Source: Fibrobacteraceae bacterium (GTDB lineage Bacteria > Fibrobacterota > Fibrobacteria > Fibrobacterales > Fibrobacteraceae). From it: 64,000 nucleotides of DNA. Under the pieces are notes generated by a model. The model made no database searches and was not told where the DNA came from. It saw only the letters and a list, made by a program, of their open reading frames with translations. Location: positions 13,514 to 77,513 of the forward strand of contig JAZQSE010000012.1 in the NCBI GenBank assembly GCA_045629945.1. Reading direction: 5' to 3'. Shown in pieces: positions 1-64,000 of the stretch. The translations under genes and the position numbers were made by a program. Within the stretch, counting starts at the first letter, position 1; every line of letters begins with the position of its first letter.

Positions 1-1181
1 GTTTTGTCTCTCTGTTGATAAACCTCAACAAATTTCTTTGCTAACGGAATGTCGTTATGTATTTCTTTATGATATTCTATTTTATCATACCATTTTTCAA
101 ACACTGGCGTAAAATTATCAAAATTTGGATTTGCTCCTGGAATTACAATCCGATTATAACCAGCCTCTCCTAAAATCTCGGGCAATCCTTTTGCATTGTA
201 TTCATAAGTTGCAAAATATTTTTCGGTATGACTCCATATTCCACTTTGCATTCCAAGCAAGCCCTCTGTTGATGGAAAACCTACAGAATACGTATAAGGA
301 AAATAAATGCCGTTTTGAGCAAGGCTAATATAATTCGGTAATTTTTCTTGTGCAAACAAAGTCCGAATATCAAAGACCCAACCTCTCAAAGATTCTATCG
401 TTAAAAATATTATATCAGGTTTTTCATTTATATCTAAGAATTTAAAATCTGAAATATTGGAAGATTCTTCTTTAAGAAACGGATACTTTGCTTTTGGATT
501 TCCACCTAAAAACACGATTCCTTTTTCATAATCAATCGGCTTTGTCTTATGTGTTTTTGAATAAATTATTTCATTATAAATATGAGTGTAAAAAGGGCGT
601 ATTCTATCTCGTCTTTGTCTATCTTTAAGAGGCTTGTAAAAAGCATATTGCATCGCAAATGTTGAGAGCAATATTAAAATTAATACAGCTATAAGTTTGT
701 TTTTTCTGCTATGAAAATCAAATTTTATTTTCTTGATAACAAAATAAGACGCAAGCAAAGCAAAGAATAAAATTAATGCGTTTAGCACAAATGAAAGAAG
801 TCCGCCTTGAATGATATTAACAACTAAGTTCATATCACTAGCAGCACCGGCATAAGTTTTAAAATAGCCTATTGTGAAACGTCTGCTTAACCAACGAATA
901 AGTTCAGAATCAAAAATGGATAATAAAAGATAAACCCCAAAAATTGATGTTTGAATAGTTAAAAAAATTCGTTTATTTCGTTTTAAAATTAAACTGATAA
1001 TTAAAAACAAAATCGTAATAAACCCAAGTGCTGCAAAATCAGCAGCAATACTTCTTTTTATTAAAACAAAGATACCTGATTCTGTTAAAACCGAACCATT
1101 TGGCGTTTTTAACGCATACAATAAACACAAATTAAAAAAACGTGCAAGAAGGAAAACAACAAGTATTATCAAATATGGCAT
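1..1181 (-). CDS. Sulfatase-family membrane transferase (LtaS / phosphoglycerol- or phosphoethanolamine-transferase-like); C-terminal part lies beyond the window edge
   Basis: Absent from the ORF track because its stop lies left of the window. Hand translation of the minus strand from ATG 1181-1179 gives MPYLIILVVFLLARFFNLCLLY..., then about five hydrophobic helices. KPDIIFLTIESLRGW and GFPSTEGLLGMQSG blocks follow, typical of the alkaline-phosphatase/sulfatase superfamily. The frame stays open to position 1. The start overlaps the upstream stop by 13 nt. Confidence 0.65.
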   Translation of the reverse strand, partial: MPYLIILVVFLLARFFNLCLLYALKTPNGSVLTESGIFVLIKRSIAADFAALGFITILFLIISLILKRNKRIFLTIQTSIFGVYLLLSIFDSELIRWLSRRFTIGYFKTYAGAASDMNLVVNIIQGGLLSFVLNALILFFALLASYFVIKKIKFDFHSRKNKLIAVLILILLSTFAMQYAFYKPLKDRQRRDRIRPFYTHIYNEIIYSKTHKTKPIDYEKGIVFLGGNPKAKYPFLKEESSNISDFKFLDINEKPDIIFLTIESLRGWVFDIRTLFAQEKLPNYISLAQNGIYFPYTYSVGFPSTEGLLGMQSGIWSHTEKYFATYEYNAKGLPEILGEAGYNRIVIPGANPNFDNFTPVFEKWYDKIEYHKEIHNDIPLAKKFVEVYQQRDK

Positions 1182-2218
1182 AACTTCATTACTTTAGAAT
1201 TAAATTTTTTGATAAAATATGAAATACAAATGGCTCCCAAAACGCTAAAAACTGCAACTAAAAATTGATTATCTAATTGAACAGAATAAATTGATGATTT
1301 ATAACCCGGATTTACAAATTTATAAGTATTGTTTAATGGTAACATTATTAAATAATGACATAGATAAATTTCATAAGAAATCTTTCCACAAAAAGCAAGA
1401 ACTTTGCTTTTTAAATGTGTTCGATACATTACCAAAACTAATAAAGAAACAATACTTAACGATGCGATTTGTTGCATTATTGTTCTAGATACTTTCACAT
1501 AAAGCAACGCTATAGACAAAGTGGTCACAAAGGTTATCGCGAGAATAAAATATTTATCCTTAATTATTTTTTCAACAAATTCTTTCTTGTATGCAATCAA
1601 AATTCCTAATAAAAATGGCAAATTTGAACAATACCAAACAATACTACTTACATGAACAATTTCTTTACAATAAATAATGTATGCTATATTAAATACTGAA
1701 ATTAAACAAATCGCTTTTTTTACTGAGAAAAATTTAAAGAAAATATAAAATGCTAAATAAAAGACAGCAATTGTACAAACATACCACGCTACCGTTACAA
1801 TTCTACCACCTTCTAAATAAGGGAAAATAAAACTTAACAAGATTTCTTTAAATTCAAAAGTATGGCCTAAAATAAAAAACCATACTATATATAACAAGGT
1901 AGCCACCCAATACGGAATCATTAAACTCAAAAAACGTTTTTTCAAAAAACCTTTTAAATAATCTTTCTTTTTCAAAAATCCATACATTAATCCGTAACCA
2001 GAAAAGAAATAAAATATGGCAACAAACAAATACCCATGCCTATAAAAAACCGGGATTCCAGTATGACATAATACAACACTTATCGCAGCAAATCCTCGTA
2101 CAACCAAGGCATTATCTAAAGACAATGTTTCTTTATACAAATCTCTTTTAAAAAAATCAGCTTTCCAAAAAAACAAAATCAATAAAATTATAGGCAATGT
2201 ATAAATTAAGTTCTGCAT
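1169..2218 (-). CDS. Acyltransferase family 3 membrane protein (polysaccharide O-acyltransferase)
   Basis: 349 aa and about 10 hydrophobic helices. The N-terminal block ALVVRGFAAISVVLCHTG matches the conserved RG...A...V...H of acyltransferase_3 enzymes. It sits in a glycan locus. Confidence 0.75.
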   Translation of the reverse strand: MQNLIYTLPIILLILFFWKADFFKRDLYKETLSLDNALVVRGFAAISVVLCHTGIPVFYRHGYLFVAIFYFFSGYGLMYGFLKKKDYLKGFLKKRFLSLMIPYWVATLLYIVWFFILGHTFEFKEILLSFIFPYLEGGRIVTVAWYVCTIAVFYLAFYIFFKFFSVKKAICLISVFNIAYIIYCKEIVHVSSIVWYCSNLPFLLGILIAYKKEFVEKIIKDKYFILAITFVTTLSIALLYVKVSRTIMQQIASLSIVSLLVLVMYRTHLKSKVLAFCGKISYEIYLCHYLIMLPLNNTYKFVNPGYKSSIYSVQLDNQFLVAVFSVLGAICISYFIKKFNSKVMKLCHI

Positions 2219-3750
2219 AATTTCCTCTTCATTTTTCCCATAAATTCAAAGACAAATTTTTGTTCATTTTTATCTAAAACAAACAGATAAAATGTAAGTA
2301 TTTGTAAAACAGAAGAAACTACAAGCGTAAAAATCAAACTTCCCCAGTTTGTAAGATGAAATAAATCAGGTAAATTCCACAACACACATAAAATCAATAT
2401 GGTTAATGGAGCAAGTCTAAATGGGACAGCTTTACAAAATTCAGACGCATTCATCCCTGAGTATTTTGCTGCAAAATAAATGCGAGCAACAACCACTAAA
2501 AAATCCGAGAGAAAAATTCCTATAAAAACACTATAAGGTGAAGCGCCCATTTTCAACAATACCAATGCTATCGGAAAAACAATCAGATTTAAAATACTCA
2601 AAGTTATTCTATATACTTTTATTTTCCCGATTCCATCTATTAAAAAATTCAACCCTCGTGCTAGCATAATCATTAAATTTGTTCCTAAAACTAACCGACA
2701 AAAATGTGCTGCATAATCAGGGACATTTTTTAGCCATAACGAAAGAATAAAATCTGCTTCTATAATCAATGGTATTGAAAGTAACGCCATGAGCAAATAG
2801 GAAAATTTGCATACCGTTGTAGAAAGCTTTATACTTTTATCTATAAATCCATCACCAATATTTCGCATCACTTGCGGATTTGATGATTTAAAAATCATTT
2901 CAGAAAAGAACCCAATATTTTGCCGAACTTGTGTAGATACGCCATAAGCCGCATTTACACCTGTACCAAAAAACAGGTTCAGAACAACTGGAATACCTTC
3001 CCCTTTTGCAATATGACACACGCTTTCTACAGTAATCCAGCCCGAATAACAAGCCATTTCTTTTAGCAATTTAAAATCGACTACTCCTAATCTAATTTTT
3101 GTTTCTTTGTATTTATAATGACTATAAAGCCTTTTAAGTGTCCGGCAAGAAACCATCATCAAAGCCATTAACAAACCATAAGTCATTAATTTATCAACAG
3201 GAGTATAAAAAAGATAAATGGCGATTAAAAGTTTTAATACAGATTCCAAAACACTGAATAAAGAAAAAACAAGCATGTTTTCTTTTGCATTCATTATCGC
3301 ATCATAAGGTACTGCAATAACTGAAAAAAAGGTGCTTGCAACCATGCAATGAAAAACAAATTTAGCGGCAGCCAATCTTGAAGATTCAATATTTAAGAAT
3401 CCATCAAATAAAAACAAACCACAAATTTCTAAAACAATAACAAAAAGGATTCCGATTAAAACATGTAATATTAAAGACGTATTAAAAACTTTTCCTAATT
3501 GTTCTGTTCCCTTACCACGATTATAAGACAAGTATCGTTGCGTAGCTGTTGCCATTGCTTTATTTAAAAAAGATAAAGCACCAATAACACCGCCCACTAA
3601 TGCGTAAATACCAAAATCATTTGTTCCAAGAGCATTTAAAATTAATCGTGTTGAAAATAATGCAATAAAAATATTCAAAAACATTTTTGAATATAAAATT
3701 CCGGTATTTAAAATAATTCTTGAGGAATTTTGCATTATAAATTCATCCAA
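2206..3750 (-). CDS. wzx: Wzx-like MOP-superfamily polysaccharide flippase
   Basis: 514 aa, highly hydrophobic with about 12-14 helices, sitting between glycan transferases. An alternative start at ATG 3735 would form a TAATG stop/start overlap with the upstream gene. Confidence 0.7.
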   Translation of the reverse strand: MDEFIMQNSSRIILNTGILYSKMFLNIFIALFSTRLILNALGTNDFGIYALVGGVIGALSFLNKAMATATQRYLSYNRGKGTEQLGKVFNTSLILHVLIGILFVIVLEICGLFLFDGFLNIESSRLAAAKFVFHCMVASTFFSVIAVPYDAIMNAKENMLVFSLFSVLESVLKLLIAIYLFYTPVDKLMTYGLLMALMMVSCRTLKRLYSHYKYKETKIRLGVVDFKLLKEMACYSGWITVESVCHIAKGEGIPVVLNLFFGTGVNAAYGVSTQVRQNIGFFSEMIFKSSNPQVMRNIGDGFIDKSIKLSTTVCKFSYLLMALLSIPLIIEADFILSLWLKNVPDYAAHFCRLVLGTNLMIMLARGLNFLIDGIGKIKVYRITLSILNLIVFPIALVLLKMGASPYSVFIGIFLSDFLVVVARIYFAAKYSGMNASEFCKAVPFRLAPLTILILCVLWNLPDLFHLTNWGSLIFTLVVSSVLQILTFYLFVLDKNEQKFVFEFMGKMKRKLCRT

Positions 3751-4892
3751 GTTTCAATTTGCTTAGAAGCAATTTCTGTGGCATTACCCTTTTCCATCAG
3801 GCCAACATCTTTAAAAAATTTAACTAAATCATCTTCAAATTGCTTTTGATTAAACTTTAAAATATTCATTTCAAGTTCATCATTATTTTCTGCCACTGAA
3901 AAAGGTAGTTCTTTTAATTCAAAATAAAAATCTCTGTCATTTTTATAAGCTAAAATATCATTCGCAAATATAAAGCAAGGTCTCTTTAGCAAAGCATAAT
4001 CAAACATGCAACTTGAATAATCAGTAATCAATGCGCTAGCTTCTAAAAGTAATTTTTGCATATCCGGATAATTTGTTGCATCAATAACAGAACTATTAAA
4101 TTCAATGTTATGTTTTAATTTCATAGCCATTGGGTGCAAACGAACTAAAAGAACCCATTTTTCACTCGTTTTATTTTCTAACACTTCTAAAATTTTTTTT
4201 GCATCAATGTTATAGCATTCAACACTATCATCTGCTCTAAATGTCGGAGCATATAAAAGAATATTAATCTTTGAATTTAATTTATAATACTCATGAATTT
4301 CATTAACGTTTTGATTTTTAAAGAAAATATCATTCCTTGGCAACCCACTTTCTAACAAAGTCCCTTTGTAAAAAAATGCTCGCTTATAAAGTTCAGAAGC
4401 CCACTTACTGTTTGACAAAAAAACATCTATTAAAGCAGAATTCACACGAACTCTTTTCATATATGCAGCATCTAAACTTTCTTTTACATCGCCTTCAACT
4501 TTTTTTAAGCCAATCCCACCATGCCATGTTTCCATATAAAACTGATTTTTCCTCTTCCGAGTAAATGCAAACTTTGTATGACTATCCACCCAAACTTTTG
4601 CCGTAGCCAATTCGTAAATCATTTTCAATGAGTGCATCCCAAATACAACTTTACGCGTTCCTTCTGGTAATTCTGGATTGTATTTAGGATGACAAAGCCA
4701 AACTATATCTAAATCTGGGTATTTATTTTGTAAGTAATCAGATATACTTCTTGTACTATCACCACAACGTTTTCCACTAAAATTACAAAAGACTATTTTG
4801 TTCTTTTTTATAGGAAAAAGTCTAAAAAAATAAAACAGAAATATTTTGAACTTTTCCGATTTGCGCAAAGGCTTGAATATTTTTTTTAGCAT
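3735..4892 (-). CDS. TagB/TagF-family CDP-alditol (glycerol/ribitol) phosphotransferase
   Basis: 385 aa. Contains METWHGGIGLKK, LYAPTFR, LVRLHP and ITDYSSCMFDY blocks, characteristic of teichoic-acid-type glycerophosphotransferases. Confidence 0.8.
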   Translation of the reverse strand: MLKKIFKPLRKSEKFKIFLFYFFRLFPIKKNKIVFCNFSGKRCGDSTRSISDYLQNKYPDLDIVWLCHPKYNPELPEGTRKVVFGMHSLKMIYELATAKVWVDSHTKFAFTRKRKNQFYMETWHGGIGLKKVEGDVKESLDAAYMKRVRVNSALIDVFLSNSKWASELYKRAFFYKGTLLESGLPRNDIFFKNQNVNEIHEYYKLNSKINILLYAPTFRADDSVECYNIDAKKILEVLENKTSEKWVLLVRLHPMAMKLKHNIEFNSSVIDATNYPDMQKLLLEASALITDYSSCMFDYALLKRPCFIFANDILAYKNDRDFYFELKELPFSVAENNDELEMNILKFNQKQFEDDLVKFFKDVGLMEKGNATEIASKQIETWMNL

Positions 4893-6055
4893 AATTCAAC
4901 CCCTTTTAGTGCATCTTCAAAATTTTCACTAGAACAAAGCTTATGAATCAAAAGTGCACAACGTTCTGAAGCGTTCCCATCATCTTTTAACGTGTGCTTT
5001 GCAAAAAAATCATTTACTTTTTTCAAATAGGAAGGTTCTTCAAAATTTAAAATAGCTCTTTCTAACTCATCATTATTTAAAGCACAATAAAAAGGTAATT
5101 CATTTATTTCAAATAATAATCCACGTTCATTTATATAACTCTTAATATCTGGAGCAAACATAAATGCTGGTTTTCTGGAGATTAAGAAATCAAACATACA
5201 GCTTGAATAATCGGTAATAATAGAATCACTATAGGCTAACAATTCTTGAATATCAGGATAATCAGTAGCGTTCAATGTGTATTCATTGTAAAGATTTTTT
5301 CCTTCACAATGTTTTTTTGCCCAAGGATGCAATCGCAACAAACAAATCCAGTGACCGCCAAATTTATTTTCATACGCCTTTAAAATTCTTTTGATATCAA
5401 GCCCTGAATCCCATGCAGCAGTATCCTTTCTGAACGTTGGTGCGTAGAACAAGACCTTAGTTTCGCTTTTTAAATTAAAATATTTGCAAACCACATCTTC
5501 TTTTGGTTTAACAATCAAATCATTTCTAGGGTAACCAAACTCTGCTATTTTCCCACTATACCAAAAAGCACGTTTATAAACACCTGTACAAAAACCACTA
5601 TTTGAAATCATTAAATCAATTAATGGCGAATCATGCAACGCTTGTTTCACTGCTTGTGGACTAATTTTATCAACAGCATCTCTTTCACATTTTTTTACAC
5701 CTATCGCTCCATGCCAGGTTTGAATATAAAACTGACCCTTTCTTTTTTTTGCAAAAATACTTCTACGAACATTAGTAACCCAAATTTTTGCAGTTACTTG
5801 TTCATAAATAGATTGAATGGATTCAAATTTTACAAGTTTTATATAATCAGGAAACCCATTTTCAAATCCATTCTGAACTTGAAATACAATTTTATATTCC
5901 GGATACAATTCATGAAGTTTTTCTGCAATGTATTTTGGATTACACCCAAATGAGCGACCATTATAGTTATCAAAAAAAATCTTGTTTTTCTGAATAGTAA
6001 AAATCCTAAACACAAAGAAACACAAGCGTTTAATGAAAAGCTTTATACTTCTCAT
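4886..6055 (-). CDS. Second TagB/TagF-family CDP-alditol phosphotransferase (paralog of 3735-4892)
   Basis: Carries the same blocks: IQTWHGAIGVKK, FYAPTFR, LLRLHP, ITDYSSCMFDF. The track ORF starts at GTG 6073. I prefer ATG 6055, preceded by AAGGA, giving MRSIKLF.... Confidence 0.8.
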   Translation of the reverse strand: MRSIKLFIKRLCFFVFRIFTIQKNKIFFDNYNGRSFGCNPKYIAEKLHELYPEYKIVFQVQNGFENGFPDYIKLVKFESIQSIYEQVTAKIWVTNVRRSIFAKKRKGQFYIQTWHGAIGVKKCERDAVDKISPQAVKQALHDSPLIDLMISNSGFCTGVYKRAFWYSGKIAEFGYPRNDLIVKPKEDVVCKYFNLKSETKVLFYAPTFRKDTAAWDSGLDIKRILKAYENKFGGHWICLLRLHPWAKKHCEGKNLYNEYTLNATDYPDIQELLAYSDSIITDYSSCMFDFLISRKPAFMFAPDIKSYINERGLLFEINELPFYCALNNDELERAILNFEEPSYLKKVNDFFAKHTLKDDGNASERCALLIHKLCSSENFEDALKGVELC

Positions 6056-6057
6056 AT

Positions 6058-7128
6058 TTATTCCTTTGTGCACAACATACTTTGCATTAATCGTCTATAC
6101 GATTCTTCTAAACTAACCGTTGGTTTCCAGCCAAGATTTTGCATTTTTGCAGAAGACAAATGGAGTTCAGTATCTGGAGCATAGCCATAAGTCAACGAAC
6201 TTTCTGGGACATCAAAAACAACTTTAATGTTATTGCCGGCCAATTTTGAAGCAACCATTTGAGCCATATCTTTAATACGAATATTTGATTCTTCGTTTGA
6301 AATAGTATAAGCTTCGCCAGCACAACCTCTTGTCAAAAGAATCAAAATACCAATAATTGTATCTCTTGTATAACAATAATTTCCAAAAGACATTCCTGTC
6401 GTATGTAAAATTATATCTCGCTTTTCAAGGGCACTTTTGGCAAATTGAGCAAAGACACGGTTTTCCGAATAATGTATTCCTGCGCCAAAAGTTTGCGACA
6501 AGCGAGCTACTTTAATTGGCACATTATATTCACTTGCATAAGCAGCACATAAACATTCAGAAAGCCTTTTACTTTCTGGATAACAGCTTCGGACATTTTC
6601 TAGATCAATAAAACCTAAATCTTTTTCTTCTGCTTTTTTTTCAGACGCTTGAACAATACCAAAAGCTTCCATTGAAGATAAGTAAACAGCACCTTTGGCA
6701 TTCTTATTTTTTGCTAATTCTAAAAAATTCTGCGTCCCATTGATAGCCGTTTGAATAACTTCCACAGGTTTTGTTACAAATTCCTTTGACGCTGTTGCGC
6801 TAGCGGTATGAATTAAGTAATCAACTTCTTCTTTGACTTCAAAAACTTTTGTAACATCACCTTCAATAATTTTCAAATCAGAGCGATTAAAGATATCAGC
6901 AAAAACCACTTTTGCTTTTTCAACATTCCGAGCACATGCTAAAATTTTAATATTGCTTTTATAAATTCGATTCCGACAAGCAAGGGCTTTTATTATCTGA
7001 GAGCCAATTAAGCCTGTTGCTCCTGTAACTAAAATAGTGGAACCATCTAATAGATTCCAATCTACGTCTGAACTAGCAATTATTTCTAAATCTTCTTGCA
7101 ATATGTTATCTTTTTTAGCTTCTAGCAT
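6058..7128 (-). CDS. Extended SDR NAD(P)-dependent reductase/epimerase, likely the reductase of a CDP-alditol pathway
   Basis: Rossmann motif VTGATGLIGSQI and catalytic YPESK (YxxxK). It lies 2 nt from the cytidylyltransferase gene. Confidence 0.7.
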   Translation of the reverse strand: MLEAKKDNILQEDLEIIASSDVDWNLLDGSTILVTGATGLIGSQIIKALACRNRIYKSNIKILACARNVEKAKVVFADIFNRSDLKIIEGDVTKVFEVKEEVDYLIHTASATASKEFVTKPVEVIQTAINGTQNFLELAKNKNAKGAVYLSSMEAFGIVQASEKKAEEKDLGFIDLENVRSCYPESKRLSECLCAAYASEYNVPIKVARLSQTFGAGIHYSENRVFAQFAKSALEKRDIILHTTGMSFGNYCYTRDTIIGILILLTRGCAGEAYTISNEESNIRIKDMAQMVASKLAGNNIKVVFDVPESSLTYGYAPDTELHLSSAKMQNLGWKPTVSLEESYRRLMQSMLCTKE

Positions 7129-7130
7129 AA

Positions 7131-7856
7131 TTAAAATCCAAAAATTTGAGAATTTTCGCGGATTTCATAGATTGCTCTAAACAAATAAAAATCCATTGGC
7201 GTTGTAATTTTAATATTCTCTACAGGTCCATCAACTGTCGTTAAATCAAAACCATAATGTTGCATTAAACTAGCAGAATCAATCATATTAGTATTTCCAT
7301 CAGCAATAGCTTTTATATGAACTTCAAATATATCTTTCATGAAAAAACTTTGCGGAGCTCGAGCCAGTTTGCAATCTTTTCTGTCCATAATCTTAGTTAT
7401 GGAATTTTTAGAATCTGTAGAAACTATTGTTTCTATCGCCGGAGCTACGGTAATTGCAGAACCATTTTCTTTAACGCATAAAATATTATCTGTAATCAAC
7501 TGTTCAGAAATTAATGGACGGACTCCATCATGAATCAAAACTATTGAATCTTTATATTCATCATTATCATGTATCGCTTTTAATCCATTATAAATAGATG
7601 CTTGACCAGTTTCTCCACCAGGAACAACAAACTTCACTTTTTTAAAATGATACCTTTCCAACAATTCTTTAAGATATTCTATCCAGTCTTCGACACAAAC
7701 AATACATATTGCATCTATTTCTCTATGCCGTTCAAAATATTCTAATGTATGAATGATAATAGCTCTGCCGTTTAATTCCAAAAACTGCTTTGGTCGTTGT
7801 TTAGAATTCATTCGAGAGCCGACACCACCAGCAAATATCAAACCAACATTTTTCAT
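7131..7856 (-). CDS. IspD/TarI-family cytidylyltransferase (CDP-ribitol / CDP-alditol synthase type)
   Basis: 241 aa. Has N-terminal GLIFAGGVGSRM...PKQF and VLIHDGVRP blocks typical of IspD/TarI nucleotidyltransferases. Confidence 0.8.
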   Translation of the reverse strand: MKNVGLIFAGGVGSRMNSKQRPKQFLELNGRAIIIHTLEYFERHREIDAICIVCVEDWIEYLKELLERYHFKKVKFVVPGGETGQASIYNGLKAIHDNDEYKDSIVLIHDGVRPLISEQLITDNILCVKENGSAITVAPAIETIVSTDSKNSITKIMDRKDCKLARAPQSFFMKDIFEVHIKAIADGNTNMIDSASLMQHYGFDLTTVDGPVENIKITTPMDFYLFRAIYEIRENSQIFGF

Positions 7857-7869
7857 ACAATTCTACCTA

Positions 7870-9495
7870 CTAAAATTCCAACAATAATCCGCCATGGACA
7901 TAAATATGGTTACCGCGTTTCCGCAATTTTTCATAACCAGCAAGAATCAGAATAGAAGAGCGGTCTCCATTTTTGATATCTACGCCTCCGCCAAGTTTCC
8001 AAATCAAACGTTTATCGTTTCCAAATGCGTAGCCATAATCACCAGTAAAAACCGGTAAAACGGTTGAACCAAAAGGTAAACGTAACCAAATAGATGCGGT
8101 CACCGGCACATAATATTTACCATAAATATCCTGATAACCGCTACCGATTCCAAAGAAAACCATTTGGTCAAAACGATACCATAAATGCCCTGTTACATCT
8201 AAATTAAACAAAAGGTCTTCTCTGTCTTCTAAAGAAGAAAGTGTCCCTACTTCTGCAGAAAAGCCGACATCGGCAAACGAATCGGTTGGTGTCAAAAATG
8301 AAAACGCAAAAACAAGCCCTAACACAGACAAGATAGTCGAAGAAAATGTTTTTTCTTCACTACGAGCTTCACGGGCCCAACCGCCACCAGTCTGTTTACA
8401 AAACGACAAGAAAAATCCTTTTAACATAGCCATATTCATAGATAAAAAATAATAAGCCTGTGGAATAATTTTAAGTAACGCCAATAAAAAGAACAAGAGA
8501 ATAGCACCAAAAACAGCGATATAAAATGGTGAAGCAGAAAAAGCAAGCACCGCTGAAGACAAAATGCACAAAATTCCTAAATGAGGCGAGAACCAACGCA
8601 ACAATTTATGTGAAAAGAATAAATACGCTAAAAGCGGACGAAAGGGATTTAGCAAAGGTAAATAAGAGAAGAGATAATTGAAATTAGCTCGCCCGATTCT
8701 CACTTTTCTACGGTATTCCCCAGAAGCTTCTTTTGAAGTGACTTCGGTACCAATAGCTCCATTTACAAATGTGCAATAATAACCTTTTTGCAAAATTTTC
8801 ACTGTTACAAAAAAGTCATCCATAACGCTTTTTTTCACAGGGAGCGCCGTATAAAGTTCTCGACGAATGGCATACAAAGCACCATTACCGCCAATTAAAC
8901 GATCAAGCATTCCTTCAAATTTTTTGATTTCAGATTCTAAATCCCAGTAAGCACTTTCGCCTTTACCTAAAGGCGTTCCACTCAAATCAGAAAGAATTAA
9001 ATGGCCACACACGCATCCAATTTTGGAATCATTAAATGGTGCAACCAACTGACGCACCACATTAGGGAAAAACATTGTATTTGCATCACAGAATAAAAGA
9101 ATTTCTCCCGATGCTTTTTGTTGCAACCGATTTAACATTGCCGCTTTACCGGCATTTTTTTCTGCGCGAATTAAAGTGATGCCGCGCTCTGAAAAACGCT
9201 CTACAATTTCAGCCGTTTTATCTGCCGAGCCATCGTCTCCTATTAAAATTTCCAAGAGCTCTTTTGGGTAATCGATTTCTAAAAGATTTTCAATTTTTCT
9301 TTCAATTATACTTTCTTCATTATAGGCTGAAATCAGTATAGACACTTTGGGCAAAGCGACTTTCTTTTCCGAGGATTTTCTTTTAAAAATTTCACTGAGC
9401 CAGGGTAATGATAAAGGGAAAAGTATATAGCAATGCACTAAAAGCACAAGTGCACTCCAAAAAACAATCGTCGCAACCAGCAAATATGTTTCCAT
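7870..9495 (-). CDS. Membrane GT2 synthase-type glycosyltransferase fused to a C-terminal OMP-like 8-strand beta-barrel segment
   Basis: GT2 blocks: ISAYNEE, DDGSADKT, FCDAN, GGNGALYAIRRELY, and RRKVRIGR resembling the Q/RxxRW of processive synthases. Four to five TM helices follow, then a signal-peptide-like STILSVLGLVFAFSFLTPTDSFA. The last 133 aa have an alternating amphipathic pattern and end GGLLLEF. Confidence 0.75.
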   Translation of the reverse strand: METYLLVATIVFWSALVLLVHCYILFPLSLPWLSEIFKRKSSEKKVALPKVSILISAYNEESIIERKIENLLEIDYPKELLEILIGDDGSADKTAEIVERFSERGITLIRAEKNAGKAAMLNRLQQKASGEILLFCDANTMFFPNVVRQLVAPFNDSKIGCVCGHLILSDLSGTPLGKGESAYWDLESEIKKFEGMLDRLIGGNGALYAIRRELYTALPVKKSVMDDFFVTVKILQKGYYCTFVNGAIGTEVTSKEASGEYRRKVRIGRANFNYLFSYLPLLNPFRPLLAYLFFSHKLLRWFSPHLGILCILSSAVLAFSASPFYIAVFGAILLFFLLALLKIIPQAYYFLSMNMAMLKGFFLSFCKQTGGGWAREARSEEKTFSSTILSVLGLVFAFSFLTPTDSFADVGFSAEVGTLSSLEDREDLLFNLDVTGHLWYRFDQMVFFGIGSGYQDIYGKYYVPVTASIWLRLPFGSTVLPVFTGDYGYAFGNDKRLIWKLGGGVDIKNGDRSSILILAGYEKLRKRGNHIYVHGGLLLEF

Positions 9496-9956
9496 TAAAA
9501 CACCCCTTTCTTTTTAGAGTTTTTCCGGAAGCCTTCATAAAGAATTTTATCTAAAAAACGCAACATTCCCTCTTTTCCCATAGCACCACTCAATGAAAGT
9601 AGCGATACTCCAGAATAATCTAGAATAACATAGCTGGGGATTCCTTGTAATTTTAAAACGCTTGTGTAACATTCTTTTATAGGAACATTCTTGCTTTCAC
9701 AAAAAACAGAATCCATAGAATCAACATTCAAACGAACGGCATAAAAATTGTCTTTTATTTTTTTCTGCACTTCTTTGTCTGAAAAAACATTGGCCTGCAT
9801 TACTTGACAAGGCACACACCAATCGGCATAGTATTCAATAAATAGTGGGCGTTTATCTTTTTTAGCTAGCGTTAAAGCCTCTTGCATAGGTTTCCAGAAA
9901 GTGTCTGCAAAAGAAAATCCAAGAAACAAAAATATTCCTAAAAAAAATGCTTTCAT
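9495..9956 (-). CDS. Periplasmic thioredoxin-fold protein (CxxC)
   Basis: Signal peptide MKAFFLGIFLFLGFSFA and active-site-like WCVPCQ. Its stop overlaps the GT2 ATG as TAATG. Confidence 0.7.
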   Translation of the reverse strand: MKAFFLGIFLFLGFSFADTFWKPMQEALTLAKKDKRPLFIEYYADWCVPCQVMQANVFSDKEVQKKIKDNFYAVRLNVDSMDSVFCESKNVPIKECYTSVLKLQGIPSYVILDYSGVSLLSLSGAMGKEGMLRFLDKILYEGFRKNSKKKGVF

Positions 9957-10285
9957 CTAGACTCCTTGCTTTTTGTTTTTTGCAAAGTGTCTACATAAGA
10001 GAGCACCTCTGTCTGAAACGCATTCCACATTGAATAATTTTTCTGCAATTTTTCAAATTCTTCTGAAAACGATTCAATAGTAAATCCATATTTTTCAAGT
10101 ATGGATTTATTTAAAAGGTTTGCTTCAGGACGCGTTCCATAAATTTCAGTTATCGCACGCATTTCAACATAAGCTTTACTAAAATTGGGAGAAATATTTC
10201 CTGAGTGTTCTTGACAAGCGCACAGAACAAGAATCAAAAAAGATATCAGAATCCCTGTTTTAATTTTCACTTTCGCTGAGAGCAT
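9953..10285 (-). CDS. Small lipoprotein, unknown function
   Basis: From ATG 10285 the sequence is MLSAKVKIKTGILISFLILVLCAC, a basic n-region plus a lipobox-like LVLC/AC. It overlaps the ftsY 3' end. Confidence 0.5.
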   Translation of the reverse strand: MLSAKVKIKTGILISFLILVLCACQEHSGNISPNFSKAYVEMRAITEIYGTRPEANLLNKSILEKYGFTIESFSEEFEKLQKNYSMWNAFQTEVLSYVDTLQKTKSKESR

Positions 10286-11183
10286 TTTCAAAAAGCCCTT
10301 CCACAAATTCTTGCTTATTAAAAGGCACTAATTGGTCAATTCTTTCACCAACGCCAATCCAGCGAATGGGTATCTGTAAAGAACCTGCTATAGACAACAC
10401 AGAACCACCACGCGCAGTACCATCTAATTTGGTTACCACAATTCCAGTCAAAGGAAAACTCTTATGGAAAATTTTGGTTTGATTTATCGCATTTTGCCCA
10501 GTGGTTCCATCAATAACAAGCCAAATATCATGTGGATAGTTTTCATCGTGTTTCCGCATAACGCGAACCACTTTAGAAAGTTCATCCATCAAATAATCTT
10601 TATTATGTAAACGACCAGCAGTGTCTACAAGAACAACATCACAACCGCGAGCTTTCGCAGCAGCACAGGCGTCAAAGGCGACGGCCGCAGGGTCCGAGCC
10701 TTCCTGGTGCCGGACAAATTCGGCACCAGAACGTTCCGCCCAGGTTTCTAATTGTTCAATGGCGGCTGCGCGGAACGTATCGCCTGCCGCAATCATTACC
10801 TTTTTACCTTCAGAAGCAAAACGCGAAGCCAGCTTGCCAATAGTCGTTGTTTTACCAGCCCCATTTACGCCAATTACAAGAATCACATGCGGAGAACCTT
10901 TAAGTTCAAACTGCGGCGGATCCTGCAATAAACGTTCAGCTTCATTACGCATAATGGACAAAACTTCTTTTTCTGTCAACGATTTTCCAAGAGCATTTTC
11001 ACGCAGAGCATCTGTCAACAAGAAAGCCGCTTCCACACCGACATCTGCTTTAATTAAATGTTCTTCTAAATCTTCTAAAGTTTCATCAGTGATTTTTCCG
11101 ACACCAACAATACCTTTCAACTCGCCAAGCAAAGCTTCACGAGTTTTTTGCAAACCAGATTTTATTGCTGAAAAAAGACCCAT
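10260..11183 (-). CDS. ftsY: Signal recognition particle receptor FtsY
   Basis: GVNGAGKTTTIGKLA, DTAGR and TKLDGTARGG motifs. I prefer the start MGLFSAIKSGLQKT at 11183, which forms a TAATG overlap with the clpP stop. Confidence 0.9.
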   Translation of the reverse strand: MGLFSAIKSGLQKTREALLGELKGIVGVGKITDETLEDLEEHLIKADVGVEAAFLLTDALRENALGKSLTEKEVLSIMRNEAERLLQDPPQFELKGSPHVILVIGVNGAGKTTTIGKLASRFASEGKKVMIAAGDTFRAAAIEQLETWAERSGAEFVRHQEGSDPAAVAFDACAAAKARGCDVVLVDTAGRLHNKDYLMDELSKVVRVMRKHDENYPHDIWLVIDGTTGQNAINQTKIFHKSFPLTGIVVTKLDGTARGGSVLSIAGSLQIPIRWIGVGERIDQLVPFNKQEFVEGLFENALSESEN

Positions 11184-11773
11184 TAGCGATAACTCTCTAC
11201 AATATCCACTAAACCATAAACTTTTGCAGCTTCTGCGGCAAACCAATTATCACGTTCCGTATCCTTATCAATTTCTTCAACTGATTTTCCTGAATGACGA
11301 GCTAAAATTTCTGTCGTCACTTCACGAATACGAAGCATTTCTTCTGCCTGAATCTGAATATCTGAAGCAGGGCCTGTCATTTGTCCGTGAATCAATGGCT
11401 GGTGAATCATAATACGAGCATTTGGCCATGCATAACGCTTACCTTTTGCACCGGCTACTAAAAGAACAGCACCCATCGAAGCCGCTTGACCACAACAAAC
11501 CGTAACCACATCGCTTTCTATTGCCTGCATGCAGTCATAAATAGCTAAGCCACTAGAAATAACGCCACCTGGACTATTGATAAACAAAATAATATCATCG
11601 TGAGAAATTGAATCTAAATACAATAATTGCTTTACAATGCGTTCTGCACTTTCATCATCGACTCCGCCCCAAAGGAAAATTCGCCGATTATTAGCCAGAT
11701 GTTCTTCAGCTTGTTTCAAAAAATCACTTTTCTTTGTTTCATCTTGTTTTTGTTCACATTTCATAGAAAACAT
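11183..11773 (-). CDS. clpP: ATP-dependent Clp protease proteolytic subunit
   Basis: INSPGGVISSGLAIYD, GQAASMGA (catalytic Ser) and IMIHQP (His). Confidence 0.92.
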   Translation of the reverse strand: MFSMKCEQKQDETKKSDFLKQAEEHLANNRRIFLWGGVDDESAERIVKQLLYLDSISHDDIILFINSPGGVISSGLAIYDCMQAIESDVVTVCCGQAASMGAVLLVAGAKGKRYAWPNARIMIHQPLIHGQMTGPASDIQIQAEEMLRIREVTTEILARHSGKSVEEIDKDTERDNWFAAEAAKVYGLVDIVESYR

Positions 11774-11856
11774 AAAAAACTCCGTTTTTTCTCAAATTTA
11801 AAAAAAAATCCTTCTGACATCTCGCCAAGCAAGAGCATATTTGATATCTTTTGCGT

Positions 11857-12624
11857 ATGATTTCGCAAGGTCATATTGTAGGATTGCTAAATCCCGAAAT
11901 TCTTCTTGAGCTAGAACAAAACCCAGACGGTGAAATAGCCCAGATAACTTCTTTATGTTCTGCTTTAGAAATTCGTTACGATTGGTTTGAAAACGAAACG
12001 GAATGGCCTAACCTATCTTCTCGCATTCGTTCCATTTTCCCAGACAAACTTCAAATAGGAACAATCCGGCTAGTTCGAGACGGAGGTTTATTTGACAATG
12101 CCTGTGCCACCATGCGTCTAAAAAATTGGGGACAAATTCTTACAGAAGAACAAACCCCGGACCTTTTAGACCTTGAACAAGATTGTCTTTTCGATTTTGA
12201 AGCACTAAACGTTTTTGCTTCTGCAAGAGATGTAAAAATTTTAATTTCTCAGCATAATTTTTTACGTATCCCGCCTTATCCCGTTCTCACCACTCTCGTA
12301 GAAGATGCCAAAAGAATCGGTGCGTCTGGAGTCAAAATAGCTGCTATGAGTAATGCCGAGGGCGATTCAGACCCTCTCTACGACTTTATTCAAGAATTTT
12401 CTAAAGATTTTCCTTATTTTTCAGCATTTGCTATGGGAAACACAGGAAAACCAAGCCGAATACTTTCTTTGTTGAAAGGAGCGAACCTTTCTTATGGCAG
12501 TATTTTAGAATCTTCTGTTCCTGGGCAACTTTCTGTACGGCTTATGCACGAGATTTTAACAAAAATCACAGAAATTAATGACGAAACAGCTATTCGTCAG
12601 TTTTTAAATCAATCTTTACTCTAA
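11857..12624 (+). CDS. aroD: Type I 3-dehydroquinate dehydratase
   Basis: LEIRYDWF, ISQHNF (His), VKIAAMS (Schiff-base Lys) and AMGNTGKPSRIL blocks match the AroD layout. Confidence 0.7.
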   Translation: MISQGHIVGLLNPEILLELEQNPDGEIAQITSLCSALEIRYDWFENETEWPNLSSRIRSIFPDKLQIGTIRLVRDGGLFDNACATMRLKNWGQILTEEQTPDLLDLEQDCLFDFEALNVFASARDVKILISQHNFLRIPPYPVLTTLVEDAKRIGASGVKIAAMSNAEGDSDPLYDFIQEFSKDFPYFSAFAMGNTGKPSRILSLLKGANLSYGSILESSVPGQLSVRLMHEILTKITEINDETAIRQFLNQSLL

Positions 12625-12700
12625 ATTATTCTTTAAAAATCTCCCCAATCGGCTGATTTTTTGCTAAACTATCTTTAATTGTTTCTTTTTGAGGATTTTT

Positions 12701-13165
12701 ATGCGTCTTTCTGAAAGATTTGTAGACAATTGTGTTATCATCAATTCTTCGTCTACTGACAAAGAAAGCATCTTGAATGAAATGGTCGACACTTTGTGCC
12801 GAGCCTACCAGTTAGAACATCGTGATGAAATTTTTGAAGCAGTTTTTGCTAGAGAAAAATCTCGCTCTACTGGTATCAGTTGTGGTTTAGCAGTACCTCA
12901 TGCCAAAGTAGATTATGTGGATCGCATGTGCATGGTTGCAGCAACTGTAAAAGACGGCATTGACTTTGATTCTTTTGATGGCGAACCTGTTTTTCTTTTG
13001 ATTTTAATTGTTAGCCCAGGAAACACGGTTGGGCCACACTTAAAAGCCCTTTCTTCTGTAAGTCGCTTGCTCGCTGACGGTGCTGTCCGCCAGGATTTAA
13101 TTGAAGCAGAAACTCCATCAGACTTCCTTACAATTCTTCGTAAAGCCGAAGACAAATACCTTTAA
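12701..13165 (+). CDS. ptsN: PTS EIIA(Ntr)-type regulatory protein
   Basis: About 154 aa. STGISCGLAVPHAK contains the phosphorylatable His context of EIIA-2/PtsN domains. Confidence 0.65.
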   Translation: MRLSERFVDNCVIINSSSTDKESILNEMVDTLCRAYQLEHRDEIFEAVFAREKSRSTGISCGLAVPHAKVDYVDRMCMVAATVKDGIDFDSFDGEPVFLLILIVSPGNTVGPHLKALSSVSRLLADGAVRQDLIEAETPSDFLTILRKAEDKYL

Positions 13166-13170
13166 AATAA

Positions 13171-13245
13171 GGACAATTAGCTCAGTTGGTTTAGAGCGCT
13201 GCCTTCACACGGCAGAGGTCACTGGTTCAAATCCAGTATTGTCCA
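13171..13245 (+). tRNA. tRNA-Val: tRNA-Val (anticodon CAC)
   Basis: Cloverleaf read by hand: acceptor GGACAAT/ATTGTCC, D-arm AGCTCAGTTGGTTTAGAGC, anticodon stem CTGCC/GGCAG with loop TTCACAC, T-arm CACTGGTTCAAATCCAGT. No CCA is encoded. Confidence 0.9.
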
Positions 13246-13253
13246 TAAAAAAA

Positions 13254-13276
13254 TCCCGGATGCCCGGGACTTTTTA
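13254..13276. terminator. Bidirectional intrinsic terminator between tRNA-Val and rpe
   Basis: TCCCGG-ATGC-CCGGGA hairpin, flanked by an A-run on the left and a T-run on the right. Confidence 0.75.
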
Positions 13277-13278
13277 TA

Positions 13279-13932
13279 TTACTTTAGTACAGCTTCAACA
13301 AATTTTTTGCAAGTAGTTTCTGGATCGGGAGTTCCAAAAATAGCACTCCCCACAACAAAAATATTGGCACCAGCTTCTTTAGCTAAAGCAATTGTTTCAA
13401 GGTTTACGCCACCATCAATTTGAATATCTTTTTCGGGACAAAGTGCTCGTAGCCTTTTGATTTTTTCTAGAGTATAAGGAATCAATTTTTGCCCACCAAA
13501 CCCCGGATTTACCGACATAATAAGCACCATATCTACAATGTCTAATACGTGTAGAATACTTTCTAACGGAGTTGCCGGATTTAATGCCACTGCTGGTTTA
13601 CAACCAAGTTCACGAATTTGGTGTAATAAACGGTCTAAATGGTTTGTAGTTTCAGCATGAACAGAAATATAAGTTGCACCTGCTTTAGCAAATTCTTCTA
13701 CATATTGTTCTGGGTTTGAAATCATTAAATGGCAATCAAGCGGAAGAGAGGTTCCTTTGCCGATACATTTAGAAACGCCAGGGCCAAAACTTACATTTGG
13801 AACAAAATGGCCATCCATAATATCTAAATGAACAAGACCAGCGCCGCCATTTTCAATAGCTTTTAAACCTTTGCCTAATTCAAGAAAATCGGCATTTAAC
13901 ACACTTGGAGCGATAATTTGCTGTAAACTCAT
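13279..13932 (-). CDS. rpe: Ribulose-phosphate 3-epimerase
   Basis: IAPSVLNADF, HLDIMDGHFVPN and MSVNPGFGGQ. Likely start is MSLQQII at 13932; the track ORF extends to 13983. Confidence 0.9.
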   Translation of the reverse strand: MSLQQIIAPSVLNADFLELGKGLKAIENGGAGLVHLDIMDGHFVPNVSFGPGVSKCIGKGTSLPLDCHLMISNPEQYVEEFAKAGATYISVHAETTNHLDRLLHQIRELGCKPAVALNPATPLESILHVLDIVDMVLIMSVNPGFGGQKLIPYTLEKIKRLRALCPEKDIQIDGGVNLETIALAKEAGANIFVVGSAIFGTPDPETTCKKFVEAVLK

Positions 13933-14075
13933 ACTGCCAAATATAAAAATATTGCTCTTTTCTAAAAGACTCTTAAGCGCCATTTCCCCTTATTTTTGAT
14001 AAAGCGAAAAAGAACCTAGTCAAATTCGTAAATTTTTTTTAATATTGTGCTAACTTAAAATAGGAGAAATGAAAT

Positions 14076-14453
14076 ATGGCAACCACAAAGAAAACAGCTG
14101 CAGAAAAAGCACCAAAAGCTACTGCTAAGAAAGCTTGCGCCACTAAGGCTCCGGCAAAAAAAACTTGCGCTACTAAAAAAGCTTGCGAAGCAAAAGCCGC
14201 AAAACCTGCTGCTAAGAAAGCTGCCCCAAAAAAGGTTTCTGTTGAATTTGTTGCTGATTGTCCGCTTGCTACTACAGTTTCTGTCGCTGGCGCTTTCAAC
14301 AATTGGGCTGTTGACGCAGATATGCTCAAGAAAGAAAAGAAAACAGGCCTTTGGAAGGCAAAACTATCTCTTCTTCCTGGCGATTACGAATACAAGTTCG
14401 TTTGTGACGGAAAAAACTGGGACGAAGGCGATAACAAGATTAAACACGTTTAA
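14076..14453 (+). CDS. Small protein: Lys/Ala-rich histone-H1-like tail fused to a CBM48 / AMPK-beta-type glycogen-binding module
   Basis: The N-terminal 50 aa consist of AKKA/ATKK repeats. The C-terminal VSVAGAFNNW...GLWKAKLSLLPGDYEYKFVCDGKNWDEGDN matches the AMPK1_CBM/CBM48 signature. AGGAGA RBS. Confidence 0.7.
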   Translation: MATTKKTAAEKAPKATAKKACATKAPAKKTCATKKACEAKAAKPAAKKAAPKKVSVEFVADCPLATTVSVAGAFNNWAVDADMLKKEKKTGLWKAKLSLLPGDYEYKFVCDGKNWDEGDNKIKHV

Positions 14454-14577
14454 TTTTGTTGTTGTATTTGGCTAAGACTGTCGCTGAATCTACGCAAACT
14501 TGCACAAGCGTTTTTTAAAAACCTCTTGTTGCCGTTTTGCTAGTTTAGCTCTTAAATTTTGTCAAAAAAAAAAGAAA

Positions 14578-14612
14578 CATACCGCCGAGCATAGCTCGGC
14601 GGTATGTTTTTT
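14578..14612 (+). terminator. Intrinsic terminator
   Basis: 13-bp perfect stem CATACCGCCGAGC-ATA-GCTCGGCGGTATG followed by TTTTTT. Confidence 0.85.
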
Positions 14613-14630
14613 CGAAATTTTTCTATTCAG

Positions 14631-14669
14631 AAAAATTTCCTGACTCCAAATAGAAAAAAGATATATTTT
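14631..14669 (+). promoter_or_regulatory. Promoter-like box shared with 15779-15816
   Basis: AAAAATTTCCTGACTCCAAATAGAAAAAAGATATATTTT aligns with AAAAATTTCTTGACACCAACTCAAAAAAATATATTTT upstream of the next gene of the island. Confidence 0.35.
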
Positions 14670-14718
14670 GGGTACATGTTAGTTTCCCCATAAGACAGCC
14701 ACAGAATAAGGAGGGAAT

Positions 14719-15615
14719 ATGAAGAAACTTGTTTGTCTTATTACCTTCTTTGCGTTACTAGGGTATGCACAAACTAGATATTTGTATTTAAATTCTGAAC
14801 ATGAGGATGGAACGCAAAGCGAAATAGACGGTTCTGATTGGTTTTTATATTTTGGTCAGTGGAGTGTGATTTCTACGAGACTTCTTGTTTTTGACTCTGC
14901 AGAGGTCATTCTTGAAGACATTGATTATGATTACTTTCATGATTCTATTCCAAATGCAATGATATTAGATTCTACAGTTTTACCAGATTCTATGCCCATA
15001 TCGCCATTAATTTTACATGCACAAGAAAATGAAGGATGTCCTCTTTGGGGATCGTGGGGAGCGTCTTGTGGTCATTTTGCATTTGGTTTTCTTGTAATAG
15101 AAAAAGAAAATTACTCTGATTCATTATGGGTTGCTCCAATAGGGTATATTCCTGATTCTAGTAAAGCTTTAGATTTTAGAAATGATTTTTTAGAGTCTCG
15201 GGACTTTTTTTCTGTTCTTGAGAGAGAAAAGTATTTTGATGATATGTCTTATTACTGGTTTGACTCACCAGGTAAATTTTATAATGATTCAATAGGAAAT
15301 TTTTCTGTAAATTTGCGCTCGGATGATTCTTTATTTTTTATTTATAAAAGGGATACTTCTTTTGCGGTTTGTCGTTATGACTTTAATTATTATCCAACTG
15401 AAGATGTATTAAAAGCTAAGGATTTACTTTCTGAATCTAGTGATGTAAAATGCACACGATATACTGATGATGGTTCTCAATGTATTGAAAAAACATTTTT
15501 AGTCGAAAGATATTACAATTACAGGCATAATCCATATATTACTTGCAATCAGGTTAATGAGGATGAAATTATTTATTCCATTATAAAACCCACTCCCCAG
15601 CAATATACAGAGTAA
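14719..15615 (+). CDS. Secreted protein, island paralog A (unrecognised family; C-terminal sorting region lost)
   Basis: Signal peptide MKKLVCLITFFALLGYAQT, near-identical to paralog C. Shared blocks DSLWVAP, DFRNDF, DSLFFIYKRDTSFAVC and CTRYTDDGSQC. AAGGAGG RBS. Confidence 0.7.
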   Translation: MKKLVCLITFFALLGYAQTRYLYLNSEHEDGTQSEIDGSDWFLYFGQWSVISTRLLVFDSAEVILEDIDYDYFHDSIPNAMILDSTVLPDSMPISPLILHAQENEGCPLWGSWGASCGHFAFGFLVIEKENYSDSLWVAPIGYIPDSSKALDFRNDFLESRDFFSVLEREKYFDDMSYYWFDSPGKFYNDSIGNFSVNLRSDDSLFFIYKRDTSFAVCRYDFNYYPTEDVLKAKDLLSESSDVKCTRYTDDGSQCIEKTFLVERYYNYRHNPYITCNQVNEDEIIYSIIKPTPQQYTE

Positions 15616-15778
15616 ACGGCACAAATTCTAAAAACAATAAATCCAGTAATATCTTGTATGGCAAAGAACGTGCCGTGCGGTATTTACGAGAAGATTGAAT
15701 GATTTTATGTTATCTTAGAAAGCAAAATCACGATATCACCCTGGGCTCTATCAATCGCATTGCTCTTTTTAGAGTAAC

Positions 15779-15816
15779 AAAAATTTCTTGACACCAACTC
15801 AAAAAAATATATTTTT
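15779..15816 (+). promoter_or_regulatory. Promoter-like box (TTGACA ... TATATT) upstream of the 140-aa gene and the subtilase
   Basis: TTGACA at 15788-15793 and TATATT at 15808-15813. The spacer is only 14 nt, so the exact -10 is uncertain. Homologous to 14631-14669. Confidence 0.35.
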
Positions 15817-15846
15817 CTTACACACTTTTAAGGCAAGGAGTTTAAA

Positions 15847-16269
15847 ATGAAAAAGTTCTTTATGCTTTTTTGCATACTTTTTGCAACAAATGCCTTTACA
15901 GCAGAAATTTGCAATGATTCAAATTTTCCTACAGGTACTTGTCATGCAACAGGTTATGTTTGTGGCCTTGCCTATGATATGAACTCAAAAGAATCTACGC
16001 CTGCCAAAAGAATACTCAATTTTCATATCGGTAAAACAGCTAATTGCTTAGAATACGAAACGACCAATATTTCAGGAACTTCTGTTCCATTACGCATATT
16101 CTATTACCTTGACGAAAACGAAAATGCTGATGCATTGAACATGGTTATGACAGGTTCAATAGCAATGTCAGCAGCAAATCACCGCTATCCTGTGAATGTT
16201 GTTTATAAAAAAATTACAGGTGTTTCTAACGCTGTATTTCTAGTGGCTATTCAACAAAAAGAATTTTAA
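15847..16269 (+). CDS. Small secreted 4-Cys protein, unknown function
   Basis: Signal peptide MKKFFMLFCILFATNAFTA, mature about 121 aa with 4 Cys. AAGGAG RBS. It ends 18 nt before the subtilase ATG. Confidence 0.65.
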   Translation: MKKFFMLFCILFATNAFTAEICNDSNFPTGTCHATGYVCGLAYDMNSKESTPAKRILNFHIGKTANCLEYETTNISGTSVPLRIFYYLDENENADALNMVMTGSIAMSAANHRYPVNVVYKKITGVSNAVFLVAIQQKEF

Positions 16270-16287
16270 CAATTGATAGGTTTTCAA

Positions 16288-19200
16288 ATGTTGAGAGGCC
16301 TTTGTCTTTTGCTGCTGTTTGCAATACAGTTATTGGCCAAGGAACAAGTCCCCTTGACAATTCAGTTACTTTCAGAAAGACATCGCACTGAATGGAATTG
16401 GGTTGAATACAGATTAAAAATTACCAATACATCAACCACATCAATTATCAATCCAGATGTTTATTACTTTGCAGAAAATACAGAAGATTCTAGTCTTGTT
16501 TTAGATGTGGATTACGTCACTTATTTTTATTCAACAAAGGTAGAATCATTTATTACTGGAACATATAATATTTTTCAAATAAAATTAACGGGTGTTTTAC
16601 AACCCTCCCAATCACTAGATATTCATTTTAGAATACATAAAAATAATTGGAGTGCGTGGGATTGCTCAAAAGATTTTTCTTACCAACAAAAATCAGCTAC
16701 ACAAGAGCCGCATTATTGGGTAGCTGTTTATGACGCTTCAAAAGAATTGCTGTGGGGAGTTGATCCCGTTTCTGGCAAAAGAAAATCTGATGTTGTTTTG
16801 TGGTATGATAGAGGCGGAAAATCTGTAATTTATCCATATTCAGGAGATTCAACAGAGATTTTAAATCCTGGCCGTTTTTGGTTGTTAAAAGAAACTCCTT
16901 TGTCAAGCAAAGAAAGAAAACTATTAAAACAAAATGGGGTAGACGATTTAGAAGGAAGTAAATATCAGGGATTTTCTTTGTATCTGTTAAAAGTCCATTC
17001 TAAACAAATGAAGAAAATTTTAAATGAAAACATGTATGGATTTTATAACACCTTCCCTGTTGATGATACTACAAAATTAACATTAGAACTTTTGCCTGAA
17101 GAGGAAAATTTAGATTCACTTTCTATAACAATTTCTTGTTTTGCTGATGTTTCTATGGAAGTATGTAAAAGCATTGCGCAAAATTGTGGTGTAAAAAATG
17201 TTGAAATCGACCACCATGAGATTTTAGGGTTATTGTCCAAAAATCAAAAAGATTGTTTGCTAGAACATAATGACATTGAGTATGTAGGTGTTGTGCGTTT
17301 AGGAGCTCCTTTGAACGATGTTGGTAGAGAAGCGATTCATGTGACCGAATTGCAAAATTCAGAAGAATGGAAAAATTATTTAAAACAAAAAAATGCTGAT
17401 TTAGAATGGCTATCTAATGCAGGTTACACTGGAGAGGGAATTGTTGTAGGAGTATATGATACTGGAATTGATTGGAGTCACCCCGATTTTAATGAAATAG
17501 ATGAAAATGGAAATATGGTTCCTAGAAAAGTTCGAAAAGAGGAGTTATTTGTTAAAGAAGAGAATAAGGATAACGTATTGAAAGAAATGAAAGAATATAA
17601 TCCATCAGATCCCGAGAAAGATGAGCCTTGGCACGCAACAACAGTTGCGGGTATTCTGGGAGGCAATGGTTCTTTTTCACCTGAATACAAATATCGTGGT
17701 GTTGCTCCTAAAGTACATTTTTACTCTGGAGCAAATGGTTACAATGGACAAATAGGCCATGTGGTTAATCATTCGCATGTAGACAATAATAAGTGTGGCT
17801 TGTATGAAATAACGAATTATAATGTCGACAAAAATATTTTTAACAATTGGAAAACTTTTACTGATGATGGTGATACGTTAACAAAAGCAGTCGTTGTAGG
17901 AGCTGGCAATAATGGGTTTGCTAGTCCAGGAGAAAAATACGGTTACCAAATTGGTTATCATTCCATTCTTTCTAATTCAAAAAACGCAATTACAGTTGGG
18001 AATTACTCTGCTTTAACAGGAATTCGCTTTTCTAAATCTAGTATGGGACCAACTTGGGATGGTCGTATTAAACCTGATGTAATGGCTCCCGGAGCAGAAT
18101 TAGAAATAGTTAATGAAAAAGTAATCCCTATTCATTCTCCCTACCCATGTAATGAAAAAAATATGGAAAGTTGTTATTTTGATATGCCAGATGGTGGAAC
18201 TTCTATGTCTGCCCCATTTGTTTCAGGCATTGCCGCTTTAATCTATCAACGATACAGAGAAATAACAGGAATTCCACTAGATAAAAAATCATTAAGGAAT
18301 TCAACTATTAAAGCCATGCTCATTCACACCGCAGAAGATATGGAAGTGTCCATTACAGAAGAAACAAAAAAATATATGAGACCCAACCCTGATATTACAC
18401 ATTCTGAAAATGATGGGAATAATTATTATACACCTTATGGAAAAGGTCCTGATTTTGCTACAGGTTGGGGTAAAGTCAATGCAAAAAAAGTACTTCAAGT
18501 TTTAGAAGAAAATCGCTACCTGGAAACAGAAATTGCAAATGGTGTAGAAAAACGTTGGAATCTGTATATTGCCCCAAGCAAAGACGCCTTCCGTGTAACT
18601 ATGGTTTGGGACGATGCTTATGGAAAGATAGATTCAATAATACCTCCAAAACTTTTCTATACGGATTCTAAATTGGTCAATGATTTAGATATATATTTAA
18701 TTTCACCTTCAGGGAAATACCATTATCCATGGAAATTAAATCCATTACCAACAGATGAATTAGAAAAAACAACCTTTGGATGGCGTTATAAGGGTACGGA
18801 AAAAATAAAATTAAGTGACATTCAAGACGCCGTAAGAGATTGTAACAAACCTTATAAATTAGATTCTGAATGTTTTGACCATTTAAATAATGTAGAAGTT
18901 GTTGATGTAGATAATCCTGAATCAGGAATATGGCAAGTGGTTGTAATGGGAACAAGTGTTACCCAAGGGAATGGTATTTTAGATACAAGCGCCCAAGTTG
19001 TATCTTTGGCAAGTGATGTTTCTTTAAATGATTCAATTTGTGGCGTAGTTTCCCCATACCCACCTATGTCAACTTTGCAATGTGAATATGATTTAGGGGA
19101 TAATCTTGAGAATTACGTTATTTTTGGCGAGGAGGCAACTCTCGGTTCTGGAGATACTATTTATATTTATGATGCAAAAGACAAATTGCTAGGTAAATAC

Positions 19201-19368
19201 ACTGGTTCATCACTTGCAGGTAAACGCATAACATTTCATACAAACAAATTAAAGATTGTTTTAGATAGTGATAACGAGGATACCCGAGATTTTGGTTATA
19301 GAATTAAAAAGATTGAAAGTTTACCTTACACCATTTTACCTATACTTTTTAAGGCTGCCACAGAATAA
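16288..19368 (+). CDS. Secreted multidomain subtilase (peptidase S8): CBM3, I9-like propeptide, S8 catalytic domain, P-domain-like beta-sandwich, CUB-like domain
   Basis: Catalytic triad contexts VGVYDTGIDWSHPDF (Asp), HATTVAGILGG (His) and GGTSMSAPFVSGIAAL (Ser), plus GAGNNG for the oxyanion Asn. The N-terminus aligns block by block with CipA CBM3a (LKITNTSTTSI..., IHFRIHKNNWSAWDCSKDFSY, LLWGVDP). The C-terminus CGVVSPYPP...C.Y...IYIYDAKDKLLGKYTG...KLKIVLDSDNEDTRDFGYRIKKI fits the CUB pattern. Confidence 0.88.
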   Translation: MLRGLCLLLLFAIQLLAKEQVPLTIQLLSERHRTEWNWVEYRLKITNTSTTSIINPDVYYFAENTEDSSLVLDVDYVTYFYSTKVESFITGTYNIFQIKLTGVLQPSQSLDIHFRIHKNNWSAWDCSKDFSYQQKSATQEPHYWVAVYDASKELLWGVDPVSGKRKSDVVLWYDRGGKSVIYPYSGDSTEILNPGRFWLLKETPLSSKERKLLKQNGVDDLEGSKYQGFSLYLLKVHSKQMKKILNENMYGFYNTFPVDDTTKLTLELLPEEENLDSLSITISCFADVSMEVCKSIAQNCGVKNVEIDHHEILGLLSKNQKDCLLEHNDIEYVGVVRLGAPLNDVGREAIHVTELQNSEEWKNYLKQKNADLEWLSNAGYTGEGIVVGVYDTGIDWSHPDFNEIDENGNMVPRKVRKEELFVKEENKDNVLKEMKEYNPSDPEKDEPWHATTVAGILGGNGSFSPEYKYRGVAPKVHFYSGANGYNGQIGHVVNHSHVDNNKCGLYEITNYNVDKNIFNNWKTFTDDGDTLTKAVVVGAGNNGFASPGEKYGYQIGYHSILSNSKNAITVGNYSALTGIRFSKSSMGPTWDGRIKPDVMAPGAELEIVNEKVIPIHSPYPCNEKNMESCYFDMPDGGTSMSAPFVSGIAALIYQRYREITGIPLDKKSLRNSTIKAMLIHTAEDMEVSITEETKKYMRPNPDITHSENDGNNYYTPYGKGPDFATGWGKVNAKKVLQVLEENRYLETEIANGVEKRWNLYIAPSKDAFRVTMVWDDAYGKIDSIIPPKLFYTDSKLVNDLDIYLISPSGKYHYPWKLNPLPTDELEKTTFGWRYKGTEKIKLSDIQDAVRDCNKPYKLDSECFDHLNNVEVVDVDNPESGIWQVVVMGTSVTQGNGILDTSAQVVSLASDVSLNDSICGVVSPYPPMSTLQCEYDLGDNLENYVIFGEEATLGSGDTIYIYDAKDKLLGKYTGSSLAGKRITFHTNKLKIVLDSDNEDTRDFGYRIKKIESLPYTILPILFKAATE

Positions 19369-19379
19369 GGAGGTAAAAT

Positions 19380-20471
19380 ATGAAAAAAATATTATTTTCC
19401 TTTTATGTTTTATGCATTTTTCTCATCACATCTTTTGCTGAAAAAGAATTGCAAGTTATTGAATTTACGGATGAACAATTTTTAACAGAATATTATGCAA
19501 ATTTTTTTTCTATGGATATCTTTGATAGTTGTTATATCAAAGATTATATGGAAGAATTATACAATGTCCCCGCAACAGACAGTGTTGCTATTTATAATAC
19601 ATTAGATTGGTATGATTATTATGATATATATTTTTACGATTGTTCGGCATCTCAGGAAATTGAAATCATGCCTTTTGGAGTATTATCAAATGCTACATAC
19701 AATTTAATTCCAAATGAAAATTATTACCAATTAAACCGAATCTATTTTTCGTTTCAAAAAGAAGGTCTTATTTATCATGAACCTATGAATCCGGATATTA
19801 TGTTCGCAACAGTTTACATGTATACAAATTTATTAACTTTTCCAATTAAAAACACAAAAGTTTATTTTGTGTTATCTGCAAATTTTCATGAAAATCGTAT
19901 AGACTCTCTATGGATTCCAAAATGTTATAAAGAAACAGACTGCAATGTAAAATTCCCATTAAACATGTCAAATTTTTTTGAAATAGAAGATATTAAGGAT
20001 TCTTTGATTTATTTAGAGAATTTTTCAGATTCAACAACTGATTCAACGGCTCAAAAAAGTATACATGGAATGGTATTCAAAGATAATCAAAAACATTATT
20101 TTTTATATAAAAAAGACACAACATACAAAGCTCTATGCGTTTTTGATCCAACACCATTTCATTACTATTCAGATCTAACCTCCTGTACATATTATACAGA
20201 CATGAAAATAGGTTGTTTTTTTTCAAAAAACGATTGGACAGAGTTTGATTCATTACCACAATTAAAAAATAAGGATAATATTTCTTACGCTAATACTTAT
20301 GCTTCTCCATATCCGTGTCAACTGGAAAATAATCCTATTCGTAAACATATAATACAACGCAACTCTTTTCTTCCACACATTTTCCAAATCAACGGACGTA
20401 AAGTTTCAAATAAAAATGCTTCTGGAGTTTACGTTTCAAAAGATGGCGCAAAAGTTGAATTGCAAAAGTGA
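19380..20471 (+). CDS. Secreted protein, island paralog B, with T9SS-CTD-like C-terminus
   Basis: Has a signal peptide and the blocks DSLWIP, YFLYKKDTTYKALC and SCTYYTDMKIGC. The C-terminus is IFQINGRKVSNKNASGVYVSKDGAKVELQK. Its ATG lies 11 nt after the subtilase stop, behind AAGGAGG. Confidence 0.7.
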   Translation: MKKILFSFYVLCIFLITSFAEKELQVIEFTDEQFLTEYYANFFSMDIFDSCYIKDYMEELYNVPATDSVAIYNTLDWYDYYDIYFYDCSASQEIEIMPFGVLSNATYNLIPNENYYQLNRIYFSFQKEGLIYHEPMNPDIMFATVYMYTNLLTFPIKNTKVYFVLSANFHENRIDSLWIPKCYKETDCNVKFPLNMSNFFEIEDIKDSLIYLENFSDSTTDSTAQKSIHGMVFKDNQKHYFLYKKDTTYKALCVFDPTPFHYYSDLTSCTYYTDMKIGCFFSKNDWTEFDSLPQLKNKDNISYANTYASPYPCQLENNPIRKHIIQRNSFLPHIFQINGRKVSNKNASGVYVSKDGAKVELQK

Positions 20472-20473
20472 TT

Positions 20474-20629
20474 AGGTAAACGTATGACGCTTCGTACAAA
20501 CAAATTAAAGATTGTTTTAGATAGCGATAACGATGGAGTTGAAGGTTTTGGTTATAGAATTAAAAAGATTGAAAGTTTACCTTACACCATTTTACCTATA
20601 CTTTTTAAGGCTGCCACAGAATAAGGAGG
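20474..20629 (+). pseudogene. Relic copy of the subtilase 3' end (last third of the CUB-like domain, stop codon and RBS)
   Basis: Gap-free manual alignment to 19218-19373 gives 15 mismatches in 156 nt, with the last 84 nt identical. It retains an in-frame 46-codon remnant ORF at 20484-20624. Confidence 0.8.
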
Positions 20630-20633
20630 GAAT

Positions 20634-21752
20634 ATGAAAAAGCTTGCTTATATAATAGCCTTCTTTGCGTTACTAGGGTATGCACAAACTCCTCAGATTT
20701 TTATGGAAACATGGAAACCATACATAATTGATGAGGAGAAAAACTCTCAAATAATTAACATTTGGTATTTATGGGAGTATAAAGACTATTGGCATATTGA
20801 TGGGTATTGGGTTGTTGATTCAATACAATCAATAAATTTTCCTTTAGAGTCTAATTATAGTGGCGAGAATTTAATCATAGATGAGTATTATTATGATAAT
20901 CAATCATATGAATCAATAAAGGTAATCGATTTTAATTCTACGCAACTTTTAGATACATCTTCTGCAATGTATGTATTAAGTACTCATGATAATAAAAATT
21001 GCATAGGAAAAAGAGATGATTGTTTTGAAAATTATGGATTTTCTTTTTTAATAAAAAATAATTTTCAAGACTCATTGTGGTTAGCTTCCAAAAATTATAA
21101 AGGGGAAAATGGAATAGATTTCAGAAATGATTTTATGGAATGGCGAGGATGGCATGAACTTGAATATAAAAATGATTACTTAGATACTATATATCACTTT
21201 AATAAAGATTCAACAGAAAATAAAAATTTTTCACTAAATGTTAGAAGAACAGATTCACTTTTTTTTGTCTATAAAAAAGACACCTCTTTTGCTGTATGTT
21301 ACAACAATTATGAATGCTTTACTTATCTTTTGGGAAGTATTGATGAATCTGACACTATTTGTACAAATGTTTCTGACGATCAAAGCCAGTGTTTAGAAGG
21401 TTATTATACTAAAAGGGAACAATATCGTCACCATTTTAATAAGTCTCTTAAATGTTATTATGGTAATGAAAGTAAAGTAAAATATTTTATAAGTAAAATT
21501 TCTAATAAAACAAATTTATGTCCGTCAGAATCTTTCCTAACATCTACTATACTAATTACTGAACCCTTTTCTTTAAAGGAGTCTTATTTACCACCCGAAG
21601 AAACTATTGTTATAAAATCAAGATTCAAAGAAAAACAAAATCATTTTATAAAATCAAATTTTTATAATATCAACGGACGTAAAGCTTCAAATAAAAATGC
21701 CTCTGGAGTTTACGTCTCAAAAGATGGCGCAAAAGTTGAATTAAAAAAGTAA
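20634..21752 (+). CDS. Secreted protein, island paralog C, with T9SS-CTD-like C-terminus
   Basis: Signal peptide MKKLAYIIAFFALLGYAQT. Blocks DSLWLAS, DFRNDF, DSLFFVYKKDTSFAVC and CTNVSDDQSQC. C-terminus FYNINGRKASNKNASGVYVSKDGAKVELKK. Confidence 0.7.
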   Translation: MKKLAYIIAFFALLGYAQTPQIFMETWKPYIIDEEKNSQIINIWYLWEYKDYWHIDGYWVVDSIQSINFPLESNYSGENLIIDEYYYDNQSYESIKVIDFNSTQLLDTSSAMYVLSTHDNKNCIGKRDDCFENYGFSFLIKNNFQDSLWLASKNYKGENGIDFRNDFMEWRGWHELEYKNDYLDTIYHFNKDSTENKNFSLNVRRTDSLFFVYKKDTSFAVCYNNYECFTYLLGSIDESDTICTNVSDDQSQCLEGYYTKREQYRHHFNKSLKCYYGNESKVKYFISKISNKTNLCPSESFLTSTILITEPFSLKESYLPPEETIVIKSRFKEKQNHFIKSNFYNINGRKASNKNASGVYVSKDGAKVELKK

Positions 21753-21893
21753 CAAGCATGCTGTTCTGCATTTACGAGAAGATTGAGTTCTTGTAAAAAA
21801 TCCATGTTTTCTAAAATTTACTTGCTTTTGTTTTTTTTGTTTACATTCAAGATTAAAGCAATAATTTTGATTTAGAAACAAGGATTTGGAAAA

Positions 21894-22307
21894 ATGCATA
21901 TTACAGAGAGCGAACTTGACAAATTAATCAAGGACTTACTCAAAATTCACTTCATTTACGTAGCCAAGGAAGATAGTCAAAAAGTTGATGATTACTTAAA
22001 AAATTTAACTCTATTTACAAAACAAACACCTATTTTTACGCAAACAAAACCAATACCTATTCATTGTTATATTCAAAATGTAGAAGTTTCCTCTAATTCT
22101 TTTAAAAATCGTTTCATAGAAAAGGGTTCCTGTAAAGTTAAGCGTCATTACGAGAATGGAACTAACGATGAATATTCATGGAAAATAACAACCCACCCTC
22201 ATCAAATTTCCTTTTCTAAGGATTCTAATTTATTTGGAAACCTTCGCTCTAAAAGGTGGTATCGCGACAAGGCAAAATCTTTACGTTTAATTGAACTTAT
22301 TTTGTAA
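21894..22307 (+). CDS. Hypothetical cytoplasmic protein (orphan)
   Basis: 137-aa ORF with no signal peptide and no motif I recognise. It ends 30 nt upstream of lysA. Confidence 0.4.
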   Translation: MHITESELDKLIKDLLKIHFIYVAKEDSQKVDDYLKNLTLFTKQTPIFTQTKPIPIHCYIQNVEVSSNSFKNRFIEKGSCKVKRHYENGTNDEYSWKITTHPHQISFSKDSNLFGNLRSKRWYRDKAKSLRLIELIL

Positions 22308-22336
22308 GCCCTACAACATTTTACTAAATTTTCTTT

Positions 22337-23596
22337 ATGAATTACTCTATTCCTAAAGATATTTTTGTAAAGGCTGCCGAAGAATACGGAACGCCGCTTT
22401 GGATTTATAACCGTGAAACTATCGAGCAACGAGTTAAAGAAACTAAAGTTTTTGACGTTGTTCGGTATGCACAGAAAGCAAATTCAAACCTTTCCATTTT
22501 AGCTTTAATGAAACGCCTTGGCGTTGTAGTAGATGCCGTTTCGGCGGGCGAAATTGTTCGTGCTTTAAAAGCCGGTTACAAAGGTGGAATAGAAAAAGGG
22601 AAAGCTCCAGAAATTGTTTATACTGCTGACATTTTCGACGCAGACGCTTTGGAACTTGTAAAGCAACATAAAATTCCAGTGAATATTGGCTCTCCAGATA
22701 TGATTGAACAACTGGCTGCGGCAGGTATTCGTACAGACCTTACACTTCGCGTGAATCCTGGTTTTGGACATGGTCACTCAAGCAAGGTAAATACTGGTGG
22801 TGATTTATCAAAGCATGGCGTTTGGCATGAACAAATTAAAGAATGTGTTAAGTTAGCTCAAAAACATGGAATGTGGATTTCCGGCTTACACATGCATATT
22901 GGTTCGGGTTCGGACTTTGAGCATTTAGCCAAAGTTTGCGATTCTATGTGCGATGCAGCCCGCGCTCTTGGAAGCCATCTGAAAACAATTTCAGCCGGTG
23001 GCGGTCTCCCGATTTCTTATAAAGAAGAAGATAAGGGAAATCGAATTGATATGCAGCTTTATTTTGAACTTTGGGATAAAGCAAGAAAGCGTATTGAGCA
23101 AAGTATCGGCCACGCGGTTTCTTTAGAAGTTGAGCCAGGGCGTTATCTTGTAGCAGAAAGTGGTTATCTCGTATCAGAAATTAGAGCTATCAAAAAACAA
23201 GCCGATAATACATTCTACTTAGTGAATGCAGGCTTTACCGATTTGGTTCGCCCGAGTTTCTATGGTAGTTATCATGGGATTTCTATTATACCTCGCGACA
23301 GCCGCGAATTGAATGAATCCGAAAATGTCATTGTGGCAGGCCCTCTTTGCGAATCAGGGGACGTATTCACTCAAGAAGAAGGCGGTTTTGTTGTTACCCG
23401 TAATTTGCCCAAAGCACAAGTCGGTGATTTGTTGATTCTCCATGATGCTGGTGCTTACGGTGCTTCTATGAGCAGTAATTATAATAGCCGTCGTTATGCT
23501 GCAGAAGCTATGTATTCAAAAGGTGAACTCAAACTTATAAGAGAAAGGCAATCTTTTGAACAGATGCTTCAAAACGATAAAGTGATTGATTTTTAA
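22337..23596 (+). CDS. lysA: Diaminopimelate decarboxylase
   Basis: YAQKANSN (PLP Lys), HMHIGSG, GGGLPISY, EPGRYLVAESG and CESGDVF. Confidence 0.9.
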   Translation: MNYSIPKDIFVKAAEEYGTPLWIYNRETIEQRVKETKVFDVVRYAQKANSNLSILALMKRLGVVVDAVSAGEIVRALKAGYKGGIEKGKAPEIVYTADIFDADALELVKQHKIPVNIGSPDMIEQLAAAGIRTDLTLRVNPGFGHGHSSKVNTGGDLSKHGVWHEQIKECVKLAQKHGMWISGLHMHIGSGSDFEHLAKVCDSMCDAARALGSHLKTISAGGGLPISYKEEDKGNRIDMQLYFELWDKARKRIEQSIGHAVSLEVEPGRYLVAESGYLVSEIRAIKKQADNTFYLVNAGFTDLVRPSFYGSYHGISIIPRDSRELNESENVIVAGPLCESGDVFTQEEGGFVVTRNLPKAQVGDLLILHDAGAYGASMSSNYNSRRYAAEAMYSKGELKLIRERQSFEQMLQNDKVIDF

Positions 23597-23631
23597 CTCT
23601 AAATTCTCATTATTCATAATGTTTTAACCTT

Positions 23632-23668
23632 TTCTCCGATAGCTGCGCTATCGGAGAAATCTTTTTTT
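23632..23668 (+). terminator. Intrinsic terminator after lysA
   Basis: TTCTCCGATAGC-TGC-GCTATCGGAGAA stem followed by a T-run. Confidence 0.8.
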
Positions 23669-23776
23669 CGCATTTATCCTGCAATTTATCGCCTTTTTAG
23701 AAATGAGAAAAAAAGCCAATAATAAATTTTTTATATTTGAATCACTCAAATTTTCCCTTTCAAAAAAAGGACCTTT

Positions 23777-24946
23777 ATGTCTGATCGTTTTATCGTGACT
23801 GGTAATTTCACGGATGACCCGTTTGCTATTGATATGGCTCAATACATTGGTCTTCGTGAAGACATTTCCGATATGGTTTCTCTAAAAACCTTTGCCAATT
23901 CTGAATTCTGCCCTCGTTATATGCTTGATGCAGACGATATGGAAAATATCGGGAATCGTTTAGAAGGAAAAATTGTTTTAATCTGCTCTGTTTCAAACCA
24001 TGAACGCAGCCGTAATGATTATGCTATGCGTAATTGCATTCTTGCTCGTGCGGCAAAAGATAACGGAGCAGAACAAGTGGTGCTTGTAGAACCAGACCTT
24101 TTCTATAGTGCTCAAGACCGCGGTCCTCATCGTATAGGTGAACTTGAAAAAGACAGACCAGACGTTGATTTAAAGAAATTTGATGGTCAGGCTTTTACTT
24201 CTCTTCTTTATGCTGAACTTCTGAAAAAATCTGGTGTAGATGCAGTAGTAACCGTTCACAACCACAGTATCAAGGTACAGAATCTCTTTGCTGAAATTTT
24301 TGAAGGAAATTTCCACAACTTGATTCCAACTGAAGTTTACGCTCATTATATCAAAACATCCAACTTTGTACAAACCGGTAAAGATGGCGACAACTTAGTA
24401 ATAGTTGCTCCGGATAAAGGAGCAAGGCCATTTATGAACGCCGTCTTTGATTCTTTGCAATTATCTGAATGCAAACGCGTGGTTATGGATAAAGTCCGTA
24501 CTGGCGAACGCGAAATCAGTATGACTTTTAACCCAGAATTATCTGACATTAGTATTGAAGAAATTGAAGGGAAAGATGTCATCGTATTTGACGACATGGT
24601 TCGCACTGGTACAACCATCGTTCAATGCTGTGAACATATTAAGAAAGGCAATCCAAACCGTGTTTGCTTTGGCGTAACGCATTTTCATACAAGTCCGGAA
24701 GCTCGTGAAAAATTAAATAGCCCTGCTATTGATGAAATTCTCACGACATCGACTCTTCCAGATATTATGAACCGCGATTGCCAAGGCCGCCTTCGTCGTA
24801 AACTTACCGTGATGAAACTTGGAAAATGGCTTGCTCGTCATATTATGGAAATGTATGGTTTAAATGACGGACGTTTCCAAAAAGACTTCTACAAAGTCGA
24901 TATGAGTTCCAAGAACCCTCGTTGGCCGCCTCCTAATTTCTATTAA
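23777..24946 (+). CDS. prs: Ribose-phosphate pyrophosphokinase family protein (long, divergent form)
   Basis: FYSAQDRGP corresponds to the YARQDR block, and VIVFDDMVRTGTTIV is the PRPP-binding loop. At 389 aa it is longer than canonical Prs. Confidence 0.7.
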   Translation: MSDRFIVTGNFTDDPFAIDMAQYIGLREDISDMVSLKTFANSEFCPRYMLDADDMENIGNRLEGKIVLICSVSNHERSRNDYAMRNCILARAAKDNGAEQVVLVEPDLFYSAQDRGPHRIGELEKDRPDVDLKKFDGQAFTSLLYAELLKKSGVDAVVTVHNHSIKVQNLFAEIFEGNFHNLIPTEVYAHYIKTSNFVQTGKDGDNLVIVAPDKGARPFMNAVFDSLQLSECKRVVMDKVRTGEREISMTFNPELSDISIEEIEGKDVIVFDDMVRTGTTIVQCCEHIKKGNPNRVCFGVTHFHTSPEAREKLNSPAIDEILTTSTLPDIMNRDCQGRLRRKLTVMKLGKWLARHIMEMYGLNDGRFQKDFYKVDMSSKNPRWPPPNFY

Positions 24947-25001
24947 TTTTTTTGTTGAACCTCAATAAAATTGGATTCACTTTTCAATAAAAAGGAACCC
25001 T

Positions 25002-26336
25002 ATGAAAGTCACTAGCAGCGACCGCTTAGAAAAACTTCTACCGGATTCTCCAATCCAAAAAATTACTACCCCGATCGAACGCTTGCTTCGAATGGAAATG
25101 ACGGGTGGCATAGTTCTTATTGTAATGACTATCGCCGCGCTATTGTGGGCAAATCTTTCTCCAGATTCCTACAAGCACTTTTTCCACCAAGCAGTTTCAT
25201 TGACTATAGGGTCTTGGACCGGTTCTGCTGACTTACATTGGATTATTAACGATGCTTTAATGACCCTTTTCTTCTTTGTGGTTGGCTTAGAAGTGAAAGG
25301 TGAAATCACTTATGGAGAGCTAAAAGACCCAAAAGCGGCAAGTTTGCCTATTATTGCAGCCGCTGGCGGTATGCTCGCTCCGGCGCTCATATTCTTAGCT
25401 CTTTGCCCTATCGATGCAACTCGTGGCTGGGGAATTCCTACAGCAACCGATATTGCTTTTGTCGTTGGCTGTATGGCAATTCTTGGCAAAAAAGTGCCAC
25501 ATGCTTTACGCGTTATGATTCTGACTCTTGCCATTGCTGACGATATCGGGGCCATTCTCGTGATTGCTATTGGCTACCCTTCTGGCGATGGCGTTGTATT
25601 TACAGCTCTTGGCGTTGCATTTGCTTGTCTTGTCTTAATCAACGTTCTTTTCCGTTTAGGTGTTCGTTCCTTTATGATTCACCTTGTTTTGGGAATTGTT
25701 GTCTGGGCAGCATTTGTAAAAAGTGGCGTTCACCCAACAATTGCAGGTGTTCTTCTTGGCCTTTCTATCCCGGCAAAATCTATTGTCGGTAGTGAAACAC
25801 TTGCTAATTACACTGCACGAATCGGTAACTTCTTACAAGGTGGCCCAGCCATTGACAGCCACCAGAAATTTGAAATTTTTAATACTCTGAAAAAAGGGGC
25901 TCGTGAAAGTGTACCTTTACAAGAACGCCTTTATAAAACATTGAATCCTTGGGTAAATTATCTGATTATGCCAGTTTTTGCTCTTGCAAATGCCGGTGTA
26001 GAAATCAAACTTGGTGGCGGTATTGAAGTTCCTGTGTTGATTGCTGTTGCTGTTGCTTTGATTGTAGGAAAACCTATCGGCATTTTCATTTTCTCTTTCC
26101 TTGCTGTAAAAATCGGTATTTCAAAAAGACCTTCAGGGTATTCTTGGGCAACGCTTCTTGGTGGCGGTATGCTTGCAGGTATCGGTTTCACCATGGCTCT
26201 GTTTGTGTCAAGCCTTGCATTTGAACCAGGTTTACGCCAGGATTCAGCTAAACTCGGCATTTTACTTGGAAGCATTACGGCCGCATTGATAGGAACCATT
26301 TACCTTTCAATACTTGGCAAAGCACAAAAGAAATAA
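25002..26336 (+). CDS. nhaA: Na+/H+ antiporter NhaA
   Basis: 444 aa polytopic protein. WGIPTATDIAFVVG and LAIADDIGAI are NhaA signature blocks. Confidence 0.88.
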   Translation: MKVTSSDRLEKLLPDSPIQKITTPIERLLRMEMTGGIVLIVMTIAALLWANLSPDSYKHFFHQAVSLTIGSWTGSADLHWIINDALMTLFFFVVGLEVKGEITYGELKDPKAASLPIIAAAGGMLAPALIFLALCPIDATRGWGIPTATDIAFVVGCMAILGKKVPHALRVMILTLAIADDIGAILVIAIGYPSGDGVVFTALGVAFACLVLINVLFRLGVRSFMIHLVLGIVVWAAFVKSGVHPTIAGVLLGLSIPAKSIVGSETLANYTARIGNFLQGGPAIDSHQKFEIFNTLKKGARESVPLQERLYKTLNPWVNYLIMPVFALANAGVEIKLGGGIEVPVLIAVAVALIVGKPIGIFIFSFLAVKIGISKRPSGYSWATLLGGGMLAGIGFTMALFVSSLAFEPGLRQDSAKLGILLGSITAALIGTIYLSILGKAQKK

Positions 26337-26370
26337 AAACTGTTTTTTATTTTCTCTCTTCACGGAAAGT

Positions 26371-26391
26371 CGCTTATTTTTAAGCGTTTTT
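26371..26391 (+). terminator. Weak intrinsic terminator after nhaA
   Basis: CGCTTA-TTTT-TAAGCG followed by TTTTT. Confidence 0.4.
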
Positions 26392-26481
26392 AAAGGTTTT
26401 TCTCGTGTTTTAAATCTAGATAATTTCTATTTTGTGGGCGCTTTATTTTCTTAATGCGAAACTTTCGCAAAGAAGCTTATT

Positions 26482-29400
26482 TTGAAGAAAAACATTTTGG
26501 TTCGCATCTCGCAAATCGGGTTTGTCGGGTTACTATCCGCTGCCGTATTTTCTTTTGCACAAAGCGATAACACAAAAGATTCTTCTGAATACAAATCTCC
26601 TGTCCAGTACTTTGATTTGCCGCCAAATGTCACTCCTCTTGATGGGTTGTTACCAAGTGGTGGTATTGGACAAAGTAATTCTTTAATGTCTTCTCCAAGA
26701 AACATTATTCAAGATCATGAAATTGATGTTGGAACAAGAAGTCTTGAAGTTAAAGAAAAATACGTAAACCCCTTATCAAAAGATACAACAGAACTTTGGT
26801 CTGCTAGTTACCCAGAACTTGCTGATTATGTAAACGATATGTACGATATCGGGTTAAATCGCCTTTGGCTTAACTCGCTTATCGGAAACAAAAATGATGG
26901 TTACACACCACCAGAAAAAGGTTCTGAATTTGATATTTCTATCCCTGTTCCAATGCCTGCCTGGATGAAAACTTTTGGTTTTGATAAACCAAAATTATTT
27001 TTGCAAGGGACAATGGATATTCGTTTGAAAGGGTATGGCGAATACGATGACGCCCCCGGTAGTACTGAACGCAGTTTATTCCCTTCGCCTTCACTTTCTT
27101 ATGACCCTAGCTTTATGGTCAAAGGAAAAATCGGGCCTTATGTGACAGTTGAAATAAACAATGTTGAAAGTGGCCTTGGCGTAAAAAACCAGGTGCGCGT
27201 TGTTTATGAAGAATCTTACAAAGGCGAATTTGAAGATTACATTTTACAAAGAATTGAAGCCGGTACAACTTCTTTAAGTCTTAGTGGTACAGAATTAACT
27301 GGTTATTCTGAAAATCACCAAGGATTGTTTGGCATTAAAGCCGATTGGAAATTCGGCGACTGGAATGTAACCACTATTGCTTCTCAAGATGGAGGCAGTC
27401 AAGAGTCTTACACAATCAATGCAAGCGAAAGTACTTCTGAATTCCAAATTTTAGATAAGAACTTTTTGGCCTATCGTTATTATTTCTTGAATCACGAAGC
27501 AAGAAATAATTATATCAGCGCAGGTATTGCCGGCAAAACAACGGCTTCTTATGCAGCAACAGGGCTTAAACTTTATAAGAGAAGTAACCTTAATTCAACA
27601 GAAGATGTTTTGGATAATATTACTGTTGTGTATGTTACGCCATCAGGACAAACCATTGAAAAGTCTGTTGAACGCATGACAGAAATCCCTGCTAAAGATT
27701 ACTCCTATGATTCAAAAACCGGTATCCTGAAAATTTCTGGAGCCAATCGCAATACATTGATTGCGGCTAGTTGGAGTGGTGATGGCACAGGGCGACCGGG
27801 GACAACTGTTCGCGATGGTTCCCGCCTTGTACTTATACAATGGGATGCTACTCTTTCAGAATTAAAAGACATTGACAAGTTGATGCTTCGCAATGTTTAT
27901 TCTGTTGGTATTTCTGATGAAAGTGCTTCTAGTTTTGTTTTAAGAATGAAAACAAAGTCAGGCATCAGCGGCGATTACTTAAAACGCCTTCGTGTTGCCG
28001 ACACCACAACAGGCGCTCCTTTAGTTAATGACGCGACCATTTTTAGAAAAAATTCTACTGGTGGTTATAGCGGAGAAATGTGGTTGCCTTGCTTGCCTGC
28101 AAAAGAATACTCTGGCGCAAACGCAGCTGAACGTGCAAGACAAAACTGTCTTGAACCTTTAAGGAACCTTGATTCTTCTGCAGCAATGGCTCAGCTCTAT
28201 ACATTGCCTGTTCCAAACCTAAATCGTTATTCAAGCAAGTTCTATTTTGAATCTGTCGGAAAGCGTCGCAGTTCTACTATCAGCGTAAGAGACCAGAACT
28301 CTAGCCATTCGGTGAGTGCCGGAGCTTGTATGGACATTTCTCCAGGAACTGAAAAACTTAAAGCTGGTTCAGAAGTTCTTGTTCGTGATATTGACTACGA
28401 AGTAAACTATGAACTAGGTCAAATTGAATTATTAAGTGATAGAGCGCTTGACCCGAATAAAGAAATTACTGTCACATTTGAATGTGAACCTTTATTTGAA
28501 ATAGACAACAAGGTTTTACTAGGAGCTAGAGCGGAACTTCCTTTAACTTATTATGGTTTTGGTGAAGGTTCTTTATTTGGTGTTACAGCTCTTTATAAAA
28601 GCCAAAGTACAACAGCCTCCACTCCAACTCTTGGAAACGAACCATTCTCCAGTTTCTTATGGGGCATGAATTTACGTTTACAAGACACTTCAAAAATCAT
28701 TACTAAAATGATGGGAGCTATTCCCTTCCTTTATTCCAAAGCTCCTTCCACCTGGCGGTTTGAAACTGAATTTGCAAGTAGCTATCATAATCCAAACACT
28801 AATGGCAAAAAGACCGCATTACTTGAAGATTTTGAATCCACAGTCACTGGATTAATGTATCCTCTTACAAGGCTTTCTTGGTACCAAGCATCTCCTCCAG
28901 GTGGTATTTCTAGTAATATCGGAACTTATATCCCAGACCAGGATTACAGACACCAAGGGGAATTTATTTGGCATAGCAACACCACAGAACTTTACAAATA
29001 CATTTACCCAAATGTCGGCGATTCTGAAGTAGATAACCAAAGGCTTTCTGTTTTAAAATTGACACTTCGTCCAAATGACAATTTAATGGGAAAAAGCTGG
29101 GGCGGTATTATGCGACCCAACAGCGCTTATTACCAAGACTTAAGCGAAATGCGTTATGTTGAAGTTGTAGCTCGCGGAAATGTTGGTTCTCTTTATTTGG
29201 ATCTTGGTTTATTGAGTGAAGACATTTCTATTAATGGTTATGCTCCTAACGATAATTTTGATGGTGAAAATACTTTAGGAACAACAACTGCTTTACACGA
29301 CAAAGGTCTTGATGGCATTTCAGGCTCTGAAGAAACCAGACTCGTTTGGGATTGTCGTATTGAAGGCTGCGTTTCTACAGAATTAACTTCTGCAAATGTT

Positions 29401-32400
29401 AACCCAACTTTGACAGATATTGCTCAAGATAATTACAGCGACGATTATGATGAAGATAGCGATCCGCCACGTTTAATAAATGGAACAGAAGACAACTCTG
29501 GTGAACGCGCTTATGATACTGAAGACATAAATAGAAATGGTTCTCTTGACACAGACATTAGCTTTGTCCGTTATCGCATTGACCTTTCTAGTGATGACCC
29601 GACACAATATGAAGAACTTAAAAATGGTTGGCGCCGTTGGAGAATTCCACTTGACCAATACGACACAATTGTTTCTGCAAGTGGAAATGGGTACAAGACA
29701 ATTCTTTCAGAAGCTCTTTTCTCAAGAATCTGGCTTGGCAATTTAAATCCAGGCGTTGCAGAAGCTAAAGTTCAAATTGTTAATCTTGGTGTTGTTGGAA
29801 ATAGTTGGGAAGCAAATGATGTTTCTGATATGTATGTCACGTCTTCTACAGAAAATTCTCAAGTGGTTGATGTCAATGGAAATGAAATCAATATTTCTCA
29901 AACGGGTTCAACTCTTGATTCTTCTTTCTTGCAAGTCACAACGATAAATAACCGTGAAGATGCAGGAACTTATTTTAAATCACCAAATACATCTTCTGAA
30001 CGCGATTCAGAGACCAACGCAGCCTTAAAAGAAACAGCTCTTGTTCTTGATTATAAAAACCTTTCGCCAGGCCAAGAAATTGGCGTTACCAGAATTTTCG
30101 AATCAGATGTTAAAGATTTGACAAGCTATAAAACCATTAAAATGGAAATCCATTACGAAACCGAAGCTGAGAAAGTTCCTGTCCGTTTTGCAATCCAAAT
30201 GGGTGAAGGTTCTTTAGAAGGTTCCTCTAATTATTACGAATGGAGTTTCCGTCCAGTAAAATTCTCTTGTACATCTTCTGAACGCATTGAAGATTGTCAT
30301 GAAATGAACTGGTTAGATAATGCTTTTGCTATGGCTATCAAATCCTTTACCGATATGAAAATCGGACGCACTCCTCCTTATACAGAACCTGTTGAAGTTG
30401 ATTTAGGCGGAGAACGCGAAGAACGTTTGAAATTAGTTGGCAACCCTTCTATGACATCTGTTGACTGGATTCGCTTTGTTATTATTGCTGACGAAGACGC
30501 TTCACCAGCTGATTTAAAAGGAACTTTCTGGTTAAACGATTTGCGCCTTTCAGGAATGGATTTAGATTGGGGCTACGCTGCTCGCGTTTCTGGCCAAATG
30601 AATTTTTCAGATTTCGCCACCGTTTCCGGAGCCATGCGTTATCAAGACGGTGACTTTGCAACTCTATCAACAACAGGTGGTTCTCCAAAGCCAAAACTTT
30701 CTGATGCAGCCTCTCAATTAGATGTAGCTGGTGACATCAGTTTTAGCTTAAATAAATTTTTCCCAGACCAGAATGGTTTCCACATTCCAATGGGACTTGG
30801 TTATAGTAGCGTTACTGAACGCCCTTACATGAAGCCTACTGACGACATGCTTCTTGAAAGAGAATATTTCGATGACCTGGTATCTGACATGGTACAAAAC
30901 AAATTAGATGTCCATAAAAATTCTGAAGAAGAAGATTTAAGAAACGAAGCTCGTTCAAAAGGTTATGAAAGTTATTCTAAAAACCGCAACTTCAGCATTA
31001 GTTATAGCAAAGACTATATTCCTAACGACAATTTATTGCAAGAATATTTAACACAGATTTTCCTTGAACGCCCGGCTTTCAGTTATTCTTATAATGAATC
31101 GGAAAATCGTTCTACAACAAGTGCCGATTCTTCTTATTCATACAGAACCGTTATTGAATATAAACTCGGGACTTACAACAAATTCAATTTCAAACCTTTC
31201 TCTTCTCTTGGCCGCTTCCGTTATTTACGTCCGCTTTCAGAATCTGCTTTTGAACCATGGCCACAAACGTTTGACTTGACATTGTTTGACTTTAGTTATG
31301 TCCGTTACGTTGATCAAGAACGCGACCCGGATTTTGTAGAACCACAAGTAGATAAAGTCGTTACATTTACTGCTGACTTAACACACAAAGCAAATATCCG
31401 CTGGAATATTTTCTCTTTCCTGAATGCTAGCTACAGCATAAATGTAAAACGCGATATGTTAGCCGATAGAGAAGCGTTTGTCAAAGAAAACTTCTTTACA
31501 GGACGTGACGGCTCTTTATTTGCCGCTGATGAAATTTTTGCTTGGGACCACACAGACAGAAAAGTTTATGTCTCTGCTGATAGTATTGTGGCTATCCCTT
31601 ACGATACAATTCCGCAAATCAATGCTGCCGGCGACACAATGGCTATTGACATGCAAAACCCTGACTCATATAAAATTTTATATGACACAACAACATTCTA
31701 TAAAGTGGATAGTTTAGGCAAAAAAGATTACGGCCCGAAATATGGCATTTTAAAACACGAACGCGTGCGCAACAGACAATTCCGGGTGAACTTCACTCCA
31801 AATATTATTCCGTTCTTGCCTATAAATATGACTTTCAATACAGACTTTACTCAGCAAAAAACAATCCCTGATGATTTTAGTCTTTATGATGAAACCATGG
31901 TAGAAAAGAATTTCTGGACTATTTCACAAACAAACCGTTTTGAATTTGTTCCAAGTTTCCGTTTCATTACATTTATGGAATTATTTGGCAAAGGCAATGC
32001 CGCTCAGAAATTCTTTGAAAAATTGAAATGGCGTGAACTAAGAATGAACTGGACAACTAGTTTGTCTACAATCGGTGAAAACTTTACACTTGCCCAACTC
32101 TACGAAGAACAAGGGGTGAATCCTTTACAATACTATCTCTATGGTTTAGGTATTGGTAATGGTTACCGCAATCGTGGCCTTTGGAATATTATTTCTGGCG
32201 ATATGGGACTTGACCATCGCGACGACTACAAAGACTTTGCTGAATACAGAAACCGTCACGTAGATACTCTTGTTTACCAAGGGAATTTTACACACGCCGT
32301 TTCTCGTTCTCTACAATTATCAACTGGCTTTACTTTGCCTTTCTGGAGTATTGGTATAACCGGTGACTTGCAATGGAAACAAGATTTCTCTCAATCTCGT

Positions 32401-33267
32401 GAATACCCTCTTTATACCGATAGTACATTGATTTGGCCAAAATGGGGAATCGGTATAACCATTCCTAATTTCTCTCAACGCATTAGTTTCTTGAATGGAT
32501 TCAAGAGCGTTTCTTCAACACACCGTGTTGACTACAGCCATACAAAGACCGTAAAACCGTTCCAAAGCGCTGAAGACTCTTGGAATACCACTTGGAATTT
32601 CAACCCTCTTGTCCGCCTTTCTTTCTTGACGCAAAAAAATATTCGCATAGATAACAGCGTTCGTTTGAAAATAGAAATGGTTGATAGAAAACCAAAACAA
32701 GAAGTTATTGCTCAAACAAACTGGCCAGAAAAAGAAGAAAACATTGCTGACACCTCTTCTTACTTCTGGGAAACTCCATGGATGCATACTGCCTTATATA
32801 AAGATTTTGGTATAAATATTGGCGATGACTTAACCATTACCTACCCATTAAAAACGAAAAGAGGTTTCCAACTCTGGAAATGGTATATCAAACTTGATAA
32901 TGACATTGATTTAAAATTCACTGCTGGTTATGATTTCAGTAAAACCATTCGCCGTTACTATGACCCTGATCCCGGTTTTGATATGTGGAAAAAAGAAAGT
33001 GGAACTGACGGCGTGTATAAAGAATGGGAATTTGATGGTTATAAATACACCGCATACAAACCAAAGTTAGAATTAACCGAAAGAACAGTACCTTCTAGAA
33101 CGCATGAATGGTTCTTACGACCAAGTGCGGCTTATCAATTCAACAAAATGGTTTCCACCAGTGCTTATGTGGAATACAGACAAATTCATGAAAAGCTAGA
33201 TGACGAAACGGCTCATATTCGCCAAATATTAACATTTGAACTGGCTTTAATGCTACGCTTTAATTAA
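26482..33267 (+). CDS. sprA: SprA-like type IX secretion translocon (giant outer-membrane beta-barrel protein)
   Basis: 2261 aa. TTG start followed by signal peptide KKNILVRISQIGFVGLLSAAVFSFAQ. Long stretches of amphipathic strands, C-terminal ...LALMLRFN. Size and layout match SprA. No ATG alternative is present. Confidence 0.65.
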   Translation: MKKNILVRISQIGFVGLLSAAVFSFAQSDNTKDSSEYKSPVQYFDLPPNVTPLDGLLPSGGIGQSNSLMSSPRNIIQDHEIDVGTRSLEVKEKYVNPLSKDTTELWSASYPELADYVNDMYDIGLNRLWLNSLIGNKNDGYTPPEKGSEFDISIPVPMPAWMKTFGFDKPKLFLQGTMDIRLKGYGEYDDAPGSTERSLFPSPSLSYDPSFMVKGKIGPYVTVEINNVESGLGVKNQVRVVYEESYKGEFEDYILQRIEAGTTSLSLSGTELTGYSENHQGLFGIKADWKFGDWNVTTIASQDGGSQESYTINASESTSEFQILDKNFLAYRYYFLNHEARNNYISAGIAGKTTASYAATGLKLYKRSNLNSTEDVLDNITVVYVTPSGQTIEKSVERMTEIPAKDYSYDSKTGILKISGANRNTLIAASWSGDGTGRPGTTVRDGSRLVLIQWDATLSELKDIDKLMLRNVYSVGISDESASSFVLRMKTKSGISGDYLKRLRVADTTTGAPLVNDATIFRKNSTGGYSGEMWLPCLPAKEYSGANAAERARQNCLEPLRNLDSSAAMAQLYTLPVPNLNRYSSKFYFESVGKRRSSTISVRDQNSSHSVSAGACMDISPGTEKLKAGSEVLVRDIDYEVNYELGQIELLSDRALDPNKEITVTFECEPLFEIDNKVLLGARAELPLTYYGFGEGSLFGVTALYKSQSTTASTPTLGNEPFSSFLWGMNLRLQDTSKIITKMMGAIPFLYSKAPSTWRFETEFASSYHNPNTNGKKTALLEDFESTVTGLMYPLTRLSWYQASPPGGISSNIGTYIPDQDYRHQGEFIWHSNTTELYKYIYPNVGDSEVDNQRLSVLKLTLRPNDNLMGKSWGGIMRPNSAYYQDLSEMRYVEVVARGNVGSLYLDLGLLSEDISINGYAPNDNFDGENTLGTTTALHDKGLDGISGSEETRLVWDCRIEGCVSTELTSANVNPTLTDIAQDNYSDDYDEDSDPPRLINGTEDNSGERAYDTEDINRNGSLDTDISFVRYRIDLSSDDPTQYEELKNGWRRWRIPLDQYDTIVSASGNGYKTILSEALFSRIWLGNLNPGVAEAKVQIVNLGVVGNSWEANDVSDMYVTSSTENSQVVDVNGNEINISQTGSTLDSSFLQVTTINNREDAGTYFKSPNTSSERDSETNAALKETALVLDYKNLSPGQEIGVTRIFESDVKDLTSYKTIKMEIHYETEAEKVPVRFAIQMGEGSLEGSSNYYEWSFRPVKFSCTSSERIEDCHEMNWLDNAFAMAIKSFTDMKIGRTPPYTEPVEVDLGGEREERLKLVGNPSMTSVDWIRFVIIADEDASPADLKGTFWLNDLRLSGMDLDWGYAARVSGQMNFSDFATVSGAMRYQDGDFATLSTTGGSPKPKLSDAASQLDVAGDISFSLNKFFPDQNGFHIPMGLGYSSVTERPYMKPTDDMLLEREYFDDLVSDMVQNKLDVHKNSEEEDLRNEARSKGYESYSKNRNFSISYSKDYIPNDNLLQEYLTQIFLERPAFSYSYNESENRSTTSADSSYSYRTVIEYKLGTYNKFNFKPFSSLGRFRYLRPLSESAFEPWPQTFDLTLFDFSYVRYVDQERDPDFVEPQVDKVVTFTADLTHKANIRWNIFSFLNASYSINVKRDMLADREAFVKENFFTGRDGSLFAADEIFAWDHTDRKVYVSADSIVAIPYDTIPQINAAGDTMAIDMQNPDSYKILYDTTTFYKVDSLGKKDYGPKYGILKHERVRNRQFRVNFTPNIIPFLPINMTFNTDFTQQKTIPDDFSLYDETMVEKNFWTISQTNRFEFVPSFRFITFMELFGKGNAAQKFFEKLKWRELRMNWTTSLSTIGENFTLAQLYEEQGVNPLQYYLYGLGIGNGYRNRGLWNIISGDMGLDHRDDYKDFAEYRNRHVDTLVYQGNFTHAVSRSLQLSTGFTLPFWSIGITGDLQWKQDFSQSREYPLYTDSTLIWPKWGIGITIPNFSQRISFLNGFKSVSSTHRVDYSHTKTVKPFQSAEDSWNTTWNFNPLVRLSFLTQKNIRIDNSVRLKIEMVDRKPKQEVIAQTNWPEKEENIADTSSYFWETPWMHTALYKDFGINIGDDLTITYPLKTKRGFQLWKWYIKLDNDIDLKFTAGYDFSKTIRRYYDPDPGFDMWKKESGTDGVYKEWEFDGYKYTAYKPKLELTERTVPSRTHEWFLRPSAAYQFNKMVSTSAYVEYRQIHEKLDDETAHIRQILTFELALMLRFN

Positions 33268-33968
33268 CGAGTCCTTTCAAGAATAGCTAAAGCCCGCTGT
33301 TGTGTGCTATTTGGAATTTTATAATAATGCACAGCGTTTAACTTATAACCATATTTTTCAGGAACTAGAGTCTGCAACTCTTCTTGAATCGCAGGGCCTT
33401 TCATAAAATAAACTTTTCCGCCGATTTTCAAGGAGTTTTCTAAGCGGAGCAAGGTTTTTTCCATCAATTCAAACGCTCGGCTAATCGCGCCATCTATGGG
33501 AAGTGTCATGCTATGACTTGTGACTTTATGCCCAAACACGTCTATATTTTTTAGCCCGAGTTTTTCAATCACCATATTCAAAAAATTAACACGATTCGGG
33601 CGAGGTTCGCAAAGAGTTAATTGGATTTCTGGATTCAGAATTTTTAATGGAATGCCAGGGAAACCAGCGCCGCTTCCAATATCAATCATTCGCTTTGGCC
33701 AATTTGATTCATAAGCATTTATAATAGTACAATCTGCATAATGGCGTTCAACCATCGTTTCAAATGCATTTAACCGAGTTAAATCCTGGTCACCATTATT
33801 TTCTCTAAGAAGCGTATGGAATTTCCACAACATCTGAAGAGTTGCTTTTTCTAATTCCACGCCATGAAATTTCAACAATTTATCTAAACCTTCAACAGAA
33901 GGCGTAACTCTTTTACCGCCAAATAATGGAAACGTTGAACGAGGGGATTTTTTATTCCAATTTTTCAT
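33264..33968 (-). CDS. rsmG: 16S rRNA (guanine527-N7)-methyltransferase RsmG/GidB
   Basis: DIGSGAGFPGIPL SAM motif at the right size. It converges on sprA with a 4-nt overlap. Confidence 0.85.
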   Translation of the reverse strand: MKNWNKKSPRSTFPLFGGKRVTPSVEGLDKLLKFHGVELEKATLQMLWKFHTLLRENNGDQDLTRLNAFETMVERHYADCTIINAYESNWPKRMIDIGSGAGFPGIPLKILNPEIQLTLCEPRPNRVNFLNMVIEKLGLKNIDVFGHKVTSHSMTLPIDGAISRAFELMEKTLLRLENSLKIGGKVYFMKGPAIQEELQTLVPEKYGYKLNAVHYYKIPNSTQQRALAILERTR

Positions 33969-34119
33969 AAATCCAAAATTAAAAATAAATCAAAAATTTT
34001 TTGTTCTGTTTTTTAGAAGATAAGCGTTTCTTTTAAATAGAGGCAAAAAATAAAACACTCTTAAAAGCGTTTCTCTTTTTACTCTATAAAAGCAACTTCA
34101 AAAAAAGGATTTTTTGACC

Positions 34120-35430
34120 ATGTTCAAATTAAAAGTTCACTTATCCAAAGGATTTTGTTTTTTTCTTGTTTTATTTCTTTTTAGTCATTCAATTGCCATA
34201 ACAGAAACGGAAGTTTTAGAATGGTTTGATGATGGTTTAATTGAAACTATTGAACTCTATGATTTTTTAGAACTTCTTGAAAATGGTAACGACGAAGAAG
34301 CCGAAGCTTTAGCCTTTTCTTTAGGATTATCAGAAAAAGAAAAAAAGCCTAAGCGCACACCTAAAAAATTTCAAGGGACTTTTTCTGCAAGACTTTCTCT
34401 TGATTCTATTGGCAATATAATCAGCCACAAAGAAGAATTGCTTTTAAAATATTCTGTATGGAAATTCCGAGGCGACAATTTTGGCCATTGGCTTTTAGCC
34501 TATCAAAAAGATAATTACGAAGCTCTTGGTGGCTATTTAAATGACTCCGACATCAAGTTTTTATTTCCTCTACAAACTATTCCTGGCTCTTGGATTGGGT
34601 TTCATAATTCCATTTTTTCTTTAGGTGGTTTACTTGGGACAAACCAATCTTACGCAGGAATGTTAAAACTTTGGAAATTGCGTTTTTGGATTCTGAATAT
34701 GAAATCAGAAAACACACTTGCTTTTGATTTTTCTGATAAAGAATTTTCTTTTGCCATATTACACACACTTGAACAGGAAAAAAAATTATTCCGTATGGAA
34801 ACTAATTTTTGTGGCGGAGAATTTTACAAATGGAATTTACGTGGATTATTCTTTTTCCATCAAGATTCTTCAGAACAATATTGGTTAGACTTACCACAAT
34901 CCGTAAAGAGCAGCAAACTCTGGACTTCACAAAGTCAAAATATTAATTTAAAGAATCTTTTTTTCTCTCTTGAAGAACGAATCCGAATTCCATTAGATTC
35001 TGGAAATGTTTTTTATGGGTTGAATTTTAAAGTCCAGAAGAAAAAAGGTTTTTTCCGTTTTTTAACGGCACTTGCATATAAAAATTCAAGTACAAAACAA
35101 AATCTTTTCACATTACGGACTGAACCTGCTTTTCTTTTTTCAGACCTTTTATTTTTTGGAAAACTCCAACACAATTTTTATAAAGAATGGCAACATATTC
35201 CAAAATTCAGTTTTGGATTTAAAACAGAAAACAATCATTTTTTTCATTGCAAAATGGAATTCATTTTCCCAGAATACGGAGCATCAGACAAAAGGCCTTA
35301 TCAGTTTAGAAATGAAGCAGGAATAAAAACAGAACAAATGGCTATTCACCTTAAATTTAACTGGAAACGAACGCCTAAAAAAGAATGGTCCCCGAATCAT
35401 TTTGGGTTAGAAGGGAAAATCTTTTTCTAG
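34120..35430 (+). CDS. Outer-membrane beta-barrel protein, unknown function
   Basis: Signal peptide MFKLKVHLSKGFCFFLVLFLFSHSIA, an acidic helical N-domain, then amphipathic strands ending GLEGKIFF with a terminal aromatic. Confidence 0.55.
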   Translation: MFKLKVHLSKGFCFFLVLFLFSHSIAITETEVLEWFDDGLIETIELYDFLELLENGNDEEAEALAFSLGLSEKEKKPKRTPKKFQGTFSARLSLDSIGNIISHKEELLLKYSVWKFRGDNFGHWLLAYQKDNYEALGGYLNDSDIKFLFPLQTIPGSWIGFHNSIFSLGGLLGTNQSYAGMLKLWKLRFWILNMKSENTLAFDFSDKEFSFAILHTLEQEKKLFRMETNFCGGEFYKWNLRGLFFFHQDSSEQYWLDLPQSVKSSKLWTSQSQNINLKNLFFSLEERIRIPLDSGNVFYGLNFKVQKKKGFFRFLTALAYKNSSTKQNLFTLRTEPAFLFSDLLFFGKLQHNFYKEWQHIPKFSFGFKTENNHFFHCKMEFIFPEYGASDKRPYQFRNEAGIKTEQMAIHLKFNWKRTPKKEWSPNHFGLEGKIFF

Positions 35431-35439
35431 TTTTTGCTT

Positions 35440-36051
35440 ATGCAAAAAATAGGCATTACAGGAATCATTGGTTCTGGCAAAAGCACTGTTGGAAAACTGC
35501 TTCAAGAAAGTGGTTACCCTGTATTAGATGCAGACAAAGCGGTTCATCATCTTTACGAAACGTCTTCTTTATTAAAACAAAAATTAGTGGATACATTTGG
35601 CGAAAGCATTTTAGAGTCTAACGCTGTTTCCCGCAAAAATCTGGCAACAATTGTTTTCAAAAACCAAAGCGCTTTAAAACAATTGGAAAACATCGTTTAC
35701 CCTTTTTTAAAAAAAGAGATTATCGACTTTTTCAAAACCTGTGAACAAAATAATCAAAAATTTGCTTTTCTTGAAGCCGCTTTACTCCATAAGATTCCTG
35801 AAATTCTCGAATCACTTGATAAAATATGGTTTATATCAGCACAAGAAAATGTTTTATTAGAACGCCTTGTTAAACGAGGACTTTCCTTTGATGACGCTGG
35901 TCACAGATTAAACCTTCAGAAAAAAAATCCAACCTTTGAAAATTCTGAATTTTTAACTGTTTGCAAAAAAAAATCATCCTGGGTAGAAGTCATTGAAAAC
36001 GACAAAACACCAGATGATTTAAAAGAAAAAATTTCAACTCTTTTAAAATAA
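35440..36051 (+). CDS. coaE: Dephospho-CoA kinase
   Basis: IGITGIIGSGKSTV P-loop at the N-terminus, about 200 aa. Confidence 0.85.
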   Translation: MQKIGITGIIGSGKSTVGKLLQESGYPVLDADKAVHHLYETSSLLKQKLVDTFGESILESNAVSRKNLATIVFKNQSALKQLENIVYPFLKKEIIDFFKTCEQNNQKFAFLEAALLHKIPEILESLDKIWFISAQENVLLERLVKRGLSFDDAGHRLNLQKKNPTFENSEFLTVCKKKSSWVEVIENDKTPDDLKEKISTLLK

Positions 36052-36056
36052 ACTTT

Positions 36057-37367
36057 TTACTGCAATTTCCGGATACGAACAAGAACCTCTGAATCTCCTG
36101 CTTTTTGTGGAGCCACAGCAGCAGTTTCTGTCAAAGATTCCCGAATAGCTTTTGCTTGACTTTTCAAGCGAGCAAGACGTTCGCCTTCTAATTTTGGTGT
36201 TGCAATCATTGTTTTTTTAGAAGGGTTTATCCAACGGCCTTTTTCATCTTTAAATCCAAAATGCAAATGCGGACCCGTGCTTCTACCAGTATTTCCAACT
36301 CGACCAATAACTTGTCTTGCATTAACATGAGCCCCTTGTGAAACAGCTCTTGTATGTAAATGCAAATACCAGCTAGAAGAACCATCTCTATGTCTAATTG
36401 ATATTTTATTTCCACTTAGATTATCATAACCGGAAAGCGTAACCACTCCTTCTGCAACAGCATAAACCGGTGTTCCTGTCGGACTACCATAATCAATCCC
36501 GTGATGCACTTTTCTTTGACCTGTAATCGGGTGGATTCTTGAGCCATAAGCACTTGTTACGTGCAACCTGTCTAATGGGTAACGCAAACCATCAAAGACA
36601 AGAGCTTCTCCCGTTTCTGTATAATGCGCATTAAATGAACTTTTCGGGTCCGGATCTTCATAACGGAATGCTTCGTGGTGGCCAACTGTTTTACCATCAA
36701 ATTCAGCATAAAGTACTTTACCGCTAATCCAAATAGAATCTTCAAAGAAATTTTCTTCTAATAAAATCCTGAATTTATCTCCAGGTTGTGCTAATTGAAA
36801 AGCCACTTTGCATTGTAACACTCCACTTACCACACCAACCATGTGTTTTGGAATACCAACACTTCGCAATGTTCCGTCTAATGTAGAGCCCTCTGCTAAA
36901 CTGCCTTCAAATATGGAATGTTTACGAACTATCGTTTTCTCTGGCCTATTGTAAACGAAACCAGAATCTGTTTTAAAAAGCAAATGAATTGTTGCTGGGT
37001 TTTCTTCATATCGGAAAACTTTAACCTTTTTATTTCCATCTAACAACGCATGGAACTTCTGGCCAACCCGCATTTTTGAAAGTTCCACACTATCTTGAAT
37101 AGACAAAACAATCAAACGACGTTCTTCTTCTGAAAGTCCCATTCGTTCAAGAACTTGGAAAAGTCCATTCCCTGCTTTAACCGTATCAGAAACTAAAGTT
37201 AAATCAGAAGATTTTTCAAGTTCACTTTGCCTTTTTGACAAAGAATCTTTTTGAGAAATTAATTGACGTTGTTCTTCTTGCAAGGCTTTGATTTTTTCAT
37301 CTTCACCACAGCCTAAAAGAACAACTAAAACAGAAACGATATAAAACAAAAAAATTCTTTTCATCAA
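36057..37367 (-). CDS. M23-family peptidoglycan DD-metalloendopeptidase
   Basis: HHGIDYGSPTGTPVYAVAEG and GNTGRSTGPHLHF. N-terminal lipoprotein-like signal (LLGCG) and a coiled coil. Confidence 0.85.
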   Translation of the reverse strand: MMKRIFLFYIVSVLVVLLGCGEDEKIKALQEEQRQLISQKDSLSKRQSELEKSSDLTLVSDTVKAGNGLFQVLERMGLSEEERRLIVLSIQDSVELSKMRVGQKFHALLDGNKKVKVFRYEENPATIHLLFKTDSGFVYNRPEKTIVRKHSIFEGSLAEGSTLDGTLRSVGIPKHMVGVVSGVLQCKVAFQLAQPGDKFRILLEENFFEDSIWISGKVLYAEFDGKTVGHHEAFRYEDPDPKSSFNAHYTETGEALVFDGLRYPLDRLHVTSAYGSRIHPITGQRKVHHGIDYGSPTGTPVYAVAEGVVTLSGYDNLSGNKISIRHRDGSSSWYLHLHTRAVSQGAHVNARQVIGRVGNTGRSTGPHLHFGFKDEKGRWINPSKKTMIATPKLEGERLARLKSQAKAIRESLTETAAVAPQKAGDSEVLVRIRKLQ

Positions 37368-37387
37368 AAACTCAAACTTTAAAATTC

Positions 37388-37423
37388 AAAAAAAAAGAAA
37401 GGGAGCCCTATTGTGGACTCCCC
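37388..37423 (-). terminator. Intrinsic terminator after the FKBP gene
   Basis: GGGAG...CTCCC hairpin followed on the minus strand by TTTCTTTTTTTTT. Confidence 0.5.
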
Positions 37424-37437
37424 TTTTTTATCACTTC

Positions 37438-38184
37438 TTATTTTTTAGGAGCTTCCGGAGCCTTTATTTCCAAAAGTTCCATTTCAAATACGAGCAAGCT
37501 ATTTGCTGGAATGGTTGGCATTTTACGAGCGCCATAACCGAGTTCGCTAGGAATCCAAGCCTGAACTTTTGAACCAACTTTCATAAGTTTGAGCATTTCT
37601 GTCCAACCTGGGATAACTGCTTTAACAGGGAATTCCATTGGTTTACCGCGATCAATGCTGCTATCAAATTTCTTGCCGTCTAAAAGAGTACCGGTGTAAT
37701 GAACAGAAACAATAGAAGAATCTGTCGGGATAGCACCAGAGCCTTCCTTAATTACTTTATACTGCAAACCAGAAGCAGTTGTTACAACGCCTTCTGCAGT
37801 TTTATTTGTTTCAAGGAATGCTTTTTGTGCTGAAAGAGCTTGTTCTGCGGCAATGCTATCTTTTTTCGCACGTTCTGCTTGAGCTTTTTGAGAAAGTTCA
37901 TTCAAAGTAACGAAAATCATAGAATCGTTCATAAGATATTTTGCACTATCTTTATTGAAACGTTCTTTAAAACCTTGAATAAAAACATCCAAATCAACAT
38001 CAAGAGAATCTCTTGCAATAAGTTGAGCTTCTGCCTGAACGCCAAAATGAGAACCAAGAGCATAGCTAAAACGGTCTTTTTCTGTATCAAGGCTAGATTT
38101 GGTTTTTGCTTGGCCAACAGGTTCGAGGCAAGCAGTGAGAGCTAAAGAAAGAATGCCTGCAACGGCGATAGTTTTCAATTGCAT
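37438..38184 (-). CDS. FKBP-type peptidyl-prolyl cis-trans isomerase (FkpA/Mip-like lipoprotein)
   Basis: VSVHYTGTLLDGKKFDSS, IPGWTE and LVFEMELL. Lipobox LALTAC. Confidence 0.88.
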   Translation of the reverse strand: MQLKTIAVAGILSLALTACLEPVGQAKTKSSLDTEKDRFSYALGSHFGVQAEAQLIARDSLDVDLDVFIQGFKERFNKDSAKYLMNDSMIFVTLNELSQKAQAERAKKDSIAAEQALSAQKAFLETNKTAEGVVTTASGLQYKVIKEGSGAIPTDSSIVSVHYTGTLLDGKKFDSSIDRGKPMEFPVKAVIPGWTEMLKLMKVGSKVQAWIPSELGYGARKMPTIPANSLLVFEMELLEIKAPEAPKK

Positions 38185-38304
38185 AGGAATCCTTATTTAA
38201 AAGTTAAACTGCGTTTAAAATAGAAAAATCCTATTTCTTTTTGTACTCTTTTTTTAAGAAAACGCTTTTCTTTCCCCTACTAGAACTTGTTATTTTTTGC
38301 ATTC

Positions 38305-40863
38305 ATGGCAGATCAATCCTTATTAAAGCAAAAAATTGATTCCGTTAAAGCAGGAGAAGACATTTTAACGGCCTTTCTATCTTGGGTTGAATCAAAAGGC
38401 GTTTCTCTTTACCCGGCTCAAGAAGAAGCTATTCTAGAATTATTTTCTGGGAAAAATGTCTTTTTAAACACCCCGACAGGTAGCGGAAAATCCCTTGTTG
38501 CTTTAGCCCTTCATTTTGAAAGTTTGGTTTTTGGCAGACGCTCTGTTTACACATGCCCGATCAAAGCCTTAGTCAATGAAAAATGGATGGCTTTATGTAA
38601 AGAATTCGGGCCTGAAAATGTCGGTCTTTCTACAGGAGATGCAACAGTCAACCACAATGCTCCTATTCTTTGCTGTACCGCTGAAATTCTTTCTAACATG
38701 GCTTTAGCAGAAGGTGCCTCTTTAAACATCACTGATATAGTCATGGATGAATTCCATTACTATTCAGATAAAGAACGTGGTGTAGCTTGGCAAGTCCCAT
38801 TATTAACTTTATCAAACGCAAGATTCTTATTAATGTCAGCCACTGTCGGCAATACTACTTTTTTTGAAAAAGAAATGACAAGAATTTCTGGGCGGGAAAG
38901 CATAACGATTCGTTCTACAGAAAGGCCTGTCCCATTAGAATTTTCTTATTCAGAAACAGACTTACCAAGCCAGGTTCAACGCTTATTACAAGAAGGCAAA
39001 GCTCCTGTTTATGTTGTTCATTTTTCACAAAACGAAGCGTCTCAAAGTGCACAAAATTTAAGTTGCCTTGAAATCTGTAATAAAGAAGAACGCGCTCTCA
39101 TCGCAAAAGAAATAGAAAATTTCCGTTTTTCAAGCCCTTATGGCCCAGACATAAAAAGATGGCTTCGCCTAGGAATTGGTTTACACCATGCAGGCCTTTT
39201 ACCCAAATACAGAATCCTTGTTGAAAAACTAGCTCAAAAAGGTTTACTTAAAATAATTTGCGGAACAGACACTCTCGGCGTCGGAGTAAATGTTCCAATC
39301 AGAACCGTTTTATTCACAAAACTCTGCAAATACAGTGGCGACAAAACAGCCATTTTATCAGTTCGTGATTTTCACCAAATCGCCGGGCGTGCCGGGAGAA
39401 AAGGTTTTGACAATATCGGTTATGTAGTCGCGCAAGCTCCAGAGCATGTCATAGAAAACAAAAAACTTGCAGCCAAATCACTAAAAACAGGTAAACGCTT
39501 TGCCAAAAAACAACCGCCAGAAAAAGGCTTTGTGCCGTGGGACAATTCAACCTTTGAACGATTAATTCACTCCGAACCGGAACCTTTAAAATCCAGTTTT
39601 CAAGTAACGCATGGCATGTTACTCAATGTTCTTTCTCGAAAAGAAGATGGCTGCATTGCCATGAAACACTTGATCCGTGATTGTCACGAAGACAAAAGTG
39701 CCAAACTTTCTTTAAGGAAGCGAGCCTTCCAACTTTTCCGTTCACTTGTTGAAAAAAAGATTATTGAATTTTGCAAACCAGAGTTCCCTGGGCTTGCAAA
39801 AGTACAAGTCAATTTGGACTTGCAAGATGACTTTTCAATGAACCAACCCTTATCCCTTTACTTAATTGACACATTACAAAAGCTAGACAAAGAATCTCCT
39901 GATTACGCCTTGAATGTTTTGTCTTTAGCAGAATCTATTGTAGAAAATCCAGACCTCATTTTACGCAAACAATTAGACAAATTAAAAACAGAAGTTTTAA
40001 ACGAATTAAAAGCCGAAGGCGTTGAATTTGACAGGCGAATGGAAATACTTGAAAATTTGGAATACCCAAAACCACTTCGAGATTTCATTTATGACACATA
40101 CAATGCCTTTGCAGAAATTCACCCTTGGGTTGATTCCAATGTAAACCCTAAATCCGTTGTAAGAGAAATGTTTGAAAACTTTTCCACATTTTCTTCTTAT
40201 GTAAAGCAATATAGCTTACAACGCTCAGAAGCCATTCTCTTACGCCATATCAACGCCACCTACAAAGTCCTTTCTCAAACCGTCCCCGACTCTTATAAAA
40301 ACGAGCCCCTATTAGAAATGGAAAATTACTTAGGTGAAATGATCCAACGAATTGATTCTAGTTTATGGGAAGAATGGGAACGCTTAAAAAATCCGGAGTT
40401 CCAATTAAATCAAAAAGAAGAACAAGCATTCAGTGGAACTTTACCCGTAGATATAACCGCAGACAAAAAACGATTCCTTGGGCTTTGTCGCATACGCCTA
40501 TTTGAATGGCTTACCCTTATTTCAAGAAAACAATACAGCGACGCTTTAGATTTACTTGCAGACGATTTAGCAGAAGGCATGCTTTTAACAGACAAAGAAG
40601 GAGCCCCTTGGACAGAGCGACGACTAGAAGAAATTTTTAACACTTATGAAAGTACTCACGGAAAATTCAGATTAGACGCAGAAGGGCGAGCCTTACCTTA
40701 TACAATATCTAGAGAAGAAAACAACTTCTTATACATTGAACAAATGCTTCAAGATACTGAAAATTTAAACGACTGGAGTATTTGTTTCTGCATACCTTTA
40801 GAAGAATCCAAAAAAGCCTCTGCTGCTTTGATTTATCTAGAAAGCATCGGTGAATCTTTATAA
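38305..40863 (+). CDS. DEAD/DEAH-box (Ski2-like) helicase with a long C-terminal extension
   Basis: [11 protein letters not shown] (motif I), MDEFHYY (motif II), MSATVGN (motif III) and [10 protein letters not shown] (motif VI). ATG at 38305. Confidence 0.8.
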
Positions 40864-40873
40864 GTTTAACTCA

Positions 40874-41731
40874 ATGAAATTATTACTCGCTTACATTTTC
40901 CGTTTCTTTTACAACATCGATAAATGGACTCGTCTACGCAAAAAGAGTCCTTTAAAAAAATCACGCCTATGGGTCATCGGAAGTGTTCGCATCGGAGGCG
41001 CCGGCAAAACTCCTATCACTCTTAAACTCGCTAGTCTCCTACAAAAAAACAACTTCTCCGTTGCCGTTTTATTGCACATTTCCGCACAAGACGAAGCTAA
41101 ATTATTCAAAAAGAAAAACAAATCTCTCGCCATATTCCTCACAAGCAATCGAAGCAAAACCGCTTTAAAACTAGACGGAAAATATGATTACATCTTATGC
41201 GATGACGGCTTTGAAGACAAAAGACTTTTGCCCGATAAAAAAATCTTCTTGGACTTCGGCGAAAAAGCAAATTCCATAAAAGACTTATTCCCACATGGTA
41301 ATTGTCGCAGTTTAAAAAAAGACCACAACGACATCACAAACACATGGACTTGCTCTGGAAAAAATCCTGACTGCAAATTCTCAATTGAAAAAATAATCTC
41401 TTCTAAAGACTATTTTGAAAGCAAACAAAACGCTCCAATTGCCCACTTACAAAACGCATCAATTGCCTGTGCCATCGGCGACCCAAAACGATTTGAGCAA
41501 GACATAAAAAATTGCAAAGTACAAATAGCACAAAAATATTTCTTCCGAGACCACTCTAGAAATTTTGAACAAAAAATTGAAAAAATCCTCCACCAAGACA
41601 CGCCTCTAATCATCACCGAAAAAGACGCCATGCGCATACAAACGCACAAGCAAAACAAAAATCTTTTTATTGCCTGCCAAAAAACAGAACTCGCCGCCAG
41701 CATTTTAAAACCTCTTTTTACGGAAAGGTGA
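40874..41731 (+). CDS. lpxK: Tetraacyldisaccharide 4'-kinase
   Basis: VIGSVRIGGAGKTPITLKLA P-loop context and CDDGFED block. I prefer ATG 40874, after the helicase stop, over the track GTG at 40850. Confidence 0.75.
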   Translation: MKLLLAYIFRFFYNIDKWTRLRKKSPLKKSRLWVIGSVRIGGAGKTPITLKLASLLQKNNFSVAVLLHISAQDEAKLFKKKNKSLAIFLTSNRSKTALKLDGKYDYILCDDGFEDKRLLPDKKIFLDFGEKANSIKDLFPHGNCRSLKKDHNDITNTWTCSGKNPDCKFSIEKIISSKDYFESKQNAPIAHLQNASIACAIGDPKRFEQDIKNCKVQIAQKYFFRDHSRNFEQKIEKILHQDTPLIITEKDAMRIQTHKQNKNLFIACQKTELAASILKPLFTER

Positions 41732-41811
41732 TTCGAAATAAATTTCGAATCGTCGACAAACCTTTTTCTTGCAAAAAAACACCAGCCATTCCTTCTTATT
41801 TTGCAAACTCA

Positions 41812-42412
41812 CACTTGCTTGCAGTTCTTACCTGAGAACCTTGTCATTGCGAGACGTGTAGAATACACGGCGTGGCAATCTCATCGCCAACGACTTGTCC
41901 ACGGTTCTTGTCATTGCGAACCCAAACAAGATTTTCCGCGAAGCCTAAATGTGAGCCTGCCACGAGCCACACTTGTGGCGTGGTGGAAGCAACCTCCTTG
42001 CTAACAGATGGCCACGTCGTCTTAAAAGACTCCTCGCCATGACAACCCTACTCTTGCTCGCAGTTCTTGCCTGAGAACCTTGTCATTGCGAGACGTGTAG
42101 AATACACGACGTGGCAATCTCATCGCCAACGACTTGTCCACGGTTCTTGTCATTGCGAACCCAAACAAAATTTTCCGCGAAGCCTAAATGTGAGCCTGCC
42201 ACGAGCCACACTTGTGGCGTGGTGGAAGCAATCTCTTCACAAGCAACACTTGTTTTTGGATTACTTCGCTACGCTCGTAATGACAAAAACCAGGATCGCC
42301 GCACTGCGTTCGCGATGACAACCCTACACTTGCTCGCCCTTCTTGCCACAAATTTTTTGCCCGAGTTTTCTGTCATTACATATTCAAAACGGAGCGAAGT
42401 AATGACAAGCTT
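41812..42412. repeat. Tandem array (period 239 bp, two units plus a partial third) of hairpin / inverted-repeat-rich intergenic elements
   Basis: Units at 41812-42050 and 42051-~42231 are near-identical, and the array restarts at 42314. TTGTCATTGCGA(G/A) occurs at 41841, 41908, 42080 and 42147. Its inverse CTCG..ATGACAA occurs at 42033, 42274 and 42310. Hairpins CGTGTA-GAA-TACACG lie at 41855-41869 and 42094-42108. Confidence 0.85.
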
Positions 42413-42545
42413 TTTCCAAATCGAAACAGATTTTCACTCCTTTTGAAACAATTTTTGTTCTCTTTCTAAACTCGGCAAATGCATACATAAAAATTTTTCA
42501 CATTTCTTCTTGCAACAGTTTTTCTCAAAACAAAATTTCCTTTTT

Positions 42546-42561
42546 TGGCACACCATTTGCT
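42546..42561 (+). promoter_or_regulatory. Sigma-54 (-24/-12) promoter upstream of hsp20
   Basis: TGGCAC-ACCAT-TTGCT gives GG-N10-GC spacing, an exact match to the TGGCAC-N5-TTGCW consensus. It lies 57 nt upstream of the hsp20 ATG. Confidence 0.7.
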
Positions 42562-42617
42562 TAAAAGAAAGCAAAAAGAAACCATAGGCTTAAAGCCTAA
42601 AAATAAGGAGATACATT

Positions 42618-42989
42618 ATGACAACAACACAAATTTTTCCAACGCCTTTCTTTCAGTTGAAAGATTTTCTGAATCCGTTTGGAGCAGAAAACACGCAAAA
42701 TAAAAACGTGCCTGTTTCTTCTATCAACGAAAAAGAAAACGGCTATGAAGTAGAAGTTGAACTTCCTGGCGTTCGTAAAGAAAACATTGAAATCAGCATA
42801 GAAAAGAATTTGCTTTCTGTTTCTGCTACTCGCAAAAAAGGCGAAATGGAACTTTCTTATAAACGCGATTTCAGAATTTCTGACGAAATCGATTCCAATG
42901 AAATAAAAGCTTCTTTTGAAAACGGATTGCTCGTTCTTAAGCTTTCAAAAAAGAAACAAACAGAAGCTAAGAAAATCGAAATCCTTTAA
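42618..42989 (+). CDS. Small heat-shock protein (Hsp20 / alpha-crystallin family)
   Basis: 123 aa. GYEVEVELPGVRKENIEISIEKNLLSVSA and FENGLLVLKLSKK match the alpha-crystallin domain. AAGGAG RBS. Confidence 0.88.
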   Translation: MTTTQIFPTPFFQLKDFLNPFGAENTQNKNVPVSSINEKENGYEVEVELPGVRKENIEISIEKNLLSVSATRKKGEMELSYKRDFRISDEIDSNEIKASFENGLLVLKLSKKKQTEAKKIEIL

Positions 42990-43000
42990 AAAATAAAATC

Positions 43001-43028
43001 CCAGGGTTTATGCCCTGGTATTTTATTT
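43001..43028. terminator. Bidirectional terminator between hsp20 and the TolC-like gene
   Basis: CCAGGG-TTTATG-CCCTGG with A/T runs on both sides. Confidence 0.55.
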
Positions 43029-44309
43029 ACAATACAATTCTAAAAGCGCTCTCGCTAACAGAGCTGTATATTTTGTTTGCGTCAAAGTCAGCTTTGAGGT
43101 TTCTAACTCACTACGATAAGAAAGGTAATCTGTATAAGTTATAGCCCCAAGATTTTTTTGATCTTCTGCAACTTTAAACGCCGCTTCATTCGCTTCTACT
43201 TGTAAAATCGTTGCTTGCCATTGATTTTCTGCAGCAAGCGCATTTAAGTAAAGTTGTTCAATTAAATTTTCTAAAGATTTTTCTGTTTCTTGTTGTGTGA
43301 TTTTACTTTTTTCAGATTGAATCTGAGCATTTAAAACTTTATTGGTCGTAGTTCCTTTATCTATAATTGGAATATTTATCCCAAGAGTAATACTATGATT
43401 ATAGCCATACTTTAATTGATTCCCATAAGCCCCAGATTCCCACGCTTGAAGCCCTGTACCTGCTTGTGCTCCAAGAGTTACGCTTATAGAACTGTTTTTG
43501 CCGGCCAGTTTCACATTTTTTTCGGCCGAAAGAATAGCTAAACTATCAGCAGCAAGATTTGGATTTTTCTCTTTTGCTTTTTTTAATAAATCTTCTACAG
43601 ATAAAAGACTTTCTAGAGAATCTGGTGTAAGCGTTTCCAAATTTTCAGATTTAATAGAAAATTCTTCTTCTCTAGAAATTTCTAAAAGCTGGCGTAAAGT
43701 TGTTTCTGCATTTATTTTTGATTGTTCTGCCGAAAGTAAAGAAACTTTCTTTTGAGCGGCATCGGCTTTTGCCAAAACCAAATCTCTTTTTGTAATACTC
43801 CCAGCTTCAAATAGCTTAAATTGATTTTCTGCTTCTGCTTCAGAAATTTCAAGTGCTTTTTTAGCAACTTCTATTTTTTCATTTGCATTTAATAATGCGT
43901 AAAAAGCATCTAAAACTGAAACCTGTATATTTAATGTTGCAAGTGCTGTCCGCTTTTCTGCCGCTTGTTTATCTATTTGAGCGGTTTCTATTGAAAGCGA
44001 TGTTGCCCCACCATTCCAAAGAACCATAGAACCATTCAAACCAAGAGAAAGGCGGTAATGGTCTTGTGGGCCTTCCACAAAAGGGTTATCATAAAGCGTG
44101 TTATTAATACTTGCAGAAAGAGATGGATATCTATCTATTTTTGCTGTTTTAATTGCCACATTTGCTTGTTCTTCACTTAGCTTTGAAACTTGAATAGAAA
44201 GACTAGATTCTTCGGCTCGTTTTAAACAATCTTCCAAAGTCCACTCCGCCGCAAAAAGCGTTGAGCTAAAAAACAGAATAACTAATTTAAAACGTTTCAT
44301 AAAATTCAT
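43023..44309 (-). CDS. tolC: TolC-family outer-membrane efflux protein
   Basis: 428 aa with a signal peptide and two tandem coiled-coil/barrel repeats. WTLEDCLKRAEESSLSIQ is the typical TolC-family N-terminal block. Confidence 0.75.
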   Translation of the reverse strand: MNFMKRFKLVILFFSSTLFAAEWTLEDCLKRAEESSLSIQVSKLSEEQANVAIKTAKIDRYPSLSASINNTLYDNPFVEGPQDHYRLSLGLNGSMVLWNGGATSLSIETAQIDKQAAEKRTALATLNIQVSVLDAFYALLNANEKIEVAKKALEISEAEAENQFKLFEAGSITKRDLVLAKADAAQKKVSLLSAEQSKINAETTLRQLLEISREEEFSIKSENLETLTPDSLESLLSVEDLLKKAKEKNPNLAADSLAILSAEKNVKLAGKNSSISVTLGAQAGTGLQAWESGAYGNQLKYGYNHSITLGINIPIIDKGTTTNKVLNAQIQSEKSKITQQETEKSLENLIEQLYLNALAAENQWQATILQVEANEAAFKVAEDQKNLGAITYTDYLSYRSELETSKLTLTQTKYTALLARALLELYCK

Positions 44310-44482
44310 ACAGGGAATATAACAAAACCCAAAAGTAGAAAACCTTTTTTCAAAATAAAATTGCCTTTAAATATAAATGAAAATTCACACTTAAAGGCAA
44401 AGTTTAATCTTTAGATGAAACAAGAAAATAAATGGTTGCATTCTTTTCTTGTAAAATAATTTTCTTTTATCTAATCACAGAA

Positions 44483-45805
44483 TTAATTCATAAACGCTGT
44501 ATAAATTGAGCGAATCGCTTTTTCTGTATCCGCTTCATCTACACCAGTAATGATATTAATCTGAGAAGAGCCTTGGTCAATAATACGCACGTTCACATTG
44601 TTATCAGCAAGTGCTGTAAAAAGCTTTGCTGCAACACCAATTTTGTTTGTCATGCCATGACCAACAGTTGCAATTAAAGCAATGCCTGGGAAAACTTTAA
44701 TTCTATCAGGACGCATCTGTTGCGTAATATCTTCAAGAACCGTATTCTGCACCGCTTCAAGCGCTTTTGAATCTACCACAATACTCATAGAATCAATGGC
44801 ACTTGGGCAAAGTTCATAAGAAAGGCCTTCTGATTCCAAAACAGCAAGGACTCGACGCCCAAAACCTACTTCTTTATTCATCATAGACTTTTCAATGTAA
44901 ATCATAGAAAAGCCTTTTCTGCCAGCAACGCCTGTAATAGGGCGTAAAGCTTTTTCTGGTGTAGGGCCAATAATCGTTCCGGCATCTTCAGGGCGGTTTG
45001 TGTTTCGAATATTGATAGGTATTTTCTTTACGCGACAAGGCGCAATAGATTCATCATGAAGTACGCTTGCTCCAGAATAAGCAAGTTCACGGATTTCCCG
45101 GTAACTCACGTATTCAATCGGAAGCGGATTTTCCACAATTCTTGGGTCTGCCATAAGCATTCCAGAAACGTCTGTCCAGTTTTCATACTTGCCGGCATCA
45201 ATACCATTTGCAAGAATAGCTCCAGTAATATCAGAACCACCACGGCTAAAAGTTTTAACTTCTCCACGAAGATTGGATCCATAAAAACCAGGCAAAACAT
45301 AAAGTTGATTTTCATCTGAAAGAGCTTTTGCAATATCGTCATACGTTTTAGGAACAATACGATATTTATCATCAAAAGTAATCAACGGGAATGTATCTAC
45401 AAAATTTGCCCCTAAATATTTTGCCATCAGACGGGCACACAAAAATTCACCTCGGCTTACAAGAAAATCTATTGTTACAGATTCCGGATGATTTTTGAGT
45501 TTATCTTCTAAACTGTCTAAATCTTCAGTCAATTTATTTTCAAGACCTAAGTCATTACAAATTTCATTATAGCGTTCACGAATTAAATTCCAAGGTGTTG
45601 AAAAATCAAGCCCTTTAGAAGCTAAATCATAAGTACTATAAAGAAGGTCGGTAAGCTTTGTTTCTTTTGGATTGCGTTTACCTGGGGCAGAAACGACAAT
45701 AACTTTACGATTCTTGTCTGATTCAACAATGGCCTTAATTTTTTTGAATTGGCCTGCGTCAGCAACAGAACTGCCGCCGAATTTACATACGGTTCTTTTA
45801 TTCAT
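44483..45805 (-). CDS. lysC: Aspartate kinase (monofunctional, ACT-domain type)
   Basis: True N-terminus MNKRTVCKFGGSSVAD at ATG 45805, with AAGGA 6 nt upstream. The C-terminal ACT repeats follow. The track ORF runs 31 codons further into the leader. Confidence 0.88.
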   Translation of the reverse strand: MNKRTVCKFGGSSVADAGQFKKIKAIVESDKNRKVIVVSAPGKRNPKETKLTDLLYSTYDLASKGLDFSTPWNLIRERYNEICNDLGLENKLTEDLDSLEDKLKNHPESVTIDFLVSRGEFLCARLMAKYLGANFVDTFPLITFDDKYRIVPKTYDDIAKALSDENQLYVLPGFYGSNLRGEVKTFSRGGSDITGAILANGIDAGKYENWTDVSGMLMADPRIVENPLPIEYVSYREIRELAYSGASVLHDESIAPCRVKKIPINIRNTNRPEDAGTIIGPTPEKALRPITGVAGRKGFSMIYIEKSMMNKEVGFGRRVLAVLESEGLSYELCPSAIDSMSIVVDSKALEAVQNTVLEDITQQMRPDRIKVFPGIALIATVGHGMTNKIGVAAKLFTALADNNVNVRIIDQGSSQINIITGVDEADTEKAIRSIYTAFMN

Positions 45806-45905
45806 GTTTTCCTTTCGGGCCGCAAGACCTCTCGCACTTCGGGCAAAATCGCTTGACTCACGACTAATATGCCCAAGCCTACCCATCTGGCCAGCCACTT
45901 GGTTT
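45806..45905 (-). promoter_or_regulatory. GC-rich structured 5' leader of lysC (candidate riboswitch-like element)
   Basis: The RNA reads AAGUGGCUGGCCAGAUGGGUAGGCUUGGGCAUAUUAGUCGUGAGUCAAGCGAUUUUGCCCGAAGUGCGAGAGGUCUUGCGGCCCGAAAGGAAAAC-AUG. Nested stems include GGGCA/UGCCC, AGUCG/CGAUU and GCGAG/CUUGC. Candidate promoter TTTACA-N16-TACAAA lies at 45950-45923. Confidence 0.45.
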
Positions 45906-46044
45906 TGTGATTTTCGTTGAATTTTGTAAAAAAATCCAACGGTTTGTAAAAATAGTAATCTCTTGTGATAGAAATAAGGGGAATAGGCGTTTTTAAAAGT
46001 AGAAGTTTATTTTTTTTGTTTTCTTATCTGAGAAAAGGTCCTAT

Positions 46045-46950
46045 ATGGCTCATTTTAAACAATTACTTGAGATTGCAGCAAAAGCTGACATTCCTGTCCT
46101 TATTCTTGGCGAATCTGGCTGTGGAAAAGAAGTGGCAGCAAGAAACCTTCATAAAAACAGCCTGCGCCAAAATGGTCCCTTTATCGCATTGAATTGTGGA
46201 GCTATCCCACAAAATCTTATAGAAAGCATTTTAGAAGGCTCAGAACGCGGCGCCTTTACAGGCGCAACGGTAGACAAAACCGGCGTTGTTCGTGCCGCCG
46301 AAGGCGGCACATTATTCCTTGACGAAATTGGCGAACTTCCTCTCCAAAGTCAAGCTAGGCTCTTGCGAATCCTTCAAGAAAAAAAAGTACTCCCTGTCGG
46401 CTCTCACAAAGAAATTCCTGTTAATTTCAGGCTCATTTGTGCCACCAATCGCCACCTTCCCACTTTAGTCCAACGGGGCGAATTCCGTGAAGATTTATTT
46501 TTCAGATTAAATGTTTTCCCAATCAATTTACCTCCGCTCAGAGAACGTGGAAAAGAAATAGAGTACATTGTCAAAAGCGTCTGGCAATCCGTTGAAATGG
46601 AAAACGCCGAGCGAAAATGGAACAGAGAACTTACGCTACAAGAAATAAACCACTTACAAGAATACCACTGGCCAGGAAACATCCGCCAACTAAAAAATAT
46701 CCTTTTGCGTTATCACCTTTTACACCCTTGTAATGTTTCTTTAGAAACATTACTTGCCGAAGAACATGCAAACTACTCTGTAAAAAAAACTATAAAAAAA
46801 CGCAACAAAGCTCCTGAAGCCCACATTCTGACAAAAACCCTCCATGATTGCGGAAATAATAAATCACTTACTGCTAGAAAACTAGGCATTAGTCGTGGAA
46901 GTCTATGCTACCAACTGCGCCGTATACATATTTCCAACAACCTGGATTAA
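46045..46950 (+). CDS. Sigma-54-dependent transcriptional activator without a sensory domain (PspF-like architecture)
   Basis: The AAA+ domain starts about 15 aa from the N-terminus: VLILGESGCGKE (Walker A), ERGAFTGA (GAFTGA loop), TLFLDEIGEL (Walker B). C-terminal HTH is NKSLTARKLGISRGSLCYQLRR. Confidence 0.85.
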   Translation: MAHFKQLLEIAAKADIPVLILGESGCGKEVAARNLHKNSLRQNGPFIALNCGAIPQNLIESILEGSERGAFTGATVDKTGVVRAAEGGTLFLDEIGELPLQSQARLLRILQEKKVLPVGSHKEIPVNFRLICATNRHLPTLVQRGEFREDLFFRLNVFPINLPPLRERGKEIEYIVKSVWQSVEMENAERKWNRELTLQEINHLQEYHWPGNIRQLKNILLRYHLLHPCNVSLETLLAEEHANYSVKKTIKKRNKAPEAHILTKTLHDCGNNKSLTARKLGISRGSLCYQLRRIHISNNLD

Positions 46951-47079
46951 AAATGCTTATAAAAAACATCTTTTCCATTTTTTTGATGCAAGAAAAAGAA
47001 GATAAAGCTATTTTATCTCTTATAAGTTTTCTTACAGTTCTTGTTTGAAGATAAAAGTTTAATCTAAAAAAGGAAATAT

Positions 47080-48540
47080 ATGAAACGCGTTTATTTACTT
47101 ATCCCAACCGATAATCAAGTCCAGACTGACTCTCTTTTGGCATTGTCTCTTGAAACAGCCAAAACTTATGGAGCCTCTACTTCATTTTTACCTTTCTCCA
47201 CAGAAGCTTTGCCTAAAATAACAGAAGAACTTTCTAAAGGCAATGCTGCTGTTGTGATGGAAAATATTGCTCTTGATTTTTCCAACAAAACAAAAGATTC
47301 TTCTATCGTTATCGTAAAAGGTCTTTCTTTAGAAAATTCCCCCCTTGTTTCTCGTAAATTAAATGAGATGCTTGCGTTAGCTCTTGACGCTTCTGTTCTT
47401 TTAGTTGCATCAAAAGAACTTTCTTTAGAAACAGAATGTCTAGAAAAAGAACTTCAGGAAAATCGTGTCCGAGTCATTGCAAAAACAACTGAAAATGAAT
47501 TTTCTCAAAAACTAGAAGAAAACTTAAAAGCACCAGCAAAAGAACGTAAAATTTCTCAAGCTGAATTCAGAGCCAGTCTTCTTGTTCGTGCAGGCGCAAA
47601 TCTTAAAAGGATTGTTTTACCAGAAGGAACAGAGCCAAGAACTATTGAAGCCGCCATTCTTGCTTATGAACGTAAAATAGCCATTCCTGTTTTACTAGGA
47701 AACCGAAAAGAAATTGAAAATGTGGCCGAATCCAAGAACCTAAAAATTCCAGAAGGCCTTGAAATTATTGAAGTAAACGAAGAATCAGGTAAAAAATATA
47801 TCCCGACACTTGTTGAACTTCGCAAAGCAAAAGGCATGACTGAAGAATTAGCCACCAGTCTTTTAAAAGATTCAGTCTGGCTTGGCACCATGATGCTCAA
47901 AATGGGAGAAGTCGATGGTTTAGTGAGTGGCGCTGTTCATTCTACCGCCGATACTGTTCGCCCAGCACTTCAAATTATCAAAACGGCTAAGGGTGTAAAA
48001 TCTATCAGTTCAGTTTTCTTTATGTGCCTTCCTTCAGAGACTCTCGTCTATGGAGATTGCGCCATCACGCCTAATCCAGATGCAGAAACTCTTGCAACAA
48101 TTGCGGCACAATCAAATGACACAGCAAAAGCTTTCGGGCTCCCTGCTAGAGTTGCCATGCTCAGCTATAGCACCGGAAAATCGGGCAAAGGTGATGACGT
48201 GGATTTAGTTCTCGCCGCTTTAGAAATTCTTAAAAAAGAACGCCCGGACATTCTTGTCGACGGACCTCTTCAATACGACGCAGCATCTACAGAAAGTGTG
48301 GCCGAAAAGAAAATGCCAGGAAGCCCTGTCGCTGGTAAAGCTTCTGTATTTGTATTCCCTGATTTAAATTCGGGAAATATTTCTTACAAGGCTGTTCAAC
48401 GAAGCGCTCCAAACGTAATAAGTGTAGGCCCAATGCTTCAAGGTTTAGCTAAACCTGTCAACGACCTTTCTCGTGGAGCTCTTGTAGAAGACATTGTCTA
48501 TACAATTGCTCTCACGGCTATACAAGCTCAAGCTGAATAG
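47080..48540 (+). CDS. pta: Phosphate acetyltransferase
   Basis: C-terminal PTA_PTB domain: [47 protein letters not shown]. It carries an extra N-terminal domain of about 150 aa. Confidence 0.85.
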
Positions 48541-48564
48541 CATTAATTTAAAAAAAAGAAAAAA

Positions 48565-48600
48565 TAGGCTCTCTTTTCTTTTTTTGAGAGTCTATTTTTA
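48565..48600 (+). terminator. Possible terminator after pta
   Basis: TAGGCTCTC ... GAGAGTCTA stem (one G-U pair, 12-nt U-rich loop) followed by TTTTTA. Confidence 0.4.
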
Positions 48601-48613
48601 TATTTGGAAATAA

Positions 48614-50125
48614 ATGAATTCTTATTTATTACTCATTGCTGGTGTTCTAATTATATTAAGTGCTTTTGCTTCTAGAATCAGCACGCGCTTTGGCATCCCT
48701 GTTCTTCTTATCTTTATGGGTATTGGTATTTTAGCCGGCCCTGATTTTTTGAATCTCCTGCATTTTGATAGCCAAGAAACCGCTAGCACCATTGCAAACA
48801 TTGCATTAATGTTCATTCTTTTTGACAGTGGCTTCAATACAAAAAAAGCAAACCTTCACGCATTCGCCGGCCCTTCTCTCACGCTTGCGACTTTTGGCAT
48901 TTTAGCGACAACACTTATTTTAGGCTTTCTTATCCATCTTTTACTTGATCAAGATATTCTCTTTTCTTTAATGCTTGGAGCCATTATTTCTTCTACAGAC
49001 GCAGCCGCCGTTATGACTGTTTTAAGAGAACGCCCCATTCAAAAGAAAATTTCTTCGACTCTCGAAATTGAATCCGCTGCAAACGACCCCATGGCTATTC
49101 TTCTCACTCTTTTTATGATAAACTTGATTCAAAATGCTGGGAATGCCACCACAGGAGATTACGTTTTCTTTGTACTGCAACTCATCTGGCAATTTGCCGG
49201 AGGTATTCTCATTGCTTTTGCTGCAAGTAAAATCGGCGTTAAAATTTACAACCATTTCAAAAGTGAAAATCTCGGTCTTTTTTATGTTCTTTATATAGGT
49301 ATTCTTTTTGCTACTTACAGTTCTGCAGACCTTTTAAAAGCAAATGGTATCATCGCTATATTTTTTGCCGGCTATTGGCTAGGTAACCAAAGGTTTGTTT
49401 TCAAACGAGGCGTTTCTCACTTTGTTTCAGCCCTTTCCTCATTCGCTAATATGTGCGTGTTCTTGCTCCTTGGTATCCTTGTTGTGCCTCATTTAATGAT
49501 AAACGTCTGGTGGGAAGGCATTATACTAGCAATTGTTTTAATTTTCATTGCCCGCCCATTAGCCGTTCTTTTAAGTTTACTCCCTTTCAAATACAAATGG
49601 AAAGAACAGACATTTATTGCTTGGGGCGGTTTAAAAGGAGCTGTTCCTGTTGTACTTGCCACATACCCGGCAGCTTATGGATTAGACCCCGATAATTTTG
49701 TTTTCAATATTGTTTTCTTTGTAGTTACTCTTTCTTGTCTTATTCAAGGGACAACGCTTTCTCCTTTCGCCAAAACACTCGGTTTTTCAGTCCCTAAAAA
49801 CAGGCACTCTCCGTATTTCATGGAACTTTTCTCTTTGGCGCAAACTAATTTTGAAGTGATGGACGTTCAGATTACAGAATCAGCTCCTTATGACATCAAA
49901 ACGCAAAAACCATGGCATAAATCCAAAATTAAAGAATTAACACTTAAAAGGATTCAAGAAGCCACTGAAGAAAAAAACGAAAACAGTTCTGTTGTTATTA
50001 CAGCTATTGTTCGAAATAAAAAAATCATTTCTCCAAATGGTGAAACGAGACTCAAATCAGGTGACATTCTTTTCTTATTGGGAACGCACGAAAGTTTAGA
50101 AGAATTTGTTCCTGGACAAAGTTAA
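48614..50125 (+). CDS. CPA1-family cation/proton antiporter (NhaP2/CvrA-like) with a C-terminal RCK/TrkA-C domain
   Basis: About 12 TM helices, with FILFDSGFNT and ESAANDPMAILL blocks. The soluble C-terminal tail carries KSGDILFLLG. Confidence 0.8.
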   Translation: MNSYLLLIAGVLIILSAFASRISTRFGIPVLLIFMGIGILAGPDFLNLLHFDSQETASTIANIALMFILFDSGFNTKKANLHAFAGPSLTLATFGILATTLILGFLIHLLLDQDILFSLMLGAIISSTDAAAVMTVLRERPIQKKISSTLEIESAANDPMAILLTLFMINLIQNAGNATTGDYVFFVLQLIWQFAGGILIAFAASKIGVKIYNHFKSENLGLFYVLYIGILFATYSSADLLKANGIIAIFFAGYWLGNQRFVFKRGVSHFVSALSSFANMCVFLLLGILVVPHLMINVWWEGIILAIVLIFIARPLAVLLSLLPFKYKWKEQTFIAWGGLKGAVPVVLATYPAAYGLDPDNFVFNIVFFVVTLSCLIQGTTLSPFAKTLGFSVPKNRHSPYFMELFSLAQTNFEVMDVQITESAPYDIKTQKPWHKSKIKELTLKRIQEATEEKNENSSVVITAIVRNKKIISPNGETRLKSGDILFLLGTHESLEEFVPGQS

Positions 50126-50133
50126 TTTGAACT

Positions 50134-50895
50134 TCAATTTCGTTTGGCTTTTACTTTTTTCAACAATTCTTTTAAATGCCATCGACCGCGTTTATCTTCT
50201 AAAAAGAAATCCGTTCTGACACCTAACTCCAAACCCTGCTGGATAATTTTTTCAGCATTATCATATTCTTTTCTATCAAAATAAAGTTCTCCTAGAAAAA
50301 AATACGAATAAGGATCTTTGGATTGATTTTTTACAGCTAATCGCAAATATTTTAAAGCCAGTTCTTTATCCGGCCAAGGCAAAATCAAAGGAATATAAGG
50401 TAATAACTGGTGAGAACGTCCTAAAATCTGATAATCGCCGGCACTATCTGCTAAATCTCGGACCCGGGCAGCAACACCTTGTTTTACAGCTTTTAATGGT
50501 CCAATACTTGCCCCCCACATTGACACAATCGTGGCATACAAACTTGTCATTTCTTTATTTTTAGGAAATCTTGCATGTAACGTATCCCCAAGAGTTTTAG
50601 CAGACGCAATCAATTTATTTTTTTCTTTTTCATTTTTTGTTGCAAAACGAATCCGAAAATATTCACTTCGCATTATCCCAAGAGCGGCTTTCTCTGCCAA
50701 AAGAGAATCTTGCAAAAGTGACTTATAAAGATTTATGGTTTTATCTATCTGAGAACGATTGGCTTTATCACCTTTTGCTTTATTTGCTCGCGTTGCATAA
50801 CAAGAATCAGCCACAAAAAGAACTCTCGCCGGGTCGGCTACAGAAAAAGTCCAACAGCATAAAAGTACTGTTGCTAATCTAAACAGTCCCGACAT
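50134..50895 (-). CDS. TPR-like secreted or lipoprotein, unknown function
   Basis: Signal peptide MSGLFRLATVLLCCWTFSVA and a TPR-like YFFLGELYFDRKEYDNAEKIIQQGLELG. Confidence 0.5.
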   Translation of the reverse strand: MSGLFRLATVLLCCWTFSVADPARVLFVADSCYATRANKAKGDKANRSQIDKTINLYKSLLQDSLLAEKAALGIMRSEYFRIRFATKNEKEKNKLIASAKTLGDTLHARFPKNKEMTSLYATIVSMWGASIGPLKAVKQGVAARVRDLADSAGDYQILGRSHQLLPYIPLILPWPDKELALKYLRLAVKNQSKDPYSYFFLGELYFDRKEYDNAEKIIQQGLELGVRTDFFLEDKRGRWHLKELLKKVKAKRN

Positions 50896-50908
50896 AATTC
50901 TCTGAATA

Positions 50909-51052
50909 TTAAATTTTCCAACTTTGCAACAATTTATTCAACTGGCCTATACGTGCTTTTTCTTCAGCCGTTCCATGAAACGCTTTAAATAGCAAATTCC
51001 GGTATTCCATAAGGGCCGTTCGAATTAAAATTTTTTCTTCTCTTTTCAACAT
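50909..51052 (-). CDS. Possible 47-aa small protein (below ORF-track cutoff)
   Basis: ATG 51052 preceded by GAGGGA: MLKREEKILIRTALMEYRNLLFKAFHGTAEEKARIGQLNKLLQSWKI. It fills the pfk / TPR-gene gap on the same strand. Confidence 0.3.
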   Translation of the reverse strand: MLKREEKILIRTALMEYRNLLFKAFHGTAEEKARIGQLNKLLQSWKI

Positions 51053-51064
51053 AGTCCCTCGCTT

Positions 51065-52414
51065 TTATTTGTTTTTTCCCTTATACTTTCCTGAAAAATA
51101 ATCTTGTTGACGAGTCGCACCAAGAACAGCATGCCAAAGAACTCCTGCCGGGTCAATTTTACGACGTTCACTGACAGCAAATTCTATTGGAACATGTGTA
51201 AAAGCCCCATTCATGCTACCTACAACCATATTCGTTTTCCCAGCCATTGCCGCATGAACCGCGTTTTCTGCCAACTGGTAACAAAAAATAGCGTCCGTTC
51301 CTTTTGCCGGAATACTGCGAACTGTATAACTCGGGTCAAAATATTTGACATTGATTTCTTTACCTACTTTTGCAAAGTGAGCTTTGATCTTTTCGTAAAG
51401 GAATTCTCCAATATCATTTTTCAAAAGATTACCACTTGCATCTCGGCGTTCTTGCTGGTTTTCAAAGAAATACTGACCAGCACCTTCAGCAACAACAAGG
51501 ACAGCGTGCTTTTTCCCAATATCGTAACGATTTTCAAGAGCCTGTAAAAGACCACCATCTCCTTCTAATTGGAATGGAACTTCTGGCACAAGACAGAAAT
51601 TCACAACAGTCGTTGCCAAAGCCGCATAAGCAGCAATAAAACCGGAATCCCGTCCCATCAATTTAACAAGGCCAAGCCCATTAAAAGCGCCATTCGCTTC
51701 TGTATGAGCACTGGTAATCACATCTGTTGCGGCAAGAACTGCTGTTTCAAAACCAAATGTTCTATCCACCAGATTCAAATCGTTATCAATTGTTTTTGGA
51801 ATACCGACAACTGAAATAGGCTGACGACGGCGTTTAATTTCTGCAGCAATATCTTTTGCTCCACGTAAAGTTCCATCGCCACCGATACAAAACAACATAT
51901 TGATATTTAATCGCATCAAGGTGTCCACCATCACCTTGGTATCCTGATTACCGCGAGAACTTCCAAGAATCGTACCACCATCTTCTTGAATAGCATCTAC
52001 AACTTCTGGCGTTAAAACAACCGGCGAATAACCATAATCCGGATTCAATCCACGATAGCCATACGGAATGCCAAAAATATTTCTGACACCATAATCAAAC
52101 CAAAGCACTTGAACAAGGCTCTTGATAACATTATTCAAACCAGGGCACAACCCACCACAAGTAACAATAGCTGCACGTGTCCAGCTCGGATCATGAAAAA
52201 TAGTTTCTCTTGGGCCAGCCGCTTCTAAAGAAGGTATTGATAAATTTTCTGCTTTCAATTTATCCAATGTCTGCATATCCGTTGTAAGGCAAACTCTCTG
52301 TTCATCACTGACAAAGCGCACGCCACTCATAGGCGAACGTAAAGTCCCTGTTCCAACCGTTTCAATGGATAAATCATATTCTTGAGGATTTTGAATAATA
52401 TCTTCTTTTTTCAT
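51065..52414 (-). CDS. pfkA: 6-phosphofructokinase, long PfkA-family form (phosphoryl donor not decidable here)
   Basis: TCGGLCPGLNNVI, CIGGDGTLRG, PKTIDNDL and MGRDSGF. Confidence 0.85.
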   Translation of the reverse strand: MKKEDIIQNPQEYDLSIETVGTGTLRSPMSGVRFVSDEQRVCLTTDMQTLDKLKAENLSIPSLEAAGPRETIFHDPSWTRAAIVTCGGLCPGLNNVIKSLVQVLWFDYGVRNIFGIPYGYRGLNPDYGYSPVVLTPEVVDAIQEDGGTILGSSRGNQDTKVMVDTLMRLNINMLFCIGGDGTLRGAKDIAAEIKRRRQPISVVGIPKTIDNDLNLVDRTFGFETAVLAATDVITSAHTEANGAFNGLGLVKLMGRDSGFIAAYAALATTVVNFCLVPEVPFQLEGDGGLLQALENRYDIGKKHAVLVVAEGAGQYFFENQQERRDASGNLLKNDIGEFLYEKIKAHFAKVGKEINVKYFDPSYTVRSIPAKGTDAIFCYQLAENAVHAAMAGKTNMVVGSMNGAFTHVPIEFAVSERRKIDPAGVLWHAVLGATRQQDYFSGKYKGKNK

Positions 52415-52470
52415 TTCGTTACCCCGATTTAACGCCTTAAATTTAATAAACCATTTTAAATAAAAACCAT

Positions 52471-54261
52471 TTAAATTGAAATGGAAGAAAAATGTATTTT
52501 TGTTCTAAGCCCAGGATTTGCATTTTCCATTTCAATTCGCATATTTGTCAAAGAACAAAGCTTTTTCACCATAGAAAGTCCGATACCCGTTCCTTTTGTC
52601 GTTCTTGTCATTTCATCTTCAACACGATAAAATTCTTCAAAAACTTTATTCATTTCACTTGGCGGAATTCCCGGGCCATAATCGCGAACCGCAAAATAAA
52701 TATCACCATCCTGAACCGCTAAACGCAATTCAATCATTTTATATCGGGCGTTTTTGGCAAACTTAATCGAGTTATCCACTAGATTCATCAAAATTTGCAT
52801 AATAGCATCTTTATCCATCAAGACTTCTAAATTACAAGTGTCACAAGAAACGGTTAAATCAAATCCATTATTTTCAATATTTTTCCCATAGGTTGCCACA
52901 AAATCATCAAGAACTACTTTAGGGTTCCCTTTTCTCATCTGAACAGCCCAGCTATTTCTATCTAGTTTAGACAAGTTCAACACATTCTGAATCAAACGAG
53001 AAAGTCTCTCTGTTTCAGAAGCAATTAAGCTATAGTACTTTTGTTTTTTTTCTTCACTGGCACACCAAGAATTCTGAAGCATTTCTGCATACATCCGAAT
53101 CGCCGTCAATGGTGTTTTCAATTCATGACTTACAGCAGAAATAAAATCTTGACGTTTACTTGCTAACTGCAACTGCGTTCTCATCAAGCGATACAAAGCC
53201 AAAAGACCGCCACCAAGAATCGCAAACATCAAAAAGCCAAACACAAGAACCATGCTTTCTCCAGGAGCACTTCCTTTTTGAGAAAGAAATACATGTAAAA
53301 ACATATCGTTCAATGGGTATTGTAAAGGCGCTTTAAAAATCATTTCTGAATTATTAGAGCGTTTTCCAAACAAGACCAAAGGCAAAGTTTTAGAAGAAAA
53401 TTCCAACAAGAGTTCTTGTTCTTGTGGCGAGAAAATATTTTCTTTCCGGACAATTGATTCAAAATAATCTTTTAATTTAACCACATAACCTTGAATAAAC
53501 TGTTCGCTATCTCTTGTTACATTACGATAAAAAACAATATAATCTCTATTAAAATGGGCCTGGAATGGGTCTATTTTCACCACTATCAGATTTTGTCTGG
53601 ATTCTGATTCATCGCCATTTCCTGTAAGTTTTCTTATTCTAGAAGATTCAACATCAAAAACAAATGTTTCTTTTTGCGAACTTTCTTCTATGCGAGAAGT
53701 AAAACCGCTTTCTATGTTACGTTTTCCATCTAATTGCAAATCGTGCTGGTAAAGCCTATCCAATAAAGCTTTTGAAGAATCTAAAGAACGTTCTGGTTCT
53801 GGTAATGGAGTAACCCGAATATCCATTCGTTTAATAATGGATTTCAAAGTATCGCGGACTTGTTCTCTTTCTGCTCTGTCTTCCATAGCAATGTTTTCTA
53901 AAAAACCATCTGGCAAAACAGGCGTTTGAACAGAGCCATCAGCAAACAACTGGAAATACCCGACAATCCCATGATAGCCACTACGAATAGGCATTTCTGC
54001 AAGTGGCGAAATAGTAACTTCTTCACCACCAAGAACCGGAACTGTCCGGATAAAACGATAATCAGAATAAGAACGTTTTTCTTCTACTGCTAAATCAGAA
54101 TGGATTCTGTCATTTAGCATTTTCAAAACTAAATATGCGTGTTCTTGATACGCATATTGTGCCCCTAGTTGTATCTGTGAAAACGACCGGGATAGTAATA
54201 TCCCGACCGGAATTGCAATGGCCAGAAAAACGACCAGAAAAATTAATTGTATTCGATTCAT
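52471..54261 (-). CDS. Two-component sensor histidine kinase
   Basis: Two TM helices flank a periplasmic domain of about 300 aa. H-box SAVSHELKTPLTAI and the ATPase G-box GTGIGLSMV. Confidence 0.88.
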   Translation of the reverse strand: MNRIQLIFLVVFLAIAIPVGILLSRSFSQIQLGAQYAYQEHAYLVLKMLNDRIHSDLAVEEKRSYSDYRFIRTVPVLGGEEVTISPLAEMPIRSGYHGIVGYFQLFADGSVQTPVLPDGFLENIAMEDRAEREQVRDTLKSIIKRMDIRVTPLPEPERSLDSSKALLDRLYQHDLQLDGKRNIESGFTSRIEESSQKETFVFDVESSRIRKLTGNGDESESRQNLIVVKIDPFQAHFNRDYIVFYRNVTRDSEQFIQGYVVKLKDYFESIVRKENIFSPQEQELLLEFSSKTLPLVLFGKRSNNSEMIFKAPLQYPLNDMFLHVFLSQKGSAPGESMVLVFGFLMFAILGGGLLALYRLMRTQLQLASKRQDFISAVSHELKTPLTAIRMYAEMLQNSWCASEEKKQKYYSLIASETERLSRLIQNVLNLSKLDRNSWAVQMRKGNPKVVLDDFVATYGKNIENNGFDLTVSCDTCNLEVLMDKDAIMQILMNLVDNSIKFAKNARYKMIELRLAVQDGDIYFAVRDYGPGIPPSEMNKVFEEFYRVEDEMTRTTKGTGIGLSMVKKLCSLTNMRIEMENANPGLRTKIHFSSISI

Positions 54262-54971
54262 TCAGAAGTTACGCGGAACTGATAACCTTCTCCGCGGAAC
54301 GTTACCAGCAATTGCGGGTGAGACGTATCATCTTCTATTTTCTTACGAAGTTTTGTTATGTGAATATCAACTGTTCTTGTATCTACAGATTCTGCATTTT
54401 CGTAATCCCACACTTCACGAAGAAGTTCAGCTCTTGAAACCACTCTATCTCTGTTTTTCCAAAGATATTCCAAGATTTCAATTTCTTTGCGAGTAAATTG
54501 CAATTCTTCTGAGCCACGCATGCCTGCATATTCACGGAAATTAACACGCAAGTTTCCAGCGACTAATTTTCCATCGCCTTCAATAGGCTGGCGACTACGG
54601 CGCAATACTGCAGAAATTCTTGCTAAAAGCATTGGCACAGAGAACGGTTTTGCCACATAATCATCTGCGCCATACTTCAATCCATTAATGATATCATCGT
54701 CGGAATTTTTTGCTGAAAGAATAATGATTGGAAGGCATTTATCTTGTTCACGAATTTTATCACAAACTGTAAAACCATCTAAACCAGGCAACATAAGGTC
54801 AAGCAAAACCAAGCCATACTTTCCACTTAATGCTTCAGCAAGGCCAGATTCACCATCAGCAACATGTTTAACATTGTAGCCATTCATTTCGCAAAGATCA
54901 ACAAGACCTTCTGCAATAGCTAATTCATCTTCTACAATTAATACAGAGATGGATTTTGTTTCATTTGTCAT
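54258..54971 (-). CDS. OmpR-family response regulator
   Basis: Receiver domain VLIVEDE...DLMLPGLDG...SAK, and winged-helix TRTVDIHITKLRKK. 4-nt overlap with the kinase gene. Confidence 0.9.
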   Translation of the reverse strand: MTNETKSISVLIVEDELAIAEGLVDLCEMNGYNVKHVADGESGLAEALSGKYGLVLLDLMLPGLDGFTVCDKIREQDKCLPIIILSAKNSDDDIINGLKYGADDYVAKPFSVPMLLARISAVLRRSRQPIEGDGKLVAGNLRVNFREYAGMRGSEELQFTRKEIEILEYLWKNRDRVVSRAELLREVWDYENAESVDTRTVDIHITKLRKKIEDDTSHPQLLVTFRGEGYQFRVTSE

Positions 54972-54996
54972 ATCGAACCTTCTTTAAAAACTTTTA

Positions 54997-55785
54997 TTAA
55001 AGTGCAAACCCTACACCCACTTCTACAGCATGGCGACCAAATTCAATTTCGTCATCAAATTCGCCACCAAAATAATATTTGTAGTTAGCATAAGCAGCTA
55101 TTGGAATAATAGGGAGTTTGGCTCTCATCCCAACCAAAATATGTCCACCAATACCAGTACTCAAACCTTCGTCGGTCAAAGCATCAGACAAATCATTTGC
55201 TAATTGTTTAGCTTCTTCTGGTGTTAAATTTTCCGGGTTCAAAAGAACTTTACCAGTACTTTCCATGAACTTACCCACAAAACTATCAGAAAGAACCGGA
55301 GTACTTAAATAGTAGGTAACACCGCCACCGATATAAGGGCGAATAACCGGCAAGAATGTAATTGGATAAGTAATAGAAAGGTCGCCATTCATAGAAACAA
55401 ACTTAGGAGAAGCTTTACCAAAAGGAACTCCGTCAAATTCAAGTTCTATTTTTTGTTTTTTGATTAAAGCGCCATCAGGACCATACATTGACAAAGCGGC
55501 ATCATAAGAACCGAATTGAATGTTGTAAGTTGCTTCAACGTCAATGATAGGTAAAATATCTATCCAAAGTTTAAGACCAAAACCTTGCATATCAGAGAAA
55601 CTACCATGAGCATATTTTACGTTCCCTAAATTGCCCGCTTCTGAATCCAAAGAAAGCACTTCTTTTTCTGTTGTGGATTTTAATTCTGTTCCAAAATTTG
55701 GGGCATAATGGAAACCAAGCCCGATAATAGCAAAAGATTGCGAAACACAAAAAGCAGCAGCTGCAGCTATAATTTTGAAGTTCAT
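54997..55785 (-). CDS. Outer-membrane beta-barrel protein, unknown function
   Basis: Signal peptide MNFKIIAAAAAFCVSQSFA and amphipathic strands. It lies upstream in the same strand block as the two-component pair. Confidence 0.55.
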   Translation of the reverse strand: MNFKIIAAAAAFCVSQSFAIIGLGFHYAPNFGTELKSTTEKEVLSLDSEAGNLGNVKYAHGSFSDMQGFGLKLWIDILPIIDVEATYNIQFGSYDAALSMYGPDGALIKKQKIELEFDGVPFGKASPKFVSMNGDLSITYPITFLPVIRPYIGGGVTYYLSTPVLSDSFVGKFMESTGKVLLNPENLTPEEAKQLANDLSDALTDEGLSTGIGGHILVGMRAKLPIIPIAAYANYKYYFGGEFDDEIEFGRHAVEVGVGFAL

Positions 55786-55896
55786 GTTTTTCTCCTATTT
55801 ACAGAACCCTTTGAATTTATATAAATATTTCCATTATGCACATATTTTTTTTGCATCCCCACATAAAAGGCCTATTTCAATTAAAAAAAACGCTTT

Positions 55897-56616
55897 TTAA
55901 AGCAAATAATCCATCCGGATATGCCGCATACTTTCAAAAAGATTGCGTTTTAATGTCGATTTTCCCATTGTCAACGTTTCTATTTGTTCTCGAATTAAAC
56001 GCCGATTGCTATTTCCAGCAGCAATACACTTGCAAGATGGGCATTCTAAACCCATTTCCTGAACAAATTCTGTAATTTCAATTTCTTCGCAATAACAAAG
56101 TGGACGAATTACCGATACGGGGTATTTTTCGTAAGGGACAAATGGAGGCATTCCCGAAAATTCACCTTTATAAAGCATATTCATCAGAAGTGTTTCAAGA
56201 ATATCGTCTAAATGGTGCCCTAAAGCTATTTTGTTAAAACCATTTTCTTTGGCAAATTTTATAAGTTCTGTCCTTCGCTGCGTACTACACCAATAACAAT
56301 TTAAACGCTCTCCATCTTTCAAGCGCCCTTCAATCGCTATATCAAGATAATAAATCGGAATGTTTACTAACGCTTCTAGACTCTTAACAAAATTTTTAGG
56401 CGCTTTATCTCCAAAATCACTTTGAATATGCAAACCGGCCAATTCAAAAGGCGCACCAAATTTCCCAAGTCTTGAAAATAGAGAAAGTAAAAGGGCTGTA
56501 GAATCTTTTCCACCACTTAGTCCAACAAGAACTCTATCCCCTTCATTTATCATCGGGAAATCAAATAACGCTTTCGTTATTTTTTTACTTATTCTTTTCC
56601 GGATATTTGATGCCAT
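55897..56616 (-). CDS. ttcA: PP-loop ATPase, tRNA 2-thiocytidine synthase TtcA-like
   Basis: VGLSGGKDS PP-loop plus the Cys motifs CYWC and CPSCKC. Confidence 0.7.
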   Translation of the reverse strand: MASNIRKRISKKITKALFDFPMINEGDRVLVGLSGGKDSTALLLSLFSRLGKFGAPFELAGLHIQSDFGDKAPKNFVKSLEALVNIPIYYLDIAIEGRLKDGERLNCYWCSTQRRTELIKFAKENGFNKIALGHHLDDILETLLMNMLYKGEFSGMPPFVPYEKYPVSVIRPLCYCEEIEITEFVQEMGLECPSCKCIAAGNSNRRLIREQIETLTMGKSTLKRNLFESMRHIRMDYLL

Positions 56617-56642
56617 AAAAGAAAGGGCTCCTGAGAGCCCTT
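56617..56642 (-). terminator. Intrinsic terminator after dnaN
   Basis: GGGCTC-TCAG-GAGCCC on the minus strand followed by TTTCTTTT. Confidence 0.6.
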
Positions 56643-56659
56643 CAATAAAAGGTTAAAAA

Positions 56660-57784
56660 TTATTCGTCACCAAAGTCACGAAGTGGCATAAGCAAGAACG
56701 AGAAGTTCAAGTCATCACCAACCGGTTCAATGACACTAGCGCCTTTAGAACCAGTCATCTTAATTTTAACTTGTTCTGTTTTACACATGCTCAAGATATC
56801 TGCCAAGAACTGGCCATTGAAGCCAATGCAGAAAGATCCTTCGCCTTCGTGTGCTACTGCTAATTCTTCACAAGAGAAACCACCGCTTTCAGAATCTGTT
56901 GCAGTCAATTCCAAAGAAGAGTCCTGTATCTGTAAACGAATTTTACGAGTACGAAGACTTGCCATAGAAATCACACAACGAATTTTATTGATAAGTTCAG
57001 AAGTCGGCACTTGAATGACATGTGTAAAATTCTGAGGAATTACATTCTTATACGGAACGTATTTACCTTCTACCAATTTTGAATACATTTGAACATTGTC
57101 ATACAAGAACAAAACATAAGTCTGAGAAATACGAATTTCTACAACTGCATCACTAGGAACGCTCTTCAAGAAGTTACGCAAAACCTTCGGAGAAATAATC
57201 ACGCCTTGGTTTAAAGAAGCATTTTCCAAATCCAAAGATGCAAGCCCTAAACGATGACTGTCAGTCCCAACCATTGTGACTCGGTTGTTTTCTGTTTCAA
57301 GATAAACACCGCTCATTGCAATACGACTTATATCGGTAGAAACGGCAAAAGCTGTTTTTTCTACAAGGAAAGCCAATTCAGAAGCATTCATGTGCAAAAC
57401 GGAATCTTCACTCACTTCTGGGAATGCAGGGAATTCAGAGACATCAAAGCCAGTCAATGTAGAATAGCCTCTTTCACTCCAACGCACATTCACTACATAA
57501 TCTTGAACATCAAAACTTACCGTAGTAATACTTGGTTCTACAAGGCTTGTAACCAAGTCTAACAAGCGACGAGCGTTCACGATGATACCACCATCCCGTT
57601 CACCATCTACTTCTACCGTCTGAAGAATCCCCTGGTCCAGGTCCGTTGCTCCGACTTCAAGGACATTACCTTCTAGTCGAAATGAAAAGTTGTGGAGAAC
57701 TGGAATAGTTGCTCTACTAGGAACCACACTTATTAAAGTCTGGAGAACATCTTGTAAAACCGACTTCTGTATATGAAATTTCAT
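56660..57784 (-). CDS. dnaN: DNA polymerase III beta sliding clamp
   Basis: 374 aa. MKFHIQKSVLQDVLQTL, three-domain repeat length, and C-terminal LLMPLR. Confidence 0.88.
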   Translation of the reverse strand: MKFHIQKSVLQDVLQTLISVVPSRATIPVLHNFSFRLEGNVLEVGATDLDQGILQTVEVDGERDGGIIVNARRLLDLVTSLVEPSITTVSFDVQDYVVNVRWSERGYSTLTGFDVSEFPAFPEVSEDSVLHMNASELAFLVEKTAFAVSTDISRIAMSGVYLETENNRVTMVGTDSHRLGLASLDLENASLNQGVIISPKVLRNFLKSVPSDAVVEIRISQTYVLFLYDNVQMYSKLVEGKYVPYKNVIPQNFTHVIQVPTSELINKIRCVISMASLRTRKIRLQIQDSSLELTATDSESGGFSCEELAVAHEGEGSFCIGFNGQFLADILSMCKTEQVKIKMTGSKGASVIEPVGDDLNFSFLLMPLRDFGDE

Positions 57785-57799
57785 GATGGACCTTTCTTT

Positions 57800-57952
57800 T
57801 TATGCTGAATATTTCAATAGAGTGGAACCAACGAAAAAGACAACTGCCACTACAGCCAAAAGAATGATAATTCGCTTGTCAATCTGGCGAGATTTCTTTG
57901 GAACGAAATTCTGTGCTTTACGTTTTGCACGACGACGTTCACTTCGACTCAT
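57800..57952 (-). CDS. 50-aa basic single-pass membrane protein (below ORF-track cutoff)
   Basis: AAGGAG lies 7 nt before ATG 57952. Sequence: MSRSERRRAKRKAQNFVPKKSRQIDKRIIILLAVVAVVFFVGSTLLKYSA. It ends 15 nt before dnaN. Confidence 0.55.
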   Translation of the reverse strand: MSRSERRRAKRKAQNFVPKKSRQIDKRIIILLAVVAVVFFVGSTLLKYSA

Positions 57953-58024
57953 TGGTAAACTCCTTGATTTCCTTTTTAACTTCTCTTAAAATAACTATTT
58001 TAATATAAAAATGTGGAGACCCCT

Positions 58025-58303
58025 ATGGTAAAAAACTCTCTAAAAAGAATAAAATCCGGCGCAACACATTGTGCTTCATCTGTTCTTTTTCGTTTAGACT
58101 TGATTACAGAAGAGTCCAGACAAGAAAAACGCTTCAAAATTTTAGGCGAAAAAGTATTACAAGCTGTTTTAGATGACAAACTTGATACCTTAAAAGACGA
58201 TCCTTCTATCGTAGAACTTGTTGGTGCTATCCAAGAAAAGAAAAAAATAATCCAAGAATTACGTCAAAAAGCATCTTTCAAAGGTCCTTGTGAAAAAAAT
58301 TGA
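58025..58303 (+). CDS. Small helical hypothetical protein
   Basis: About 92-aa ORF overlapping the start of the downstream M23 gene by 14 nt. No motif recognised. Confidence 0.4.
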   Translation: MVKNSLKRIKSGATHCASSVLFRLDLITEESRQEKRFKILGEKVLQAVLDDKLDTLKDDPSIVELVGAIQEKKKIIQELRQKASFKGPCEKN

Positions 58304-59132
58304 AATCCATATTTTCCCAGAAAAAACGGCAGATAAGAAATTTTTCCGAATTTCTGTCCCTCGCATTATCTGTTTCATTGCCGCTGTAATCATTTCCATT
58401 ACAGGCTTCATTTTATTCAATCCTTTAGAAATCTTTCGCTTAGTTTCTGATAAACAAGTTCTACGAGTCTATCAGGAAAATAAATTCCTGAAAGAAGAAA
58501 TTCAAAAAACAAAAAACAATCTGGAATTAGCCAAACAGGAATTAGCTGTTACAGACTCTTTAAAAGATTCTTTGTTTCATGATAAAGCAATCCAGCACAT
58601 ATCAAATTCACAAGTAAAAGAACTCTTTCCTTTGCAAGTGGCATCTTATAACATTCCTGATTTAACAAAACACAGAAAAATTTTACTCAAGACCTTACAA
58701 GCAAACAAACAAATAGCCAAGTCATTGCCCTTGGTAATGCCTTTAAAAGAACCATACACTACCACCAATCGTTACCAGACTCTTTTCGACCCTTTTATTG
58801 AACAGAATCTCCCGCACCGGGGTATAGATTTAGTTCCCACTGAAAATGATACCATTTTTGCGCCTGGTGGCGGAATAGTTTCTGAAATCCGAGAACATAG
58901 AGGTTTTGGCTTAACCCTGAAGTTAGAGCACACAGAGCACATTCGGACATTTTACGCTCATATACAAAAAGCTCTTGTTACAAAAGGTTCTCAGGTAAAA
59001 AGAGGAATGCCTATTGCTATCGTTGGAAACTCCGGACGTTCTCCAGGAAAAACACTTCATTATGAAATTCGTTATGACGGAAACGCCATCAATCCAGAGC
59101 ATTATATTTTATATCCCGTAAAAATGGATTAA
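58290..59132 (+). CDS. Membrane-anchored M23-family metallopeptidase (EnvC/NlpD-like)
   Basis: One TM helix, a coiled coil, then HRGIDL and GNSGRSPGKTLHYEI. Confidence 0.8.
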   Translation: MKKIEIHIFPEKTADKKFFRISVPRIICFIAAVIISITGFILFNPLEIFRLVSDKQVLRVYQENKFLKEEIQKTKNNLELAKQELAVTDSLKDSLFHDKAIQHISNSQVKELFPLQVASYNIPDLTKHRKILLKTLQANKQIAKSLPLVMPLKEPYTTTNRYQTLFDPFIEQNLPHRGIDLVPTENDTIFAPGGGIVSEIREHRGFGLTLKLEHTEHIRTFYAHIQKALVTKGSQVKRGMPIAIVGNSGRSPGKTLHYEIRYDGNAINPEHYILYPVKMD

Positions 59133-59145
59133 AAAGGTTTTGAAA

Positions 59146-60105
59146 ATGACTTTGCCTCCTTTTTCACAAAATGTTATCGCAATGGTTTGGGATTTTGACA
59201 AGACATTAATCCAAACTTATATGCAAGACCCTTTGTTCAAACGCTATCAAGTAGATGGCTCGGCTTTTTGGAAAGAAGTGAATTCACTTTCTGAATATTA
59301 TTCTAGAAGAGGCATTTCTATTAACAGAGATACCTGCTATCTAAATCATATTCTAACATACGTTAAAGCAGGTATTTTCAAAGGTCTTTCTAACAGAATT
59401 TTAAGAGAATGTGGAAAAGAACTCTCTTTTTATCCAGGTCTTCCTTCGTTTTTCGAACAAATTAAGAAATCAATTGAAGAAAACGAAAAATACCAAAAAT
59501 ACGGTATCCGCCTTGAACATTATGTTGTCAGCACAGGGTTTTCTGAAACAATCCGCGGCAGTGCAATTGCTCCTTATGTTGATGGTATTTTTGGTTGTGA
59601 ATTTATTGAATCTCCTGCACAACCCGGCTTTTCAAAAGAAAATCCTATTGAAGCAGAACAAGAAATTTCTCAGATTGCTGTCGCTATTGATAACACATCA
59701 AAAACACGTTATCTATTTGAAATCCATAAAGGGTCCAATAAGTTTCCGGAATCCATTGACGTCAATTCGTTTATCAAACAAGAAAACAGACGTATTCCTT
59801 TCAGCAATATGATTTATATTGCCGACGGCCCATCAGATGTTCCGGCATTCAGTATTCTGAACTCTCACGGTGGCTCTACTTTTGCTATTTACCCAAAAGG
59901 TGATATGAATGCGTTTCGACAAGTAGAACATTTAAGACAAGACGGGCGTATTGCAACATTTGGCGAAGCGGATTATTCTGAGAAATCGCATACATGGATG
60001 TGGCTTTGTGGGAAAGTTCAAGAAATTGCTGATAAAATATTAAAGAACCATACCGATTCTATACAAAAGAATGCTTCTCTCCCTCCTTCTCATTTGTCCT
60101 CTTGA
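59146..60105 (+). CDS. HAD-superfamily hydrolase-like protein
   Basis: N-terminal MVWDFDKTL (DxDxT motif I) and IYIADGPSDVPAF (motif IV-like). Confidence 0.6.
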   Translation: MTLPPFSQNVIAMVWDFDKTLIQTYMQDPLFKRYQVDGSAFWKEVNSLSEYYSRRGISINRDTCYLNHILTYVKAGIFKGLSNRILRECGKELSFYPGLPSFFEQIKKSIEENEKYQKYGIRLEHYVVSTGFSETIRGSAIAPYVDGIFGCEFIESPAQPGFSKENPIEAEQEISQIAVAIDNTSKTRYLFEIHKGSNKFPESIDVNSFIKQENRRIPFSNMIYIADGPSDVPAFSILNSHGGSTFAIYPKGDMNAFRQVEHLRQDGRIATFGEADYSEKSHTWMWLCGKVQEIADKILKNHTDSIQKNASLPPSHLSS

Positions 60106-60274
60106 ATAATTTGACAATTTCAGTGCCATTCTTGTAATAAAAGAAAAACATTTACTTGTTAAAATCACTATATTTTCTTTCTAGAAATTTATTTTCTGAG
60201 TTTTGTTTTAAAAACAGAAAAGAAGATATTGGCTTTTCTGTTTGTGTAATTTTTGTTTTAGGAGTTTAAGGTCT

Positions 60275-61810
60275 ATGAAACAACCCGCCACCAAGCGGAA
60301 AATTTTGATTAGCAAGACCCCTTATGAGAAAAGAATTGCCATTATGGAAGATGGTGAACTTTCTGAGCTTGTCGTAGAAGCGTCTTCTTCAACGAGAGTT
60401 CTTGGAAATATTTATAAAGGAGTCGTGCAAAAAGTTTTACCCGCCCTTAAAGCCGCTTTTATTGACATCGGTCTTGATAAAGCTGGTTTTCTTCACCAAG
60501 ATGACGCCATTGACCGCAACATAGAATTGCGCAAAGATTATGGCGATAGTGATGATGACGATTCTGTCAGTTCTGAACTACCCATTGACCAGATTCTTAC
60601 CGAAGGGCAAGAGATTATGGTTCAAGTGATTAAAGAACCTATCAGCACAAAAGGGGCTCGTTTGACAACTCATCTGAGCTTTGCTGGTCGTTTTCTTGTT
60701 TGCATGCCAGGAACTAATTTCGTTGGTGTTTCTAAAAGAGAACGCGATCCTGCTAAACGTCGTGCATTGAAAAAAGCTGTTCGCCATAATAAAGCTCCTG
60801 ACGTTGGTTATATTGTCCGCACAAATGGCCTTACAGAATCCGAATTTGAAATTAAAAGGCAAATGCAAGAACTCGAAGCGAAATGGGAAGAAACCAAAAT
60901 AAACTTCGAAACAATGCCTGCTGAAACATGTATCTATGAAGAATCCGATTCTATAGAACAAACCATTCGTGAATACTTCAGTGAAAATACAGAATCCGTT
61001 TTTATTGATGATAAAGATGAATTTATCGCTTTGCGCAATTATTTGCGAATCCTTTCTCCGGATAAAATCAATAAATTAAAATTCCATTCTGCCGGAAATC
61101 TGTTTGAATTATTCCATATAGAAGATGACTACGCAAGAACTTTACAACGTCAAGTTCCTTTGGCTCATGGTGGTAACATCGTTATTGAACAGACAGAAGC
61201 TCTTGTATCAATTGATGTTAATACCGGTCCAAAAGTTCATGGTAAAGATCAGGCAAAAATTATTCTTGAAACCAATCTTGATGCCTGTCATGAAATCGCA
61301 AAACAACTCAGATTACGCGATATCGGTGGTTTGATTATCATTGATTTTATTGATATGGACACTGAAACAGACAGAGAAGCCGTTTACCAAGAATTCCGCC
61401 GTGCCATTCGTTGCGACAAAACACCTATCAGTCCTTCTCCAATCAGCCCCTTCGGTCTTATGGAAGTGACTAGAAAACGCGTGCGTGCCAACTTGTTTAC
61501 TGAAAAAACGATGAACTGCCCTGTTTGTAATGGAGCCGGTCATATTTATCGTTGGGATACTACACTTGGTTTGATTGATCGTTCTTTAGGTCGTGCAAAA
61601 CGTAAGGGACATCTTAACGAAATTACTTTAGTAGCAAGTACAGCTATTATTGATATTCTCTGCCGCGATATGGGCAAGATGTTCCATTACCTTGAATACA
61701 AGAACAAAATAAAGATTGATCTTGTTGAAGATGAACGTTCTCATGTTAACCAATTCTCGCTTTATAATAAAGAAGGCGAAGAAGTTACAGATTTATTCAA
61801 TTTCTCTTAA
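60275..61810 (+). CDS. rng: Ribonuclease G/E family endoribonuclease
   Basis: S1 domain GNIYKGVVQKVLPALKAAFIDIG, catalytic LVSIDVNTG, and GGLIIIDFIDM. ATG 60275 preceded by AGGAG. Confidence 0.85.
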   Translation: MKQPATKRKILISKTPYEKRIAIMEDGELSELVVEASSSTRVLGNIYKGVVQKVLPALKAAFIDIGLDKAGFLHQDDAIDRNIELRKDYGDSDDDDSVSSELPIDQILTEGQEIMVQVIKEPISTKGARLTTHLSFAGRFLVCMPGTNFVGVSKRERDPAKRRALKKAVRHNKAPDVGYIVRTNGLTESEFEIKRQMQELEAKWEETKINFETMPAETCIYEESDSIEQTIREYFSENTESVFIDDKDEFIALRNYLRILSPDKINKLKFHSAGNLFELFHIEDDYARTLQRQVPLAHGGNIVIEQTEALVSIDVNTGPKVHGKDQAKIILETNLDACHEIAKQLRLRDIGGLIIIDFIDMDTETDREAVYQEFRRAIRCDKTPISPSPISPFGLMEVTRKRVRANLFTEKTMNCPVCNGAGHIYRWDTTLGLIDRSLGRAKRKGHLNEITLVASTAIIDILCRDMGKMFHYLEYKNKIKIDLVEDERSHVNQFSLYNKEGEEVTDLFNFS

Positions 61811-61821
61811 TAAATCTTTAT

Positions 61822-61854
61822 AAAGTAATGGGCGCTGAAAGCGCCCATTACTTT
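61822..61854. terminator. Strong bidirectional terminator between rng and the PorV-like gene
   Basis: AAAGTAATGGGCGC-TGAA-GCGCCCATTACTTT, a 14-bp stem flanked by A/T runs. Confidence 0.85.
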
Positions 61855-61857
61855 ATT

Positions 61858-62763
61858 TTAAAAAGCTAATCCTAACCGTAAATGATGGTTTCCGCCAAGA
61901 CTTGGATTTGCCTCATAAGCGTAATCAACACTTATTCCACCAAAGCAAACTCCTAAGCCACCACTTACTCCATCTTCTGTATCTGGTCTGAGTGCATAAC
62001 CTACTCGCAAAACAAGAATTTTCAAATAAGCGATTTCAAGACCACTAAAAAAATGCATATCAGAATCTGCACGGCGATAAAGATCGGCATGTAAGGCAAA
62101 ATCAAAAATGGAAACATTTGGTATTTGTAATGTAACACCTGACTGCAAAGCTGTTGGCGGCACTTCGTGTTTTGAATCATAAGCCGTTACATAACCTGCA
62201 TTGGTAATTGTCGCTCCAAATGCAATATATTTATTCAACAAAACAGACACACCACCATCTACTAAAAAGCCCAAAGCCGTTTCATCATCTATGGTCTGAG
62301 AAGCAAATCTTGCAGTAATAGCCCACTTGAACATATTAGGAGAAAATCCAACTCCAACTTGAAGAGCATAAGCCGAACTAGAATATTCTCCCGTTAAAAA
62401 ACCATCTTCATCTCGACCTTCTAAATCACCATACCCTAAAAATTCTAACCCGGCACTGAACGCAAAGTGTCTGTATGGCAAAGCATAATATAACGATGTA
62501 AAACTCGCTTCAACATCTTCTGCAAAAATAATTTGATTTAATCCAAATTCTGCTTCTCTTGAAGCAAGCATCGCTAAAGGATTGCGAGAAACTTCTGATG
62601 CACTTTGAGGAGACGCAACACCAGCCCCACCTAAAGCGGCCATACGCGGAGATGACTTCAAATAAAGAAACTTCATGGTAGAAGCACCTGATTCCGCATT
62701 CCAATAGTCTCCTGCAAAACAAGCCAACGCACAAAAAGTCATTAAGAAAAATATTTTTTTCAC
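61858..62763 (-). CDS. PorV/PorQ-family-like outer-membrane beta-barrel (T9SS-associated)
   Basis: Has a signal peptide. The SPRMAALGGAGVASP...SRNPLAM block resembles the AR..A.GGA....NPA motif I associate with PorV/PorQ/UPF0164 barrels. Ends HLRLGLAF. Confidence 0.45.
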   Translation of the reverse strand: MKKIFFLMTFCALACFAGDYWNAESGASTMKFLYLKSSPRMAALGGAGVASPQSASEVSRNPLAMLASREAEFGLNQIIFAEDVEASFTSLYYALPYRHFAFSAGLEFLGYGDLEGRDEDGFLTGEYSSSAYALQVGVGFSPNMFKWAITARFASQTIDDETALGFLVDGGVSVLLNKYIAFGATITNAGYVTAYDSKHEVPPTALQSGVTLQIPNVSIFDFALHADLYRRADSDMHFFSGLEIAYLKILVLRVGYALRPDTEDGVSGGLGVCFGGISVDYAYEANPSLGGNHHLRLGLAF

Positions 62764-62764
62764 G

Positions 62765-64000
62765 TTATTCTCCGCGGAAAGATTCCAACACTTGAATACA
62801 ATCCGTTAATAGTTTCTTTGCTCGTTCTTGAGAACTGGCTTCGACATAACAACGCAATTCCGGAGCATTACCACTTGGTCGTAAATGAATGATTTCTTCT
62901 GAATCAAAAGTCATTCTGAATCCATCTGTTTCATCAATTGCTTTTAATTTTCCTGAAAATTTTCCAAACAATATTTCGCCTGAATTTTCACTTTTAATTT
63001 CAGCAATTTTTTGTTTACTTCTTTCTGTTGGGAAATTTTTCAACCTATCACTTGCAGAAAAACGACTTGGTAATTCTTTCAACAAATCTGAAACTTTGAA
63101 TTTTAAGTTTTTCGCATTTACCAAAACACTAATAATCGGAAGCAAAGCGTCTCTTGTTGGCAAAGCTTTTAAAATTTTCCCTGCTTTTTCCACATTAGTT
63201 TGTAATAAGAAACCGCCATTTGCTTCATAGCCTGCTACTGAATTAAAATCTTGTGCTAAAGATTCCATGCCTTCAATCACATAAGGGCTACCAATTCGAG
63301 TGCGACAAATTTTCTTGAAACGATTGGATTTTTCTAATGCAGTATTACAACTAACAGGGGTTGCTACACTAGAAATTTCAAGCGCCGTGGCAGCAAGAAT
63401 TCCAAGGACATCTCCTCGTAGCCATTCTCCATTTTCATCAGAAAGTAAAGGCCTATCCGAATCACCATCGGTACTTACAAGCGCAAAAAAGCCTTCTTTT
63501 GCCCATTCTCTTGCAAGCCTAGAATCTTCTTCTCGAATCGCTTCGGTATCCACAGGTATAAAAGTTTCTGAACGCCCAAGAGAAATAATTTCTGCGCCTA
63601 ATTCTCGAAGAACTTTGGAAAGAATATCTCTGCCAACAGCTGAATGTTCGTAAACACCTATTTTTAAACCTTCAAGAGCATTTGCCGGATAAAAAGAAAC
63701 ATAGCGGGAAACATAAATTTCTTCTGCGGTAGCATTTACTTCAGGAAGCATTGTTGGACGCAACAGCCTTCCCTTTTCATCAAATAAATTTTCATTTATA
63801 TCTATTTCTTGTTTTACAATTCCCTGTTCGTCTTTTTTGGTAATCTCTCCCTTTGGGTGATTAAATTTTATTCCATTACGATCTTCTGGAATATGGCTTC
63901 CTGTTACCATTACTGTCGGAAGAGTTTTTTCAATCCCATAAAGAGCAATCGCTGGACTTGGGATTCGGCCACAATAATTCACCTTCCAGCCACAATCCAA
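62765..64000 (-). CDS. Phosphomannomutase/phosphoglucomutase (alpha-D-phosphohexomutase); N-terminus beyond the window
   Basis: TGSHIPEDRNGIK (active-site Ser loop), STDGDSDRP (Mg loop), GYEANGG (sugar loop) and RPSGNAPELR (phosphate loop). The frame is open to the window edge. Confidence 0.85.
   Translation of the reverse strand: MDCGWKVNYCGRIPSPAIALYGIEKTLPTVMVTGSHIPEDRNGIKFNHPKGEITKKDEQGIVKQEIDINENLFDEKGRLLRPTMLPEVNATAEEIYVSRYVSFYPANALEGLKIGVYEHSAVGRDILSKVLRELGAEIISLGRSETFIPVDTEAIREEDSRLAREWAKEGFFALVSTDGDSDRPLLSDENGEWLRGDVLGILAATALEISSVATPVSCNTALEKSNRFKKICRTRIGSPYVIEGMESLAQDFNSVAGYEANGGFLLQTNVEKAGKILKALPTRDALLPIISVLVNAKNLKFKVSDLLKELPSRFSASDRLKNFPTERSKQKIAEIKSENSGEILFGKFSGKLKAIDETDGFRMTFDSEEIIHLRPSGNAPELRCYVEASSQERAKKLLTDCIQVLESFRGE

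Follow-up and report, generated by a model that had tools for sequence, protein, structure and literature searches.

A glycosyltransferase and an outer-membrane-type β-barrel joined in one reading frame through an internal signal-peptide-like segment: a probable two-membrane polyprotein of Fibrobacteraceae

A single open reading frame on the minus strand of a Fibrobacteraceae genome (7870..9495 of the 64,000-nucleotide stretch analysed here, hereafter the window) encodes a membrane glycosyltransferase of family 2 (GT2), then an internal segment that resembles a signal peptide and has an AxA-type site, and finally an eight-strand β-barrel of the OmpA/OmpX type. Its translation is open throughout and comprises 541 amino acids plus the stop codon. 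This architecture had been proposed in a sequence-only reading of the window and was borne out by Pfam and Foldseek searches, AF2 models and comparison with split homologues. As expected of a polyprotein, relatives encode the two halves in separate, neighbouring genes, the second of which starts with a signal peptide. We regard the product as probably a natural two-membrane polyprotein, which signal peptidase I would cut in two, with the barrel released for insertion by BAM. All features described below lie on the minus strand. The ATG of the fused gene overlaps the stop codon of an upstream, translationally coupled gene (TAATG at 9493-9497) for a predicted secreted thioredoxin-like protein with a CVPC motif (9495..9956; Pfam Thioredoxin_7 and DsbH). 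The thioredoxin-like gene adjoins GT2 in Fibrobacter loci too, and gene order is identical in L001-L004.

The GT2 half begins with a transmembrane helix at residues about 4-28 (9412..9486; alignment-averaged hydropathy core 7-28, AF2 helix 2-36), followed by the stretch KRKSSEKK on the cytoplasmic side. The cytoplasmic GT-A catalytic domain (residues 49-266; 8698..9351) was delimited by Pfam matches, invariant alignment columns and Foldseek. GT2 families match residues 49-337 above the Pfam gathering cut-offs, with 88.2 bits for PF00535 (cut-off 23.3), 66 for PF13641 (27) and 38.4 for PF13632 (27), and the catalytic motifs GDDGS (86-90), DAN (137-139) and MDD (225-227) are present. Hydropathy and the AF2 model place the C-terminal membrane region at residues 287-363 (8407..8637), where two clearly hydrophobic helices (303-320 and 323-340) are flanked on either side by amphipathic ones (287-301 and 345-363). 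The best structural match of this half is PcManGT (PDB 6yv7; TM-score 0.75 over about 380 columns at 20% identity), followed in the Foldseek search by BcsA and HAS (E = 1e-13 to 1e-15). In addition, the split orthologue P0071 aligns over its residues 18-340 with ceramide glucosyltransferase (GT21; E = 1.7e-7). The sequence-only reading had set the enzyme beside synthase-dependent exopolysaccharide systems; a framing as such a system, with the barrel as outer-membrane conduit, is not supported. The scores fall far below the synthase equivalog cut-offs (76 bits against 422 for PgaC, TIGR03937; 55 against 550 for NodC; 29 against 699 for CelA), the position of QxxRW is taken by an invariant RRKVRIGRA (262-270), and the nearest fold is that of the minimal, non-channel PcManGT. 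The two clearly hydrophobic C-terminal helices indicated by hydropathy are too few for a monomeric glycan channel. Moreover, an eight-strand barrel is too narrow to pass polysaccharide, and we consider a conduit role of the barrel unlikely on size.

The tail occupies residues 409-541 (133 aa; 7873..8271) and ends in GGLLLEF. Its reading as eight strands is supported by AF2, Foldseek, dyad amphipathicity and standalone homologues. The AF2 model of the tail, built from a 27-sequence alignment, has a mean pLDDT of 92.2 and consists of one helix, corresponding to the signal-peptide core, and eight strands. The hydrophobicity difference between the strand faces is 2.51, against a mean of 1.21 ± 0.32 and a maximum of 2.47 among 1000 shuffles. 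By sequence, the tail has no Pfam match at E ≤ 1, no NCBIfam match at E ≤ 0.1 and no meaningful PDB match with the family profile; fold comparison alone identified it as a barrel. The top 11 Foldseek hits are all eight-strand transmembrane barrels, namely natural outer-membrane proteins and one designed barrel; the best PDB matches comprise the designed barrel 6x9z (top), NspA (TM-score 0.66), the OmpA transmembrane domain, the OprF N-domain, OmpX, OmpW, Ail and PagL. With the class of OmpA-TM, OmpX, NspA, Ail, OmpW and PagL the tail shares the predicted fold (Foldseek probability 1.00, TM-score 0.52-0.66), dyad-repeat amphipathic strands and, in the window protein, the C-terminal Phe, and its split homologues carry an N-terminal Sec signal peptide. 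It differs from the OmpA/OmpX/NspA class in having no sequence similarity detectable with Pfam, NCBIfam or the PDB, and its family is limited to class Fibrobacteria, where it almost always stands directly after one particular GT2. All its loops are very short (2-9 residues), nearer to designed minimal barrels. The family is strongly conserved, with 67% mean column identity and many invariant residues, among them the polar H437, D443, Q444 and D506. The residue between Asp and Ser-Ser of its GD-x-SS motif varies (R, H, Y). The window protein shares its LLLEF ending with many relatives; in many others the last residue is L, I, W, Y or M rather than Phe, which would make for a weaker BAM signal. 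An identity as PagL-like lipid A deacylase was rejected, PagL ranking 22 in the fold search and a conserved His-x-Ser being absent from the family.

Split relatives encode a protein of 152-155 aa in a separate gene, 29-119 nt downstream of a GT2 of 383-385 aa. The standalone barrel bears a classic signal peptide, MKRILTAILFTLVFTALPANA|FTMD, with MKK or MKR, a hydrophobic core and AxA (e.g. ANA|F). The standalone secreted proteins P0122 and P0123 share 45-57% identity with the tail, which, judged by these sequences, is homologous to separately encoded secreted proteins. In the split forms the GT2 ends at the conserved GGGW-REAR motif, with its stop codon 3-6 codons after; in the window protein this motif lies at residues 370-378 (8362..8388), predicted to be cytoplasmic. 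It is followed by the acidic linker SEEKTFS (379-385; 8341..8361), of low AF2 confidence, which by comparison with the split forms corresponds to the former stop codon plus the intergenic spacer. The internal signal-peptide-like segment, STILSVLGLVFAFSFLTPTDSFA, spans residues 386-408 (8272..8340), the position given in the sequence-only reading, and is homologous to the N-terminal signal peptides of standalone barrels. In the full-length AF2 model, pLDDT below 50 is confined to residues 371-374, 379-387 and 400-406, flanking a 14-residue helix at 387-400. Current records list the split barrel as a 'hypothetical protein', and the fused gene goes by 'glycosyltransferase family 2 protein' with no mention of the tail.

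The fusion is widespread in the family. In a census of 151 Fibrobacteraceae genomes, GT2 was present in 144, and the junction is spanned without a stop codon in 41 of these species genomes, including whole genera (g1, 5/5; g7, 19/19; g5, 3/3; and others). The two parts are in frame and parted by one to three stop codons in a further 13 of the 144 (e.g. ...REARSDE*FEYI*SCRMKKIF...), and the remaining GT2-bearing genomes have a GT2 of 383 aa and, after it, a separate barrel gene of 150-157 aa. The split type is also what would be expected of F. succinogenes S85. Hence the orthologues are a mixture of split and fused forms, not a consistently split pair. Independent assemblies agree with the window: a second genome of the same genus (G149) has the identical arrangement at 99% identity with no stop codon, and the JGI protein cluster P0002 (79 member sequences) is 99% identical across the 541 aa. 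The fused frame also occurs in 60 protein clusters at 54-99% identity; the fused-type cluster P0014 bears the NCBI name Fibrobacter sp. UWP2. The GT2-barrel pair is found in nearly all Fibrobacter genomes, adjoining clpP-ftsY. In G285 a barrel homologue lies in an open frame of 757 aa that resembles another fusion; this was discarded as a spurious long frame of a high-GC genome, having no GT2 upstream. The window comes from a metagenome-assembled genome, and the sequence-only reading had raised the possibility that an artefact had merged two genes. The occurrence of the stop-free frame in 41 species-level genomes from different hosts and assemblers, among them the single-contig G140, its recurrence in the 60 protein clusters and the strong conservation of both halves dispose of this explanation, so that an error of assembly or sequencing, or a pseudogene of recent breakage or merger devoid of biological meaning, is extremely improbable.

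Outside the Fibrobacteraceae, in other families of class Fibrobacteria, the two genes are split, and in 19 of 20 loci the barrel gene follows GT2 directly; the fusion is therefore probably derived. These gene arrangements suggest that GT2 followed by the barrel is probably an old two-gene module of the class. On the GT2 tree the fused or split state changes six times, with at least two changes forced, and a single bipartition of fused and split forms was rejected (AU test, p = 0.0003); by these phylogenetic criteria, the state has changed more than once.

The junction shows recognition features of signal peptidase I. In the window protein the hydrophobic core STILSVLGLVFAFSFLT is followed by PTDSFA, and the predicted cleavage site lies after A408 (SFA|D), with small residues at -3 and -1 and no Pro at +1. 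Although the segment varies greatly otherwise, an uncharged core and a small-x-small site are retained in every one of the 60 fused clusters. Ala occupies position -1 in 55 of them and Ser in the other 5, and one or the other stands at -3 in 48; Pro often occurs at -4 and -6, which is also true of the split signal peptides. Cleavage site and topology were set by simple rules, and the site-finding heuristic is off by two residues in some sequences. An automatic estimate of hydrophobic-core length was discarded as unreliable, Lys or Glu often occurring at -4/-5. The n-region is weak in the window protein, with a single Lys (K382) among three Glu. Hydropathy parity, charge and the AF2 model point to a cytoplasmic C-terminus of the GT2, next to the K/R-rich GGGW-REAR, if neither or both of the amphipathic helices span the membrane. 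If exactly one of them did so, the C-terminus would be periplasmic and the cleavage model would fail. Of the options raised in the sequence-only reading (cleavage and export of the barrel, a separate gene with an internal start, an artefact), the first is the best supported, albeit indirectly, by the AxA-type site in 60 of 60 clusters, the ordinary secreted nature of the split homologues and the genome itself (99.9% complete), which encodes signal peptidase I and BamA above the family cut-offs and carries the fused copy as its sole barrel copy. The cut itself is what we infer from these features.

The segment might instead be a permanent last transmembrane helix. An uncleaved β domain would then stay tethered to the GT2 at the periplasmic side of the inner membrane and serve as an enzyme module in the periplasm or associated with that membrane, comparable to the substrate-binding domains fused to ABC permeases. 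Fusion of partner domains via uncleaved signal anchors is common in transporters. Furthermore, in the barrel model the invariant polar residues (H437, D443, Q444, D506 and others) would lie at or near periplasm-facing turns if the barrel has the usual orientation, and could form an interaction surface. We nevertheless consider such a tether unlikely. The only membrane-targeting element of the standalone homologues is a cleavable signal peptide, the strands have a lipid-facing hydrophobic side, and the top fold matches are all outer-membrane barrels. A plain anchor needs neither a small-x-Ala site nor Pro at -4/-6, which the fused clusters have kept throughout, and the helix is only about 14 residues long. 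The stretch from this helix to strand 1 is shorter than 10 residues, far too short for the domain to reach the outer membrane uncut. Moreover, the repeated interconversion of fused and split forms argues that the barrel ends up at the same place in both.

Translation could also start within the fused frame and yield the barrel and its signal peptide as a separate product, whether or not the full-length protein is made as well. The in-frame candidates of the window, TTG 8331 and GTG 8325, were confirmed, as was their location inside the hydrophobic core. A hydrophobic core is expected to hold Leu and Val codons by chance, no Shine-Dalgarno-like sequence accompanies either candidate, and initiation there would yield a truncated signal peptide lacking the n-region. 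Across the fused species junctions, GTG or ATG occurs 1-4 codons before the n-region Lys in 7 of 21, e.g. SSMKVLPWL... (L078) and TVVKVLP with GTG (L075), and some junctions have a purine-rich stretch upstream. The candidates are, however, not conserved: immediately ahead of the n-region Lys, where the start codon once lay, only 2 of 18 fused junctions carry ATG or GTG, and in 4 of 21 the stretch from REAR to the c-region lacks ATG, GTG and TTG altogether. At the former start position ATG or a single-step neighbour (ACG, GTG, ATC, ATA) stands in 8 of 18, a bare count that is suggestive of a relic start. The start codon of the barrel has thus been lost in most fused forms, and we judge internal initiation as the general explanation to be quite improbable. 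Given the presence of GTG or ATG in about a third of the fused junctions, the codons suggest that it may contribute in some lineages.

For the cleaved polyprotein, which we favour, the following course can be proposed. Loss of the GT2 stop codon in several Fibrobacteraceae lineages would have merged the two genes; the short spacer would have become the acidic linker and the barrel start codon would have decayed, while the signal peptide was retained internally. During synthesis, GT2 would insert co-translationally with its N-terminus outside and with the catalytic domain and the GGGW-REAR end in the cytoplasm. The hydrophobic segment 386-402 would then enter the Sec translocon in the N-in/C-out orientation, as it would at the N-terminus of a standalone barrel, and signal peptidase I would cut after SFA (A408|D409), giving a barrel with the predicted N-terminal peptide DVGFSAEVGTLSSLEDR, or LTADASVGVV... 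for the g7-type fusion. Periplasmic chaperones would carry the freed 133-aa barrel to BAM and thus to the outer membrane, and the GT2 would be left with one extra C-terminal helix. Such a fusion would enforce 1:1 co-synthesis of the partners.

The product of the GT2-barrel pair is likely a conserved envelope component, and an envelope glycolipid or glycan is probably what the two proteins synthesise or handle. A bolder proposal is that GT2 and barrel form a new minimal two-component envelope glycan or glycolipid system of Fibrobacteria, in which the GT2 product would depend on the barrel, as a monomer or an oligomer, for its reception, anchoring or export; this is doubtful at present. If it held, selection for making the inner- and outer-membrane partners at one site and in strict coupling would account for the repeated fusion. 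If the cut were incomplete, a single polypeptide could even link the two membranes where they come into contact. The usual precursor of an outer-membrane barrel is a free protein with an N-terminal signal peptide, whereas here the barrel forms the C-terminal end of an inner-membrane enzyme that crosses its membrane several times, an arrangement that has arisen repeatedly and been successful in evolution. The fusion provides a test case for the capacity of signal peptidase I and the chaperone/BAM pathway to deal with a barrel emerging after several transmembrane helices. Moreover, the fused, in-frame one-stop and fully split forms constitute a natural genetic series in which co-translational coupling of two-membrane partners can be compared. 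The barrel family, with no database match, is tied to one GT2 across a whole class, and Fibrobacter, where nearly all genomes have the pair, comprises the main cellulose degraders of the rumen and hindgut. In the literature searched, which had limited coverage, we found no outer-membrane β-barrel described as the C-terminal part of a polytopic inner-membrane enzyme, although it may be described elsewhere, and nothing relevant on an inner-/outer-membrane fusion or on the Fibrobacter gene; such absence is no proof of novelty.

Among known enzymes, PcManGT, a mannosyltransferase with a 'minimal cellulose-synthase-like fold', and ceramide glucosyltransferase resemble the GT2 in having an N-terminal transmembrane helix, a GT-A domain and few C-terminal membrane helices; identity is only about 20%, however, and neither enzyme has a barrel partner. 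As for the junction, a comparable polyprotein is FbcH, the cytochrome b-c1 polyprotein of Bradyrhizobium japonicum reportedly studied by Thony-Meyer et al. in 1989/1991, in which an internal signal peptide after a polytopic inner-membrane protein is said to be cut by signal peptidase, freeing a periplasm-facing second protein. FbcH thus shares with the present frame the order of a polytopic inner-membrane protein and an internal signal peptide in one open reading frame. In contrast, both FbcH products remain in the inner-membrane bc1 complex, whereas the second product here is predicted to go to the outer membrane. A further parallel is found in Gluconacetobacter, where a single polypeptide combines AcsA with AcsB and undergoes proteolytic processing (PMC4877109). 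In this BcsA-BcsB fusion (AcsAB, Gluconacetobacter/Komagataeibacter), as in the protein described here, a membrane GT2 of cellulose-synthase fold shares an open reading frame with a secreted partner that is a separate signal-peptide-bearing gene in other bacteria. Nevertheless, BcsA is a large, processive, c-di-GMP-gated and channel-forming synthase, whereas the GT2 of Fibrobacteraceae is a minimal 380-aa enzyme lacking QxxRW. BcsB, moreover, is a periplasmic, inner-membrane-anchored protein and not an outer-membrane β-barrel, and the processing established for AcsAB is predicted here from the conserved junction.

The fused ORF of this yak-caecum Fibrobacteraceae MAG is intact, spans 7870-9495 on the minus strand (541 aa) and starts with an ATG overlapping the stop of an upstream gene for a secreted thioredoxin-like protein (TAATG, 9493-9497). 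Residues 49-337 match GT2 Pfam families with scores above the cut-offs, residues 386-408 (8272-8340, minus strand) form an internal signal-peptide-like segment, STILSVLGLVFAFSFLTPTDSFA, and residues 409-541 (7873-8271, minus strand) form a tail with the C-terminus GGLLLEF; the coordinates that the sequence-only reading assigned to ORF, segment and tail were all correct. A 117-aa protein with a lipoprotein-like N-terminus (...ILVLCAC...) is encoded at 9953-10306 on the minus strand, flanked by ftsY on one side and the gene for the thioredoxin-like protein on the other; it has no Pfam or NCBIfam match, and four Fibrobacter loci (L001-L004) carry a 120-128 aa gene at this position.

Whole-protein search returned about 60 clusters of 533-555 aa with 96-100% query coverage and 54-99% identity, from Fibrobacter or Fibrobacteraceae where sources name an organism, and many relatives of 383-390 aa matching only the first 70% of the query. 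On the contigs of two short forms, a gene for 152-155 aa lies 29 or 119 nt downstream of the GT2, and its product opens with a textbook signal peptide (MKRILTAILFTLVFTALPANA followed by FTMD). The tail shares 57% and 45% identity with these products and is thus, by sequence, homologous to a secreted protein that has its own gene elsewhere. In an alignment of 27 proteins, n-, h- and c-regions were present in every standalone barrel and the mature part was strongly conserved. AlphaFold2 with this alignment (mean pLDDT 92.2) gave eight strands and one helix corresponding to the signal-peptide core, and the top eleven Foldseek matches in the PDB were 8-strand transmembrane barrels, including a designed barrel, NspA, the OmpA transmembrane domain, the OprF N-domain, OmpX, OmpW and Ail, with PagL at rank 22; the proposed eight-strand barrel was thus borne out as a predicted fold. 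Alternation of hydrophobic versus polar/glycine faces along the strands was 2.51 (maximum in 1000 shuffles 2.47), and no loop is longer than 9 residues (range 2-9). In the modelled barrel, most of the invariant polar residues would lie in or beside the three turns that are periplasmic in the usual OMP orientation; they belong to the elements H, D-Q-M, R-L-P-x-G, D-I-K-N-G, S and a penultimate E (H52, D58, Q59, R87, D121, K123, S129 and E155 in tail numbering). They could be a network of salt bridges that holds the structure together, or a functional site turned towards the periplasm. The tail had no Pfam match at E <= 1, its standalone homologue (cluster P0123) no NCBIfam match at E <= 0.1, and the family profile no meaningful match among PDB sequences. 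With only 54 members recovered when 1.84 billion representatives were searched exhaustively by profile, the family is small and restricted to its lineage.

The GT2 was present in 144 of 151 species-level Fibrobacteraceae genomes. In 41 genomes both parts are fused through an open junction without a stop, including all those of the window's own genus (5/5), g7 (19/19) and g5 (3/3), nine of the large genus g6 and one genome in each of four further genera. In 13 genomes, all g6, the parts are in frame with one to three stops between them (for example ...REARSDE*FEYI*SCRMKKIF...), and the one-stop forms give a measure of how small the fusion step is. In about 90 genomes the GT2 match ends near residue 380-418 and the barrel, if present, is a separate match. 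Throughout the family, a few loci excepted, the barrel gene lies between a 4 nt overlap with the GT2 and 259 nt downstream of it. Whether orthologues are fused or split, which the sequence-only reading had posed as decisive, therefore has a divided answer: a conserved fusion in 41 genomes, and in the rest in-frame forms with stops or, where a barrel is present, separate genes. In genus g4 (G004-G017) a GT2 orthologue of about 50% identity occurs in 10 of 14 genomes and a barrel was detectable in none of the 14, a natural loss that could give clues to what the barrel partner does.

Across the phylum, the barrel family was found in 188 of 296 genomes, all within the class (families f1-f8), and none was found in f9-f21. 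At 19 of 20 loci of other families the immediate upstream neighbour of the barrel is a separate ORF for a GT2 of 41-54% identity; thus the two-gene module is old and the split probably the ancestral state. At one locus of another family of the class (L108, G285:C139:24500-29000, high-GC), the barrel homologue follows a 199-aa ORF that is not a GT2 and that by eye we take to be YqgE/AlgH-like; this homologue may be a paralogue departed from the module. The GT2-domain tree has six changes between fused and split labels, at least two of them forced by well-supported branches, and the AU test rejected a single bipartition (delta lnL 96.9, p = 0.0003). Fusion or re-splitting is a repeated event, and the suspected assembly or sequencing artefact merging two genes is extremely improbable for a fusion that is real, conserved, repeatedly evolved and free of stops in 41 species genomes.

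Junction sequence is highly variable among fused lineages. Nevertheless, every one of the 60 fused clusters retains a core free of charged residues and, after it, a small-x-small site, with Ala (55) or Ser (5) at -1, Ala or Ser at -3 in 48 and frequent Pro at -4 and -6, the same pattern as in standalone signal peptides, and many fused forms retain the n-region Lys (...VAKLLPF..., ...VTKALPF...). Just 2 of the 18 species junctions still have ATG or GTG as the codon where the barrel gene once started, which, set against the invariably kept site, argues that selection preserved the cleavage site and not the start codon. At 8 of 18 fused junctions the codon before the n-region Lys is ATG or a single-step neighbour (ACG, GTG, ATC, ATA), possibly a relic of the lost start; this was noted for the fused junctions of loci L013, L037, L041, L074, L075, L078, L079, L081, L082 and L085. 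Internal initiation, producing the barrel from within the fused frame, could play a part in certain lineages, yet as a general explanation it is very unlikely, since start candidates are not conserved: four of 21 junctions have no ATG, GTG or TTG between the REAR motif at the GT2 end and the c-region. In the window, TTG 8331 and GTG 8325 are indeed the sole in-frame candidates and as unconvincing as first judged, both lying within the hydrophobic core with no Shine-Dalgarno-like sequence found for either.

Alignment-averaged hydropathy marked residues 7-28, 305-322, 324-344 and 386-402 as clear membrane cores and showed only moderate hydrophobicity for amphipathic helices 283-303 and 345-365, and the AlphaFold2 helices coincide with these segments. 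Taking the N-terminus as outside and the catalytic domain as inside, the K/R-rich GT2 end with its invariant GGGW-R--R would be cytoplasmic both when the two amphipathic helices cross the membrane and when neither does, and the following segment would therefore cross N-in/C-out, the orientation of a signal peptide. The full-length model (pLDDT 86.9) falls below 50 only at 371-374, 379-387 and 400-406, the linker and c-region flanking a 14-residue helix. In the window's genome, which is 99.9% complete, signal peptidase I and BamA are encoded with scores exceeding their family cut-offs, and the fused copy is the sole copy of this barrel, so any conserved barrel function must come from the fusion in this organism. 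We consider it probable that the product is a polyprotein which signal peptidase I would cut after A408, the released barrel then being assembled into the outer membrane. An uncleaved tether, with the barrel remaining attached to the GT2, is unlikely: the cleavage site is retained, the barrel has a surface that faces lipid, fewer than 10 residues lie ahead of strand 1, and fused and split forms interconvert freely.

The GT2 half contains GDDGS, DAN and MDD motifs, with an invariant RRKVRIGRA where processive synthases carry QxxRW, and scores far under the PgaC, NodC and BcsA equivalog cut-offs; the synthase-dependent exopolysaccharide framing is accordingly not supported and assignment as a demonstrated exopolysaccharide synthase set aside. 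The structure it most resembles is PcManGT (TM-score 0.75), ahead of BcsA and hyaluronan synthases, and the split orthologue (cluster P0071) aligns in sequence nearly full-length with ceramide glucosyltransferase. We read it as a small membrane GT2 whose putative acceptor is a lipid or is attached to one, or which may make a short glycan. With only eight strands, the barrel would be too narrow to serve as a glycan conduit. Directly downstream on the same strand, window positions 1-7856 (checked over 4886-7856) hold a low-GC (26-34%) glycan locus encoding an IspD/TarI-type cytidylyltransferase, an SDR epimerase/reductase and a TagF-type CDP-glycerol glycerophosphotransferase. What comes after the barrel differs elsewhere in Fibrobacter, where other genomes have a GtrA-like, an epimerase or a mechanosensitive channel gene; thus this locus is a variable insertion beside the conserved module.

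Within an incomplete coverage of the literature, we found no described case with an outer-membrane barrel as the released part. The fusion, tied to an undescribed barrel family, is a new version of a known theme, the polyprotein with an internal signal peptide, with cleavage predicted. It has a parallel in FbcH of Bradyrhizobium, a cytochrome b-c1 polyprotein. Likewise, AcsAB of the Gluconacetobacter cellulose synthase is one polypeptide that is proteolytically processed (PMC4877109).

Follow-up and report, generated by a model that had tools for sequence, protein, structure and literature searches.

Gene content and limits of the island

The window, i.e. the whole 64,000-nt stretch of DNA analysed here, comes from a gut fibre-degrading bacterium of the family Fibrobacteraceae. 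At 14.6-21.8 kb it holds an island of five consecutive plus-strand genes, which encode paralog A, a 140-aa protein (C4), a 1026-aa subtilase with a CBM3-type domain (CBM3-S8), and paralogs B and C. All five ORFs were found as the first-pass annotation had described them, and the Sec signal peptides that it had proposed were recognised by eye in 5/5 as a basic and then hydrophobic N-terminal stretch. The flanks that it had called housekeeping were identified as rpe, the CBM48 protein and lysA. The left boundary is an intrinsic-terminator-like hairpin (14572..14612, plus strand; a 19-bp stem, then a T run) that terminates the CBM48 gene. On the right, the low-GC island is edged by a 137-aa ORF (21894..22307, plus strand) with no family match, which is found in loci L001 and L006 and missing from L007 and L037; its membership of the island is uncertain. 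A SprA-type gene is located ~5 kb downstream.

The genes are co-oriented and closely spaced, consistent with a single operon, and it is this spacing that suggests co-transcription. Promoter-like segments precede paralog A (14618..14668, plus strand; CTGACT-16-TATATT at 14640-14667 in a promoter scan) and the C4-S8-B-C unit (15766..15816, plus strand; TTGACA-16-TATTTT at 15788-15815). They form a direct repeat (D7, 76% identity), the second is 99% conserved in L009, and both may act as promoters; promoter-like sites in the region were not enriched relative to shuffles.

The CBM3-S8 gene (16288..19368, plus strand; 1026 aa from ATG, with an alternative TTG start at 16273) encodes a protein 100% identical to P0018 that matches Peptidase_S8 (Pfam PF00082, E 9e-39). 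The catalytic domain (residues ~372-710; 17386..18402, plus strand) was placed by the Pfam match and by alignment to a solved subtilase, with which the DTG, H and GTSMSAP motifs align, and the enzyme is predicted to be catalytically intact. Residues 29-165 (16357..16767, plus strand) match several CBM3 structures over the full structure length (E 1e-4 to 1e-3), and phmmer gave E 9e-5 to 3e-4 against 3zqx, 3zqw, 2l8a and 4b9c. The subtilase orthologs have a precomputed Pfam CBM_3 match (PF00942), but the current Pfam CBM3 model does not match the window subtilase; the earlier label of a cellulose-binding protease thus holds at the level of the CBM3 family only. As in KP-43/SubHal-type subtilases, a beta domain lies C-terminal to the catalytic domain and bears a weak resemblance to 5fax and 1wmd (E 0.009-0.03; catalytic domain E 2e-11 and 3e-9), whilst the window protein adds the N-terminal CBM3-type domain, a ~200-aa region and a ~130-aa C-terminal region. 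No T9SS CTD match was found in the subtilase, and neither a lipobox nor an autotransporter barrel was seen by eye.

C4 (15847..16269, plus strand; 140 aa) has, after its signal peptide, four conserved Cys in the pattern C-N..C..GYVC..C. The paralogs, referred to below as the PAR family, align with one another around an invariant DSLW, Y-K-x-D-T, A-x-C and two further Cys, in agreement with the shared blocks noted previously. Also as noted, no known domain was detected in either: PAR and C4 were both blank in Pfam, NCBIfam, PADLOC, PHROGs and PDB.

Of the three paralogs, A is a defective copy here. Paralog A (PAR type A; 14719..15615, plus strand) is truncated to 298 aa. Relative to L001, L006 and L007 it has a 79-nt out-of-frame deletion, and because this shifts the frame the protein loses its conserved C-terminal tail, of which an out-of-frame remnant persists at 15606..15698 (plus strand; YRVNGTNSKNNKSSNILYGKERAVRYLRED*). 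It is 96% identical to the 352-aa P0002 and to the orthologs in those three loci. Paralog B (PAR type B; 19380..20471, plus strand; 363 aa) starts 11 nt past the subtilase stop and ends in the tail INGRKVSNKNASGVYVSKDGAKVELQK; it is 99% identical to the L001 copy and is missing from L006 and L007. Paralog C (PAR type C; 20634..21752, plus strand; 372 aa) is 94% identical to P0007, with 95% nucleotide identity to the copy in L038. Its 5' end is A-like and its tail B-like, and its body is almost without DNA match in L001-L007. B and C have a common 82-nt 3' tail (94% identity), and their bodies show almost no DNA similarity.

Subtilase 3' fossils and strain-to-strain variation

There are exactly three copies of the 17-mer GCCACAGAATAAGGAGG, at 14698, 19357 and 20613; the shuffle mean was 0.15, and three matches were reached in 0/100 shuffles. 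At 19357 it comprises the last codons, stop and RBS of the subtilase gene, as had been noted at first. This is the master copy of the unit boundary, the subtilase 3' end with stop and RBS (19218..19379, plus strand; repeats D1 and D5, spaced 1256 nt). Before paralog A, the exact 17-mer (14698..14714, plus strand; D2/D3 repeats) is a fossil of the subtilase stop region and RBS. Before paralog C, the string forms part of something larger than the 17 nt originally reported: a 162-nt non-functional subtilase fossil with the last ~54 codons, stop and RBS (20474..20635, plus strand), 90-97% identical to 19218-19379 and 95% identical to the 3' end of the L009 S8 gene.

Called an accessory island at first, the site is shared with other genomes, with conserved synteny in at least two further Fibrobacteraceae species. 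No mobility genes are present at this site, as claimed, but a second copy of the module elsewhere adjoins an IS256 fragment. At the syntenic site, related strains have differing paralog arrays, often with repeated units of a subtilase 3' fossil and a paralog. The order is A-C4-S8-D-E in L006 and L007, A-C4-S8-B-fossil-D'-E in L001, A*-C4-S8-B-fossil-C in the window and B-fossil-G-fossil-D' in L037. L038 is possibly an array without S8 or C4, on a short contig that could be chimeric.

An ancestral unit of protease and translationally coupled paralog, since amplified and partly deleted, had been proposed. That proposal is supported by the 162-nt fossil before C, by the arrays of other strains, which consist of repeated units of a 46-codon fossil and a paralog (the fossil is found in L001, L037, L038 and L039), and by the stop-to-start gap of 2-11 nt between S8 and paralog wherever the paralog start is unambiguous. 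The subtilase itself is mosaic: the first ~220 codons are ~99% identical between the window and L009, beyond which the two are diverged or undetectable at the DNA level, and the L009 gene is followed by another type of PAR. Recombination enlarges and reshapes the array in this clade, with the subtilase 3' end, RBS and signal peptide as the left handle and the tail-coding segment as the right.

The three families elsewhere in Fibrobacter

Clear C4 homologs and likely distant relatives of PAR occur in other Fibrobacter genomes, where they adjoin CBM3-S8 genes in contexts different from this one. The genes there usually run S8-PAR-C4 (L008, L009, L010, L015, L018, L020, L031 and L034; also L022, where the contig end cuts the S8 gene), and most junctions have gaps of 2-4 nt. 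The narrow PAR family of the window and this canonical family are linked by two short profile matches (hhalign, E 1.5e-7 on the YKKDT..AxC motif and E 9.4e-6 on the tail), and the motifs are collinear in merged alignments. Reciprocal HMM-versus-sequence searches gave E 0.0014 one way and nothing the other. Together with the gene context, the two matches make homology likely. C4 homologs adjoin S8 genes in L008, L010, L015, L018, L020, L031 and L034, and adjoin PAR on short contigs such as L026; C4 is thus a conserved third component of the module, which goes beyond its first description as a 140-aa 4-Cys protein.

Linkage to S8, the check suggested with the first-pass annotation, proved positive. 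It was counted for the 11 PAR-anchored loci whose members were retrieved by their own sequence and had enough upstream DNA to tell; an S8 gene lay within 5 kb in 6/11. Conversely, 3/3 S8 homologs in other contexts had PAR directly downstream and C4 adjoining, and the flanks of the scanned loci held no further S8 matches. PAR genes in L011-13, L014, L027 and L029 have no S8 within 4-8 kb, so the partnership is not obligatory in cis. The three families co-occur in unrelated genomic contexts, as a previously undescribed three-gene unit that recurs across the genus Fibrobacter.

In the PAR protein, a beta-rich, Cys-containing body is joined by a basic disordered linker to a conserved C-terminal tail of ~25 aa. 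The AF2 model of one PAR homolog (pTM 0.71) shows a core that is folded, a linker that is disordered and a hairpin at the tail, the last with low confidence; no PDB fold matched the model. With mean pairwise identities of 55% for S8, 47% for C4 and 36% for PAR, the latter is the fastest-evolving component, and its copy number is variable. By crude estimates, dN/dS is 0.15-0.33 for most PAR ortholog pairs within a type and 0.18-0.21 for S8; the module genes are under purifying selection.

A probable protease-partner module and its alternatives

The locus is best explained as a copy of the Fibrobacter three-component secreted module that has been rearranged and amplified in this lineage. Both the repeated units and the S8 linkage support the original reading of a protease with a partner or substrate, and we think it probable that the module is functionally coupled. 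The surface location that was part of the same reading is putative, and the C-terminal tail of PAR matched none of the known Fibrobacter sorting signals tried (below). Its proteins would be exported by Sec and act jointly outside the cytoplasm, where the CBM3-type domain may keep the protease on cellulose. The partner roles of client, adaptor or inhibitor are putative. Docking through their module-specific C-terminal tail, the PAR proteins might be protease clients, either substrates for maturation or interchangeable adaptors, a suggestion that we hold only tentatively. Equally tentative is a role for C4 as a single-copy chaperone or inhibitor that would restrain the protease.

Dentilisin (CTLP) of Treponema denticola is encoded by a prcB-prcA-prtP operon for an S8 subtilase and two non-protease partners with export signals, which are required for the envelope-associated protease complex. 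The window subtilase weakly matches the PrtP model (E 3.4e-6), but its 26 bits fall short of the cut-off of 300 and indicate no more than a generic S8 resemblance. Since every NCBIfam and Pfam model failed to match PAR and C4, neither was seen to resemble PrcA or PrcB. In contrast to dentilisin, PAR and C4 are by eye without a lipobox, the partner gene has been amplified and varies, and a CBM3-type domain is part of the subtilase.

PAR, instead of or besides C4, could comprise cognate subtilase inhibitors in an immunity-like array, where orphan cassettes, each behind a protease 3' fossil, accumulate as a defence against proteases from neighbouring strains. The position of PAR immediately 3' of the protease gene with very short gaps, its rapid evolution, the upstream-gene fragment at the start of each cassette and the subtilase mosaic would all fit, and there are non-significant fold hints (a very weak Staphostatin_B match, E 0.052; START/Bet v1-like top Foldseek matches, E > 0.1). 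Inhibitors co-transcribed with their cognate protease are known from staphopain-staphostatin, Tannerella KLIKK protease-potempin and Myxococcus PopC-PopD. Nevertheless, PAR has no significant similarity to any inhibitor family and at 270-400 aa is large for one, compared with some 100-160 aa in staphostatins, potempins, SSI and ecotin. Nor are inhibitors known to carry a conserved tail on a flexible linker, and the crude within-type dN/dS values give no sign of positive selection. It is C4 (~120 aa when mature, four Cys, with an export signal, encoded next to the protease gene with short gaps to its neighbours) that has the size of such inhibitors and a gene layout like that of those systems, although it too lacks sequence similarity to any inhibitor family and its inhibition is putative; the amplified PAR family has no counterpart in those systems. 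The layout also parallels the orphan modules of CDI (cdiA-CT/cdiI) and Rhs loci, with tandem cassettes headed by a 3' fragment of the main upstream gene that serves as recombination homology, and with cassette content that varies between close strains. Here, however, a variable toxin domain is missing from the fossil, the main gene encodes a protease whose C-terminus is conserved, the cassettes specify large signal-peptide proteins rather than small immunity proteins, and no CDI or Rhs hallmarks are present. On balance, we regard an inhibitor array as unlikely.

More doubtful still is that PAR is no more than cargo of a general route for secretion or anchoring (T9SS or the route of the Fibrobacter basic terminal domain, BTD), with the tail a degenerate sorting signal and the S8 linkage a shared low-GC accessory island without direct interaction. 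The tail is basic and by eye resembles the last T9SS CTD strands (x-NG-R/T-x ... G-V-Y ... K-V-E-L-K-K), the SprA-type gene is nearby, and GC was lower in the module than in the flanks in 8/8 loci tested. Fibrobacter BTD/FPm-1 domains have been proposed as T9SS signals (PMC6851124). Yet PAR tails matched neither PF18962 nor TIGR04183 at E <= 10, whilst a genuine Fibrobacter CTD from L015, the positive control in the same run, matched PF18962 (E 4.6e-6), and a tail HMM against F. succinogenes BTD, FPm-1 and CTD sequences gave E >= 18. With these searches blank, we rejected the tail as a T9SS sorting domain or BTD. In an exhaustive HMMER search, the tail was confined to PAR, the tail-only matches being two fragments, unlike a general sorting signal; and 2-11-nt adjacency in many contexts is hard to square with hitch-hiking. 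The coupled module shares with T9SS CTD/PorU, LPXTG/sortase and PEP-CTERM/exosortase systems a set of divergent paralogs with a common short C-terminal tag, encoded near a dedicated protease. It differs in that the tag is not a T9SS CTD, no transmembrane segment was seen by eye, and the protease is an S8 subtilase rather than of sortase type; processing of the tag would be putative.

Finally, the frameshift in paralog A, the subtilase 3' fossils scattered through the arrays and the low GC might indicate decaying DNA, i.e. duplication-derived pseudogenes without a current role, but this is very improbable given that B, C and other types retain uninterrupted frames of 350-400 codons in AT-rich DNA, that identity to orthologs of other species is 94-99% with the low dN/dS above, and that family and gene order are conserved across Fibrobacter.

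Island layout and the subtilase

The island (14.6-21.8 kb of the window) holds a conserved, selected and recombining three-family module around a CBM3-S8 subtilase; the first-pass annotation had read the island largely correctly and the finding is real. ORF calling gave five ORFs in the same orientation: paralog A (14719-15615, +; 298 aa), a 4-Cys protein (C4; 15847-16269, +; 140 aa), the subtilase (S8; 16288-19368, +; 1026 aa, with an alternative TTG start at 16273), paralog B (19380-20471, +; 363 aa) and paralog C (20634-21752, +; 372 aa). By eye, each of the five has a signal-peptide-like N-terminus. To the left lie rpe and then the CBM48 protein gene, which ends in a strong terminator hairpin (14572-14612), and to the right lies lysA. 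The GC content is 27-34% in the island vs 37-43% outside, and no tRNA or Rfam RNA was found in the island region. Promoter-like segments before A (14618-14668) and before C4 (15766-15816) are a repeat of each other, which suggests that A is transcribed alone and C4-S8-B-C as a second unit; we only infer this, because promoter-like sites here show no enrichment relative to shuffled sequence.

The subtilase matches PF00082 (Peptidase_S8) with E 9.3e-39 and 134 bits (cut-off 21.8). Its YDTGID, WHATTVAG, GAGNNG and GGTSMSAP segments align with the motifs of the solved subtilase 9ues_B, giving an Asp-His-Ser triad in subtilase order together with the oxyanion Asn. With the DTG, H, N and GTSMSAP motifs so aligned, the enzyme looks catalytically competent. 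Over the full length of the module (~135 residues), residues 29-165 match the CBM3 structures 3zqx, 3zqw, 2l8a and 4b9c (E 9e-5 to 3e-4), and orthologs carry a precomputed PF00942 (CBM_3) match. The earlier description of the subtilase as 'cellulose-binding' is thus upheld as far as CBM3 sequence similarity goes, but the current Pfam CBM3 model gives no match on the window's protein. Some CBM3 subfamilies do not bind cellulose, and the N-terminal domain is predicted to be of cellulose-binding type by family. The stretch C-terminal of the catalytic domain has a weak likeness to the C-terminal beta domain of KP-43/SubHal; scans gave no T9SS CTD match, and a lipobox and an autotransporter barrel were absent by eye.

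Subtilase homologs form >220 clusters; where an organism is named, it is in nearly every case Fibrobacter or Fibrobacteraceae. As an enzyme, the protease is of an ordinary type. In defence-system scans it produced only generic subtilase matches and weak IetS matches, on the S8 domain, and PADLOC had no match on the paralogs or C4; the island genes do not qualify as an anti-phage defence system with an S8 protease (IetAS and others).

Partner families and their linkage to the subtilase

The paralogs A, B and C have 22-36% mutual identity, with an invariant DSLW, Y-K-x-D-T, A-x-C and two more Cys. Scans of A, B, C, C4 and their distant homologs found nothing in Pfam, NCBIfam, PADLOC or PHROGs, and profile searches of PDB sequences returned nothing meaningful for either family, in agreement with the initial impression that the paralogs contain no recognised domain. 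With the window's own close paralog family (narrow family) as query, only 6 clusters were retrieved among 5.8 billion proteins. An exhaustive HMMER search of 1.84 billion representatives with the narrow-family profile gave only 12 matches, all to the same family and several of them fragments of it. The narrow family occurs in the genomes of two GTDB species only, caecal Fibrobacteraceae MAGs from water deer and yak.

The neighbourhoods of three divergent subtilase homologs extend this picture. The ORFs run, in order, 337 aa, S8, 282 aa and 155 aa in L008; S8 and then 293, 271 and 149 aa in L010; and 140 aa, a 1206-aa S8 and 323 aa in L009. The small proteins of these loci are clear C4 homologs, having in common C-N..C..GYVC..C and a conserved C-terminal half. 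The 270-340-aa ORFs share with the window paralogs a signal peptide, D-S-[LIV]-[WYF], YF[IV]YKK...AxC with another Cys further on, and a basic linker that leads to a tail reading Y-[KR]-[VI]-N-G...S-S-N...L-[KR]. In hhalign, the narrow family and this family of divergent Fibrobacter loci (canonical family) gave two collinear matches, one at the YKK motif (E 1.5e-7) and one at the tail (E 9.4e-6); HMM-versus-sequence comparison gave E 0.0014 one way and nothing the other way. Although these statistics are limited, the gene context is identical as well, and we consider homology of the two families to be likely. A search seeded with both retrieved 43 clusters; no precomputed Pfam domain is attached to any of them, and the few with a named source are Fibrobacter. 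The 43-sequence alignment has no stretch conserved enough for a pattern scan, and the canonical subfamily alone was used instead.

Genes of the three families are adjacent on one strand in the window and in L001, L002, L006-L010, L015-L018, L020, L031 and L034, and also in L022, where the contig cuts the S8 gene. The usual order is S8-paralog-C4, with gaps of 2-4 nt at most junctions. In the window's clade, C4 has been relocated upstream and the paralogs have been multiplied. To assess linkage, ORFs were called in all fetched loci and scanned with the paralog, C4 and S8 profiles. Among the loci retrieved with the paralog family, L015-17, L018, L020, L022, L031 and L034 have the S8-paralog-C4 arrangement, and L011-13, L014, L027, L029 and L036 have a paralog without S8. 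Counting distinct loci with enough upstream DNA to tell, six of 11 are linked to S8. The reciprocal retrieval with S8 gave a paralog directly downstream and an adjoining C4 gene in 3/3 loci, and no S8 gene was found elsewhere in the flanks of the scanned loci. If we assume a genome of ~3.5 Mb with a few S8 genes of this kind, the probability of lying within 5 kb of one by chance is <1% per locus, so the linkage anticipated in the first-pass annotation is far beyond chance.

Several features of these loci are recorded here in their own right. In canonical Fibrobacter loci, the gene to the left of the upstream paralog usually encodes a conserved 570-640-aa, cytoplasmic-looking protein with no more than weak TIM-barrel-type matches (L011 5014-6939; L018 1-1335; L020 1562-3322; L029 2176-3882). 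The 613-641-aa protein upstream of 'solo' paralogs was considered as a subtilase relative and proved to be unrelated, a cytoplasmic-looking neighbour gene. In L011, a CBM_3-containing ORF begins 6 kb downstream of the 'solo' paralog. L031 (435-11384) has the S8-paralog-C4 unit twice, with identical ORFs 6438 nt apart; either the entire module has been duplicated in tandem or the repeat is an artefact of assembly.

Subtilase fossils, variable arrays and exchange

The string GCCACAGAATAAGGAGG is present in exactly three copies in the window, preceding A, B and C; in shuffles its mean was 0.15 and three copies were reached in 0/100. The string was rightly taken at first sight to derive from the subtilase gene, but before C the derived segment is longer than had been seen. 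Here, 162 nt of the subtilase 3' end (20474-20635) form a non-functional leftover (a fossil) that is 90-97% identical to 19218-19379; its identity to the 3' end of the subtilase gene in L009, a second copy of the module, is 95%.

Paralog A is defective in the window. Comparison with the L001, L006 and L007 orthologs shows that a 79-nt piece between short direct repeats is gone, with a resulting frameshift, and the conserved tail of A (YRVNGTNSKNNKSSNILYGKERAVRYLRED) persists out of frame at 15606-15698. Paralogs B and C, as judged from their DNA, are mosaics. They have in common an 82-nt tail-coding segment (94% identity), and the first 85 nt of C have 88% identity to A and 99% to its L001 ortholog; there is almost no DNA similarity between the bodies of B and C. 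Variable bodies are thus enclosed by conserved 5' and 3' handles.

The locus is syntenic in L001-L007 (CBM48 ... lysA, prs, nhaA, sprA), and what varies is the array within it. With paralogs typed by identity and DNA matches, the layout is A-C4-S8-D-E in L006 and L007; A-C4-S8-B-fossil-D'-E in L001 and L002; and A*-C4-S8-B-fossil-C in the window, where A* is the truncated A. L037 has ...B-fossil-G-fossil-D'-lysA and L038 has CBM48-C-fossil-G-fossil..., although L037-L039 are short metagenomic contigs in which repeat-induced chimeras are possible. Every array has as its fossil the same 46 codons from the end of the subtilase gene. The window is 98.3% identical to L001 over 15585-20690, and the divergence starts exactly after the signal peptide of C. 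The constant fossil and this breakpoint identify the amplification unit as [subtilase 3' end + RBS + paralog], and the fossil-headed arrays of related loci support the amplified unit that had been proposed from the window alone. Recombination between the conserved handles reshuffles the arrays. In L038 (1-3106), the gene right after CBM48 is a C-type paralog, with fossil-G-fossil behind it; this may be an array without subtilase or C4, or a repeat-induced chimera on a short contig.

The island also differs from its flanks in its recent history. Between the window and L006, synonymous divergence is 0.01-0.14 for the island genes (14719-21752) and 0.35 for the adjacent lysA (22337-23596), which suggests that the island has been exchanged between lineages more recently than the flanks. 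The module has a GC content 5-15 points below that of its flanks in 8/8 loci tested. The second module copy (L009, 5066-10602; C4, the 1206-aa S8 and an F-type paralog) has a different genomic context, directly following an IS256-family transposase fragment. Over the promoter, C4 and the first ~220 S8 codons, its identity to the window (15779-16943) is 99.1%; beyond these, the DNA either matches in patches only, at 72-88%, or no longer matches, and the paralog downstream is of a different type. This near-identity followed by divergence marks the subtilase gene as a mosaic.

Paralog fold, tail and possible functions

For paralog C, with an alignment of 7 sequences, the AF2 model was unusable (pLDDT 41.5). 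The homolog P0141, with 43 sequences, gave pLDDT 70 and pTM 0.71; in its model, residues 20-230 form a mainly beta core and residues 232-265 a disordered basic linker, and the tail is a hairpin of low confidence. A Foldseek search with this model, the kind of check advised in the first-pass annotation for the paralogs themselves, found no matching fold in the PDB (best E 0.11, TM about 0.1). BFVD matches to phage tail-fibre or collagen-like proteins were weak (E 7e-4 to 8e-3, TM about 0.26) and were not accepted as assigning a fold.

S8, the paralogs and C4 are probably all exported, and probably act together. The paralogs may be clients that dock on the protease side through the tail, whether as its substrates or as adaptors that can be exchanged; C4 might be a chaperone or an inhibitor. 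We tentatively go further and propose that the module is a new Fibrobacter-specific extracellular system. A short, private C-terminal tag would steer rapidly diversifying, novel-fold paralogs to a dedicated subtilase with a cellulose-binding-type domain, which would mature and display them or be inhibited by them, whilst the arrays would be shuffled via fossils of the protease 3' end. This wider proposal is a possible reading and no firmer than that. Were the partners clients, the module would be a new tag-plus-protease sorting system, and a novel route by which proteins are matured or displayed on fibre; were they inhibitors, it would reflect a polymorphic, strain-level protease/anti-protease arms race, with strains competing on plant fibre and plant particles.

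It is rather unlikely that the paralogs are specifically cognate inhibitors in an immunity-like orphan array. CDI/Rhs orphan arrays are an analogue for the window's fossil-headed cassettes, and protease-inhibitor operons (staphostatins, potempins, PopD) are among the closest analogues of the module, although the island genes qualified as members of neither. Known inhibitor families (staphostatin, SSI, ecotin, potempin-like) gave no profile or fold match; the best inhibitor-family match of the paralogs was Staphostatin_B at E 0.052, below the cut-off, and C4 had no match at all in Pfam or the PDB.

It seems improbable that the paralogs are carried by a general sorting route and have no more than their location in common with the subtilase. 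By eye, the conserved ~25-aa C-terminal tail resembles the end of a T9SS CTD, and a 2261-aa ORF ~5 kb downstream of the island (26482-33267, +) is syntenic with an L001 gene carrying PF14349 (SprA_N); this SprA-type (T9SS translocon) ORF indicates a T9SS component in the genome. Neither the tails nor the whole proteins matched PF18962 or TIGR04183 at E <= 10, and a genuine Fibrobacter CTD from L015, the positive control in the same run, scored E 4.6e-6. In the AF2 model, the predicted tail hairpin is not the beta sandwich of a T9SS type A CTD. Fibrobacter BTD and FPm-1 domains have been proposed as T9SS signals (PMC6851124). A tail HMM was compared with F. succinogenes sequences (PMC6851124, supplement 1), namely the BTDs of FSU_2361 and FSU_2362, the FPm-1 domains of XynC and FSU_2263, and four CTDs. 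The lowest E value over all of these was 18 (Z = 3000), and the 'LKG' ending that by eye is common to the tail and the BTD/FPm-1 domains is not significant. Exhaustive HMMER and seeded cluster searches found the tail on no protein family other than the paralogs. We infer from the missing CTD and BTD matches and from this restriction that the partner of the tail is module-specific, i.e. the subtilase or C4, and not a general secretion machine. C-terminal tag sorting systems are among the closest analogues of the module as well, again with no membership established.

Finally, that the array consists of decaying pseudogenes is most improbable, being contradicted by selection and conservation. Across nine modules the mean pairwise identity is 55% for S8, 47% for C4 and 36% for the paralogs (the last often over partial lengths only). 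Within-type dN/dS is 0.15-0.33 for most paralog pairs, 0.18-0.21 for S8 and 0.03-0.04 for lysA; the paralog and S8 genes are thus functional, but less constrained than lysA.

Dentilisin (PrtP, PrcA, PrcB) is a further close analogue to which the module does not belong: the window's subtilase scores 26 bits against the PrtP equivalog NF033595 (cut-off 300), and the paralogs and C4 match no NCBIfam or Pfam family, so no likeness to PrcA or PrcB was seen. What is new is the two families of partners, the private tail and the cassette array bounded by fossils; the literature searched describes none of these, nor a Fibrobacter CBM3-subtilase or its neighbours. Few cellulose degraders of the herbivore gut are as effective as Fibrobacter, and the organisation of its proteins at the cell-fibre interface is still debated. 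The module couples a cellulose-binding-type protease to two database-unrecognised families, one with a fold that has no PDB match and with a private tag. It recurs genus-wide, is kept by selection, looks recently exchanged among related lineages and is strain-variable. Whichever function applies, the genes and motifs are defined, and two curatable families would give names to hundreds of 'hypothetical proteins'.

Two neighbours of the island deserve mention. At the right edge of the low-GC island is a 137-aa ORF (21894-22307, +), without a signal peptide by eye and without a family match in Pfam, NCBIfam, PADLOC or PHROGs. It has a counterpart in L001 (130 aa) and in L006 and is missing from L007 and L037, a patchy presence that marks it as a variable extra gene. 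On the left, the CBM48 protein (14076-14453, +) has a Lys/Ala-rich N-terminus that resembles histone H1/Hc2 and is built from an internal 87-nt repeat (14085-14148, 14172-14235); joined to a glycogen-binding-type module, this H1/Hc2-like stretch makes an odd fusion.
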